Source of the DNA: Balanoglossus misakiensis
Taxonomy: Eukaryota > Animalia > Hemichordata
Length of the DNA stretch: 64,000 nucleotides
Direction of reading: 5' to 3'
Assembly (NCBI GenBank): GCA_040954595.2
Contig: CM082588.2
Span: 10,524,844-10,588,843 of the forward strand
The position numbers and the translations under genes are program-made. Below are positions 1 to 64,000 of this stretch, piece by piece. Below the pieces are notes generated by a model. The model was not told where the DNA came from and made no database searches. It saw only the letters and a list, made by a program, of their open reading frames with translations. Position 1 is the stretch's first letter. The number at the start of each line of letters is the position of its first letter.

Positions 1-3000
1 TGATGATGCATCATGATAGATGGTGTTTCAAGCCCTTCACATTGACATTGGAATATAACGCATATGGGGATTTAAAGTTGATTGTATATCCTCAGGTTAA
101 TACGTGGCCATAAGCACTGTAATTTGACATTGCTAATGCAACGATGATATTGAATCTGATTCTTTGCATCAGGGTAAATGGCGATGCAAGCTTGATGATG
201 CATCCCGGTAGATAGTGATGCAAACACTTCACTTTGACATGGGTATTTAATGCATGCGCATTGATATTTAAAGTTGACTCTAAATCCCGAGGGTAATACA
301 TGGCCAAAAGCACTGTAATTTAAAATTACTAATGCAAGCGTGACATTGAATATGGATAAATGGTGAAGCAAACGTGATGATGCATCAGGATAGATGGTGT
401 TTGAAGCCCTTCACATTGACTTTTGAATATAATGCATATGGGGATTTAAAGTTGATTGTAAATCCCTAGGTTAATACATGGCCAAAAGCACTTTTATTTG
501 ACATTGCTAATGCAACGGTGACATTGAATCTGATTCTATGCATCAGGGTAAATGGCGATACAGGCTTGATGATGCATCACGGTAGATAGTGATGCAAACA
601 GTTCACTCTGACATGGGTATTAAATGCATATGGGGATTTCAAGTTGATTACAAATCCCTGGGTTAATACGCTCCCAAAAGCACTGTAGTTTGACATTGCT
701 AATGAAATGGTGACATTGAATCTGATTCTATGCATCAGGGTAAATGGCGATACAGGCTTGATGATGCATCACGGTAGATAGTGATGCAAACAGTTCACTC
801 TGACATGGGTATTAAATGCATATGGGGATTTCAAGTTGATTACAAATCCCTGGGTTAATACGCACCCAAAAGCACTGTAGTTTGACATTGCTAATGAAAT
901 GGTGACATTGAATGTAATTCTTTGCATTAGGGGAAATGGCTAAAAGTTTAATGATGCATTGGAGTAGATGGTGATGCAAGCTATGCATTTTGACATAGGT
1001 ATTTAATGCATGTGCATGGGTATTTAATGTTGACTGTAAATCCCTAGGTTAATACATGTCCAAAAGCACTGTAATTTAAAATTGCTAATGCAAGGGTGAC
1101 ATTGAATCTGATTCTTTGCATCAGGGCAAATTCTGAAGAATGCTTGATGATGCACCAGGGTCAATGGTGATGCAATCACTAAACTTTTACACCGGGGTTT
1201 AAAATGTATACAGGGGGATTAAAAGTTGACTGTAAATCCCCAGGTTAATACAAGTCCAAAAGCACTTTAATTTGACATTGCTAATACAACGGTGACATTT
1301 AATCTGATTCTTTGCATCAGGGAAAATGGTGAAGCAAGCTTAATAATGCATCGGAGTAAATGGTGATGCAAGCTCTGCACTTTGACATAGGTATTAAATG
1401 TATATGCATGGGTATTTAAAGTTGTCCGTAAATCCCGAGGTTAATACGTGGCCATAGGCACTGTAATTTGACATTGCTAATGCTACCGTGATACTAAATC
1501 TGATTCTTTGCATCAGGGTAAATTGTGAAGCAAGCTTGATGATGTATCATGATAGATGGTGTTTCAAGCCCTTCACATTGACATTGGAATATAACGCACA
1601 TGGGGATTTAAAGTTGATTGTATGGCCAAAAGCACTGTAATTTGACATTGCTAATGCTACAGTGACATTGAATCTGATTCTTTGCATTAGGGCAAATGGC
1701 GAAGCAAGCTTGATGATGCATCACGGTAGATATTGATGCAAGCACTTCGCTTTGACATAGGTATAAAATTCATATGGGGATTTCAAGTTGATTATAAATC
1801 CCTGGGTTAATATGTGGCCGAAAGCACTTTTATTTGCCATTGCTAATGCTATGGTGACACTGATTATTTGCATCAGGGTTAATGGCGAAGCAGCTTGATG
1901 ATGCATCAGGATAGATGGTGATGCAAGCTCTGCACTTTGACATGAGGATTAAATGCATGCTGAGGGGGATTTAAAGTTGTCAAAACAAACTTGATGATGC
2001 ATCAGGGTAGAAGGTATTTCAAGCCCTTCACATTGACATTGGAATATAACGCATATGGGGATTTAAAGTTGATTGTAAATCCCCAGGTTGATACGTGGCC
2101 ATAAGCACTGTAGTTTGACATTGCTAATGCTACCGTGACATTAAATCTGATTCTTTCCATCGGGGTAAATTGTGAAGCAAGCTTGATGATGCATCAGGAC
2201 AGATGGTGTTTCAAGCCCTTCACATTGACAATGGAATATAACGCATATGGGGATTTAAAGTTGATTGAAAATCCCTAGGTTAATACATGGCCAAAAGCAC
2301 TGTAATTTAAAATTGCAAATGCAATGGTGACATTGAATGTCATTCTTTGCATTAGGGGAAATGGCGTAGCAAGCATAATGGTACATCAGAGTAGATGGTG
2401 ATGCAAGCTCTGCACTTTGACATAGATATTTAATGCATATGCATGGGTATTTAATGTCGACTGTAAATCCCCAGGTTAATATATGTCCAAAAGCACTGTA
2501 ATTTAAAATTGCTAATGCAAGGGTGACATTGAATCTGATTCTTTGCATTATGGGGAATGGCGATGCAAACCTAATGATGCATCAGAGTAGATGGTGATGC
2601 AAGCTCTGCACTTTGACATAGGTATTTAATGTATATGCATGGGTATTTAAAGTTGTCTGTAAATTCCCAGGTTAATACGTGGCAATAAGCACTGTAATTT
2701 GACATTGCTAATGAAATGGTGACGCTGAATGTGATTTTTTGCATCAGGGTAAATTGTGAAGCAAGCTTGATGATGCATCAGGATAGATGGTGTTTCAAGC
2801 CCTTCACTTGACATTGGAATATAACGCATATGGGGATTTAAAGTTAATTGCAAATCCATAGGTTAATACATGGCCAAAAACACTGTAATTTAAAATTGCT
2901 AATGCAATGGTGACATTGAATGTGATTCTTTGCATTAGGGGAAATGGCGTAGCAAGCCTAATGGTGCATCAGAGTAAATGGTGATGCAAGCTCTACACTT

Positions 3001-6000
3001 TGACATAGGTATTTAATGGATATGCATGGGTATTTAATGTTGACTGTAAATCCTCAGGTTAATACGTGGCCATAAGCACTGTAATTTGACATTGCTAATG
3101 CAACGGTGACATTGAATCTGATTCTTTGCATAAGGGTGAATGGCGATGCAAGCTTGATGATGCATCACGGTAGATAGTGATGCAAACACTTCACTTTGAC
3201 ATGGGTATCAAATGCATATAGGGATTTGCTAATGCTACCATGACACTAAATCTGATTTTTTGCATCAGGGAAAATGGTGAAGCAAGCTTGATGATGCATC
3301 ATGATAGATGGTGTTTCAAGCCCTTCACATTGACATTAGAATATAATGCATATGGGGATTTAAAGTTGATTGTAAATCCCCAGGTTAGTATACGGCCAAA
3401 CGCACTATAATTTGACATTGCTAATGCAACAGTGACATTGAATCTGATTCTTTGCATTAGGGCAAATGGCGAAGCAAGCTTGATGATGCATCACGGTAGA
3501 TATTGATGCAAGCACTTCGCTTTGACATAGGTATAAAATTCATATAGGGATTTCAAGTTGATTATAAATCCCTGGGTTAATATGTGGCCGAAAGCACTTT
3601 TATTTGCCATTGCTAATGCTATGGCGACACTAAATCTGATTCTTTGCATCAGGGTAAATTGTGAAGAAAGCTTGATGATGCATCAGTATAGATGGTGTTT
3701 CAAGCCGTTCAAGTTAACATTGCAATATAATGCATATGGGGATTTGAAGTTGATTGTAAACCCGCAAGTTAATACATGGCCAAATGCTCAGTAATTTGAC
3801 ATTGCTGATGCTATGGTGACACTGATTATTTGCATCAGGGTTAATGGCGAAACAAACTTGATGATGCATCAGGGTAGATGGTATTTCAAGCCCTTCACAT
3901 TGACATTGGAATATAATGCATATGGGGATTTAAAGTTGATTGTAAATCCCCAGGTTAATACATAGCCAAAAGCACTGTAATTTGACATGGCTAATGCTAC
4001 TGTGATACTAAATCTGATTCTTTGCATCAGGGCATATAGCGAAGCATGCTTGGTGATGCATCAGGATCAATGGTGATGGAGACACTGCACTTTGACATGC
4101 GTATTTAATGCATATGCACATATGTTTAAAGTTGACTGTAAATCGCCAGGTTAATACGTGGCCAAAAGCACAGTAATTTGACATTGCGAATGCAACAGTG
4201 ACATTTAATCTGATTCTTTGCATTAAGGCAAATGGCGAAGCATGCTTGACGATGCATCACAGTAGATAGTGATGCAAACACTTCGCTTAGACATGGGTAT
4301 AAAAAGCATATAGGGATTTCAAATAGATTATAAATCCCTGTGTTAATACGTGTCCAAAAGCACTGTAATTTGACATTGCTTATGCAATGGTGACACTATA
4401 TCTGATTCTTTGCATCAGGGCAAATGGCGAAGCAGCTTGATGATGCATCAGGATAGATGGTGATGCAAGCTCTGCACTTTGACATGGGAATTAAATGCAT
4501 GCTGAGGGGGATTTAAAGTTGTCAAAACAAACTTGATGATGCATCAGGGTAGATGGTATTTCAAGCCCTTCACATTGACATTGGAATATAACGCATATGG
4601 GGATTTAAAGTTGATTGTAAATCCCCAGGTTGATACGTGGCCATAAGCACTGTAATTTAAAATTACTAATGCAAGGGTGACATTGAATATGGATAAATGG
4701 TGAAGCAAACGTGATGATGCATCAGGATAGATGGTGTTCCAAGCCTTCACATTGACTTTTGAATATAATGCATATGGGGATTTAAAGTTGATTGTAAATC
4801 CCTAGGTTAATAATGGCCAAAAGCACTTTTATTTGACATTGCTAATGCAACGGTGACATTGAATCTGATTCTATGCATAAGGGTAAATGGCGATGCAGGC
4901 TTGATGATGCATCACGGTAGATAGTGATGCAAACAGTTCACTTTGACATGGGTATTAAATGCATATGGGGATTTCAAGTTGATTACAAATCCTTGGGTTA
5001 ATACGCATCCAAAAGCACTGTAATTTGACATTGCTAATGAAATGGTGACATTGAATGTAATTCTTTGCATTAGGGGAAATGGCTAAGCAAGCTTAATGAT
5101 GCATTGGAGTAGATGGTGATGCAAGCTATGCATTTTGACATAGGTATTTAATGCATGTGCATGGGTATTTAATGTTGACTGTAAATCCCTAGGTTAATAC
5201 ATGTCCAAAAGCACTGTAATTTAAAATTGCTAATGCAAGGGTGACATTGAATCTGATTCTTTGCATCAGGGCAAATTCTGAAGAATGCTTGATGATGCAC
5301 CAGGGTCAATGGTGATGCAATCACTAAACTTTGACACCGGGGTTTAAAATGTATACAGGGGGATTAAAAGTTGACTGTAAATCCCTTGGTTAATACAAGT
5401 CCAAAAGCACTTTAATTTGACATTGCTAATACAACGGTGACATTTAATCTGATTCTTTGCATCAGGGAAAATGGCGAAGCAAGCTTAATAATGCATTGGA
5501 GTATATGGTGATGCAAGCTCTGCATTTTGACATAGGTATTAAATGTATATGCAAGGGTATTTAAAGTTGTCCGTACATCCCGAGGTTAATACGTGGCCAT
5601 AGGCACTGTAATTTGACATTGCTAATGCTACCGTGATACTAAATCTGATTCTTTGCATCAGGGAAAATGGTGAAGCAAGCTTGATGATGCATCAGGATAG
5701 ATGGTGTTTCAAGCCCTTCACATTGACATTAGAATATAATGCATATGGGGATTTAAAGTTGATTGTAAATCCCCAGGTTAGTATACGGCCAAACGAACTG
5801 TAATTTGACATTGCTAATGCAAGGGTGACATTGAATCTGATTCTTTGCATTAGGGCAAATGGCGAAGCAAGCTTGATGATGCATCACGGTAGATATTGAT
5901 GCAAGCACTTCGCTTTGACATAGGTATAAAATTCATATGGGGATTTCAAGTTGATTATAAATCCCTGGGTTAATATGTGGCCGAAAGCACTTTTATTTGC

Positions 6001-9000
6001 CATTGCTAATGCTATGGTGACACTGATTATTTGCATCAGGGTTAATGGCGAAACAAACTTGATGATGCATCAGGGTAGATGGTTTTTCAAGCCCTTCACA
6101 TTGACATTGGAATATAATGCATATGGGGATTTAAAGTTGATTATAAATCCCGATGTTTATACATGGCCAAAAGCACAGTAATTTGACATTGCTAATGCAA
6201 TGGTGACATTGAATCTGATTCTTTGCATCAGCGTAAATGGCGAAGCATGCTTGATGATGCATCACAGTAGATAGTGATGCAAACACTTCGCTTAGACATG
6301 GGTATAAAAAGCATATAGGGATTTCAAGTAGATTATAAATCCCTGTGTTAATACGTGTCCAAAAGCACTGTAATTTGACATTGCTAATGCAATGTTGACA
6401 CTATATCTGATTCTTTGCATCAGGGCAAATGGGGAAGCAGCTTGATGATGGATCAGGGTAGATGGTATTTCAAGCCCTTCACATTGACATTGGAATATAA
6501 CGCATATGGGGATTTAAAGTTGATTGTAAATCCCCAGGTTGATACGTGGCCATAAGCACTGTAGTTTGACATTGCTAATGCTACCGTGACATTAAATCTG
6601 ATTCTTTCCATCGGGGTAAATTGTGAAGCAAGCTTGATGATGCATCAGGACAGATGGTGTTTCAAGCCCTTCACATTGACAATGGAATATAACGCATATG
6701 GGGATTTAAAGTTGATTGAAAATCCCTAGGTTAATACATGTCCAAAAGCACTGTAATTTAAAATTGCTAATGCAAGGGTGACATTGAATCTGATTCTTTG
6801 CATTAGGGGGAATGGCGATGCAAACCTAATGATGCATCAGAGTAGATGGTGATGCAAGCTCTGCACTTTGACATAGGTATTTAATGTATATGCATGGGTA
6901 TTTAAAGTTGTCTGTAAATTCCCAGGTTAATACGTGGCAATAAGCTCTGTAATTTGACATTGCTAATGAAATGGTGACGCTGAATGTGATTTTTTGCATC
7001 AGGGTAAATTGTGAAGCAAGCTTGATGATGCATCAGGATAGATGGTGTTTCAAGCCCTTCACTTGACATTGGAATATAACGCATATGGGGATTTAAAGTT
7101 AATTGCAAATCCATAGGTTAATACATGGCCAAAAACACTGTAATTTAAAATTGCTAATGCAATGGTGACATTGAATGTGATTCTTTGCATTAGGGGAAAT
7201 GGCGTAGCAAGCCTAATGGTGCATCAGAGTAAATGGTGATGCAAGCTCTGCACTTTGACATAGGTATTTAATGTATATGCATGGGTATTTAAAGTTGTCT
7301 GTAAATTCCCAGGTTAATACGTGGCAATAAGCACTGTAATTTGACATTGCTAATGAAATGGTGACGCTGAATGTGATTTTTTGCATCAGGGTAAATTGTG
7401 AAGCAAGCTTGATGATGCATCAGGATAGATGGTGTTTCAAGCCCTTCACTTGACATTGGAATATAACGCATATGGGGATTTAAAGTTAATTGCAAATCCA
7501 TAGGTTAATACATGGCCAAAAACACTGTAATTTAAAATTGCTAATGCAATGGTGACATTGAATGTGATTCTTTGCATTAGGGGAAATGGCGTAGCAAGCC
7601 TAATGGTGCATCAGAGTAAATGGTGATGCAAGCTCTGCACTTTGACATAGGTATTTAATGGATATGCATGGGTATTTAATGTTGACTGTAAATCCTCAGG
7701 TTAATACGTGGCCATAAGCACTGTAATTTGACATTGCTAATGCAACGGTGACATTGAATCTGATTCTTTGCATAAGGGTGAATGGCGATGCAAGCTTGAT
7801 GATGCATCACGGTAGATAGTGATGCAAACACTTCACTTTGACATGGGTATCAAATGCATATGGGGATTTGCTAATGCTACCATGACACTAAATCTGATTT
7901 TTTGCATCAGGGAAAATGGTGAAGCAAGCTTGATGATGCATCATGATAGATGGTGTTTCAAGCCCTTCACATTGATATTAGAATATAATGCATATGGGGA
8001 TTTAAAGTTGATTGTAAATCCCCAGGTTAGTATACGGCCAAACGCACTATAATTTGACATTGCTAATGCAACAGTGACATTGAATCTGATTCTTTGCATT
8101 AGGGCAAATGGCGAAGCAAGCTTGATGATGCATCACGGTAGATATTGATGCAAGCACTTCGCTTTGACATAGGTATAAAATTCATATAGGGATTTCAAGT
8201 TGATTATAAATCCCTGGGTTAATATGTGGCCGAAAGCACTTTTATTTGCCATTGCTAATGCTATGGCGACACTAAATCTGATTCTTTGCATCAGGGTAAA
8301 TTGTGAAGAAAGCTTGATGATGCATCAGTATAGATGGTGTTTCAAGCCGTTCAAGTTAACATTGCAATATAATGCATATGGGGATTTGAAGTTGATTGTA
8401 AACCCGCAAGTTAATACATGGCCAAATGCTCAGTAATTTGACATTGCTGATGCTATGGTGACACTGATTATTTGCATCAGGGTTAATGGCGAAACAAACT
8501 TGATGATGCATCAGGGTAGATGGTATTTCAAGCCCTTCACATTGACATTGGAATATAATGCATATGGGGATTTAAAGTTGATTGTAAATCCCCAGGTTAA
8601 TACATAGCCAAAAGCACTGTAATTTGACATGGCTAATGCTACTGTGATACTAAATCTGATTCTTTGCATCAGGGCATATAGCGAAGCATGCTTGGTGATG
8701 CATCAGGATCAATGGTGATGGAGACACTGCACTTTGACATGCGTATTTAATGCATATGCACAGATGTTTAAAGTTGACTGTAAATCGCCAGGTTAATACG
8801 TGGCCAAAAGCACAGTAATTTGACATTGCGAATGCAACAGTGACATTTAATCTGATTCTTTGCATTAAGGCAAATGGCGAAGCATGCTTGACGATGCATC
8901 ACAGTAGATAGTGATGCAAACACTTCGCTTAGACATGGGTATAAAAAGCATATAGGGATTTCAAATAGATTATAAATCCCTGTGTTAATACGTGTCCAAA

Positions 9001-12000
9001 AGCACTGTAATTTGACATTGCTTATGCAATGGTGACACTATATCTGATTCTTTGCATCAGGGCAAATGGCGAAGCAGCTTGATGATGCATCAGGATAGAT
9101 GGTGATGCAAGCTCTGCACTTTGACATGGGGATTAAATGCATGCTGAGGGGGATTTAAAGTTGTCAAAACAAACTTGATGATGCATCAGGGTAGATGGTA
9201 TTTCAAGCCCTTCACATTGACATTGGAATATAACGCATATGGGGATTTAAAGTTGATTGTAAATCCCCAGGTTGATACGTGGCCATAAGCACTGTAGTTT
9301 GACATTGCTAATGCTACCGTGACATTAAATCTGATTCTTTCCATCGGGGTAAATTGTGAAGCAAGCTTGATGATGCATCAGGACAGATGGTGTTTCAAGC
9401 CCTTCACATTGACAATGGAATATAACGCATATGGGGATTTAAAGTTGATTGAAAATCCCTAGGTTAATACATGGCCAAAAGCACTGTAATTTACAATTGC
9501 AAATGCAATGGTGACATTGAATGTCATTCTTTGCATTAGGGGAAATGGCGTAGCGAGCATAATGGTGCATCAGAGTAGATGGTGATGCAAGCTATGCATT
9601 GTGACATAGGTATTTAATGCCTATGCATGGGTATTTAATGTTGACTGTAAATCCCCAGGTTAATACATGTCCAAAAGCACTGTAATTTAAAATTGCTAAT
9701 GCAAGGGTGATATTGAATCTGATTCTTTGCATCAGGGCAAATTCTGAAGAATGCTTGATGATGCACCAGGGTCAATGATGATGCAATCACTAAACTTTGA
9801 CACCGGGGTTTAAAATGTATACAGGGGGATTAAAAGTTGACTGTAAATCCCCAGGTTTCAAGCCCTTCACATTGACATTGGAATATAACGCATACGGGGA
9901 TTTAAAGTTGATTATAAATCCCCAGGTTAATACATGGCCAAAAGCAATGGTGACATTGAATGTGATTCTTTGCATTAGGGGAAATGGCGTAGCAAGCCTA
10001 ATGGTGCATCAGAGTAGATGGTGATGCAAGCTCTGCATTTTGACATAGGTATTAAATGTATATGCAAGGGTATTTAAAGTTGTCCGTACATCCCGAGGTT
10101 AATACGTGGCCATAGGCACTGTAATTTGACATTGCTAATGCTACCGTGATACTAAATCTGATTCTTTGCATCAGGGAAAATGGTGAAGCAAGCTTGATGA
10201 TGCATCAGGATAGATGGTGTTTCAAGCCCTTCACATTGACATTAGAATATAATGCATATGGGGATTTAAAGTTGATTGTAAATCCCCAGGTTAGTAAACG
10301 GCCAAACGAACTGTAATTTGACATTGCTAATGCTACAGTGACATTGAATCTGATTCTTTGCATTAGGGCAAATGGCGAAGCAAGCTTGATGATGCATCAC
10401 GGTAGATATTGATGCAAGCACTTCGCTTTGACATAGGTATAAAATTCATATGGGGATTTCAAGTTGATTATAAATCCCTGGGTTAATATGTGGCCGAAAG
10501 CACTTTTATTTGCCATTGCTAATGCTATGGTGACACTGATTATTTGCATCAGGGTTAATGGCGAAACAAACTTGATGATGCATCAGGGTAGATGGTTTTT
10601 CAAGCCCTTCACATTGACATTGGAATATAATGCATATGGGGATTTAAAGTTGACTGTAAATCGCCAGGTTAATACGTGGCCAAAAGCACAGTAATTTGAC
10701 ATTGCGAATGCAACAGTGACATTTAATGTGATTCTTTGCATTAGGGCAAATGGCGAAGCATGCTTGACGATGCATTACTGTAGATAGTGATGCAAACACT
10801 TCGCTTTGACATGGGTATAAAAAGCATATGGGGATTTCAAGTTGATAATAAATCCCGATGTTTATACATGGCCAAAAGCACTGTAATTTGACATTGCTAA
10901 TGCAATGGTGACATTGAATCTGATTCTTTGCATCAGCGTAAATGGCGAAGCATGCTTGATGATGCATCACAGTAGATAGTGATGCAAACACTTCGCTTAG
11001 ACATGGGTATAAAAAGCATATAGGGATTTCAAGTAGATTATAAATCCCTGTGTTAATACGTGTCCAAAAGCACTGTAATTTGACATTGCTAATGCCATGT
11101 TGACATTATATCTGATTCTTTGCATCAGGGCAAATGGGGAAGCAGCTTGATGATGGATCAGGGTAGATGGTATTTCAAGCCCTTCACATTGACATTGGAA
11201 TATAACGCATATGGGGATTTAAAGTTGATTGTAAATCCCCAGGTTAATACGTGGCCATAATCACTGTAATTTGACATTGCTAATGAAATGGTGACGCTGA
11301 ATGTGATTTTTTTGCATCAGGGTAAATTGTGAAGCAAGCTTGATGATGCATCAGGATAGATGGTGTTTCAAGCACTTCACTTGACATTGGAATATAACGC
11401 ATATGGGGATTTAAAGTTAATTGCAAATCCCTAGGTTAATACATGGCCAAAAACACTGTAATTTAAAATTGCTAATGCAATGGTGACATTGAATGTGATT
11501 CTTTGCATCAGGGCAAATGGCGAAGCAGCTTGATGATGCATCAGGATAGATGGTGATGCAAGCTCTGCACTTTGACATAGGTATTTAATGTATATGCATG
11601 GGTATTTAAAGTTGTCTGTAAATTCCCAGGTTAATACGTGGCCATAAGCACTGTAATTTGACATTGCTAATGCAACGATGATATTGAATCTGATTCTTTG
11701 CATCAGGGTAAATGGCGATGCAAGCTTGATGATGCATCACGGTAGATAGGGATGCAAACACTTCACTTTGACGTGGGTGTTAAATGCATATGGGGATTTG
11801 CTAATGCTACCGTGACACTAAATCTGATTCTTTGCATCAGGGAAAATGGTGAAGCAAGCTTGATGATGCATCAGGATAGATGGTGTTTCAAGCCCTTCAC
11901 ATTGACATTAGAATATAATGCATATGGGGATTTAAAGTTGATTGTAAATCCCCAGGTTAGTATACGGCCAAACGAACTGTAATTTGACATTGCTAATGCT

Positions 12001-13247
12001 ACAGTGACATTGAATCTGATTCTTTGCATTAGGGCAAATGGCGAAGCAAGCTTGATGATGCATCACGGTAGATATTGATGCAAGCACTTCGCTTTGACAT
12101 GGGTATAAAATTCATATGGGGATTTCAAGTTGATTATAAATCCCTGGGTTAATATGTGGCCGAAAACACTTTTATTTGCCATTGCTAATGCTATGGCGAC
12201 ACTAAATCTGATTCTTTGCATCAGGGTAAATTGTAAAGAAAGCTTGATGATGCATCAGTATAGATGGTGTTTCAAGCCGTTCAAGTTAACATTGCAATAT
12301 AATGCATATGGGGATTTAAAGTTGATTGTAAACCCCCAAGTTAATACATGGCCAAACGCTCAGTAAATTGACATTGCTAATGCTATGGTGACACTGATTA
12401 TTTGCATCAGGGTTAATGGCGAAACAAACTTGATGATGCATCAGGGTAGATGGTATTTCAAGCCCTTCACATTGACATTGGCATATAATGCATATGGGGA
12501 TTTAAAGTTGAGTGTAAATCCCTAGGTTAATACATAGCCAAAAGCACTGTAATTTGACATGGCTAATGCTACTGTGATACTAAATCTGATTCTTTGCACC
12601 AGGGCATATAACGAAGCATGCTTGATGATGCATCAGGATCAATGGTGATGGAGACACTGCACTTTGACATGTGTATTTAATGCATATGCACTGATGTTTA
12701 AAGTTGACTGTAAATCGCCAGGTTAATATGTGGCCAAAAGCACAGTAATTTGACATTGCGAATGCAATGGTGACATTGAATCTGATTCTTTGCATTACGG
12801 CAAATGGCGAAGCATGCTTGACGATGCATTACTGTAGATAGTGATGCAAACACTTCGCTTTGACATGGGTATAAAAAGCATATGGGGATTTCAAGTTGAT
12901 TATAAATCCCGATGTTAATACCTGGCCAAAAGCACTGTAATTTGACATTGCTAATGCAATGGTGACACTATATCTGATTCTTTGCATCAGGGCAAATGGC
13001 GAAGCAGCTTGATGATGCATCAGGATAGATGGTGATGCAAGCTCTGCACTTTGACATGGGTATAAAATGCTTGCTGAAGGGGATTTAAAGTTGTCAAAAC
13101 AAACTTGATGATGCATCAGGGTAGATGGTATTTCAAGCCCTTCACATTGACATTGGAATATGGTGCATATGTGGATTTAAAGTTGATTGTAAATCCCCAG
13201 GTTAATACGTGGCCAAAAGCACTGTAATTTGACATTTCTAATGATGG
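1..13247. repeat. Satellite 1: tandem array of ~192-bp monomers with higher-order structure
   Basis: TGATGATGCATC recurs at 1, 193, 375, 567, 759 (period 192, some deleted monomers). Several monomer variants alternate. Identical spurious ORFs recur at a 4642-bp offset (2647/7289, 3558/8200, 4008/8650). The array continues off the left edge. Confidence 0.97.
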
Positions 13248-13381
13248 TGAGATGTTGTTTGCTCCCCAGGGAGTTGAATGGAATAGTAAGGTCCAACGAC
13301 CTAGGTCAAATTACCATGGGACAACTTTAAAGCATGTTGAGATTTAATGTGCTACATAAGTTATAAATATTATATTAATAT
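13248..13381 (+). mobile_element. 3' half of tRNA-derived SINE fused to the satellite end
   Basis: gatgttgtttgctccccagggagttgaatggaat...gacctaggtcaaattaccatggg...aatgtgctacataagttataaatatta matches the 3' part of the full SINE at 14979-15312. Confidence 0.8.
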
Positions 13382-14017
13382 TTAGGGGTTATTACACGAA
13401 TTTTGGTCGATAACGCGTCGTATTCGAGTGATGTCCGTATTTTGATGAGTTGCGCTTCGCAACGAGTCAAAATACAGACATCACGAGAATGCGTCGCGTT
13501 ATCGACCAAAATTCGTGTAATAACCTCTTTATCATACATGCCTACCTATAAAACAGTACGATTTGCAGAAATGCGCCGAGAAAAATAATTTCAAATTTGA
13601 ACCGGGCGCTGGGATCACGGCAGTAGCCATGTTGTGACGTATGACGTGTGGGCCGTAGTATCATTTTAAGGGGGTTGGCAGCTTTCATTACGATGGGCAC
13701 ATCCACATTCTAAATAAAATTGTCTACGTTCTCTTTCAAAATATCATGTTAACAATTATTTTGCATTGAGAATTTCGAAGAACTAAAACTGATGCATTCA
13801 ACATGACAAAACCGCCAGCTTTGAAAACTTTATTACAGCTTCTAATAACCGAATTTTACAACACCCCTCTCCACTATGCCCCGTGTGTCGCTCGCGCGCG
13901 CAGTGAACTGTCACGCCGAGACGTGGACGCGATATTTTCACATTGTGAAATACCGTAAAATATCTTCGGGGCGAGAACAATAGAAAGTGTTAAATACAGG
14001 CGTTGCATGTATGATAA
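13382..14017. mobile_element. Non-autonomous element with a terminal ~140-bp hairpin and 13-bp inner inverted repeats, no obvious TSD
   Basis: Hairpin 13387-13525; IR ttatcatacatgc (13529-13541) / gcatgtatgataa (14005-14017). The paralogous empty site at ~16010-16030 (attaatat|tattacataa) defines the boundaries. Confidence 0.8.
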
Positions 14018-14978
14018 TATTACATAAACAACACTCTTACTTAGCTAAGGAAGTGGTCAGGTGAAATATATTTGCAGAGCTGACCAATTCTTTAAGGAAA
14101 ATTAAAGTTGGGTATTTTGGATGTATTCATACCTACAAACTGTGTTATGTATGGGACGTTGATGTTGCCTAATACGTCTCCACATTAACTTGAATTATTA
14201 ACAGCAGCTATACAAGGCAGCGTATGGAAAGATCATTGTAAGACATACACAACACTTTTATGGAGCATGGGAAATGTTCATGAGAACTGTGTTCTCGGAG
14301 CTCAAAACTGTGTTATGAGAAATTCAAGCTGCTAAACTTGCGTGTCTCTAAATTTACTGAAACCGTGATAATGAGCAAAAGAAGGCAACGTATAGGAATG
14401 CCATTCTACCACATACTGTTACTCAACACTTCTATTAAGCATGGGAAATAGTATTGAGAACAGTATTCTCAAAGTTGACAAACTGTGTTATGTGTAGAAT
14501 ATCCAAATTGCCTAATTGGCAATCGTTAGCAACCAGTTGTCTTCAAGAGGGTTTGGGGCACCAACCTCAACATGCTTTAAGTCTTTAGTGATCTAGCAAG
14601 TTAGCCTGCATATCGAGCAACTGTTAATGGAGTGAGTTGCTCAATGATAGGAAACTCCTTTGTTCATTTTCAAAATAAAAACCAAAAATGTGAACAAAAC
14701 ACACTGAATTATGTATGGGATATATGGGATTGCCTAATTTGCGTGTCTCCACATTTACTTAAACTCTCACAGGGAGACAAATGTCACAGCAGACGGAAAA
14801 ATGATTATGCCACACACAGCACTTTTATTTAGCACGGGAACTGGTCTTGGGAAATGGGAGCTGACACACTGAATTTTTGGAAATTCAAAGAGCCTAATAT
14901 GCATGTTTCCATATTTGCTTAAACCCTGACTGAGAGCTGAACAAGGCACTAAATGGAAAGGTCATTGTGCCACATAAA

Positions 14979-15312
14979 GTCATAGTCCAGTCGTTAGAGC
15001 ATCAGACCCATAATCAAAGAATCAAGGGTTTGATCCCTGGCATGGTTGTGGTGTTGTGGTGTTTACATCTCCTTGCCTCTCCCCGCCCATAAGAAAAGGT
15101 AATTTGGTGGATCCGATATTGTAATGAGTATGTTTAGGTCTGCTGTGCTGATATAAAAGCTGCACATGTGAGCTGTTGTTTGCTCCCCATGGAGTGGGAT
15201 GGAATATTTTAGGTCCACCGACCTAGGTCAAATTACCATGGGAAACACTTTGAAGCAGCACATTGAGATTTATTGTGTAATGTGCTATATAAGTAATAAA
15301 TATTATATTGAT
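14979..15312 (+). mobile_element. tRNA-derived CORE-like SINE with LINE2-like tail (copy 1)
   Basis: A-box-like TAGTCCAGTCGTTAGAGC, B-box-like GGTTTGATCCC, central domain, tail ...cacattgagatt...aatgtgctatataagtaataaatatta. Near-identical copy at 33046. Confidence 0.8.
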
Positions 15313-15392
15313 ATCATTACATAAACAACACTCTTACTTAGCAAAGGAAGTGGTCAGGTGAACTATATTCGCAGAGCTGACCAATTGTTTAA

Positions 15393-15723
15393 AGGGGCAA
15401 AGTCTCTCTTTCGCCACCATTGTTCAATTAAGTTTGATACATGAACCCATTTATGTTATTCTACATGTGGCTATATAGTGAATCAACATTCAACCAACAA
15501 CTTTCATCCCGTTTGTAGAATCTGAGAGTAAAAATCTCGCAAAAATGAATAAATGGTAAACACCGATTATTCATTTTGGCGAGTTTTTTCATTCTTGTGT
15601 GTACAAGTGGGGTGGAAGTTGTGTTTGGTCGAACATTGATTCACTATACAGCCAACATAAACGATGTCTTGTATCAAACATAATTAATGGTAAAAAGGGC
15701 AGCGAGAGAGACACTTTGTCCCT
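15393..15723. mobile_element. Kolobok-type MITE, related to the left end of the element at 17484
   Basis: TTAA TSD at 15389-15392 and 15724-15727; TIR AGGGGCAAAGTCTCTCT / AGAGAGACACTTTGTCCCT. Empty paralogous site gaccaattctTTAAggaaaatt at ~14082-14103. Confidence 0.88.
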
Positions 15724-15783
15724 TTAAGTAAAATTCAAGTTGTGTAATGTGGACATATTCACATTTACAAACTGTTTTATAGT

Positions 15784-17483
15784 CACATGGGGATTAAATG
15801 CATATGCATGTGTATTTAAAGTTAACTGTAAATCCCCAGGTTAATACGTGGCCAAAAGCACTGTAATTTGACATTTCTAAAGATGGTGAGATGTTGTTTG
15901 CTCCCCAGGGAGTTGAATGGAATATTTATGTCCAACGACCTAAATCAAATGACCATGGGACAACTTTAAAGCACATTGAGATTTAATGTGCTACATACGT
16001 TATAAATATTATATTAATATTATTACATAAAAAACACTCTTGCTTAGCAAAGGAAGTGGTCAGGTGAAAAATATTTGCACAGCTGACCAATTATTTAAGG
16101 AATATTAAAGTTGGGTAATTTGGACGTATTCATACGGGTGTTGGTCAATGGAAAGTCCTTTGTTCATTTTCAAAATGGCAACCAAAAATGCGAACAAAAC
16201 ACACTGAATTCTGTACGGGATATTGATGTTGCCTAATTTGCGTGTTTCCACATTTACTTAAACTCTCACACGGAGACAAATGTCACAGCAAACGGAAAAA
16301 TGACTATGCTACACACAACACTTTTATTGATCATGGGAAATGTTCATGAGAATTGTGTTATGGTACTTTTCGGGGCTCACGAACTGTGTTATGGGAAATC
16401 TGACAAGGAATCTAAACTGTACCACATACACAACACTTTTATTAAGCGTGGGACATGGTCCTGAGAACAATATTCTCAGAGCTGACAAACTGTGTTATGT
16501 GAAATTCATGTTGCCTATTTCATGATAATGGCTTGTGGTACACAAGGGTTAACAGCAATCAGCAATTGCTTGTATGATAGGTATGATGATCGATTTATAA
16601 ATTTCAATGGTATAATAATGGGCAACACATGTGGAAGTGTTTAATAAACAGTTAACTAATGTGGTGATGGTTTGTGGTAAAATTGAGGGTACACAGATTA
16701 TAATGGGCCAAAACAATGAATATAATAGAGGTTGATGATGGTGAAGGGTTTCATATGAATGGTGTAATAAAGGTTAACAAATGTGGTGATAGCTTTGGTG
16801 TACAGGGCTGTTGATATATTTAGTAATGACAAAGGTATAATAATGATAAAAGCTTAAATAAGTGTTGGGGCACAATCTTCACGATGGTTCATTCATTGGT
16901 TAATGTGTATATTTTATTAATATCATGCTATTGTTTATCAGTTAGATCATAATCAGGATTTTTCCATGCACATCGTCACCATGATTCAGCGGAATTCTTC
17001 TGAATAGTACCTGTGATCATTTTTCCGCACCGACGCATTGTACGCGACAGACATGCAGAAAATATTAACATGTAACTCACAGGCATAATGTTAAATCTAA
17101 ACGACTGTACGTTAGGTTAGCTTTACCTCCCCACCCCATCCAAATTCCAAATTTAGCTTGCCATGCAGTTTTCGGGTAGTACCAATTCGGAAACTTTCAT
17201 GGTTCATTCATCGAACCAAATATTGGATTTGACACACTGTGCCATGGGTGGGTAAAGCATGGTGAAATGTTGGCGGTAAACTTTAACCAGGCAGGTCACA
17301 TGAAATGAAGATATTATCCTTTGAGTTTGATGACATACATGATAAGATATGTCAGTTTTGACACCTTTTTGCAGACATAGATGCTGATGTATTTTTTCCA
17401 TTGGACACAGTAGTCAAAGTCCAGTCTGTGTTTAAAATGATACCCTGGTCACACACAGTGAGAAATATCAGCCTTTGACTTAA
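15784..17483 (+). repeat. Duplicated block (satellite remnant + SINE tail + degenerate repeats), paralog at ~29720-31580
   Basis: Colinear high-identity match to ~29720-31580; the second copy has ~180 extra bp near 30420-30600. The left part is also copied at ~33816-34345. Confidence 0.88.
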
Positions 17484-19560
17484 AGGGACAAAGTCTCTCT
17501 CTTTTTGCCTTTTTTCCATTACTTTTGATTCATTCAAGACACTGTGTATGTTATTTTAAATGTTGATATATAGTGAATCAACGTTCGACCACACACAAGT
17601 TCCATCCCGCTTGTAGACACGAGAGTAAAAAAATCACCAAAATGAATAATCGTTCTTTACCATTTATTCGAGCGCGGACGCGGGCCGGGCTTCGATCATT
17701 ACCAATGTGCGCATGTGCAAGGGTATATACACAAAATGAAACGTCATACATATAATTATAGCTGTAGCGACAGTCATGGCGGATGCTTTGGCGTCTGTTC
17801 CCAGTAGCAGTGGTAAACGTAAACGTGCTCGTGGCCGCCCACAAACCACTGCTTCGGCAAAAAAACGTAAACAATTGCTGAAACAAGTAGGTCAGATAAA
17901 CATTTTCTCGGAAATTCATCGTTGGAATGAAATCAAACGCTCCTTGGTATTGGAAACGAACCGCCAGGTCGCAAAGGTACTGATCGACCGGTAAGTACAT
18001 ATTCGTGCATTCACTGTGTACGTACTCCATAGCCAAAGATACGGCATGAATTGTGTACATGAATTTAGAATCTGTGTCTCACAGAATCACTGCGAGCATC
18101 ATCTCAATGTAATTCTAAATGTGCTGTTTCAAGTCGTATTTCACTTAGTGATTTTGCCCAGCGCATACCTCGCCCTCGACCAGCAGTTGTATGTAGTACG
18201 CTGGACCGTTTGTATCAATGTATGACTATGCGAGATAAATTGTACGGTACTGCAATTTTTTTTTTTTTTCTTTTTTTTCCTCCGGACAATCTACATGTAT
18301 TACTGTTATCGAACATACGAGACAATATGCTTTTAGCGGAATTTGGTTGTTCTTTGTTCTGCTACAACTTCCGTTTTGTTATAGCCAGTTGTGTACATTT
18401 CTTGAGCTGTATATGAACTGAAGAAAAATTTGGCTATTTTCTCGTAGTTATCTTATTCTCACCTTACGTGTCTGTAACCTGTCCTCTGAGGCAAATTATG
18501 GCTGTGTGTAATCCCTTCTAAAGACAGAAATTGGCTACGTAAACAAGCCATTGTAAAGGCAAAAAAGGTTCATTGTGTCTTATTATTTGTGTGGACAGGT
18601 ATTATGAACATCAAGTTACAGCAACAACAGATGCAGAATTTACCAGGCCTGCATCATCTCCAAGTGGCCAAGAAACACTGCAAGTATTTGCACCGTCTAT
18701 GGAAACTAGGTACCAAATAAATTTTGATCATGATACTTTGAGCTTTGTATAGTACACAATAGATTTTCATATTTGATGGGGCTCTTGCAGTATACATGAT
18801 GTATATTGTTTTAAAGAGGTGACATGTTTTTATGGCTCATGAAAAGTAATTGTGTCCGTAATATAATTTATAGAAATGAAACAATGAAATGTTGCATTCC
18901 ACATAGTTATCTGTGTGATAGATGGGAATACCTAAAAGTATATATTTGTTTCTTAAAATTTATAGGCAACGTGATGATCAAGGACAAGCCACCCAAACTT
19001 TTCCTATGACATCAACGCCAGGAAATGGCCATCTTTGTGATATCGAAAAAAATTTAGAAGAATTAGTTGCATCAGAAATATCATCAGTCAGGTAGGTGTT
19101 TAAGCACTGTTTTTTTACATTACATGATAATTTCAATGCTTCTAGCCACAATCTGTAGTATGAGGAAAAGCCTCTGCTCAAACTCTCAGGTGACAATAAT
19201 CAACATAACAATGGCGAAGTATACCTGACATTTGCCCTCCAATAAACAACCAAAATCATCCTATACAATTTATTCAGTGTGTTGACCAAGACATTCACGT
19301 CTATGGTTTTAATCCAGCAAACATAGGTTTTTCACTGCTTACTGGTTGGGGGATTAGGGGGAACTGGAACCTACAACGTTTGTGCAGACCTAGTTTGTCA
19401 TGTATCAAATTTTAGTCTTTTTTTTCTTTGTACAGGGTTTCTTCCATCTCTGGAATTGCAGAGATAGATGTTCAGGAGATAGGAGAATCATCACAAGAGA
19501 AACCTATGGAATCTACAGAAGGCCCATCACAGCCAGTACAAAGTGAAAGGTATGACACTA

Positions 19561-19978
19561 TCTTTTCTTACACTCCCCGTACGCTGGGAGTGTGAGAACA
19601 GAGTGTGGGAACAAATTGTTCTCACAATCTCACTGAATAGAAAGCTGTATATGACGTGAGTGCTGATTGGTTAACAAAGTGTTCTGTCGCTACGCGCACT
19701 AAATGTTATCCAATGGCGCGATGTGTATTACAGGCACAGAGACTACAACGTGCCCCCAGACAACAATTCCAGAGTCATTTATTCAATGTTTTTAACGAAC
19801 TTGGCTAATTTGTGACCGTGTGAGAAAAAGAATCTCACACACCAAGGACCTGGGATCATATTTCTCACACTCGTCGGGGATATTCTGTCCCACACGAGCC
19901 TGCGGCTCGTGTGGGACAGAAAATCCCCAACTCTTGTGAGAAATGTGATCCCAGGTCCTTGGGAGTGTGAGATTCTAT
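19561..19978. mobile_element. Intronic hairpin-ended non-autonomous element (same architecture as 13382-14017, opposite orientation)
   Basis: ~148-bp hairpin 19829-19976 centred on cacacgagcc-tgc-ggctcgtgtg; IR cttttcttacac (19562-19573) / gtgtgagaaaaag (19818-19830). Confidence 0.7.
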
Positions 19979-21149
19979 TAATCTGAAGATAAACTGTAGT
20001 TAGGTAAACTTTTATAGTGAAATGTGGCTTTCCCCCCTCTTTTGTACCTTTTGTGATAAACATTAATCTCCTGCTTTAGGACAAAAGCAGGAGCGACTGC
20101 TTTACATACATGTAAATGTACTAATTTCTAACTCCCTTGCTTATGCTTGTGTGAATAAGTTATTCTGTGTAGCTATCAACATGAAAATATTTCTTAGAAA
20201 GCAAAATGGCAAATGTTTACCAAGCACCCTAAATTTACTTGTGTGAAACCAAGATAGAGAGGAACCTGTAAAAATAAGCAGTGATGCTGCTGTCCCTGTG
20301 TGCCCCTGTCACTTTGTTTCAGAGTTCAATTTTCATGTGTGTTATATTTAGTTCACAGCTGTAAATTAGTTCAGTACATATTGCCGTCTCATGTGTGCCT
20401 ATTTTGTCATTTTTTTCTCCAGCGGCCGTGTAAGATTTCCAAGAAATTTGTCTGAGTCTTTCATCAATCCATTTGAGTAAGTTTTCCTTATTCTATTGTC
20501 ATATACGGCATGCATGTATCCCTTGCTTGAGCAAGCCTTTTCGATTGCTTCTTTTCTCCTGTTACACTAAATTTAAATTTGTTGGGAAAATCAGTTTCAT
20601 GACATGCATCACGTGTGTCAGAACATTTGCTTGTACTTAAATTCATGGGAAATGTTTTCTTTCTTTTTTGTGCTTATGAGTGACTATATGTATTTTTAGT
20701 GAGCAGCATTGTCCCACTATTCAGATTAATTCCTTGGTTTTATTACTACCAGGTTGAGCATTGATATTTCTGAGGAAGACAAAGAGGAAGACATGAACCT
20801 ATGTGACGATGATGATTATGACTATGAGCCCAGCTTTGATATTTCTATAATGTAAGTGCGCATTTATCACTATCATCAAAGTTCCTTATTGGATGGGTAC
20901 ACAACAAATGGAAAGCAAAATATCCTCATGGTTAAAAAAAGCCTAAGTGTTGGACGCTAAAATTCATATATATGATAAATTTTCTTTTATGAATGAAACA
21001 TCAACTTACAACATTTGTACTAACAGCTGACTGACAAACTCTGATGGACAAGTCATGAGCATTGTTAGGATTTTTTGTCCATTTCTCAGAACTAATGGCG
21101 TGCAGGTGGTTCCTGCCATTGGTGACGACGATATTGAAAGTGACGGTGG

Positions 21150-21180
<31 letters not shown>
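21150..21180 (+). repeat. (GAT)n microsatellite encoding poly-Asp within a transposase exon
   Basis: gatgatgat run of about 10 units, in the acidic tract DDDIESDGGDDDDDDDDDDE. Confidence 0.85.
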
Positions 21181-21183
<3 letters not shown>

Positions 21184-22502
21184 ACACCATCACCGGGTCT
21201 GCAGAGAGTTGTCACAGAAGAAGATGGGGAAAGCCTCCTTGGTGACTCTACAACATGTCTGTTTTTTTTAACCAGCTTCTGGCCCTTGGCAAAAAATCTA
21301 TTAGGCAAGTCTGTGCATTGAAGTCTTGCAGTGGATTGATATCCTCTACTTCAAAGTTTGTTGGCTCAGCTTTATATCTAAAGTGGGTGAGTGTGAACTA
21401 AATATGGTATATTCTTGACAATTACTGTTAAACTATACCAACTGTAGTGTGCATTGTATGGACAATCACTATGCCAGTATTATTTAGATGAACAGGAAAC
21501 TCTAGTTATAATCCTATGTGGGTGCACATTGTTCCTTTAGGTTTATAATAAAAAACAATAGTCAACTGAAATTACAAAGTTATCGGTATTAACATCTGTT
21601 TTATCGTGTCTTGGAGAAATCAACATGAAATGATCAAATAAGCATGAATCTTTAAACTTTTTTTTTTCAGGAATGCTCAGCTGGTCACCTTGAGTACGAA
21701 TGGTGTTCACAACCAATTTTGAACAGGAGACTTCATAGTGGTGATCTCTTCACAGCAGCTGCCATTCTATTGTCTGGTAATAATTATGCCAAAATTAATT
21801 TTTTGGCAAGCATTCTGTCACTCAGAATTTGCTCCCAGAATACTTACAATAGAATTCAGAAAGCTTATCTAATACCATGTCTTGATGAATTTTGGATACG
21901 ACAACAACAAGACATCATTGATTCATTTGATGGCCAAGAACTTGTTTTACTGGGTAAGTTTTTAGCTTCATTGTTAATGACACGCACCTAATCTGATTGG
22001 CTCACCCCACTGATTATCCATCACATGTCGGCCAATGCACTTGTAATTTATGTCTAAAAGTTTATACTTACACACTCTATTCTGCTGATTTAGAAAAGAA
22101 TACAATAGTTATTATTTGGTGGCATTTACTTCCTCATTTGCATCATTTCATACTCATTGTAAAATCATTGAATTGGAAATGTTCTCACTTATGCATACTT
22201 ATGTATAATTTGACTGACATATTTACTTGATTATGTCTCAGGTGATGGGCGAATGGATTCCCCGGGTTTTTGTGCGCAATATTGCACCTATACTGTGATG
22301 GAGGAAACCACCAAGAAAATTCTGTCGATAATAACCATGGACAAAAGAGAAACAGAGAAGAAGTCAACAAACATGGAAAAGGCCTGCCTTGTTAAAAGTC
22401 TAAACCAGCTTCAGGAGAAAGGTGTAAATGTCAAAGAAGTCGTAACAGATGCCCACATGCAGATTACAGCTCTGATGAGTAAGTGTAATTTTATGATTTT
22501 AA

Positions 22503-23297
22503 GATGGGTCCCTAGGATCTTTTTGCCCGTTGCTATGGGCCTTTATAGGACATTACACCCCGATTTGGACTAAGCCGTTTTCAGAGTCTAACAAGGGGCT
22601 GGTAACTAGTTGAAAATCTGCACGATTGTGAGCGCGCGCCCCCTGACGCCATTGATATGCAAATTAGCTAGGTCAAATTTCAAAAGCCTAAGGCTTTTTA
22701 TTCCGTGACCTCAAAAACGAACTTGATACGTATTCATTAGTTGCTTGAACCAGGGAAGATCGTGACGGATTTTGTTTTCGAATATTATCGTTGTATCCTA
22801 CGATTTCAGCATACCCGTACCACACCTGAAAAAGTCATCGATTTTGGGTGTTTTTGGACGCACTCTTCCACCGGTATCGCTTCTTAGCACGACGAAAACC
22901 GAAAAAACGATCCGTCACACTATGCGGAAGTGCGTTCTCAACAAGCAGGTCAAATTTGGCTGGCCTACGTCGCCTATGAAAAAAGCCTTAGGGATTTTCG
23001 TGAACGGTACAAAATCTCTGTGTACAAAACATTGGATATTTAGCGTTCGATCCAGTTACTGTGGTTACAGGACGCGCACGCTATCGGTGACTGCTGCTTT
23101 GCCGTATTAGCGTGGCGGCCTATGGCCGGGCGGTAGCTGCCGTAACCATACTCGGACAGGGGGTGTGCACACAATCGTGCGTATTTTTAACTAGTTACAA
23201 GCCCCTTGTCGGACGTTCATAACGGTTTCGATCAAAATTGAGTGTAGTGTCCTATAAAGGCCCATAGCAACGAGCAAAAAGATCCTAGGGACCCATC
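22503..23297. mobile_element. TTAA-targeting MITE (Kolobok-like termini) in a transposase intron
   Basis: TTAA at 22499-22502 and 23298-23301; long imperfect TIR GATGGGTCCCTAGGATCTTTTTGC... / ...GCAAAAAGATCCTAGGGACCCATC. Confidence 0.9.
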
Positions 23298-23783
23298 TTA
23301 ACTTGGGTTATATGTTGCTTTGAAATGCCAAAAGCAAAGCTGTTATACAGGTCAATGTTGATTTTGTTTTTCTGAGATAATGTATTTGGCAATCATAACA
23401 CTGTCATTTTGAAGCTCCATTTGTAATCACATTTACCCACTCTTATAGGAGACGATCACCCAGACATAAAACATTCTCATGACATTTGGCATGCTGCCAA
23501 GAACTTGTCAAAGAAGATCATAAAGGTTAGACAAACTTTTATTCTTGTATTCAGTTTTCATTTATCTTCTAAATATGTGTGACACTGACACATAAAAATG
23601 TAAGGGTATAGAATGTTACTAACTGATCCTTCTATCATTTTGGGTGGGGTGGGTGTCAAACTACCTTTGAAAATAGTTATGGCAATATTCAAATTGTGCA
23701 GTTGTTATTTGCATCAGTAAATGTCACAAACAAGTTCAGGTCTATGGTGAATAGTTATGAACCATCAGTTTATATCAGATCAT

Positions 23784-23937
23784 TGTGATAGTATTGTCAT
23801 GATCACGTGATTGTCACATGGTCTGTATACGTGATTTCCTGTAACTGTTAGTTCCCGCGTGGTTGTCATTCAATAAACATCACTTCTGTGGAACTCCGTC
23901 GTTGTCGACTGTCAATAACCCCTCCCCGGACATCACA
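23784..23937 (+). repeat. 5' LTR (154 bp)
   Basis: TGTGATAG...CATCACA, contains AATAAA; identical to 28631-28784. Confidence 0.96.
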
Positions 23938-23941
23938 TAAA

Positions 23942-23953
23942 TGGCGACGAGGA
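23942..23953 (+). promoter_or_regulatory. Primer binding site, probably tRNA-Ser(GCU)
   Basis: TGGCGACGAGGA 4 nt after the 5' LTR; complementary to a tRNA 3' end ...UCCUCGUCGCCA. Confidence 0.8.
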
Positions 23954-24037
23954 TTTAGTTGTCTAAATTAACTATCGAAGAACATACGCAAGCAACCTTT
24001 ACGAGATTTGGTGACTTCTTAGCCGTGATTTGAGTGC

Positions 24038-25580
24038 ATGAAAATGTCTACACCCGTAACGCTGTCCGGACTGCCAGGAGTGGCGGGATTCGACTGTGAA
24101 GGCGAACCGGAGGCTCTTCAGCAAAGGTGGGAGCGTTGGCTTCAGGAATTTGAACTGTTCGTAGCAGCTTCTGGTGTTTCAAATAATGCGCAGAAGCGTG
24201 CCTTACTTTTGCACATGGCTGGAGCGGGCATCAGAGACATTGTTAGCACTAAATCTGAAGATGAAACTGGTGACGTCACAAACTGCGCAACGTTGATAGC
24301 ATGTTTGGATAAACACTTTCAACTGCAGAAAAACGTTCCTATGGCGAGACAGAAGTTTTACAGCGCAACTCCCACGTCCGGGGAGACGGTCGACAGCTAC
24401 GTAATACGTCTCAAGAACCTACTGAAAGACTGTGATTTTCCCGAGACGGAAAAAGACAACCAGATAAGAGATCGTGTCTTGCTCTACATCAGCGACAAGG
24501 TGCTAAAAAGCAAGCTGTATCGTGAAAAGAATTTGGACACTACCAAACTACTACAAATCATACGGTCGTATCACGACAAAGATGCACTAGTTTTGGTGTC
24601 TGGTACTCAAGCTGTGAGTGCAAATGCAGTCAATATTGGCGGTAAACGTACGCGCGCCAAAAACAAAATGGCGGACTTAGCCTGTTTCCGTTGTGGAAGG
24701 AAAGGTCACATGCAACGTGAATGTCGCGCCAGTACAAGTGGTAGTTCTCGCAATGCCGAACAAAAATCCGACCGGTGTTTCCGATGTCAAAAACCGGGAC
24801 ACAGAGCTGCAGACTGTCGTGCTAAGTGGGAAGACTGTCCGTCTAAAGACAGTGAAAATGGCAACAGTCGAGGCAGTGGTGGTAACCGCAGCGCACGTGG
24901 ACGTGGCCGTACGCGTGGTGATGGTCGCGGTACACACAAGGTAGCTCAGACGACTACTGATGCAAACGCCGATGGTGGCCATGCAGACGTCGAGACTGAC
25001 GAGGAGAAAGCGTACTATGCTTTCAATGCTGCTTTCCGTGCTTCCAGTGGGAAGGACCTCACTGATACAGGTATTCAGATCGAGAATCAACACGTGCCGG
25101 TTATCATCGACAGTGGTGCTACATGTAATCTCATTGGTGAAAGACAATTTCGCAGACTTGCTGAAAAGCGTGGTGTGAAAGTTCGAAATTGTAACAATAA
25201 AGTGTTTACCTATGGTTCTAGTAAACCTTTAGATATATTGGGTAAATGTGCCTTACATGTTGAAGCGCCTACTAAAAAGAAATGTATTGCTGATTTTATA
25301 GTGATCAAGGCTGATCAACCGATTTTGTTGAGTCGGAGTACTTCTGAGAATTTAGATATGTTGAGAGTTGGAAATGTGAATCTGTACACGATAAATTCAA
25401 TATCTGCTGATAATTCTTCGCCAATTCTTGCAGAATTGCGGAGGAAATATCCTGAGGTATTTAATGGGTTGGGTAAGTTAAAGGGCTACAAGCTCCATTT
25501 GCATATTGATGAGAGTGTCAAACCCATAGCCCAGTACCGGCGAATTCCTTTCAACCGCCGTGCTAAAGTTGTTGAAAAAA
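24038..25580 (+). CDS. gag: Gag-protease part of the Gypsy polyprotein
   Basis: Two CCHC knuckles (CFRCGRKGHMQREC, CFRCQKPGHRAADC) and protease IIDSGAT. The frame is lost at the A-run 25575-25580. Confidence 0.93.
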
Positions 25581-28379
25581 CTCAACGAGCTTCAAAAGCT
25601 GGGAGTAATAGAGAAGGTTTCGGGTCCGACCTCTTGGGTCAACCCCCTTGTAACAGTACAAAAGCCTGATGGGGATATCAGACTATGTCTGGACATGAGA
25701 AAAGCAAATCAAGCCATTGTTAGGGAAAGACACCCTGTTCCCACCATGGATGAAACGCTAGAGGAAATTTCAGGGGCCAAGGTATTTTGCAAGCTTGATA
25801 TGAATATGGCTTTCCATCAAATTGAGCTCGATGAAAAGAGCAGGGATATTACAACCTTTTCAGGGCCCAACTCTTTGTATCGCTACAAGCGTTTAGTTTT
25901 TGGTGTGAACATGGCGACTGAAAAGTTTCAAAATCTAATTAGCCAGGTTTTGAAGGGCTGTGAGGGTGCCCACAACATGCATGATGATATTAGAGTAGTA
26001 GCTGAAAATTATGAGCAGCTGCATGCCAGAGTTGGGAAAGTGATCAAGCGTTTTAGTGAGCATGGTTTAACGCTGAACTTTACAAAATGTAAGCTAGGAG
26101 ACAGTATGATATTCATGGGTCACTTGATGACGGCCCAGGGTATGAAACTCACTGATGAGAAGGTCAAAGCTATTGTAAAAGCTCGAACGCCAACTGACAA
26201 ATCAGAATTGAGAAGTTTCTTTGGGCTGGCTCAATTTTGCTCAAAATATGTCGATAAATTTGCAACAGTGACAAGCCCACTGTGGGATTTGACTCGCAAA
26301 GATGCAAAGTGGAAATGGCTTCCCAAGCATGAGAAAGTATTCAATCTCATCAAACATAAATTGACCACAAGTCCATTCATGGCTTATTTCAAGCAGGGTG
26401 CTAAAACTCGAGTCACTTCTGATGCATCGCCCGTTGGTGTTGGAGCAATCCTTGAACAAATGCAAAGTAATGGTTCATATCAACCAGTGTACTATGTTAG
26501 CAGAAAGCTTACACATGTTGAGTCGAGGTACTCTCAGTTTGAGCGAGAGGCGCTTGGAGTTAAATGGGCATGTGAGAAACTTCAGCAGTTTCTGCTAGGC
26601 AGTCATTTTGAGGTCAGAACTGACCATAAGCCTTTATTGAAAGTATTCAGCCCTAACTCCAGGCCCCCTTCAGCTAGAATTGAGAGATGGCTGTTATATA
26701 TGCAACAATTTGATTATCATATCACCCATATCAAGGGAAAGAATAATTATGCGGACATGTTGAGTAGATTGCCCGTGGACGAACCATCTGACAACTATTG
26801 TAGAGAGACTGAAGATTTTGCATGTAGTGTTGTTTTAGAGGCTATGCCATCTGCTATCACCCCACGTGATATTGAGAGAGAATCTGCAAAAGACCAGAGC
26901 TTGCAATTGGTTGAAAAGTGTATTACCTCTGCAAATTGGTCAAAATTGAAGTCTTCACCCTATTGGCATGTGAAAGACGAATTATGGTTGTATGGCAGAT
27001 TGATCATGCGTGGTAACAGATTGGTTGTTCCTCAAGTTTTGCAAAGAAAAATCTTGAAAATTGCACACCAGGGTCATCAGGGAATTGTGAGGACAAAGGC
27101 TCGTTTACGTGACAGAGTTTGGTGGCCAGGAATGGACAGGGATGTGGAAAAACTGATACGATCCTGTCATCCATGTCAATTGGTCAGTGCCAGGCCAAAC
27201 CCAGAGCCATTATTACCCACACAGTTACCTGAAGGACCATGGTTCGATTTAGCAGTTGATCTTTTGGATGTATGTGATGGTGAGAAATTACTAGTGGTAA
27301 CTGATTTATACTCTAGATGGCCTGAAGTAGTTTTGTTAAAGAAAACAGATGCTGCCCATGTCATAAAAGCCATGGAAGCTATGTTTCTTACACATGGGTT
27401 GCCTTACTGTGTCAAATCAGACAATGGTCCACCTTTTACCTCAGCCGAGTTTGAAGGTTTCCTTGATTACTTAGGTATTGATCATGAATATTCCATTCCA
27501 TACTGGCCTCAGAGCAATGGAAGTGTTGAGAGGCTGAATGAAATAATTTTGAAGTCTGTACGAATTGCTAAATTGCAAAAGAAAAGTTGGTACAAAGATT
27601 TGACACATTTTCTATTTGAATATAGAAATACACCCCATACTGTGACAGGCATATCTCCTGCTATGGCTCTGATGGGAAGAGAGTTTAGGGACAAAATTCC
27701 TAGACTGAGAATTCCATCCCAAACAATCAATGAGTCTGATTGGCAAATCAAAATGAGAGAAAGAAACAACAGAATGAAAATGAAACAAAAGTTCTATGCC
27801 GACAACAGGAGACATGCCACTTCCTCAGATATCAGGGAAGGTGATACTGTTTTGCTCCAGCAAGCATTTAGGCAAAACAAACTCACTCCCAATTTCGAGA
27901 CAGAACCATACAAAGTCATCCAGAAAGATGGAGGTGCGTTATTATTGGAAAACTCCAAAGGTGTAAAAAGAAGGTCCACTGGACATGTAAAGAAATATGT
28001 TGAGGAATATCCAGAATTTTCCTTCCAGGGCACTGAATGGAACTCCAAACATTTGACATATGAACAACCTCAAAGGGTTCAAAATGGTGTTCCATCCTGT
28101 AACCCCCATATCCATGATTTGTCTACACATAACAACCTGGATAACTTGCCAGTATAACCCGTCTGTTCTAGTCAGAAATCAACTGGACCAGCATGTCCTA
28201 GTCCTGTTTCACCTACTGGTACAGCATCGTTGGAAACGATTGTAAATGTTCCTCCAACAATGCCAGTGACAAATTCACCTAAGACAAATGTAAACCCCAA
28301 TAGTACTGATGTGAGACGCTCAACAAGAATAAAATCTAAACCTCCTTGGCACAAAGACTATTGCATGCCAGAAGGATAG
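25581..28379 (+). CDS. pol: Pol (RT-RNase H-integrase); in-frame TAA at 28155-28157 in the C-terminal tail
   Basis: RLCLDMRKAN, KLDMNMAFHQI, NMHDD, SDASPVGVGA, TDHKPL, HQGHQG..CHPC, SDNGPPF, SNGSVER. After the TAA the frame continues 74 codons to RRSTRIKSKPPWHKDY...TAG at 28379. Confidence 0.93.
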
Positions 28380-28630
28380 ATTATATTGACATAAGACTGT
28401 CCACAAACATTATGGAATGAGTTTCTGTAGAGCAAATTTTCTCTTGGAGATTTGTATTTTCCTAGTTATGAAGTTCTCAAGTTCTTGTTAAGGTTAAGGT
28501 TCTGTTTGTTTTCATTTGTTAGAACATGATCATTCACAAAGCATTACAATTTGACAGTGTTGGCAAATTTCATACTTTCCAAAGCGAGTTGTAAACTTAA
28601 AGTACAAGTTTTCTTCTAAAGTTGAGGAGA

Positions 28631-28784
28631 TGTGATAGTATTGTCATGATCACGTGATTGTCACATGGTCTGTATACGTGATTTCCTGTAACTGTTAGTT
28701 CCCGCGTGGTTGTCATTCAATAAACATCACTTCTGTGGAACTCCGTCGTTGTCGACTGTCAATAACCCCTCCCCGGACATCACA
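28631..28784 (+). repeat. 3' LTR (154 bp)
   Basis: Preceded by purine-rich aaagttgaggaga; identical to the 5' LTR; followed by TSD ATCAT. Confidence 0.96.
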
Positions 28785-29179
28785 ATCATGAGTGTATTCT
28801 GTGTTTTTTTAAGGCTGCACAAAACAAAGAGTGCAAACCACTGCTGAAATGGGTGACCCACATTGTGAACCACTTTTGGTATTGTTGTCAAAAAGCATCA
28901 GATATGGACAAGTTTCTGGTAAGTATTACTTATCATCAGCTAGCCTAGATGTTAAAATGTGTGATACTATAGAGACTTCTTAGGGTAATCTTAAAAATTA
29001 ATATTTGATAATAAATATTGAGACATGTTTTAACATTCAATTGGATTGGTTGCTGCTGTTTTGCTGTGCATTGAACATGTCATAGTTCATGTTATTGCAA
29101 TAGTGATTTATGGGATTGTAAACTTTACTAGGGCAGAGAATAAGTACCCCTGGCCCTTGCTAGGGCAGAGAATTGGTAC

Positions 29180-29820
29180 CCCTGGTTAATACTTGGCAAA
29201 AAGCAATTTTATTTTACATTGCTAATGAAATGGTGACACTGAATCTGATTCTTTGCATCAGGGTAAATGGCGATGCAAGCTTGATGATGCATCCCGGTAG
29301 ATAGTGATGCAAACACTTCACTTTGACATGGGTATTAAATGCATGTGGGGATTAAAAGTTGACTGAAAATCCCTGGGTTAATACAAGTCCAAAAGCACTG
29401 AAATTTGACATAGCTAATACAATGGTGACATTGAATGTGATTCTTTGCATTAGGGGAAATGGCGTAGCAAGCCTAATGATGCATCAGTGTAGATGGTGAT
29501 CCAAGCTCTGCGCTTTGGCATACGTATTTAATGCATGTGCATGGGTATTTAATGTTGAATGTAAATTCCCAGGTTAATATATGCATGGGTATTTAATGTT
29601 GAATGTAAATTCCCAGGTTAATATATGCATGGGTATTTAATGTTGACTGTAAATCCCTAGGTTAATACATGGCCATAAGTACTGTAAGGGGTAGATGGTG
29701 ATGCAAGCTCTGCACTTTGACATGGGGATTAAATGCATGCTGAGGGGGATTTTAAGTTGTCTGTAAATCCCCAGGTTGATATGTGGCCAAAAGCACTGTA
29801 ATTTGACATTGCTAATGATG
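29180..29820. repeat. Short satellite 1 array (~3 monomers) ending in the same SINE-tail junction
   Basis: 192-bp monomer motifs, a local ~43-bp tandem duplication at ~29540-29670, then ctccccaggggagttgaatggaat. Confidence 0.9.
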
Positions 29821-31779
29821 GTGAGCTGTACTCCCCAGGGAGTTGAATGGAATGTTTAGGTCCAACGACCTAGGTCAAATGACCATGGAACAACTTTAAA
29901 GCATGTTGAGATTTAATGTGCTACATAAGTTATAAATATTATATTAATATTATTACATAAACAACACTCTTACCTAGCTAAGGAAGTGGTCAGGTGAAAA
30001 ATATTTGCAGAGCTGACCAATTATTTAAGGAATATTAAAGTTGGGTAATTTGGACGTATTCATACGGGTGTTGGTCAATGGAAAGTCCTTTGTTCATTTT
30101 CAAAATGGCAACCAAAAATGCGAACAAAACACACTGAATTATGTACGGGATATTGGTGTTGCCTAATTTGCGTGTTTCCACATTTACTTAAACTCTCACA
30201 GGGAGACAAATGTCACAGCAAACGGAAAAATGACTATGCTACACACAACACTTTTATTGATCATGGAAAATGTTCATGAGAATTGTGTTATGGTACTTTT
30301 CGGGGCTCACGACCTGTGTTATAGGAAATCTGACAAGGAATCCAAACTGTACCACATACACAACACTTTAATTAAGCATGGGAAATGGTCCTGAGAACAA
30401 TATTCTCAGAGTTGACAAACTGTGTTATCTGCGTTATATTGATGTTGTCTAATTTACACGCCTGTACATTTATTTATACTCTGACTTTGAGCTTAATAAG
30501 GCAGCGCCTGCTAAGGTCAATTTCCCACGTACACTTTTAATTAGCATAGATAATGATCATGATAACTTCATTTTCAGAGCTGACAAACTGTGTTATGTGA
30601 AATTCATGTTGCCTATTTCATGATAATGGCTTGTGGTACACAAGGGTTAACAGCAATCAGCAATTGCTTGTATGATAGGTATAATGATCGATTTACAAAT
30701 TTCAATGGTATAATAATGGGCAACACATGTGGAAGTGTTTAATAAACAGTTAACTGATGTGGTGATGGTTTGTGGTAAAATTGAGGGTACACAGATTATA
30801 ATGGGCAAAACAATGAATATAATAGAGGTTGATGATGGTGAATGGTTTCATATGAATGGTGTAATAAAGGTTAACAAATGTGGTGATAGCTTTGGTGTAC
30901 AGGGCTGTTCATATCTTTAGTAATGACAAAGGTATAATAGTGATAAAAGCTTAAATAAGTGTTAGGGCACAATCTTCATGATGGTTCATTCATTGGTTAA
31001 TGTGTATATTTTATTAATATCATGCTATTGTTTATCAGTTAGATCATAATCAGGGTTTTTCCATGCACATAGTCATCATGAATCAGCGGAATTCTTCTGA
31101 ATAGTACCTGTGATCATTTTTGCGCACCGACGCATTGTACGCGACAGACATGCAGAAAATATTAACATGTAACTCACAGGCATAGTGTTAAATCTAAACG
31201 ACTATATGTTAGATAAGCTTTACCTCCCCACCCCATCAAAATTCCAAATTTAGCTTGATGTGACGTTTTCGGGTAGTACCAATTCGGAAACTTTCATGGT
31301 TCATTCATTGAACCAAATATTGGATTTGACACACTGTGTCTTGGGTGGGTAAAGCATGGTGAAATGTTGGCAGTAAACTTTAACCAGACAGGTCACATGA
31401 AAGGAAGATTTTATCATTTGAGTTCGATGGCATACATGATAAGATATGTCAGTTCTGACACCATTTTTGCAGACGTAGATGCTGATGTATTTTTTCCATT
31501 GGACACAATACTCAAAGTCCAGTCTGTGTTTAAAATGATACCCTGGTCACACACAGTGAGAAATGTCAGCCTTTGACTTAATTATCTAATTTATGCATTG
31601 TTAACAATGCACTGTGACATTTACTGCATGTATTTTTCCCACTGTGGAAACTTACTATGCTTTGAATACATGTTCCCTAATGGGGTGTTAAAGGATACAG
31701 TAGGATCTGTTTCGGTAGCAAATATGACACTGTTTTCAACATATTTGACTGGTGGCAATATGTGGTTTTACGTTGGTAT

Positions 31780-32275
31780 CCATCATGTAACTCAGATCAC
31801 CTATATGAAGCTCCATAGTAAATTTCACAGAAGTCGGCTGATCAATTCCAGAAAAGTAGATTTTTTACCAAAAATGTGGAAAAAGACAAAAAAATGCATA
31901 ACAAGTAGAAAATTCACACTATTAGCTTAAAACATACAGAAATGTGTGAGGCTAATATAAGGTACTATCATACCATTTTTTCAAATCAACATGACCAGGA
32001 CTTGTCGTGTTTCTGAGTTTTGACCAAATTAAGGTTTTCCCAGCTAATTTGTATATATTTTTGGCAATGACAACTTCGTTTGAACAAACTCCCATCTACA
32101 GCCTAGCATGCATCTACACACCAAATATCGAGGTTATTGGCGCAACGGTTTTCAAGTTTTTGATGTGTACGGACATACATCCATCTATCCGTCCATATGT
32201 CCATACATACATACAGACGCAACCAAATCCATAAGGTCCCACTGTATATACCTATACAAATGGGACCAAATAAAA
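31780..32275 (+). mobile_element. Helentron-associated (HINE/DINE-1-like) non-autonomous element remnant
   Basis: Tetranucleotide microsatellite (ggacatacatccatc...catacatacatacagac) followed by hairpin GGTCCCA..TGTATA-tacc-TATACA..TGGGACC (32235-32267) and an A-rich tail. Left boundary uncertain. Confidence 0.55.
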
Positions 32276-33045
32276 CACAAAAAAAATAACACTTAACATC
32301 TTACAGTGCAGGGCCTTGCTAGTTGATGTGGTACAATTCTATCATATCACTTCACAGCTGGTAGCCAAGGGCAGTGTTTGCACAGAGGAGCCTCCTGAAT
32401 GTCTTCGCTCGTTCACACCTCTTCAGTGATAATGTCTGGATTACATTGACATGAAACTGTTTGTTCAGTAGTGTTTCAACTGCCAGCTACCTGGGTTCAT
32501 TTTACACCCAAACACTGAAAATATTGTAGCAGTCAATAATATAACCTACACACTGTGTGAAATTCACCATGTTCTAAAGTAATGTTGATGTCTAATGTGC
32601 ATTGTGACTTACAGGGCATGCACGGCTAAAGCTTGTCGAAAGTTGACAAAGCAAAAGACCAGACCAGTTGCCTGTTTTAAAATGTGCTTCATTCCAAGGA
32701 CCTTGGCGATGAGTCATGAATTGGGGAACGTTCATGAGACCCATTTTTTTTCACCGGACCAGCACATTTAATGATATGACCTTGAAATTGAACTGTTCCC
32801 AGGAGCTACTGAGAGTTGCCTTGTTTCACCCCCAAGTTACTACCTGGGGTTTTTACAATGTCGACAGTAGTTCCAAAAAAAAAACGTTGTACTTTTATGA
32901 ATAATCGATTAGGGTAGATTTATTCATGGTAGTAAAACTTTTTGGCCTGCAGTTGCCAAACAAAGACAATTACAAGTAAGGGACTGGACGTAAACTACCA
33001 GGGGGAGCGCAGGGAAATTGACGAAAGCGATGGCCTCAAATTAAT

Positions 33046-33399
33046 GTCATAGTCCAGTGGTTAGAGCATCAGACCCATAATCAAAGAATCAAGAGTTTGA
33101 TCCCTGGCATGGTTGTGGTGTTGTGTCCTCTGGCAAGGCAATTTACATCTCCTTGCCTCTCCCCGCCTATAAGAAAAGGGTAATTTGGTGGATCGGATAT
33201 TGTAATGTGTATGTATAGGTCTGCTTTGCTGATATAAAAGCTGCACATGTGAGCTGTTGTTTGCTCCCCATGGAGTGGAATGGAATATTTTAGGTCCAAC
33301 GACCTAGGTCAAATTACCATGGGAAACACTTCAAAGCAGCACATTGAGATTTATTGCATAATGTGCTATATAAGTAATAAATATTATATTGATATTATT
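33046..33399 (+). mobile_element. tRNA-derived CORE-like SINE (copy 2, more complete)
   Basis: TAGTCCAGTGGTTAGAGC A-box, AGTTTGATCCC B-box, CORE-like gtgttgtgtcctctggcaaggcaatttac, LINE-like tail. Confidence 0.82.
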
Positions 33400-33473
33400 A
33401 CATAAACAACACTCTTACTTAGCAAAGGAAGTGGTCAGGTGAACTATATTCGCAGAGCTGACCAATTGTTTAA

Positions 33474-33815
33474 AGGGGCAAAGTCTCTCATCGCTGCCTT
33501 TTTTCAATTAATTATGTATGATACAAGACGCCATTGATGTTATTCTACATGTGGATATATGGTGAATCAACATTCGACCACACACAACTTCCGCCTCGTT
33601 TGTACGATATGAGAGTAAAAACTCGCCCAAAATGAATAAATGGTAAAGAACGATTATTCATTTTGGCGAGTTTTTCACTCTCCTGTCTATAAGAGGGATG
33701 GAAGTTGTGTGTGGTTGAACGTTCATTCGCTATATATCCACATGTAGAATAACAAACGGTGTCTCTTATCAAATATAATATGGGAAAAGGGCAGCGAGAG
33801 AGAGACTTTGTCCCT
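33474..33815. mobile_element. Kolobok-type MITE (paralog of 15393-15723); right flank deleted
   Basis: TTAA|AGGGGCAAAGTCTCTC ... GAGAGACTTTGTCCCT; the right TTAA and ~56 further bp present in the first copy are absent. Confidence 0.85.
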
Positions 33816-34348
33816 CACATGGGGATTAAATGCATATGCGTGTGTATTTAAAGTTAACTGTAAATCCCCAGGTTAATACGTGGCCAAAAGCACTGTAATT
33901 TGGCATTTCTAATGATGGTGAGATGTTGTTTGCTCCCCAGGGAGTTGAATGGAATATTTAGGTCCAACATCCTAGCTCAAATGACCATGGGACAACTTAA
34001 AGCACGTTGAGATTTAATGTGCTACATAAGTTATAAATATTATAAAAATATTATTACATAAACAACACTCTTCCTTAGCAAAGGAAGTGGTCAGGTGAAA
34101 TATATTCGCAGAGCTGACCAATTCTTTAAGGAAAATTAAAGTTGGGTAATTTGGATGTATTCATACGAGTGTTGGTCAATGATAGGAAAGTCCTTTGTTC
34201 ATTTTCAAAATGAAAACCAAAAATGCGAACAAAACACACTGAATTACGTATGGGATATTGATGTTGCCTAATTTGCGTGACTCTACATTTACTTAAACTC
34301 TCACAGGGAGACAAATGTCACAGCAAACGGAAAAATGATTATGCTAAG

Positions 34349-36317
34349 CAATACGCCAACCTTTAAAATATTACTTTAGAAAGTTTGTATTCATACTTTC
34401 TTCAAGTTGTCATAACGCTACCCCGAAATGTGTTTAAGTATTGCCTTTGTATTAATGGGCTAGATTCATGGCGTTATATGTCATAAATTAAAAAGCCAAC
34501 CCTTATTGATTTTGATAATATTTATGTCGGAGAATCCACAATGAAAAATATGTATTTCAATTTCATAACTCAAAATGATTTTCAAATCCATGACCTTATT
34601 TTCAACTCCAGTGATCGTACATCCTGAACCTTGTGCCAGTAAATGATTGGCCATTACAGGGTTAATGGGCACTCTCCCGTTCTCTTCCTCCGCAGTTTCA
34701 TTCATGTTCTTGTTTGACGGAAATGGGTGTGACCAGACGCTTGAATGTTTTCATGTGGGTGTCGTTGTTCATCGGGATCGGTCTCCTGGTGTGTCTGTAC
34801 AGGTACGCAAGGAGAAACTGCCCACAAGAAGCTGCGAGTGAAACTATTTAAGGTAGTATGTGCCTCGCGGTCCGAGATTCAGACAAATGATAGTCCTCAA
34901 AACTTTTTCAAGTCTTTGATTTACTAAAGTGTATGGTGAGTCTCTTTGAAAACAACAAAAACATTACTCACCATATTGTTATTTTTTTGAAAGTTTAAAA
35001 TGAAGTTGACAATGTACCAAACAGATTCTATTTATTTCTTCATGACCATGTTCACCCCAAGGTCATATGGACCTGCAAGTATATGCCAGAGCCAGAGTCG
35101 ACATTACCGAAGCCAGAGTTCAAAGCTTGCAGGTCACCCCTTGCCAGCTCATGTCTAGCTAAACTGCCATGGATGCCAAGAGATATAGGACTACAGTAAC
35201 CTGTAGATGGTTTCAGTATGTTTGAAGAAAGTGGTGGCGCACTTTTGGCTACATTTGAAATGGCTATGGTACCAGTGGTTGAATTTGCAAAGGTGACCTT
35301 TGACCTGGTATCATTAAAGATATTAAAGAACGATTGAACATTCCTTGTTGTCGTAAAATGACATCTGTAATAACTTATATTTTATCTGTTCATCTTGAAG
35401 TACTATATATTTAAACGCCAATTTTCCATTGCCAATCAAGTTTTTACAAATAAATTGTAATATGCATGTTGATTTTACAAAAACTCCTTACTTCCAAGTG
35501 AATTCTGTTACACATCACGTAAATATTTTCCCCACGAATTCTTCAGTTGCTGACTCGGAAATTTCATATATTGGGCAGAAATTGGATACATTACCGAGCC
35601 ATTAAAATTACAGTTTTCTATTTTAATTGATCTTCCATAACTTCAAGTACTTTGATTTGACATAAATTAAAAACATCATGGTGAATAAATAAAAAATCTT
35701 TGATTATCTAATTGTGCATGTTTACATGGTTTTATTTTAGTATGCTGGGTACTTAATGTCTAATTGCTCGCTGATTTTATACTGTTCAAGATGACAATCT
35801 AATTTTAGTTTTCAGCTGATAATGGAAATCACTGATTAAAAAAATTGAATTTTGTCATGAATAAACTTGTTGTTCATGGCAGTTGCTGTATTTTGTTTCA
35901 TGTGTATTCAATTTTTGCAAGAATACCATTGAGCACAGTTTGATTTGATTAAACACGTTTATCGGAAAATTTTGTCATTTGAAATATCTGTTTTTGCGCC
36001 CTCTACCATTTGACCAAATGATTCTCTTATTTTGGTGGCCTTTGTCTGTGTATATGAGAATACTATAGTACTCTCGCATCGATGATAGTAGAAGTTGAAA
36101 ACGTCTCTTGCCACGTGGCCTAGAAGAAAGGTGATCTTTAGAGTAAAATAAAACAAACTATCCAGATAGGAAGCTAGAAAAGAAGTTGAATCGTTGAAAT
36201 TTTATTTATTTTTATATTGTTAATATCGTTGGTGATGTTGACTGGCCGACAATCTTTGTCACACCAGTATTTGCAGGTAGATTAAAACATTGCCTATTCC
36301 AGCAATAATCACAACAG
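34349..36317. repeat. ~1.97-kb dispersed direct repeat, copy 1 (copy 2 at 52641-54609)
   Basis: Colinear from caatacgccaacc to aatcacaacag with scattered substitutions; paired short ORFs (34481/52795, 35959/54252). Confidence 0.93.
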
Positions 36318-36531
36318 TCTTACTTTTTCTATCTTTGTAAGCGTTAATCTTTATTGACCTCGCTTGTTGTTTTGTGTTTTTGTGTTGTTTTTGTTTTTGT
36401 TTTGTTTTTTTAGTAGTTTCATAATTTTATTTGTATTTTTAAAATGTTTTCCTGTTTTTTGTTTACTTTTTTATTTTTTTTACTATTTGTTGATTGTAAT
36501 GCTGTATGGGTCTCGACTGTCGGTCCCAACT

Positions 36532-37828
36532 TGTCATATAATTAGGTAGTACTGGAGTCAGTGGAAACCCAGGTGCCCGCATAATTTCAGGTGTAGTGAC
36601 ACCGTGTATTGTCATGTTAATGAATAGGGCTTCGTTAGCTAAGTTTCGTGTAGTAAGAGAGCACACTTCAATTTAGGTCTTGAAGGGAGCAACAAGTCGG
36701 GTCTCCCTGCTCAGTGAGTAGAAATACTAGGGGAAATATTGCACCATACCTTGCTGTGTCCATGTAATGCTGTAGCGCGCATTAGTGCTCTCAGGACCAC
36801 TGTTTCTGCAATTCGAGTGGAAGTAAATTCAGTACTTCTAGAAAGCAGAATTGTGCTTATTCAGTGCAAACCGGTGTGGTCGGGCGATTGGCGTGGCTGG
36901 CATGGTCGTATGTGGTGTGGCTGGAAATTGCTCCAAGCAGAGTTCTGTGGAACCATCCTATAGACCCGGTATTGCTGAGCATGAAGTGTGGTGAAGAATT
37001 CTCGTGTAAGTAATGTATTTGTTTATTTATTTACTATAACTTAAATTTATATTTTATGGATATTTATGTCAAATTCGACAATTTGTAAGTAATAGGACGG
37101 TCATAGTTAAAGCATAATTTTCCATGATATCACATGTAATCATGACGCTTTAACTAGTCCAAATTTCTGATAATTATTATTGAGAAACGTCAGTATTCAT
37201 TTGTGAACAGTTGCTAAGGTGGACATTTCAGTCAATGTTTGTTGATTTTTCATTCAGCCATTTAACCCAAGACTTGCATCTAACAAGTCAGTCTTCAGTG
37301 TGTTTACTTGACTACTGGAGGACTACAAGTGGTAGAAAACATGGTGTATCACAGATTGTATGTGTAATGTGGATCGTCGCTACATCGTTCATCTATACAG
37401 GACTCCATCCCATATTGTGGTTGAATCATGATTGTTTACTATGAATGTTATATACAGCTAAGTGACACTTACCATTGTTTAGACAATATGCAATAGACAA
37501 TAAACTATAGTGATATTGTGAATATATTCATTTATGTAATATATTAAGTAACCCATTGTATTGTATGACCAATTGTATCAGCATACCTGTACCTGCTAAA
37601 TTGGTTAGGACAGAGACATTTGATATTGTGCATATTGTGCACAAAAATTATATTCCTAGTATTATCTTTATATTATTTAATTGATTTAAATTAAATCAAC
37701 TGTATTATTGTATCCGCACTGGTTTGTGTAGTTTCTCCCCATACCTTATCCACGGATGTTTACTCCTTGGCACTGAGAGCTGCTCAATATTTATCCTGGA
37801 ATCAGAGGGGTGCCCTCCACCTCTGACA
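36532..37828 (+). repeat. Inferred 5' LTR (~1.3 kb) of the Gmr1-like element
   Basis: TGTCA...TGACA inverted termini. The left edge is defined by the paralogous sequence gggtctcgactgtcggtcccaact|atagc at ~54920; the PBS follows directly. No second LTR is available to confirm. Confidence 0.72.
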
Positions 37829-37830
37829 TT

Positions 37831-37847
37831 TGGGGGCTCGTCCGGGA
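37831..37847 (+). promoter_or_regulatory. Primer binding site for tRNA-Pro
   Basis: TGGGGGCTCGTCCGGGA 2 nt after ...TGACA. Confidence 0.88.
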
Positions 37848-38166
37848 GTTTTATCGTTTTGTTGTGCATTTGTTTGTATACTATCATAAATTGTTGCCAT
37901 ATAGTGGAGACCATGGTTTTGATAGGTAGAGATTCTGCAAATTGTGAAGACGGTGCTGGGTCTGTAGGCTGGTACTGTTACTGTATGTGCGCTTGTGGTT
38001 TCCTGCTATATAATATGGGCCGTGTTGGTTTGCGTCGTGCGTTTGGCTGTGTTGACTTGTGCTGAATGCCCTGTACTGCTAGGGGTTGTCAAACTGGGGG
38101 TTGTAAATCGCGATACAGCAAAGCATATATGCAGAAAGAATATCTAAGATAGGGAGAAAATTTGGG

Positions 38167-39939
38167 TTGGAAGGGACTGCTTTAAAAGATTATGTTAGAG
38201 AGGAACAAATTAGACAGAGGGATCTTAGGGCTACTGAGAGAGAGGAGCAGAGAGAAGATAATAGGCGGCGCGAGGAACATGAGAGAGAGATACTGAAAAT
38301 GCAAATTCACTTACAAGAATTAAAATTGAAAGGGGAAAATACAGAACAGCAGGTTACTGAAAATAATTTGGCCAAAGCGCGTGCTCCGAGACTACAGGGT
38401 TTTCGTGAGGATGTTGATGATATGGATGCGTACCTTCAACGTTTTCAGCGCTACGCCACTGCTCAGAAGTGGGAAAAAGATGACTGGGGGTGAATCTCAG
38501 TGCATATTGTTACAAGGTAAGGATGTATCCACATACAACCAAATGCCTGCAGCGTCTGCAAATAATTATGATGAATTGAAACCAGAGTTATTGAGGGCTT
38601 ACCAGTTAAGTGAGGAGAGTTTTCATGACAAGTTCCGTTCGTGTATGCCACATTATGATGAAAGTGCTCAAAAGTTTATGGACCGTATTGGTGACTATTT
38701 GGGCAGATGGGTAGAACTGGCTGGTACTCCAAAGACGTACAATGGGCTTACAGATCTGTTACTTCGAGAGCAGTTTATTGGAGTATGTTCCAGAGACATG
38801 GCAATGTTCATTAGAGAGCGACGGCCAGAGAATGTCCAAGAGATGGTATCTACTGCCTCAAAATACTTAGATGCCCGAGGGTGGTGGAAACTGCCAAGTA
38901 ATGCCAAGAATAATCCAAGGAGCCAGCCGACAGCAAATACCAAGCCTTCTGTATATCCAAATCAAGTAAATAAGTTTAATAACAAAACCAATGGTTCCCA
39001 TGTTTTTAAAGGTACGTGCTTCGTATGTGGTAAAGGTGGTCATATGGCCAAAGATTGTAGAAGTAAGCCAAAGATGCATAAGACGGCGGTATTGTTAACT
39101 GAAGAAGATAGAAACTATCCACCTAAACAAGAATGTACACATTGGGGCAACCGTCAACAGCCCAGGGGACTAGACACTGGTTATGCATGTATGGTGGTAG
39201 CAATGGAAATAGATAAAACAGATGCAACACTGAATAAGGAGTTCGTGTTACCATGTGGTCATAAGCTCCCAGTGATGAGTGCTGCTTGTAGTGCCCATGG
39301 AGTGAAGAAGATGCCGGTAATGAAGGGATTGCTCGATGGTAAGCTGGTTAGCGTTTTGCGTGATAGTGGGTGTAGTAGCGTGGTAGTTCGAAGAAGTCTG
39401 GTGTCAAGTAATCAGCTGACTGGTGAGTACAGGACGTGTGTTCTGATAGATGGGACTATTAGAAGAGTACCTGTAGCCTCTATAAAAGTTGATACCCCTT
39501 ACTTTGTTGGTGATGTTACTGCACTGTGCATGATGAACCATGTGTATGATTTAATACTGGGCAACATTGATGGTGTATCTGACCCTTCGAATCCTGATAC
39601 TACATGGCAGGAACCATTGCCGACATGTAGACTGTGTACAACTGTTGGACAGGTACCAGGTTTAGCAAATGCTGTGGAGACCAGAGCCCAGAAGATAGCC
39701 AACCAAAAACCAATCAGAGAACTTAAAGTACCTAAAGCTGTTGGTGAAGTGGTGATGCCAGGGAAGCTTCAACAAGCTCAAGAAGAAGACTCCACTCTTG
39801 ACAAACTACGTGAGAAGGCAATTTTGGGTGACGAGAAATTGACTAGGAATGGAGGTAGGTTGAAGTTCATCATGAAAGATGGGATCCTGTACAGAGAGTT
39901 CAATTCGCCAATGGTCCAATTTGGTGAAAAGCTGTTACA
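38167..39939 (+). pseudogene. Gmr1-like gag (coiled coil, SCAN-like capsid region, CCHC) + protease
   Basis: DDMDAYLQRF; LLLREQFIGVCSRDMAMFIRERRP (SCAN-like); CFVCGKGGHMAKDC; LRDSGCS. Frameshift in the G-run at ~38486-38490. Confidence 0.87.
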
Positions 39940-40023
39940 CACTGCGGGAAATACTAGAGCTATGTTGGGCAGTATTCCGCGAAGCGCGAGCTCCCATGTT
40001 CACCATAGCAACGCATTGCCAAG

Positions 40024-40674
40024 ATGGCGGCGCCCGTGTTGATCGATGCCGAGAAAGTTATAAAACGCAAATTGCGAGAGGCAAAATCTGTGCTTAAACG
40101 TAAAAAATGCGTGTCGGACAATCTGTATATACACCCACTCTTTGATGAACTTGAGGATGTGACAACAAGGGCCATATTTCGAAACGACAAGCTGTCAAAG
40201 GACAAGATTCGTTGGCGTGACGTCGCCGTATTTCCCATGTTTCAGCGTGATATGACCTACTGGCAGAAGACCTTCTACGCTCGGCTGTCAACATCCCCGT
40301 CGTTAAGGTCACCATGGCAAAGCAGCTTTACACGACAAATGCCGAGGGAAGTATTTGATGTTTTTCATCAGTTTGCTACTCGGACCGGTTTTGGTATCGA
40401 CGAGAAGACCTCCAGGGCTATCATAACCTTGACCTTCACAAGTTCCTTGAAGCTATTGTATGTGATACGGAAAGGTTATTGCTACGAGGGCGCTATCGGT
40501 CAGCATACAGAGAATATCCTAGAGAAGAAAGTCCGTGGAAAGAGGGTAGCTGTTATATTCACACCTGAGAAGCCCTGTGTTGTGAAATATTTTATCAACA
40601 GGGAGACTGTTGCTGTTAGATTCAGCTTTGGTGCCTGGAACAAACATGGAATTCCATTACATCCAGAGAACTGA
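40024..40674 (+). CDS. Intact 216-aa accessory ORF of unknown function inside the transposon
   Basis: Strong Kozak context aagATGG 84 bp from the element end; uninterrupted ORF; basic N-terminus KRKLREAKSVLKRKK; AATAAA at ~40803. No domain recognised. Confidence 0.72.
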   Translation: MAAPVLIDAEKVIKRKLREAKSVLKRKKCVSDNLYIHPLFDELEDVTTRAIFRNDKLSKDKIRWRDVAVFPMFQRDMTYWQKTFYARLSTSPSLRSPWQSSFTRQMPREVFDVFHQFATRTGFGIDEKTSRAIITLTFTSSLKLLYVIRKGYCYEGAIGQHTENILEKKVRGKRVAVIFTPEKPCVVKYFINRETVAVRFSFGAWNKHGIPLHPEN

Positions 40675-41526
40675 ACCCTATTGATTTTTCACACTGATTC
40701 AACCCATCTGAGGAACATTTTTTTCCTGATCTGTGGCACATGTTGTTCAGTGTAGATGTATCAGTCTGTCAAGACAGTCCTCTCACAATTGACATATATT
40801 CAAATAAAAAAAGGAAAATTAGAAGACTCAAAAATTCATCACTTGTCTTTATTTATCTACATTCAATACAAATGAACAGATAATGTTTACAAAATTTCCT
40901 AAACTGTAAAATTCTTTTTTTCCATCATTATTGTAACATAGATTTTTCATTAGTTTCAGAAAAAAATGTATGTTACCTACAATCAACATTGATAAGTCAA
41001 TCAAAACTGCTCATCTAACAGTTAACCAGGATTTCTGGTCTAAATTTAATTAATATTTACAATTAATTCCATGACAAAATTTATAAATATCAAGAATTTG
41101 ATGAGACTTAATTCTTTATTTTTTCACAAATTCATTAAAATTTCGTGCAGGTGCAGAATAAACAACTCCTCAAGAAAAATGTAAAACTTTTCTATCAAGC
41201 TTATGTATGTCATACATTTTAATTTTGCAAAGCACTGCAATCACTATACGATTAAGGGTTTATTCACAATACTTAATAGTGGTAAGATAAGTTTCAATTT
41301 CCCTGTCCCCATACATGCACACATATACAAAATCCCATAAGAAACATATCATCTCCAGTTCAAAAAGTGTGAATTCATGTGATTTGTGATCTCCATTTTT
41401 ATTAAATGCAGCTCTCAACTACAGATGAGTCTTTATAATTCTGTAATGTAATTAATACTATAGTTATCCTTTAATTCTAAAGTAGCACACAGTGACACAA
41501 TCCACTGTTTCAAATTCAATCATTGT

Positions 41527-44500
41527 TCACAGCATAAGTTTCTTGAGTTTATTTGATATTTTACCAGTGACAGCTGCTTTTTTTATGTCATCCATAATTG
41601 GGTCAACACATATTTCACAGGCAGTCATTGTTTCATTTTTTTAAATTGCCACACATACAGTAGCCTGCATTCTCATAATATCGACTGGGAATGTATTTTT
41701 CTTTTTCTTTAAGCTCAAATTGACCTACATTTGCATTTCTATAGTTGTCAGCTTTTGGACTTTTGTTCCTCAGCCAAAAAAGCATCACATATTCGTGTCG
41801 AAATATGAGGGCCCACCTATTTTGAGGTGTAGAATTTTCACTGAATTCTAGCAGGCGTAGATGCTTTGCCTCTCTGCCTTCCATTGTGTTTAGGCCTAAT
41901 CCCAGACTGAATTGCTTATAGATACTAGTGGTGTGTTTTGGGACTACATAACCAATGTGCCACACAGTATTATTGACATTCAGAAACAGGGAATGTAGAT
42001 TAAAGTACCACCGACACTTATGCCTAAGTACAAGCAAATCTCCCTCATTTATGTTGAATCGTGAGAATAACAAAGTGATATCTCTAAGCAAGATACCAGT
42101 ATATGTGTAGAGAGCTAATTGAGCCCGACGCTTTGGTCTGTCTGTATCGCTTCTCAATGCTAATACCAATCCTATGAAATGCCAAGCAAGTTTGCGAGAC
42201 TCCTCACCAGTGAAGCGATAAACCACATTAATGTTGGCATTTGACTTGACACTATTTTCATTGAAGTATTTTACAATCTTATTATACAACTTTCCAGCTT
42301 TTACTTGATATTTTAGGGCAGACAGGAATTTGTACAGATATGACTCGTTAGGTAGATTCTCAATTTTAACTCCATTTTCACGACCCTTTTCCGAAGTGTG
42401 GGCAACTGCGTCAATCAGTAATCGTTGGAAGTAGTATTGCCATGCATTGTTCTTTAAATGCAATGGCTCAGCCTTGGCACAATCAATAAATCTACCCAAC
42501 GGTGGTACAAATTCCTGTCTTGACCTCAGACTGGCTATAAATTGTGTGATTTTGGGTCGCACTGTTTTGGGCTTTCCAGTTTTAATTTTCTTAGTTGACT
42601 TCAACTTTTCAACAGCTTCTGCATCTTTAATTCTTTTCTGATATTTCCATTCATCCCACTTCTGACCTGGGCCAATTTCTGCTCCAATACAATCAATATC
42701 ATTTTTGGAACGTTAGCAAATGAGCTGAAATACTTTGCTGCATTGCTTAGTTCTCCAGACACACTGGCCAATCCCTTCTGATCAAAGGGTAAAAGTGACA
42801 CCTGAAAAGTTACATCAAGACTGCCAACTTTATATTTACGTTTCTCAATACACTCAAGGTCTTTTGACAATGCAATTGCAAATTCAATCATTATGGGGTC
42901 ATCCTCTTTTATGTTTGCCCCTAATAGGAGAAAATTGTGGTCTGGGCTAGCAACACGGTGGGTCACATTCAAGAAACTAACTAGCCATGCAGTGGCCTGT
43001 CCATGTTTGCCAAACGGAGCCCCGTCAGCACCTATACTGATTTGAAATGAGCCCTCCTGTTTACCGAACCAGTTAAGAATATCAGGCTGTGTTTCCCCCA
43101 TATTTAACACTTTCGCTGCGGGAGGGCATTTTCTGCGCCGGCAGTCAGAATGCGGGAGGCGCATAAATGCGCCAAGATCGCGTCCGTTACTTGGTCTGTT
43201 CTATTTTATGTTCGTTGCTTATTTACTCATTTTGTATGACTATATATAGGACAGGTGTCAACCCTAATTGAGCATGCGCATATGTATTGTAAACAATCAA
43301 GTCGATTTTGTCATCAAAGGGTTTCCTTATACAGCTGATTTTAGGTCGCCCCGATCATATTTTTTCATTCACTTGGTATTTAAAAATGGCGACATGGGCA
43401 AAGTTTGATGCCGACAAAGTTCTTGAACAAGTCTTTCAGGATAGTGACAGCGATCATAGCGATAGCGGAAGCCAAATTACGGACAACAACATCATAGAAC
43501 CAGAAATAGAAGCCAGACACGGAGACAACAGAGTAGAGACAGAGAGAGAGGGAGGGTTTTTGTCATGTTCTCGGACGTCGTAACGTTGATGGTGACACGC
43601 GGTGGGTTTTGTATGACGTAAATGACAATTACACACCGGACTGGTTGTCTGTATACGATCGTCGCTAAGGTTTATTAGTTGACACTGATGACTTTGCACC
43701 GGTTGACTTTTTTCAGCTGTTCTTTCCTGGTGATGTGTTTGAGTTGATGTCATTGTCAGAGCAAACTGATATGTACACCACACAATTTTTTGACAACCCT
43801 GCAATTGATGAGTTGCCCTTCCGGTCAAGATTTCGCTAGATGCCTACTTCACTGAATTAAATGAAGGCGTAGGTTTCTTTGCAAATCTTGATGGGACTTT
43901 GCCAGAAGTCTATGTTGTCAGAGTATTATATCCATTTGAAATGAATTGCCAAAACAGTACTATGCTAATGAATTTTTTTTAAATGTGTGTATATTCATAT
44001 TTACCAACCTTGATTTCTTCAACTTGCAATTCATTAAAACGTAGAGTATTTAATAAATTACTTAATTAATTTATTTTATTATTATTATTTATTTACAAGT
44101 TCAATCATTCACCTTTTCACTAATAATCTATATTTCTTTCTCAGATTTTAAACATGTATACATGTAAATGGTGGGCATGATTTGATAATTGTTTTTATGG
44201 TCCATTAATAAATTTGATCAAATTTCTTGCTCAAAAGTCACTTGTTATTCCCTTTTATACAGGGGGAAGTTGTTTTTGACTATGTTTGTCTGTCAGCTGT
44301 GATACAATGAATTAAATACAGTATTTCAGTCACTTATATTACAATATCTGTTGTTTTTACCATATTTCGACAGAAATCCATTATGGCTGCCAGTGTCACA
44401 TGACCAATTAATGGTCATGTGACCATTTTTCAGTTTTATTATGTTGGTTGTCTTATAAAATATACTTGCTGGAAATATCATTGCATATACTTTCATATTA

Positions 44501-46066
44501 CAAGAGATAGAGAGGGTAAAGTAAAACATTGTTTATTAGTTAAATTTACCATAGGAAACTACGCACAGGAATACATTAGCATATATTAACTACGCAGTGA
44601 AAGTGTTAAATATAAACTGGCAATCTTAATAAGCAACTCCTCAGGGTTTCTTTTTAAGCCGACTTGTTTGCCTTCAGATGATATAATTGGCTCAAGATTT
44701 CCAATGTCAAGGTTACTTACATACTGTACAACTTTTGTGTATGGGAGCAGTCTTGGTATTCTACAGCCAGAATGAATTTCTAATGCTTTCCTAGGATGTT
44801 TCAAGTTGGAGAACATCTGAAGTTCACTCTGCCTCAGACAGTTATATTTTCGTTTGGATAGTACTCCGCCCTCATACATAGTTCTGACACTCCTCACCAA
44901 ATTGTTCTCACTTTTCTCAAATTTACTGATGTATTTATCAAATACTGATGGCATTACTTTTTTACTGATTTGGGGAGAGGTTCTGAAGAATGTTTTCATT
45001 TGGTCAGGAGTGGCAGAATTAACAAGAGTATACCACAAACCATCAAGTGCTGCTTTTGGTGGATGTAGTACATTCGGTTTATTTATACCTTTGGCTGGGC
45101 TTACATCTGTAGTTGCTACATGAATATTTATGGCTGCTGATAAGGTTTCACACCTACGTTCATACTGTTGACGTCGCGACAGCTTCAAAGATTCACTATT
45201 ATCTGCACATACTTCAGTGTTCTTGTGGACCCATTTAGAGCGTTTCACATTAACAACATCAACAGGAATCTGAAAGATTAAGTGTGTGATAAATATATAC
45301 TAATTAGAATATAATCATTATATATAAAATAAAATCTTCTTACAAGTTAATCATTAATTTAAATGTCCTTGATAAGAAATACACACGTGTAGCCTGTATT
45401 TTTCTGACAACTTCTGCAATAAAAATCCTAAAAAATATACATAGTTTGTTGGAAAACCTAGATGTTTTGCATCAAAGCTGAACCCATTTTGTTATCATTG
45501 TTTACACAGGATCATGTGACATGAAGTTCAAAAAGCGAATTTGGGCTAAAATTTGAAGAGGATTTATACAAATCTGAGATTTTTAAAATTATGACTAAGT
45601 CTATTTATCTGATCTAGCTTACCTTTCTCTTATTATTCTTTGTAGCTAAGATCTCACAAATCTTACTGTTCTTCTTCTCTAGTCTAGCTAGCTGGGTTGA
45701 GGATCTTTTTACTAGTCTCCTAGCTGCACTCAACTTATTCAACTTATCCTGAATTATGCTTTCTTCCTCATCTCTCTTTCTCTTTCTCTGTCTACACCAC
45801 TCTCCTAAGTTAAACCTGTGTTTAGTCTGTCCTCTCTTTGTTCTAACTACCAATAGGTTGTTGGCCACGCTCCCAGACAAAGATCTAGTCTTCAATTTCT
45901 CCTGATATAGTTGTTGTAAACACTTCTCTTCAGCTACCTGTCTCGCTATCTTTTGGTCCTTTGCCCACTGGCCTATGTTGAAGTAACTTTTCCCTTTTCT
46001 ATTCGGCATAACAATAGACAAACTTTTAAGAAGTGCGCTACTCCTGTTGAATAGTTTGCCCCACAT
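41527..46066 (-). pseudogene. RAG1/Transib-like DDE transposase (one intron, piggyBac insertion, two 1-nt frameshifts)
   Basis: Exon ~46066-45623, phase-0 GT-AG intron 45622-45270, exon 45269 onward. The frame rejoins across the piggyBac as SLYLNMGETQ. Motifs SIGADGAPFG (D), PFDQK (D), EPLHLKNN, FTGEESRKL, GLGLNTMEGREAKH (E). Frameshifts at ~42705 and ~41636; stop at 41527-41529. Start codon uncertain. Confidence 0.78.
43108..44605 (+). mobile_element. Internally deleted piggyBac-like element
   Basis: TTAA TSD at 43104-43107 and 44606-44609; TIR CACTTTCGCTGCG / CGCAGTGAAAGTG. Decayed N-terminal transposase (acidic QDSDSDHSDS; PVDFFQLFFPGDVFELM; LQILMGL) at ~43386-43920. Confidence 0.85.
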
Positions 46067-46918
46067 GGCTCTAAATCTATACCTGAAAAGGGTGAACAAG
46101 AGAAATATCTTTACAATAATTATCTATCCGAGGGAAGCAAAAACAAAACACCTGCTCATTATACTTCCTCCAGAAATTGAGGTCAAAGGTGACATAGAAA
46201 GAATGTGGGTAACCTTACCATAACAATCTCGCCCATTCATTTTTTTCTTATTTCGTTTTCACCCTCGAATTTCCAGCGAATTATATCAAGAATATATTTT
46301 AGCACAAACTATTGGTTTCTGATTTTTCAGTTACGGTCTTATTTTCTGTCAATTCTATGAACAATATCACCATGTCGCCGAAAATTCGAAGCGCCGCCAT
46401 TACAATCAATGTAACCCGTGCTGCTGCCAAGGAACACACAGGGTCGTATATTTTCGCTTGGTATGATTTCGTCATATTGCTTGTAGCAGCATTTTAAACA
46501 TGGAATCCTATGTTTACGTATAAAAGACTAAATTCGTATGGTTTTCAAATTGAAAAAAACAATTCTGTGAAGCTGAATCGTTGTAATTTTTAGTGTTTGT
46601 TTATGGTTGCTTAGGACGGCTTCTGCTATAGCAACGGCCAGGGACTGTCAGCGGGTGATCAAAATGTTCAAGTTATTTGGCTGATACACATAAATAACAC
46701 AGCAGAATCGCAACTTTATTTCATATTGTCTCTGACATCTTGCTAATTTTACTAAACAAAACTTGGAATAAAGCAATATTACTCACCGAATTATGCTGTG
46801 CATCGACAGCTGTGTTCGATCGCGAACGCCATTACTGTGTCTAATTAAATATTCATGAGCTTCATAGGCTGCCACGGAAATACTGCCCATAGGTGGCGTC
46901 GTTCAAGCTGTAGTGACA

Positions 46919-48915
46919 GGTGGTGGTTCCCAGAGTGTATCGTAACCAGGTGATGAGACTAGCCCATGAATCAGTGCTGGGTGGTCACCACGGAACTCAC
47001 AAGACCACAGACAAGATCGTTTGGCCTGGGCTAACATCAGATGTTTCCCGTTACTGTCAGTCCTGTGATTCATGTCAACGGACACAACCAAAGGGACGGG
47101 TGACCAAGGTACCACTTGGAAGTATGCCACTAATAGATATCCCTTTCCTACGTATTGCAGTAGACCTGGTTGGCCCTATTCATCCATGCACTGAACGCAA
47201 GAATAGGTACATACTTACTGTTGTTGATTATGCAACACGCTATCCGGAGGCTGTTGCATTGACTAACATTGATACCAAGACTGTTGCAGAGGCGCTCCTG
47301 GACATCTACTCAAGAGTGGGGTGTCCACGTGAAATTCTGACAGATCAAGGAACTCAATTTACATCAGATGTGATGCGTGAGGTCAGCCGGCTTTTGTCTA
47401 TAAAGCAGATGACTACCACCCCATACCACCCAGCATTCAATGGTCTAGTGGAACGGTTCAATGGTACATTGAAACTCATGCTCAGGAAGATGTGTGAGGA
47501 ACGTCCAACATATTGGGATCGTTATCTGAATGCTTTACTATTTGCCTACAGAGAAACGCCTCAATCGAGCACAGGATTCTCTCCGTTTGAGTTACTTTAT
47601 GGGAGGAGTGTGCGTGGTCCAATGGCTATCTTGAAAGAACTATGGACTGGAGAGATCAGTGAACCAGAAACCAAAACGACTTATCAATACATCCTTGATC
47701 TTCAAAAGAAATTAAAGAAGGCATGCGATTTAGCAAGACAAGAACTGAAGATATCACAAGGCAAATACAAGTCCTACTACAATAGAAAGGCCAAATGGAG
47801 GAAGTTCAACAAAGGTGACGAGGTGTTATTGCTACTACCTACTGACCATAATAAACTACTTATGCACTGGAAGGGTCCTTTTCCAGTGGTGGAGAAAGCG
47901 AGCAATATGGATTACAAGATTGACTTTGGTCATAGGGTGAAAACATTCCATGCCAACCTGTTGAAGAGGTACTATCGAAGAACTGATCAGCTAGATGAAG
48001 TATCAGCTGGACTTCTTGAGATTGTGTGTGTATCTGTGATAGATGAGCAGAGTTATGAATCTTCAGAAGTACAAGAGAACACAGGGGTTAAAGTAAACGA
48101 TGACTTACTGCGGGTTCCTGCATTCAAGCAGAAAGAATTTGCTGCAGATGTGAATGTATGTGACAACTTGTCAGACATACAGAAGCAAGTGGTGAGGAGG
48201 TTGCTGATCAATTACAAAGATATGTTAACTGATATTCGTGGTAACACCAACCTGGGTTTCCATGACATCAAGTTGATGGATCCAACACCAGTATGCAGTA
48301 GGCCATACCCCATCCCTCATGCACTCCGTGAAGCAGTGAAAGATGAAGTCAAAACGATGATTAAGATGGGAGTAGCTGAACCTTCAGAGAGTCCATATGC
48401 TGTTCCACTGGTAATGGTGAAGAAATCTGATGGGTCCAATCGTTGTTGTGTTGACATGAGAAAGCTCAATCGCATAACAGTGTTTGATGCAGAGCCTACA
48501 CCAGACCTGAGTGAGCTTTTTGCTTTTTGCTAAGTTATCCAAGGATCACTATTTCACTAAAGTAGATCTCAGCAAAGAATATTGGCAAGTCCCGTTGACT
48601 GATAATTCTAAACAATTGACGGCATTTATCACGCATGATGGGCTATACCAATTTATCAAAATGCCTTTCGGACTTGTAAATAGTGCTGCGACTTTTAGCA
48701 GAATTATGAGAAGATTGTTAAGAGATATGAAGAACGTAGACAACTATATCGATCACATACTGATCCACACTGCATCATGGGAAGAACATATCAAGACAAT
48801 TACAGATTTGATGAGCAGACTACGAAAGGCAAAGTTAACAGCGAGACCAACTAAGTGTTATGTGGGTTATGAGCAGATCGATTTCCTGGGTCATGTGGTT
48901 GGTCATGGTGAACTA
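46919..48915 (+). pseudogene. Gmr1-like pol: integrase followed by truncated RT
   Basis: HES..GHHG..CDSC zinc motif, AVDLVGP, TDQGTQF, NGLVERFNG, WKGPF, then RCCVDMRKLN, MPFGLVN, YIDH (catalytic YxDD mutated). A 7-bp duplication causes a frameshift at ~48516-48530; RNase H absent. Confidence 0.92.
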
Positions 48916-50813
48916 GTCCTGTTTCAAAATGACCTACATTACAGGTCCTATGCACACGTATTACATGTTCTGATTGGTTTATCCACTTCTCTAAGGTCCA
49001 CTTGCGGCTCGCTGATTGGAGGGACCTTATGTGTTAGGTCATATTACTATGTATTATTCACCAGACCTTGTAGGTTAGGTCTTATTACAATGCATTATTC
49101 ACTTTACAGCTCCCTGATTGGTTAATGTGTAGGTCTGGTCCTCCAGTGTTCACTGCCTCATTATGCAGGACCTTGTAGGTTAGGTCTTATTAATATGTAT
49201 TTATTCACCATACAGCTCCCTGATTGGTTAACGTGTCAGTCTGGTCCCCCCAGTGTTCACTGCCTCATTGTGAAATGTCCCATGTGCTTCCTGGCTAGCG
49301 TTGTGGTAACATATTATTCGGGGTGTCCGCAGATCGTTCATTGATTTTCTGAGAAATAGCCTAACTGATACTATCTCCAACATAAACCGCACCCTGGAAA
49401 GATTAAATGATCTTTTAGGTGGACTTTGAAAATCTGATTAACTCATCTAAGCATTTTAGCTAAGTTGTATATTTTTTAATTATAATCATACAAAATACTT
49501 AAAAAATAAAAACAATGTTCAGTTTTAATACCCACTGATGAGGGGAAACATCAGTTTCAAATTCTTTTCATGGGAGCGCTTGAGCAGAGTTATGAGTTTT
49601 GCTCTGTGAAAGAAAATGGGGGGATTTCAAAATTTTGGCAGTTCGGAAGGGGGATTTCAAAATATTTCGGGTTGTGAAAGGGGGGGGGGGCATGTGAAAA
49701 TTAGCGGTAAAAGATGAATTCCCCCCCCCCCCCCCTCCAGAGGTGTTTGTGAATGCAGCCTAAGAAAGAAAAAATGTGAAATGGGTCAAATATGGGCCGG
49801 ACGTGCCCATTCAACTCAATTTACTTTTGTTTGCTTTAAGTAGGAATTGATCACAGCTATATTTATTTTGGACACCTGAGCGACAAGAAAACAATCTGAT
49901 TCTACATTTTAAAAAGCGTCATTGGAAAAGCACTGCAATTTTGTTTCTTGCTTTAAAAAAGTTTGGGGTGGCATGTAATAATTAAGGTGTGTCTAAATTA
50001 CTAATTTGGTGCACCTCAAAGCCCTTAGCCAATGTAAATTATATCCTGCATTGTATTCATGAAGGATATCCTCCCGCGAGGTCAATGCCATTCAATGTCA
50101 AACAGTCTCAACAAAGACCATTGGACACTCATAGCCGTTTTGTATGAAAGTGACTGGAGTACGAGATGAGTTTCATGACAACAACAAATCATGCTCAGTC
50201 TCGCTGCAGGGTCTATAATTTCAATAACGGCTAGACGCTGGACACTATCTTAGGTAACACTTACCTAAGATAGTGCTGGAACGACATGTTTAAACAGGTC
50301 GTTCCGGCACTCTGACCCTTTCGGCCCCAGTCGTTTCAGCCCCCATTTTCCACGACCCAAGTCGTTACAGCCCGGACAGTAACACCCCAGACATTTCAAC
50401 ACTTATCAGGGAAGACCTTAGCCCAACTATTAAAACTTGGCTTGAACCTACTTAAGTTCTCCGCATGAAATATGAGCGAGCGTTGTCAGAGGACGACAGC
50501 TACGCACACTTTGGGCATGACCGAATCAAACAGAATTGAATATTCTATATTCGGAAAAAACACCTTATCTCCGTTTTGCCGTTGACAAACCGATTTCTGT
50601 CATGACAGTTACTCCCGGGGACTGTGACAGACCATATACAGACAGTAGAGGCCGCGCGCTGGGGGTCTACACAAGTCACTACAGCTGATGTAAGCAAGTA
50701 CAACATGCTTTGCTTGCAGGAATGTTCCATTTTCAATAGAGGGGTGTGTATATTCAGAGGGAATGTCAGTCGGGGCCCTGGCTGGCAACATGCGGCGTAT
50801 ATATTGACAATCT

Positions 50814-51741
50814 TAGCCGGGAGACCAGGGCGTCGATCTAAAATACAACGCTCGGGGACAGTCGAGCAAGTCCTGCTGAGCTGAAAGATAGTAGTCTTGG
50901 CAACGATCGAGGTCGCTTAGTAACAAATGGATAACGAGTGATCTATCAAATGTTGACGGGCGCCAGTGGTTGGATGATATAATTAAAGGCACGTAAGCTG
51001 TAACTGGATAAAAAATTAAAGTTTTAAATAATCTCATATATGCTTTTAATTATGTCTATTAAATGCTATTTCATGATAATATATCAAGCTCAACACTTAT
51101 TTATGACAAAATGGCCAAAAATTAAAGAAAAACGAAAATTCCTGCAATTTTAAAAAAAGCGCAATATTGCAATGAAAAATGAAAATCTGATGTCTCAGTG
51201 GTGTACATTTACTTCCATGAGCTCAAGTGGATGAGATCATGTTTTGTTTATGAAGTTTCACAACCGGAAATGCAACATTTTCATTGTTTCTTGCATTTTC
51301 CCACGGTGGCGGCCATAATCGCTTGCGACAAAGCTTTATTATTTATCTGGTTAAAACTTGCATATGCACTCATACTTAGGGTTTATAATGCTTGTGTATT
51401 GTTCACTACCTCCATCTGCATGGACTAATGGTAGTGCAGTTTGAAACAAAAATTATGAAAATTATCCCAAAAGTTACACCTTACGTGCCTTTAACAAAGC
51501 TTGGTTATGAATATTCATACACTTTCAAAACCACTCCCACATCCCATCGCGGGAATTTCACACATGACTCCACCTCTATTTCCTTATTTAGAAGGCGACG
51601 ATGTCATGTGGTTAACATTGAGTGACCAATTAGCTTACACGCAAGATTTACCACACGTGTCGTTCTACGAACAGAATTCTGTTCGTAAATAGAGACTGTC
51701 CCCGGGCGTTTCTTTTCCCCGACGCCCTGGTCTCCAGGCTA
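50814..51741. mobile_element. Non-autonomous Academ (AcademH-type) element
   Basis: 22-bp TIR TAGCCGGGAGACCAGGGCGTCG / CGACGCCCTGGTCTCCAGGCTA; 9-bp TSD TGACAATCT (50805-50813, 51742-51750). Confidence 0.82.
50987..51490. mobile_element. Kolobok-type MITE nested in the Academ element
   Basis: TTAA|AGGCACGTAAGCTGTAACT ... AGTTACACCTTACGTGCCT|TTAA. Confidence 0.88.
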
Positions 51742-52174
51742 TGACAATCTCGCTGATAGGCGCAGCTGGAATTTATGTTTCTGTGGTATGATTATTGTAT
51801 TTTATCAATGCACAATCACGATGGGCGAGTTTCAAGCAAGCAATTGGATTCGCTTCAATCCCTCACTAAAATCTAGACTGCACCACTGTATAATAACACA
51901 ATACAGTCTTCTAGCCTCATGGTATAAACAGGAACTCTTGTCTGCTGGACATCCGTGTACTTTGGTCTACTGAGTGAACGCGTTACGTATAGAGGTAGCG
52001 CAAAGTGAAAACCTATTTAAGGCAGCCACAACAATCAGTGTTGACGTACATACAATCTGACTAAAATCGCAGTTGGTATGACGACAGCATACTAATAATA
52101 CTGTACCACATAAGTAAAAGACGTCGTCGTACCATACATCTGATTTTATTCAGATTACTGCATATTTGCATATA

Positions 52175-52381
52175 CTGTGAAACAAGTTATTTTCGCGAGC
52201 AATACATTTTCGCGAGATACGTGAGAGCCAAAATGGTATGAAAATAAGAGGTCGCATAATTATTTTTGAAGATAACGATGCAGTGAATGAAATAAGAGAA
52301 CGCGAAAATTAATACTCGCGAAACAGTAGCCTCTCTCGATATCGTGAAAATTTCAACTCGCTAAAATAAAGTGTTTTACAG
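52175..52381. mobile_element. TA-flanked MITE (Tc1/mariner-like)
   Basis: TA|CTGTGAAAC..TTATTTTCGCGAG ... CTCGCTAAAATAA..GTTTTACAG|TA with internal cgcgaaa repeats. Confidence 0.7.
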
Positions 52382-52408
52382 TAGTTTATGTATGTAAAGT
52401 GTTCCTGA

Positions 52409-52538
52409 TGTTAACACAATCTGCTTGAAATCAGATGTAGGCCTAGGGAATGGCGACGTAGTTTTTTGATGCTGCGACAGCATAAAAAACACGTCGCCGT
52501 TCCCTACATCTGATTTTAATCAGATTAGCGTTAACATA
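52409..52538. repeat. ~130-bp palindromic mini-element; related decayed copy at ~52054-52157
   Basis: atgttaac..aatctg..aaatcagatgtagg..ggcgacgt..atgctg-cga-cagcat..acgtcgcc..cctacatctgattt..cagatt..gttaacat. Confidence 0.75.
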
Positions 52539-52640
52539 ACTTTATCAGAATAAGTTAACGCCATAACTTTGACAGAATAAGAGTTGCCTCAAACGGCTCT
52601 AACCGAATTTCCATTAATAGCAGAACAAACAAGCTGTAAT

Positions 52641-54609
52641 CAATACGCCAACCTTTAAAATATTACTTTAGAAAGTTTGTATTCATACTTTCTTCAAGTT
52701 GTCATAACGCTAACCCGAAATGTGTTTTAGTATTGCCTTTGTATTAATGGGCTAGATTCATGGCGTTATATGTCATAAATTAAAAAGACAACCCTTATTG
52801 TTTTTGATAATATTTATGTCGGAGAATCCACAATGAAAAATATGTATTTTCAATTTCATAACTCAAAATAATTTTCAAATCCATGACCTTATTTTCAACT
52901 CCAGTGATCGTACATCCTGAACCTTGTTCCAGTAAATGATTGGTCATTACAGGGTTAATGGGCACTCTCCCGTTCTCTTCCTCCGCAGTTTCATTCATGT
53001 TCTTGTTTGACGGAAATGGGTGTGACCAGACGCTTGAATGTTTTCATGTGGGTTGAGTTGTTCATCGGGAACGGCCTCCTGGTGTGTCTGTACAGGTACG
53101 CAAGGAGAAACTGCCCACAAGAAGCTGCGAGTGAAACTATTTAAGGTAGTATGTGCCTCGCGGTCCGAGATTCTGACAAATGATAGTCCTCAAAACTTTT
53201 TCAAGTCATTGATTTACTAAAGTGTGTGGTGAGTCTCTTTGAAAACAACAACAATATTACTCATCATATTGTAATTTTTTGAAACTATAAAATGAAGTTG
53301 ACAATGCACCAAACAGATTCTATTTATTTCTTCATGACCATGTTCACCCCAAGGTCATATGGACCTGCAAGTATATGCCAGAGCCAGAGTCGACATTACC
53401 GAAGCCAGAGTTTAAAGCTTACAGGTCACCCCTTGCCAGCTCATGACTAGCTAAACTGCCATGGATGCCAAGAGATATATGACTACGGTAACCTGTAGAT
53501 GGTTTCAGTATGTTTGAAGAAAGTGGTGGCGCACTTTTGGCTACATTTGAAATGGCTATGGTACCAGTGGTTGAATTTGCAAAGGTGACCTTTGACCTGG
53601 CATCTTTAAAGATATTAAAGAACGATTTACCATTCCTTGTTGTCGTAAAATGACATCTGTAATAACTTATATTTTATCTGTTCATCTTGAAGTACTATAT
53701 ATTTAAACGCCAATTTTCCATTGCCAATCAAGTTTTTACAAATAAATTGTAATATGCATGTTGATTTTACAAAAACTCCTTACTTCCAAGTGAATTCTGT
53801 TACACATCACGTAACTATTTTCCCCACGAATTCTTCAGTTGCTAACTCGGAAATTTCATATATTGGGCAGAAATTGGATACATTACCCAGCCATTAAAAT
53901 TACAGTTTTCTATTTTAATTGATCGTCCATAACTTCAAGTACTTTGACTTGACATACATTAAAAACATCATGGTGAATAAATAAAAATTATTTGATTATC
54001 TAATTGTGCATGTTTACATGGTTTTATTTTAGTATGCTGGGTACTTAATGTCTAATGGCTCGCTGATTTTATACTGTTCAAGATGACAATCTAATTTTAG
54101 TTTTCAGCTGATAATTGAAATCAATGATTCAAAAAAATTGAATTTTGACATGAATAAACTTCTTGTTCATGGCAGTTGCTGTGTTTTGTTTCATTTGTAT
54201 TCAATTTTTGCAAGCATACCATTGAGCACAGTTTGATTTGATTAAACACGTTTATCGGAAAATTTTGTCATTTGAAATATCTGTTTTTGCGCCCTCTACC
54301 ATTTGACCAAATGATTCTCTTATTTTGGTGGCCTTTGTCTGTGTATATGAGAATACTATAGTACTCTCGCATCGATCATAGTAGAAGTTGATAACGTCTC
54401 TTGCCACGTGGCCTGGAAGAAAGGCGATCTTTAGAGTAAAAAAAAACAAACTATCCAGATAGGAAGCTAGAAAAGAAGTTGAATCGTTGAAATTTTATTT
54501 ATTTTATATTGTTAATATCGTTGGTGATGTTGACTGGCCGACAATCTTTGTCACACGAGTCTTTGCAGGCAGATTAAAACATTGCCTATTCCAGCAATAA
54601 TCACAACAG
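52641..54609. repeat. ~1.97-kb dispersed direct repeat, copy 2
   Basis: Colinear with 34349-36317. Confidence 0.93.
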
Positions 54610-57600
54610 GAGTGTGTCACACAGGAGACAGTTGGGATTATAGTCATAATCTACCTTAGTTTGTTGTCAACAACCAGATGTGGTCGCATTCCGTGCATCC
54701 GTGCATATTTTGGAACAACGACTCTATCGAACAGACGTATTTCAAACACCTTGGAGAAAAACATCGATGACCAGTGGAATTGACTGTCGCTTGAAATCCG
54801 ATAGGAATACACCTGTTTACGGTGGACGATACCGACACTCCTCTGCTAACTTAATCTGCTCTGCTAACTATACCTGCTTTGATTAAGTTGCGTCTAAAAC
54901 TTTCCTTACAATACAATGTGGGTCTCGACTGTCGGTCCCAACTATAGCGACGACAGCCTCGGTATGTTTCGCCGATAGCAATCCGGAGATGAAATTTGCA
55001 TACAGCAATATCTTTCAAGATAAATAATTTATGTCCTAAAGGTATTACTTTTAGTGGTCTGACGGAGACGTTTTCTGCTGTAACATGCAAAACCTGCGGC
55101 GGACCTGAGGTCATGTTGCGAACACTGTAGTTTTGTTACGCCCGCCATCCTTCGGACGTTTACCTCATCGGGGCTTCTTTGGGGAATCAGCCACGTCCGA
55201 AGGGTGAGAGTGTAAATTCTCTCCCTCTCCTTCTCCACCCAACATATTCATAGAGTCAGAGAGAGGTACCCGGCATATCGTAAACTTAACGAGAGGCATA
55301 ACGAGACTTTCAACAAGTTTTCCGAGTAACACAAATAGTTGTGGTTTATTACTGGTCACACGTAAGAATTACACGACTCTATCCATGCTCGTTGACTCCC
55401 GTCACGGATCTCCGGTGATAATAATGTGATATCAAATTTCACCACCTCTTATTAATACGTTAGTCAAGTATTATGTCATAAAAGGAACACGTCATCTTAA
55501 TATTTCTTAAACATGAACTTAGCGCGTGATATCTCTATCTCGTTCTGACATGTATCAATTACACAATCTTGTTTACTCTGAGTCAAATACCTATTTTTTT
55601 TTGGTGATTTTCACCGATGTTTTTTTTTTCAAAAATCGACGAACCAATGATTTTTTTCAAAATCGACGAAATTTTGAGATTATGCAAAGTCGAAAATTTT
55701 TCATTTTTTGATGATTTTCACCCATGATTTTTTTCAAAAATCTACGAAATTTTGAGATTTTGCAAACTCGAAAATTTGTCATTTTTTTATGATTTTCACC
55801 CATGATTTTTTTTTAAAAATCGACGAACCCATAATTTTTTTCAAAATCGACGAAATTTTGAGATTTTGCAGTCTAAAATGTTTCATTTTTTGATGATTTT
55901 CACCCATGTTTTTTTTTCAAAAATCGACGAACCCATGTTTTTTTTCAAAAGTCGACGAAATTTTGAGATTTTGCAGTCTTAAATTTGTCATTTTTTGATG
56001 GTTTTCACCCATGTTTTTTTAAAAAATCGACGAACCCGTGATTTTTTTTCAAAATCGACGAAATTTTGAGATTTTGCAAAATCAAAAATTTGTCATTTTT
56101 TGATGATTTTCACCCATGTTTTTTTTTCAGAAATCGACGAACGCATGTTTTTTTTCAAAAATCGACGAAATTTTGAGATTTTGCAGTCGAAAATTTGTCA
56201 TTTTTTGATGGTTTTCACCCATGTTTTTTTAAAAAATCGACGAACCCGTGATTTTTTTCAAAATCGACGAAATTTTGAGATTTTGCAAAATCAAAAATTT
56301 GTCATTTTTTTGATGATTTTCACCCATGATTTTTTTTCAAAAATCGACGAAATTTTGAGATTTGCAGTCGAAAATTTGTCATTTTTTGATGATTTTCACC
56401 CATGATTTTTTCAAAAATCGACGAACCCATATTTTTTTTCAAAATCGACGAAATTTTGAGATTTTGCAAAGTCGAAAATTTGTCATTTTTTGATGATTTT
56501 CACCCATGTTTTTTTTTTCAAAAATCGACGATATTTTGAGATTTCGCAAAGTTGAAAATTTGACATTTGTTGATGATTTTCATGAGCTATAGCCTATGAT
56601 TTTTTTTTCAAAAATCGACGAAATTTTGAGATTTTGCAGTCGAAAATTTGTCATTTTGTTGATTTTCACCCATGTTTTTTTTAAACAATCGACGAACCCA
56701 TGATTTTTTTTCAAAATCGACGAACTTTTGAGATTTTGCAAAATCGAAAATTTGTCATTTTTTGATGATTTTCACCCATGATTTTTTTTCAAAAATCGAC
56801 GAACCCATAATTTTTTTCAAAATCGACGAAATTTTGAGATTTTGCAAAGTCGAAAATTTTTCATTTTTTGATGATTTTCACCCATGTTTTTTTAAAAAAT
56901 CAACGAACCCATGATTTTTTTTCAAAATCGACGAAATTTTGAAATTTTGCAAAATCAAAAATTTGTCGTTTTTTTGAGGATTTTCACCCATGATTTTTTT
57001 TTCAAAAATCGACGAAATTTTGAGATTTTGCAGTCGAAAATTTGTAAATTTTTGATGATTTTCACCCATGTTTTTTTAAAAAATCAACGAACCCATGCTT
57101 TTTTTCAAAAGTCGACGAAATTTTAAGATTTTGCAGTCTTAAATTTGTCATTTTTTGATGGTTTTCACTCATGTTTTTTTTAAAAAATCGACGAACCCGT
57201 GATTTTTTTTCAAAATCGACGAAATTTTGAGATTTTGCAAAATCAAAAATTTGTCATTTTTTTGATGATTTTCACCCATGATTTTTTTTCGAAAATCGAC
57301 GAAATTTTGAGATTTTGCAGTCGAAAATTTGTCATTTTTTGAAGATTTTCACCCATGATTTTTTTCAAAAATCGACGAACCCATAATTTTTTTCAAAATC
57401 GACGAAATTTTGACATTTTGCAAAGTCGAAAATTTGTCATTTTTTGATGATTTTCACCCATGTTTTTTTTCAAAAATCGACGAACCCATGGTTTTTTTTC
57501 AAAAATCGACGATATTTTGAGATTTCGCAAAGTTGAAAATTTGACATTTGTTGATGATTTTCATGAGCTACAGCCAATGATTTTTTTTTCAAAAATCGAC

Positions 57601-58181
57601 GAAATTTTGAGATTTTGCAGTCGAAAATTTGTCATTTTGTTGATTTTCACCCATGTTTTTTTTAAACAATCGACGAACCCATGATTTTTTTTCAAAATCG
57701 GCGAACTTTTGAGATTTGGAAAATCGAAAATTTGTCATTTTTTGATGATTTTCACCCATGATTTTTTTACAAAAATCGACGAACCCATGATTTTTTTCAA
57801 AATCGACGAAATTTTGAGGTTTTGCAAAGTCGAAAATTTTTCATTTTTTGATGATTTTCACCCATGTTTTTTTTTAAAAATCAACGAACCCATGATTTTT
57901 TTTCCAAATCGACGAAATTTTGAGATTTTGCAAAGTCGAAAATTCACCCATGTTTTTTTAAAAAATCAACGAACCCATGATTTTTTTCAAAATCGATGAA
58001 ATTTTGAGATTTTGCAAAGTCGAAAATTCACCCATGTTTTTTTTCAAAAATCGACGAACCCATAATTTTTTTCAAAATCGACGAAATTTTGAGATTTTGC
58101 AAAATCAAAAATTTGTCATTTTTTGATGATTTTCACCATGATTTTTTTTCAAAAATCGACCAAATTTTGAGATTTTGCAGT

Positions 58182-61100
58182 TAGTGCGGTATGGTATGTC
58201 ATGAAAAACAGCTCCCGTAGGATTGTTGTGCTAAAATTGATTTTTTTGCTGTTTTGGCTTCTATTGGGACCCAACTACCCGAAAATGATGGGGTGCAATT
58301 TTAAGGGCCCCTCCATCATATTTTTCTCGGGGGGGGGGGGGGTACTTCCGTTTTGTGGTATGATGTGTATTCCCGTAGGATTTTTGTGCTAAAATTGATT
58401 TTTTTGCTGTTTTGGCTTCTATGGGGACCCAACTACCCGAAAATGATGGGGTGCAATTTTTAGTGCCCCTCCATCATATTTTTTCGGGGGGGGGGGGGGG
58501 GGGGTCGTCACTCCTGTTTTGGCCTCCCCGAAGATATTTATTCACCTATCTACTCCATTTTCGTAGAATTTTCTGCTAAAGAATTTTTTTTTTGCTGTTT
58601 TGACACCTGGTCACAAAAGATCACATGCAAATTTTAGGGCCCCTCTATTACATTTGTGGGGGGGGGGGCACTTACATTCCGACAATCTTAACGGTATTTG
58701 TTCACCTATACCGTGTATTCTCGTAGGAGTTTTTGCTAATAGTTATTTGTTTTGTTTGCTGTTTTGGTTTCAATGATGAATAAACATCCCCAAAATGATG
58801 GAAATCAATTTGTTGGACCCCTCCATCACATTTTCTTGCAGGGGGGGGGGGTCACTTTAGTTTTAGCAGCCCTGGAGATATTTGTTCATAGTGTGACATG
58901 TGTATTTGTAAAGGATTTCTTCCAATTTCTTTTTTTTTAACTTCTATGGGGACCTAACTGCTCAAAAATGAGGTCAAATTTTAGGGCCTCTCCACATATT
59001 GGGAATCTTAAATATTAGACGGTTTATGGGTAAACATATCAGTTACCTACTTTTGTATCAGTTGTCATATATACTACAGCGCTATCTTATTTTTATAAAT
59101 ATACTTAGTTGAATTTTGACACTAACAAATCAACCACAAATATCTCTCTGGTTTGGACTTAGCATAATATACCTCCCCTCACCTTGGACCGCCACCCAAC
59201 TCATCACCACACTCATGTTTTCTATGGTTTACAAAAATATAGTATACTAGGCTATACCAAATAGTGAACACCTATTGCCTGGCCATGAGGGCCATAGCAG
59301 CCGTTTATTACACCCGAGGGGCCGTGAGTTACCAGAATCATATGCATATGATTCTGGTAACTTTTTCGTTAAGAGTTGTTTATTCTTTCGTAGCACAATC
59401 AATGTCTGAGATATTTACCATTGTACTAAAATTCTCATCGATATAAGTCTGTGCATAAACTCTGAAGTACGTTTTAATCAACACTTGTTTTTTGGGGTAT
59501 TAAAACGATATTCAGTTGAACTCATTTCAAAGTTAAATACTGTCGTAAATAAAGCCATATCAGTTGAAGTATTGTCTATTTTAAAGTAGTATTTTCAAAA
59601 TTTTCATGCCAATAGCAAAATAGTGCTGTAAAAAGCCCTTGAACTATGTCTTACTTCTAAAACTTGTTTTGGTAAACATTAACAATATCAAATTTGGCTC
59701 ATTTTGTAGCTCAATACTACTGAAAATAAAACAAGTCTGTGAACTACATCTCAGTTTTATTACTAAATACATATTGGCTATTTTCTTAGCACCGTAAGCA
59801 GCGTTTTACGTTCCAGTTCGATAGCTATTAGGACATTTTGCAATAAACTACAGAATTAATATGTAGATAAAAATAAGATTTGCGTGATCTGTGAAAAGGG
59901 TGCCACCCCTTCATCACAATGAGAGATAAATCATACGCAACAAATTGTCCTGAACTTCCCCCAATCAAAAAGAATGGGTGGAAATCGGAGAATGGCGTGT
60001 TTTATCCAGTAAAATGTCTTGCTCTCCCTGCACCAAAGGCAGTACTAGAGCTTATCAAATGTGGCTGCAAAGCAGGTTGTAGGGGACGTTGCAGTTGCTC
60101 AAAGAATGATTTACTATGTACTCCCCTCTGCAAATGCTATGGTGGAGACTGAAAACCAGGGGGAAATGTTCTTGAAGATAACGACACTGGCGATGAGTAG
60201 ATCAAACAGAACTGGGTTTCGTGAAAATGATGATTGAGAATACCAAGATATCAGAAAAGAATCGTTATGCTTCTTGGGTTGTTTATTGCACCGTCCGTGG
60301 TAGGGAGGGTGCCTCAAGGGTCCATTTTATGAGATGGGACTGTAGCTCGGAAAATAAACTAAAATACACATTATGTACTTTATTATATATAAAGGAGTTT
60401 TAATTTACCTTAGTATACTAAATTTAGAATAAACGAAAAAATCTAAGATAAAAAAAAACTACTGTTACAACGGGTTGGCGAAAACAAATATAGAGAACCC
60501 CCCCCCCCCCCACCAAAAAATGTGGTAAAGGGGTCCAACATTTTGCACACCATCACTTTTCGGCAGTCAGTCTGCATTCAAGCCAAAGGAGCAAACCAAA
60601 TTGCAAGAAATACCACGACAATACTAACCGTATAGTAAATAGGTGAATAAGTATCTTCAGGGTGGCCAAAACAGAAATGATTACCCTCCCCCCCCAAGAC
60701 ATGATGGAAGGTTCCAAAAATTTGAACCCCATCATTTTAGTTCTGGTGGAGCCCCATTGAAACCAAAACATCAAAGAAAAATAATATTTTTAGCAAAATA
60801 TTCTATGAGAAGGGAGTAAATAGGCCAACAAACAACTTCGGAGTGGCCAAAATGGAAGTGCCCCCCCCCCAAATAAAAAATGATGGAGGGGCCCTATAAT
60901 TTGCACCCGATTATTTTTGGCCAGGTTGGTCTCCTCCAAAGCAAACACAACAAAAACAAATTAATTGTAGCCCAAATTCCCATGATGATAGAGTAAATAG
61001 GTGAACAAATATCCTCGAGTGACCAAAACAGAAGAGACCCCCCGAAAAAAATTGATGGAGGGGCCCTAAAAATTGCACCCCATGATTTTTGGGTAGTTGG

Positions 61101-61331
61101 GTCCCCATTGAAGCCAAACAGCAAAAAAAATCAATTTTAGCAGAAAAATCCTACGGGAATACACATCATACCACAAAACGGAAGTACCCCCCCCCCAGAA
61201 AAATATGATGGAGGGGCCCTTAAAATTGCACCCCATCATTTTCGGGTAGTTGGGTCCCCGTAGAAGCCAAAACAGCAAAAAAATCAATTTTAGCACAAAA
61301 ATCCTACGGGAATACACATCATACCACACTA
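58182..61331. mobile_element. Non-autonomous AcademX-like element with ~800-bp TIRs made of tandem subunits
   Basis: Termini TAGTGCGGTATG / CATACCACACTA; 3-bp TSD AGT restores the satellite gcAGTcgaaaa. G-run repeat units at 58.2-59.0 kb are mirrored at 60.5-61.3 kb; Cys-rich remnant inside. Confidence 0.8.
59919..60152 (+). pseudogene. C-terminal Cys8/CXC zinc-finger fragment typical of AcademX transposases
   Basis: PELPPIKKNGW...PAPKAVLELIKCGCKAGCRGRCSCSKNDLLCTPLCKC; the upstream protein is missing. Confidence 0.72.
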
Positions 61332-64000
61332 AGTCGAAAATTTGTAATTTTTTGATGATTTTCACCCATGTTTTTTTTTTCAAAAATCGACGAACCCATG
61401 ATTTTTTTCGAAATCGACGAAATTTTGAGATTTTGCAGTCGAAAATTTGTCATTTTTTGATGATTTTCACCCATGATTTTTTTCAAAAATCGACGAACCC
61501 ATAATTTTTTTCAAAATCGACGAAATTTTGAGATTTCGCAAAGTTGAAAATTTGACATTTGTTGATGATTTTCATGAGCTATAGCCCATGATTTTTTTTT
61601 CAAAATCGACGAACCCATGTTTTTTTTTCAAAAATCGACGATATTTTGAGATTTCGCAAAGTTGAAAATTTGACATTTGTTGATGATTTTCATGAGCTAT
61701 AGCCCATGATTTTTTATTTCAAAAATCGACGAAATTTTGAGATTTGCAAAGTCGAACATTGGTCATTTTGATGATTTTCACCCATTTTTTTTTTCAAAAA
61801 TCGACGAACCCATAATTTTTTTTCAAAATCGACGAAATTTTGAGATTTTGCAAAGTCGAAAATTTGTCATTTTTTGATGATTTTCATCCATGTTTTTTTT
61901 CACAATTCAACGAACCCATGATTGTTTTCAAAATCGACGAAATTTTGAGATTTTGCAAGAACCCATGATTTTTTTCAAATTCGACGAAATTTTGAGATTT
62001 TGCAAAGTCGAAAATTTGTCATTTTTTGATGATTTTCACCCATGATTTTTTGCAAAAATCGACGAACCCATGATTTTTTTCCAAAATCGACGAAATTTTG
62101 AGATTTTGCAAAGTCGAAAATTTGTCATTTTTTGATGATTTTCATCCATGTTTTTTTTTTCAAAATTCAACGAACCCATGATTTTTTTCAAAATCGACGA
62201 AATTTTGAGATTTTGCAAGAACCCATGATTTTTTTCAAAATCGACGAAATATTGAGATTTTGCAAAATCTCAAAATTTCGTCGATTTTGAAAAAAAATCA
62301 TGGGTTCGTCGATTTTTTAAAAAAAAACATGGGAGAAAATCTTCAAAAAATGGGAATTTTGTCGATTTTTAAAAAAAAAATCATGGGTGAAAATCATCAA
62401 AAAATGACAAATTTTCGACTTTGCAAAATCTCAAAATTTCGTCGATTTTTGAGAAAAATCATGGGTGAAAATCATCAAAAAATGACAAATTTTCGACTTT
62501 GCAAAATTTTCAAAAATTCGTCGATTTTTGAAAAAAAAATGGGTTATAGCTGATGAAAATCATCAACAAATGACAAATTTTTGACTGCAAAATCTCAAAA
62601 TTTCGTCGATTTTTGAAAAAAAAACATGGATGAAAATCATCAAAAAATGACAAATTTTCGACTGCAAAATCTCAAAATTTTGTCGATTTTGAAAAAAGTA
62701 TGGGTTCGTCGATTTTTAAAAAAAATCATGGCTGAAAATCATCAAAAAATGACAAATTTTCGACTTTGCAAGAACTTCGAGATTTTCGTCGATTTTTGAA
62801 AAAAAAAATCGTGGGGGGGGGGGAAATCATAAAAAAATGACAAATTTTCGACTTTGCAAAATCTCAATATATCGTCGATTTTGGAAAAAAAAAAACATGG
62901 GTTCGTCGAAAAAAAAACGGGTGAAAATCATCAAAAAATGACAAATTTTCGAATTTGCAAAATCTCAAAAGTCCGTCGATTTTGAAAAAAAACATGGGTG
63001 AAAATCTTCAAAAAATGATTCTTGAAAAAAAATGGGTGAAAATCATCAAAAATGACAAAGTTTCGACTTTGCAAAATCTCAAAATTTCATCGATTTCTGA
63101 AAAAAATCATAGGGGAAAATCATCAAAAAATGACAAATTTTCGACTGCAAAATCTTAAAATTTCGTCAATTTTTGAAAAAAAATCATGGGTAAAAATCAT
63201 CAAAAAATGACAAATGTTCAACTTTGCAAAATCTCAAAATTTCGTCGATTTTTGAAAAAAAAAATCGTGGGGGGGGGGAAATCATCAAAAAAATTACAAA
63301 TTTTCGACTTAACAAAATTTTCACAAATTCGTCGATTTTTGAAAAAAAAAACATGGGTTCGTCCATTTTTGAAAAAAAAAACATGGGTGAAAATCATCAA
63401 CAAATGACAAATGTTCAACTTTGCAAAATCTCAAAATATTGTCGATTTTTGAAAAAAAATCATGGGTTCGTTGATTTTTGAAAAAAAAACGGGTGAAAAT
63501 CATCAAAAAATTACAAATTTTCGTCTTTGCAAAATCTCAAAATTTCGTCGATTTTTGAAAAATAAAATCATGGGTAAAAATCATCAAAAAAATACAAATT
63601 TTCGACTTTGCAAAATCTAAAAATTTTGTCGATTTTTGAAAAAAATCATGGGTGAAAATCATCAAAAAATGACAAATTTTCGACTTTGCAAAATCTCAAA
63701 ATTTCGTAGATTTTTGAAAAAAAATCATGGGTTCGTTGATTTTTGAAAAAAAAACATGGGTGAAAATCATCAAAAAATTACAAATTTTCGAATTTGCAAA
63801 ATCTCAAAATTTCGTCGATTTTTGAAAAAAAAACATGGGTGAAAATCATCAAAAAATGACAAATTTTCGACTTTGCAAAATCTCAAAATTTCGTAAATTT
63901 TTGAAAAAAAGTCATGGGTGAAAATCATAAAAAAATTACAAATTTTCGTCTTTGCAAAATCTCAAAATTTCGTCGATTTTTGAAAAAAAAAATCATGGGT

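Follow-up and report, generated by a model that had tools for sequence, protein, structure and literature searches.

A two-gene transposon of Balanoglossus misakiensis with a predicted RAG1-fold transposase and an inner box at the same distance from the tip at each end

We observed that a 64,000-nucleotide stretch of Balanoglossus misakiensis DNA (hereafter the window, always at its full length) carries a two-gene cut-and-paste DNA transposon, the two ends of which both start with CACT and share an 11-bp box, TGGGCAGTATT, which in either case occupies positions 27-37 counted from the tip (39966-39976 at the left end and 46889-46879 at the right end). The box belongs to an inner element that is found across the lineage at a fixed distance from the tip, equal at both ends. 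The transposase is predicted to share the fold of RAG1, the enzyme that shuffles antibody genes. As the best explanation of these features, we think it fairly likely that this RAG1-fold transposase reads each end twice, once at the CAC block and once at the equidistant inner box (about positions 23-37).

How spacer-measured RSSs arose from continuous transposon ends, and why RAG1 depends on a partner, has been studied in very few systems (RAG, ProtoRAG and HzTransib). The present lineage offers a natural range of ends, from a continuous 31-bp TIR (in the related family L068) to CAC and a box with an unmatched middle (in the window). In its predicted fold the enzyme lies nearer to RAG1 than Transib does, and it has a different partner and a 3-bp stagger. 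The questions of spacer, partner and target stagger become directly testable by comparison.

Boundaries of the element and its host context

The element is a 6,976-bp insertion (39940-46915) with ACA flanking it on both sides (39937-39939 and 46916-46918, from flank comparison). Duplication lengths of 2, 4, 5 and 6 bp gave no match at the element flanks, and only the 3-bp ACA fits.

A second insertion of 1,498 bp with 13-bp TIRs (43108-44605, forward strand) is nested in the element between TTAA duplications (43104-43107 and 44606-44609), and without it the element measures 5,474 bp. From the TTAA duplication we take this nested element to be piggyBac-like. It carries decayed coding remnants and is likely non-autonomous; a Pfam search of 43108-44605 returned no matches.

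The transposon interrupts pol of an LTR retrotransposon: gag and protease matches lie to its left, integrase matches to its right. The retrotransposon is bounded by 1,975-bp direct repeats, and since these are still 97% identical, the transposon insertion is young. The host spans 34345-54609 of the window and has a SCAN-like domain in its gag; its integrase precedes the reverse transcriptase, an order that we take to be Gmr1-like. Elsewhere in the window lies a second element of the Gypsy type (23784-28784); its gag and pol ORFs are long and its 154-bp direct repeats are identical, so that it is likely very recent. Large satellite arrays occupy positions 1-13070 (units of about 192/378 bp) and 55643-64000 (composite units of 27-106 bp, with a strand switch near 62270).

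The two ends in the window

The left end (39940-39979, forward strand) lies on the side of the partner gene and carries, after CACT, an outer motif (G8-G9-AAAT) followed by the inner box. The right end (46875-46915, reverse strand) lies on the 5' side of the transposase and starts with CACTACA. An earlier sequence-only reading had given the same end sequences and coordinates and had placed the box at equal distance from both tips, and all of this was confirmed. The box (as a 10-11-mer) occurs once per end and nowhere else in the 64-kb window. When pairs of random 45-mers of the element were compared, an in-register run of at least 11 was seen in 4 of 200,000 draws (about 2e-5).

The same reading had divided each end into a heptamer, a free 19-bp spacer and the box. 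Between the two 'heptamers' only 5 of the 7 positions are shared, 4 of them contiguous, so the 7 + 19 split is a choice. Positions 8-26 of the two ends match at 5 of 19. An extra copy of the box in inverted orientation, also noted earlier at the left end, is indeed present as a partial copy (39944-39955, reverse strand), with positions 11-16 pairing with 32-37 around position 24. It overlaps the left 'heptamer' and nine of the 19 'spacer' bases, and the left spacer is therefore not free sequence. The outer G-G-A-A-A-T of this end, which is kept as in the relatives L003 and L006, is also what makes the 'inverted box'.

An AARATGGCG motif, which we take to be YY1-like, was seen at the start of the partner gene (40022-40030) and, no more than 300 bp away, near many ends of the relatives. 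The sequence TCAGCGG recurs 40-70 bp inside several relatives' ends.

End layout across related families

The loci of the relatives were taken from metagenome data (the best 80 of 212) and are likely from corals, given the named homologs. Related ends were found by the drop in homology between copies, and then by pattern and by CAC..GTG pairing. The resulting matrix held 26 ends from 16 families; the families are kin, so the counts are not independent. Before counting, we dropped pattern hits that lay inside genes or had no end context (L001, L002:158, L003:8198, L005, L017/L026, L044:232, L048:1962, L052:239, L055:262 and the inner hits of L073-75), almost identical copies belonging to one family, and the internal end in the L048 family. 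L075, which has an 8-nt deletion, was excluded from the matrix because it is a copy from the same family as L073.

Information peaked at positions 1-9 (CACGCYGGG) and 23-33 (AAAW..GGCC) with a trough between them, the outer peak being partly circular because the ends had been located by a pattern derived from the homology-drop ends. Positions 11-22 were close to random across families, and the inner block stayed in register, with a weak consensus (less than 0.9 bit per position). With each family left out in turn, 15 of the 26 ends had their best inner-block score at offset 0, and 20 had it within 1 nt; at random CAC sites the corresponding counts were 23 and 68 of 718. The best inner score lay more than 1 nt off register at the remaining ends (6/26). 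Both window ends were best at offset 0 with a matrix built from the relatives only, and they ranked 9 and 38 among 1,778 CAC sites. The held-out ends of L081 had best offsets of 0 and -1. The register was the same at both ends in nine of ten related families and in the window, L003 being off by 1 nt. The inner-box spacing is thus conserved when the ends of related families are aligned, as the idea of a symmetric, RSS-like recognition would have it.

The 'free spacer' of that idea did not hold as a general rule. The relatives carry an outer block of 9-15 bp, and the 5' and 3' ends of 11 families matched at 14, 4, 17, 17, 18, 10, 12, 19, 12, 17 and 13 of the 19 'spacer' positions; that is, ten of the 11 match at 10-19 of positions 8-26, and only L003 is as low as 4/19. 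Contiguous identity between the 5' and 3' ends extended over 10-31 nt in 10/11 families, and in one of them (L068) it amounted to a continuous 31-bp TIR. The sequence-only reading had named an ordinary continuous TIR in other copies as evidence against itself, and at the level of the lineage this is partly borne out by the matched middles and the one continuous TIR. The 19-base 'free spacer' is peculiar to the window family, which stands at one extreme, with the continuous 31-bp TIR at the other end of the range.

A 3-bp duplication flanked 5 of 13 end pairings (11 loci), and duplications of 4-10 bp flanked none; L081 added one more 3-bp duplication (ATA). Several of the mismatched pairings share one flank with another contig, and these are probably chimeric assemblies. 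At the right end of L075, 8 nt were lost before the box, yet the matching 3-bp duplication was kept. Dyad symmetry was enriched in the relatives at centres 24, 25 and 30 (z of 4.4, 4.5 and 5.5 among 64 centres), a signal that is partly due to the self-complementary GGCC of the motif itself and to the kinship of the families.

Predicted fold and motifs of the transposase

The transposase lies on the reverse strand. Exon 2 (41530-45269) encodes the predicted RAG1-fold DDE core and the C-terminal Cys motif, and a predicted exon 1 (45623-46009, 129 codons) is joined to it by a GT donor and an AG acceptor in phase. A short motif of exon 1 recurs in P0050; this exon shows no Cys-rich cluster and no Pfam match. 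The window copy is broken by the nested insertion and by two frameshifts (near 42700-42780 and 41640), and its own transposase is dead. Its three main pieces are 69-79% identical to P0001, an uncharacterised Ptychodera flava protein that is also the best homolog of the C-terminal piece (75% identical). This piece found 76 long homologs and 824 cluster representatives, and the other named homologs came from corals, an anemone, a nemertean and an annelid. Pfam gave no meaningful transposase match in 65 aligned members (best E 0.006, to unrelated families), and PDB sequence searches with the transposase pieces and profiles gave nothing meaningful.

The fold was modelled on P0001, which is without the first ~195 residues of the protein predicted from the window. 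The AlphaFold model had a pLDDT of 91.6. Foldseek with this model gave top rows that were all RAG1 (E 6.5e-12), followed by HzTransib and BbRAG1L. With VIA-align, the model scored higher with RAG1 (Z 21.9, rmsd 3.8, 463 aligned) than with HzTransib (14.5); BbRAG1L gave 20.1, the P element 12.3 and the next match 7.7. These comparisons point to a predicted RAG1-core fold.

D181 (65/65), D262 (64/65) and E566 (65/65; P0001 numbering) are conserved among the 65 members and are predicted to form the catalytic triad, an assignment made by what we take to be the motif order of RAG1 and not by residue-level superposition. The CxxC (C(2)C) zinc motif was absent from the 65 members: neither the stretch that follows D262, which reads F/P-S-x-F (F283 in 64/65), nor the invariant columns contain a conserved Cys pair. 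For the H(3-4)H motif before the catalytic E, H545 was present in 63/65 members and a His at 540 in 24/65. Four C-terminal Cys are found in 60-63 of the 65 members, and a CxC...CxxC module ends the protein. Likeness to the NBD was seen in one VIA row only, which reaches RAG1 403-458 (Z 17.5, rmsd 6.5), and no GRPR motif was visible in the 65-member alignment. A conserved basic helix lies upstream of the modelled region.

The partner gene ORF2

ORF2 (40024-40674, forward strand) is an intact partner gene that is convergent (tail to tail) with the transposase, and it encodes a basic protein of 216 aa (39 K/R, 22 D/E). Its start is 85 bp from the left tip. ORF2 homologs were present in 34 of the 80 loci (the best 80 of 212), in every case downstream of the transposase and on the other strand; where the 3' flank measured 1.5 kb or more, 30/32 loci had ORF2. 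The distances between transposases correlated with those between ORF2 proteins (Mantel rho 0.54, 0/5,000 permutations, 16 representatives), and the two trees share clades. ORF2 gave a dN/dS of about 0.26-0.35 in five of seven close pairs (one of the others was too close and one was saturated) and is under purifying selection in these five.

In the ORF2 model, long helices precede an alpha/beta sheet. Pfam gave no kelch or PHD match among 22 ORF2 members, and the precomputed tag PF26709 is found on 22/22 ORF2 homologs. The single-sequence search was empty, and the fold searches were unconvincing (best PDB E 0.029; Z of at most 7.4, to the N-terminal helices only; TM of at most 0.27 in the viral library). 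An identity as Argonaute N/PAZ, considered from Atlas matches (0.93, low recognition), is weak, and a homolog gave no match.

Comparison with known systems

The element resembles RAGL/ProtoRAG and RAG1-RAG2 with its RSSs (PDB 4wwx, 6b40) in the predicted RAG1-core fold (Z 20-22). It also shares with RAGL/ProtoRAG the 5'-CAC termini, two convergent genes, bipartite ends with an inner box, and a Cys-rich C-terminal tail. ProtoRAG ends consist of TR1, a 27/31-bp spacer (TRsp) and TR5 (PMC8289069); bipartite ends have also been described for PflRAGL-A (PMC10462144) and for AanRAGL (PMC9435367). However, RAGL elements have 5-bp TSDs and RAG2L (PMC7204232), whereas the window element and its relatives have 3-bp TSDs. 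The RAG2L partner combines a kelch propeller and PHD, and here the partner is the non-kelch, non-PHD ORF2. The TIRs of RAGL/ProtoRAG are bipartite and asymmetric in length, in contrast to the equal spacing and GC-rich box seen here. The present lineage also has no CxxC zinc motif, its identity to RAGL/RAG1 is about 10-13%, and there was no sequence-level match to PDB.

Transib (HzTransib, 6pqn) is similar in its CAC termini, its heptamer-spacer-box layout and a related fold. RSS23-like TIRs occur in most Transib families (PMC1131882), and symmetric TIRs are known among Subgroup II Transibs (PMC9435367). A symmetric heptamer-spacer-box layout alone is thus already known from Transib. There are also 3-bp TSDs in a Transib lineage, in some Nozomi relatives (bioRxiv 10.64898/2026.08.26.747230). 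However, Transibs encode one protein (PMC4411706), and here a second conserved gene is present in nearly all loci with enough flank (30/32). The Transib ends read CACAATG + 23 + an A-rich nonamer, whereas ours read CACGCYGGG with the inner AAAW..GGCC at 23-33. Transib has both the C(2)C and H(3-4)H motifs; the window lineage is without C(2)C, and its H(3-4)H is partial.

The CMCT clade (EnSpm/CACTA, Chapaev/Chapaev3, ESTA, Plavaka, Lanisha; PMC12730594) shares 5'-CA..TG-3' ends, 2-5-bp TSDs and a DDE transposase, and EnSpm elements often have a second protein, as the window element has ORF2. The C(2)C motif, which is given for the whole CMCT clade and RAG1 (PMC12730594, section 3.1.6), defines this clade; it is absent in the window lineage, H(3-4)H is only partial, and there is no Pfam family match among the 65 members. 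Chapaev and Chapaev3 have an N-terminal Chapa zinc finger, with or without RING; in the predicted exon 1 of the window element neither a Cys-rich cluster nor a Pfam match was seen. Membership of CACTA/En-Spm on the basis of CACTA/CACTG tips and a 3-bp TSD alone was rejected, since the motifs do not fit.

The element is like RAGL and Transib in predicted fold and end layout, yet it departs from both in defining traits, and it lacks the C(2)C of the CMCT clade. What is new is the lineage, with its predicted RAG1 fold, 3-bp TSD and non-RAG2 partner. A literature search, which extended to sources other than Repbase and most subscription journals, found no description of it.

Proposed reading of the ends and alternatives

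In the mechanism that we favour, a transposase dimer would pair the two ends with CAC at the active site, nick next to CAC, open the flank as a hairpin and insert with a 3-bp stagger; we infer all steps beyond the predicted fold by analogy with RAG, ProtoRAG and HzTransib. Recognition of the inner box would fall to the N-terminal helical, NBD-like region and that of the outer block to the C-terminal CxC...CxxC module (at the CTT position), while ORF2 would serve as an auxiliary subunit. The window family has let the outer block drift between its ends while keeping the box at 11/11, and its dependence on the box would thus be greater than that of its relatives. This would parallel the outcome in RAG; NBD/nonamer and CTT/TR2 are described as redundant binding modes prone to loss (PMC10462144).

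The fixed equal spacing across the lineage and the predicted fold are the parts of the earlier RSS-like proposal that stand. Against a double reading of each end, most relatives' ends read as imperfect 30-35-bp TIRs and not as free spacers, the likeness to the NBD is weak, and the register is broken in L003 (by 1 nt), in L075 (by the 8-nt loss) and in the six ends that lie further off. More tentatively, these elements may form an undescribed branch of RAG1 transposases with a non-RAG2 partner, no CxxC site and symmetric fixed-distance ends. The window family would then have gone furthest toward an RSS-style reading (CAC plus a distant box, with free spacer sequence in between), on a second independent path from a continuous TIR to a signal sequence, with its intermediates surviving in coral relatives.

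We also considered that the ORF2 protein, and not the transposase, reads the inner box and then recruits the transposase to the CAC tip, which we regard as a minority possibility, perhaps one chance among several. In CACTA/En-Spm (TnpA) or Harbinger elements, it is the second protein that reads end boxes in this way. ORF2 is basic, always co-inherited and begins close to the left tip, and the presence of the left box in both orientations around position 24, together with the dyads in the relatives, would be in keeping with a DNA-binding protein that acts as a dimer. The combination of CAC..GTG ends and a 3-bp TSD is also En/Spm-like (PMC12730594). However, there is one box per end and no subterminal box array, the dyad signal is partly explained by GGCC and family kinship, and a domain tethered to the catalytic core would better account for the fixed distance from the tip.

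It is rather improbable that the ends are ordinary imperfect TIRs of ~35 bp under one transposase footprint, with no measured spacer, so that the comparison with RSSs adds nothing. The contiguous 5'/3' identity in 10/11 relatives, the 8-nt shift in L075 and the weak inner consensus are all in line with such TIRs. Nevertheless, positions 11-22 are near random across families while the inner block holds its register, and the window family (5/19 matches) and L003 (4/19) indicate that continuity is not needed.

We rejected, as very improbable, the view that the spacer mismatch reflects decay of the window copy after insertion or that the box match is due to chance: the copy is old enough to have acquired the nested insertion and two frameshifts, but decay would need 14/19 changes beside an 11/11 box, which cannot have happened where the host repeats differ by only 3% and ORF2 is still open and intact, and a chance match of the box has a probability of about 2e-5.

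Additional observations on related elements

Rfam searches of the window and of L081 found nothing, and viral contigs searched for relatives contained none. L081 was the one match in prokaryote genomes and lies in a MAG contig labelled Anaerolineae, where it is probably eukaryotic carry-over. It is a complete element (L081:4385-12926) with ORF2 and the ATA duplication, and it is situated among short repeats.

In four related families, part of the ORF2 coding region is repeated in inverted orientation, over 100-150 bp, on the upstream side of the transposase (L012:3705-3857 vs 7945-8100; L048:3128-3234 vs 9307-9414; L074:3230-3327; L081 near 5121 vs 12611). The element of the window is without such a copy. 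These inverted copies could form dsRNA or could come from exchange between the ends. In L047-L052 (for example L048:3240), an internal end-like sequence lies ~850 bp inside the outer left end, as in a nested or composite structure.
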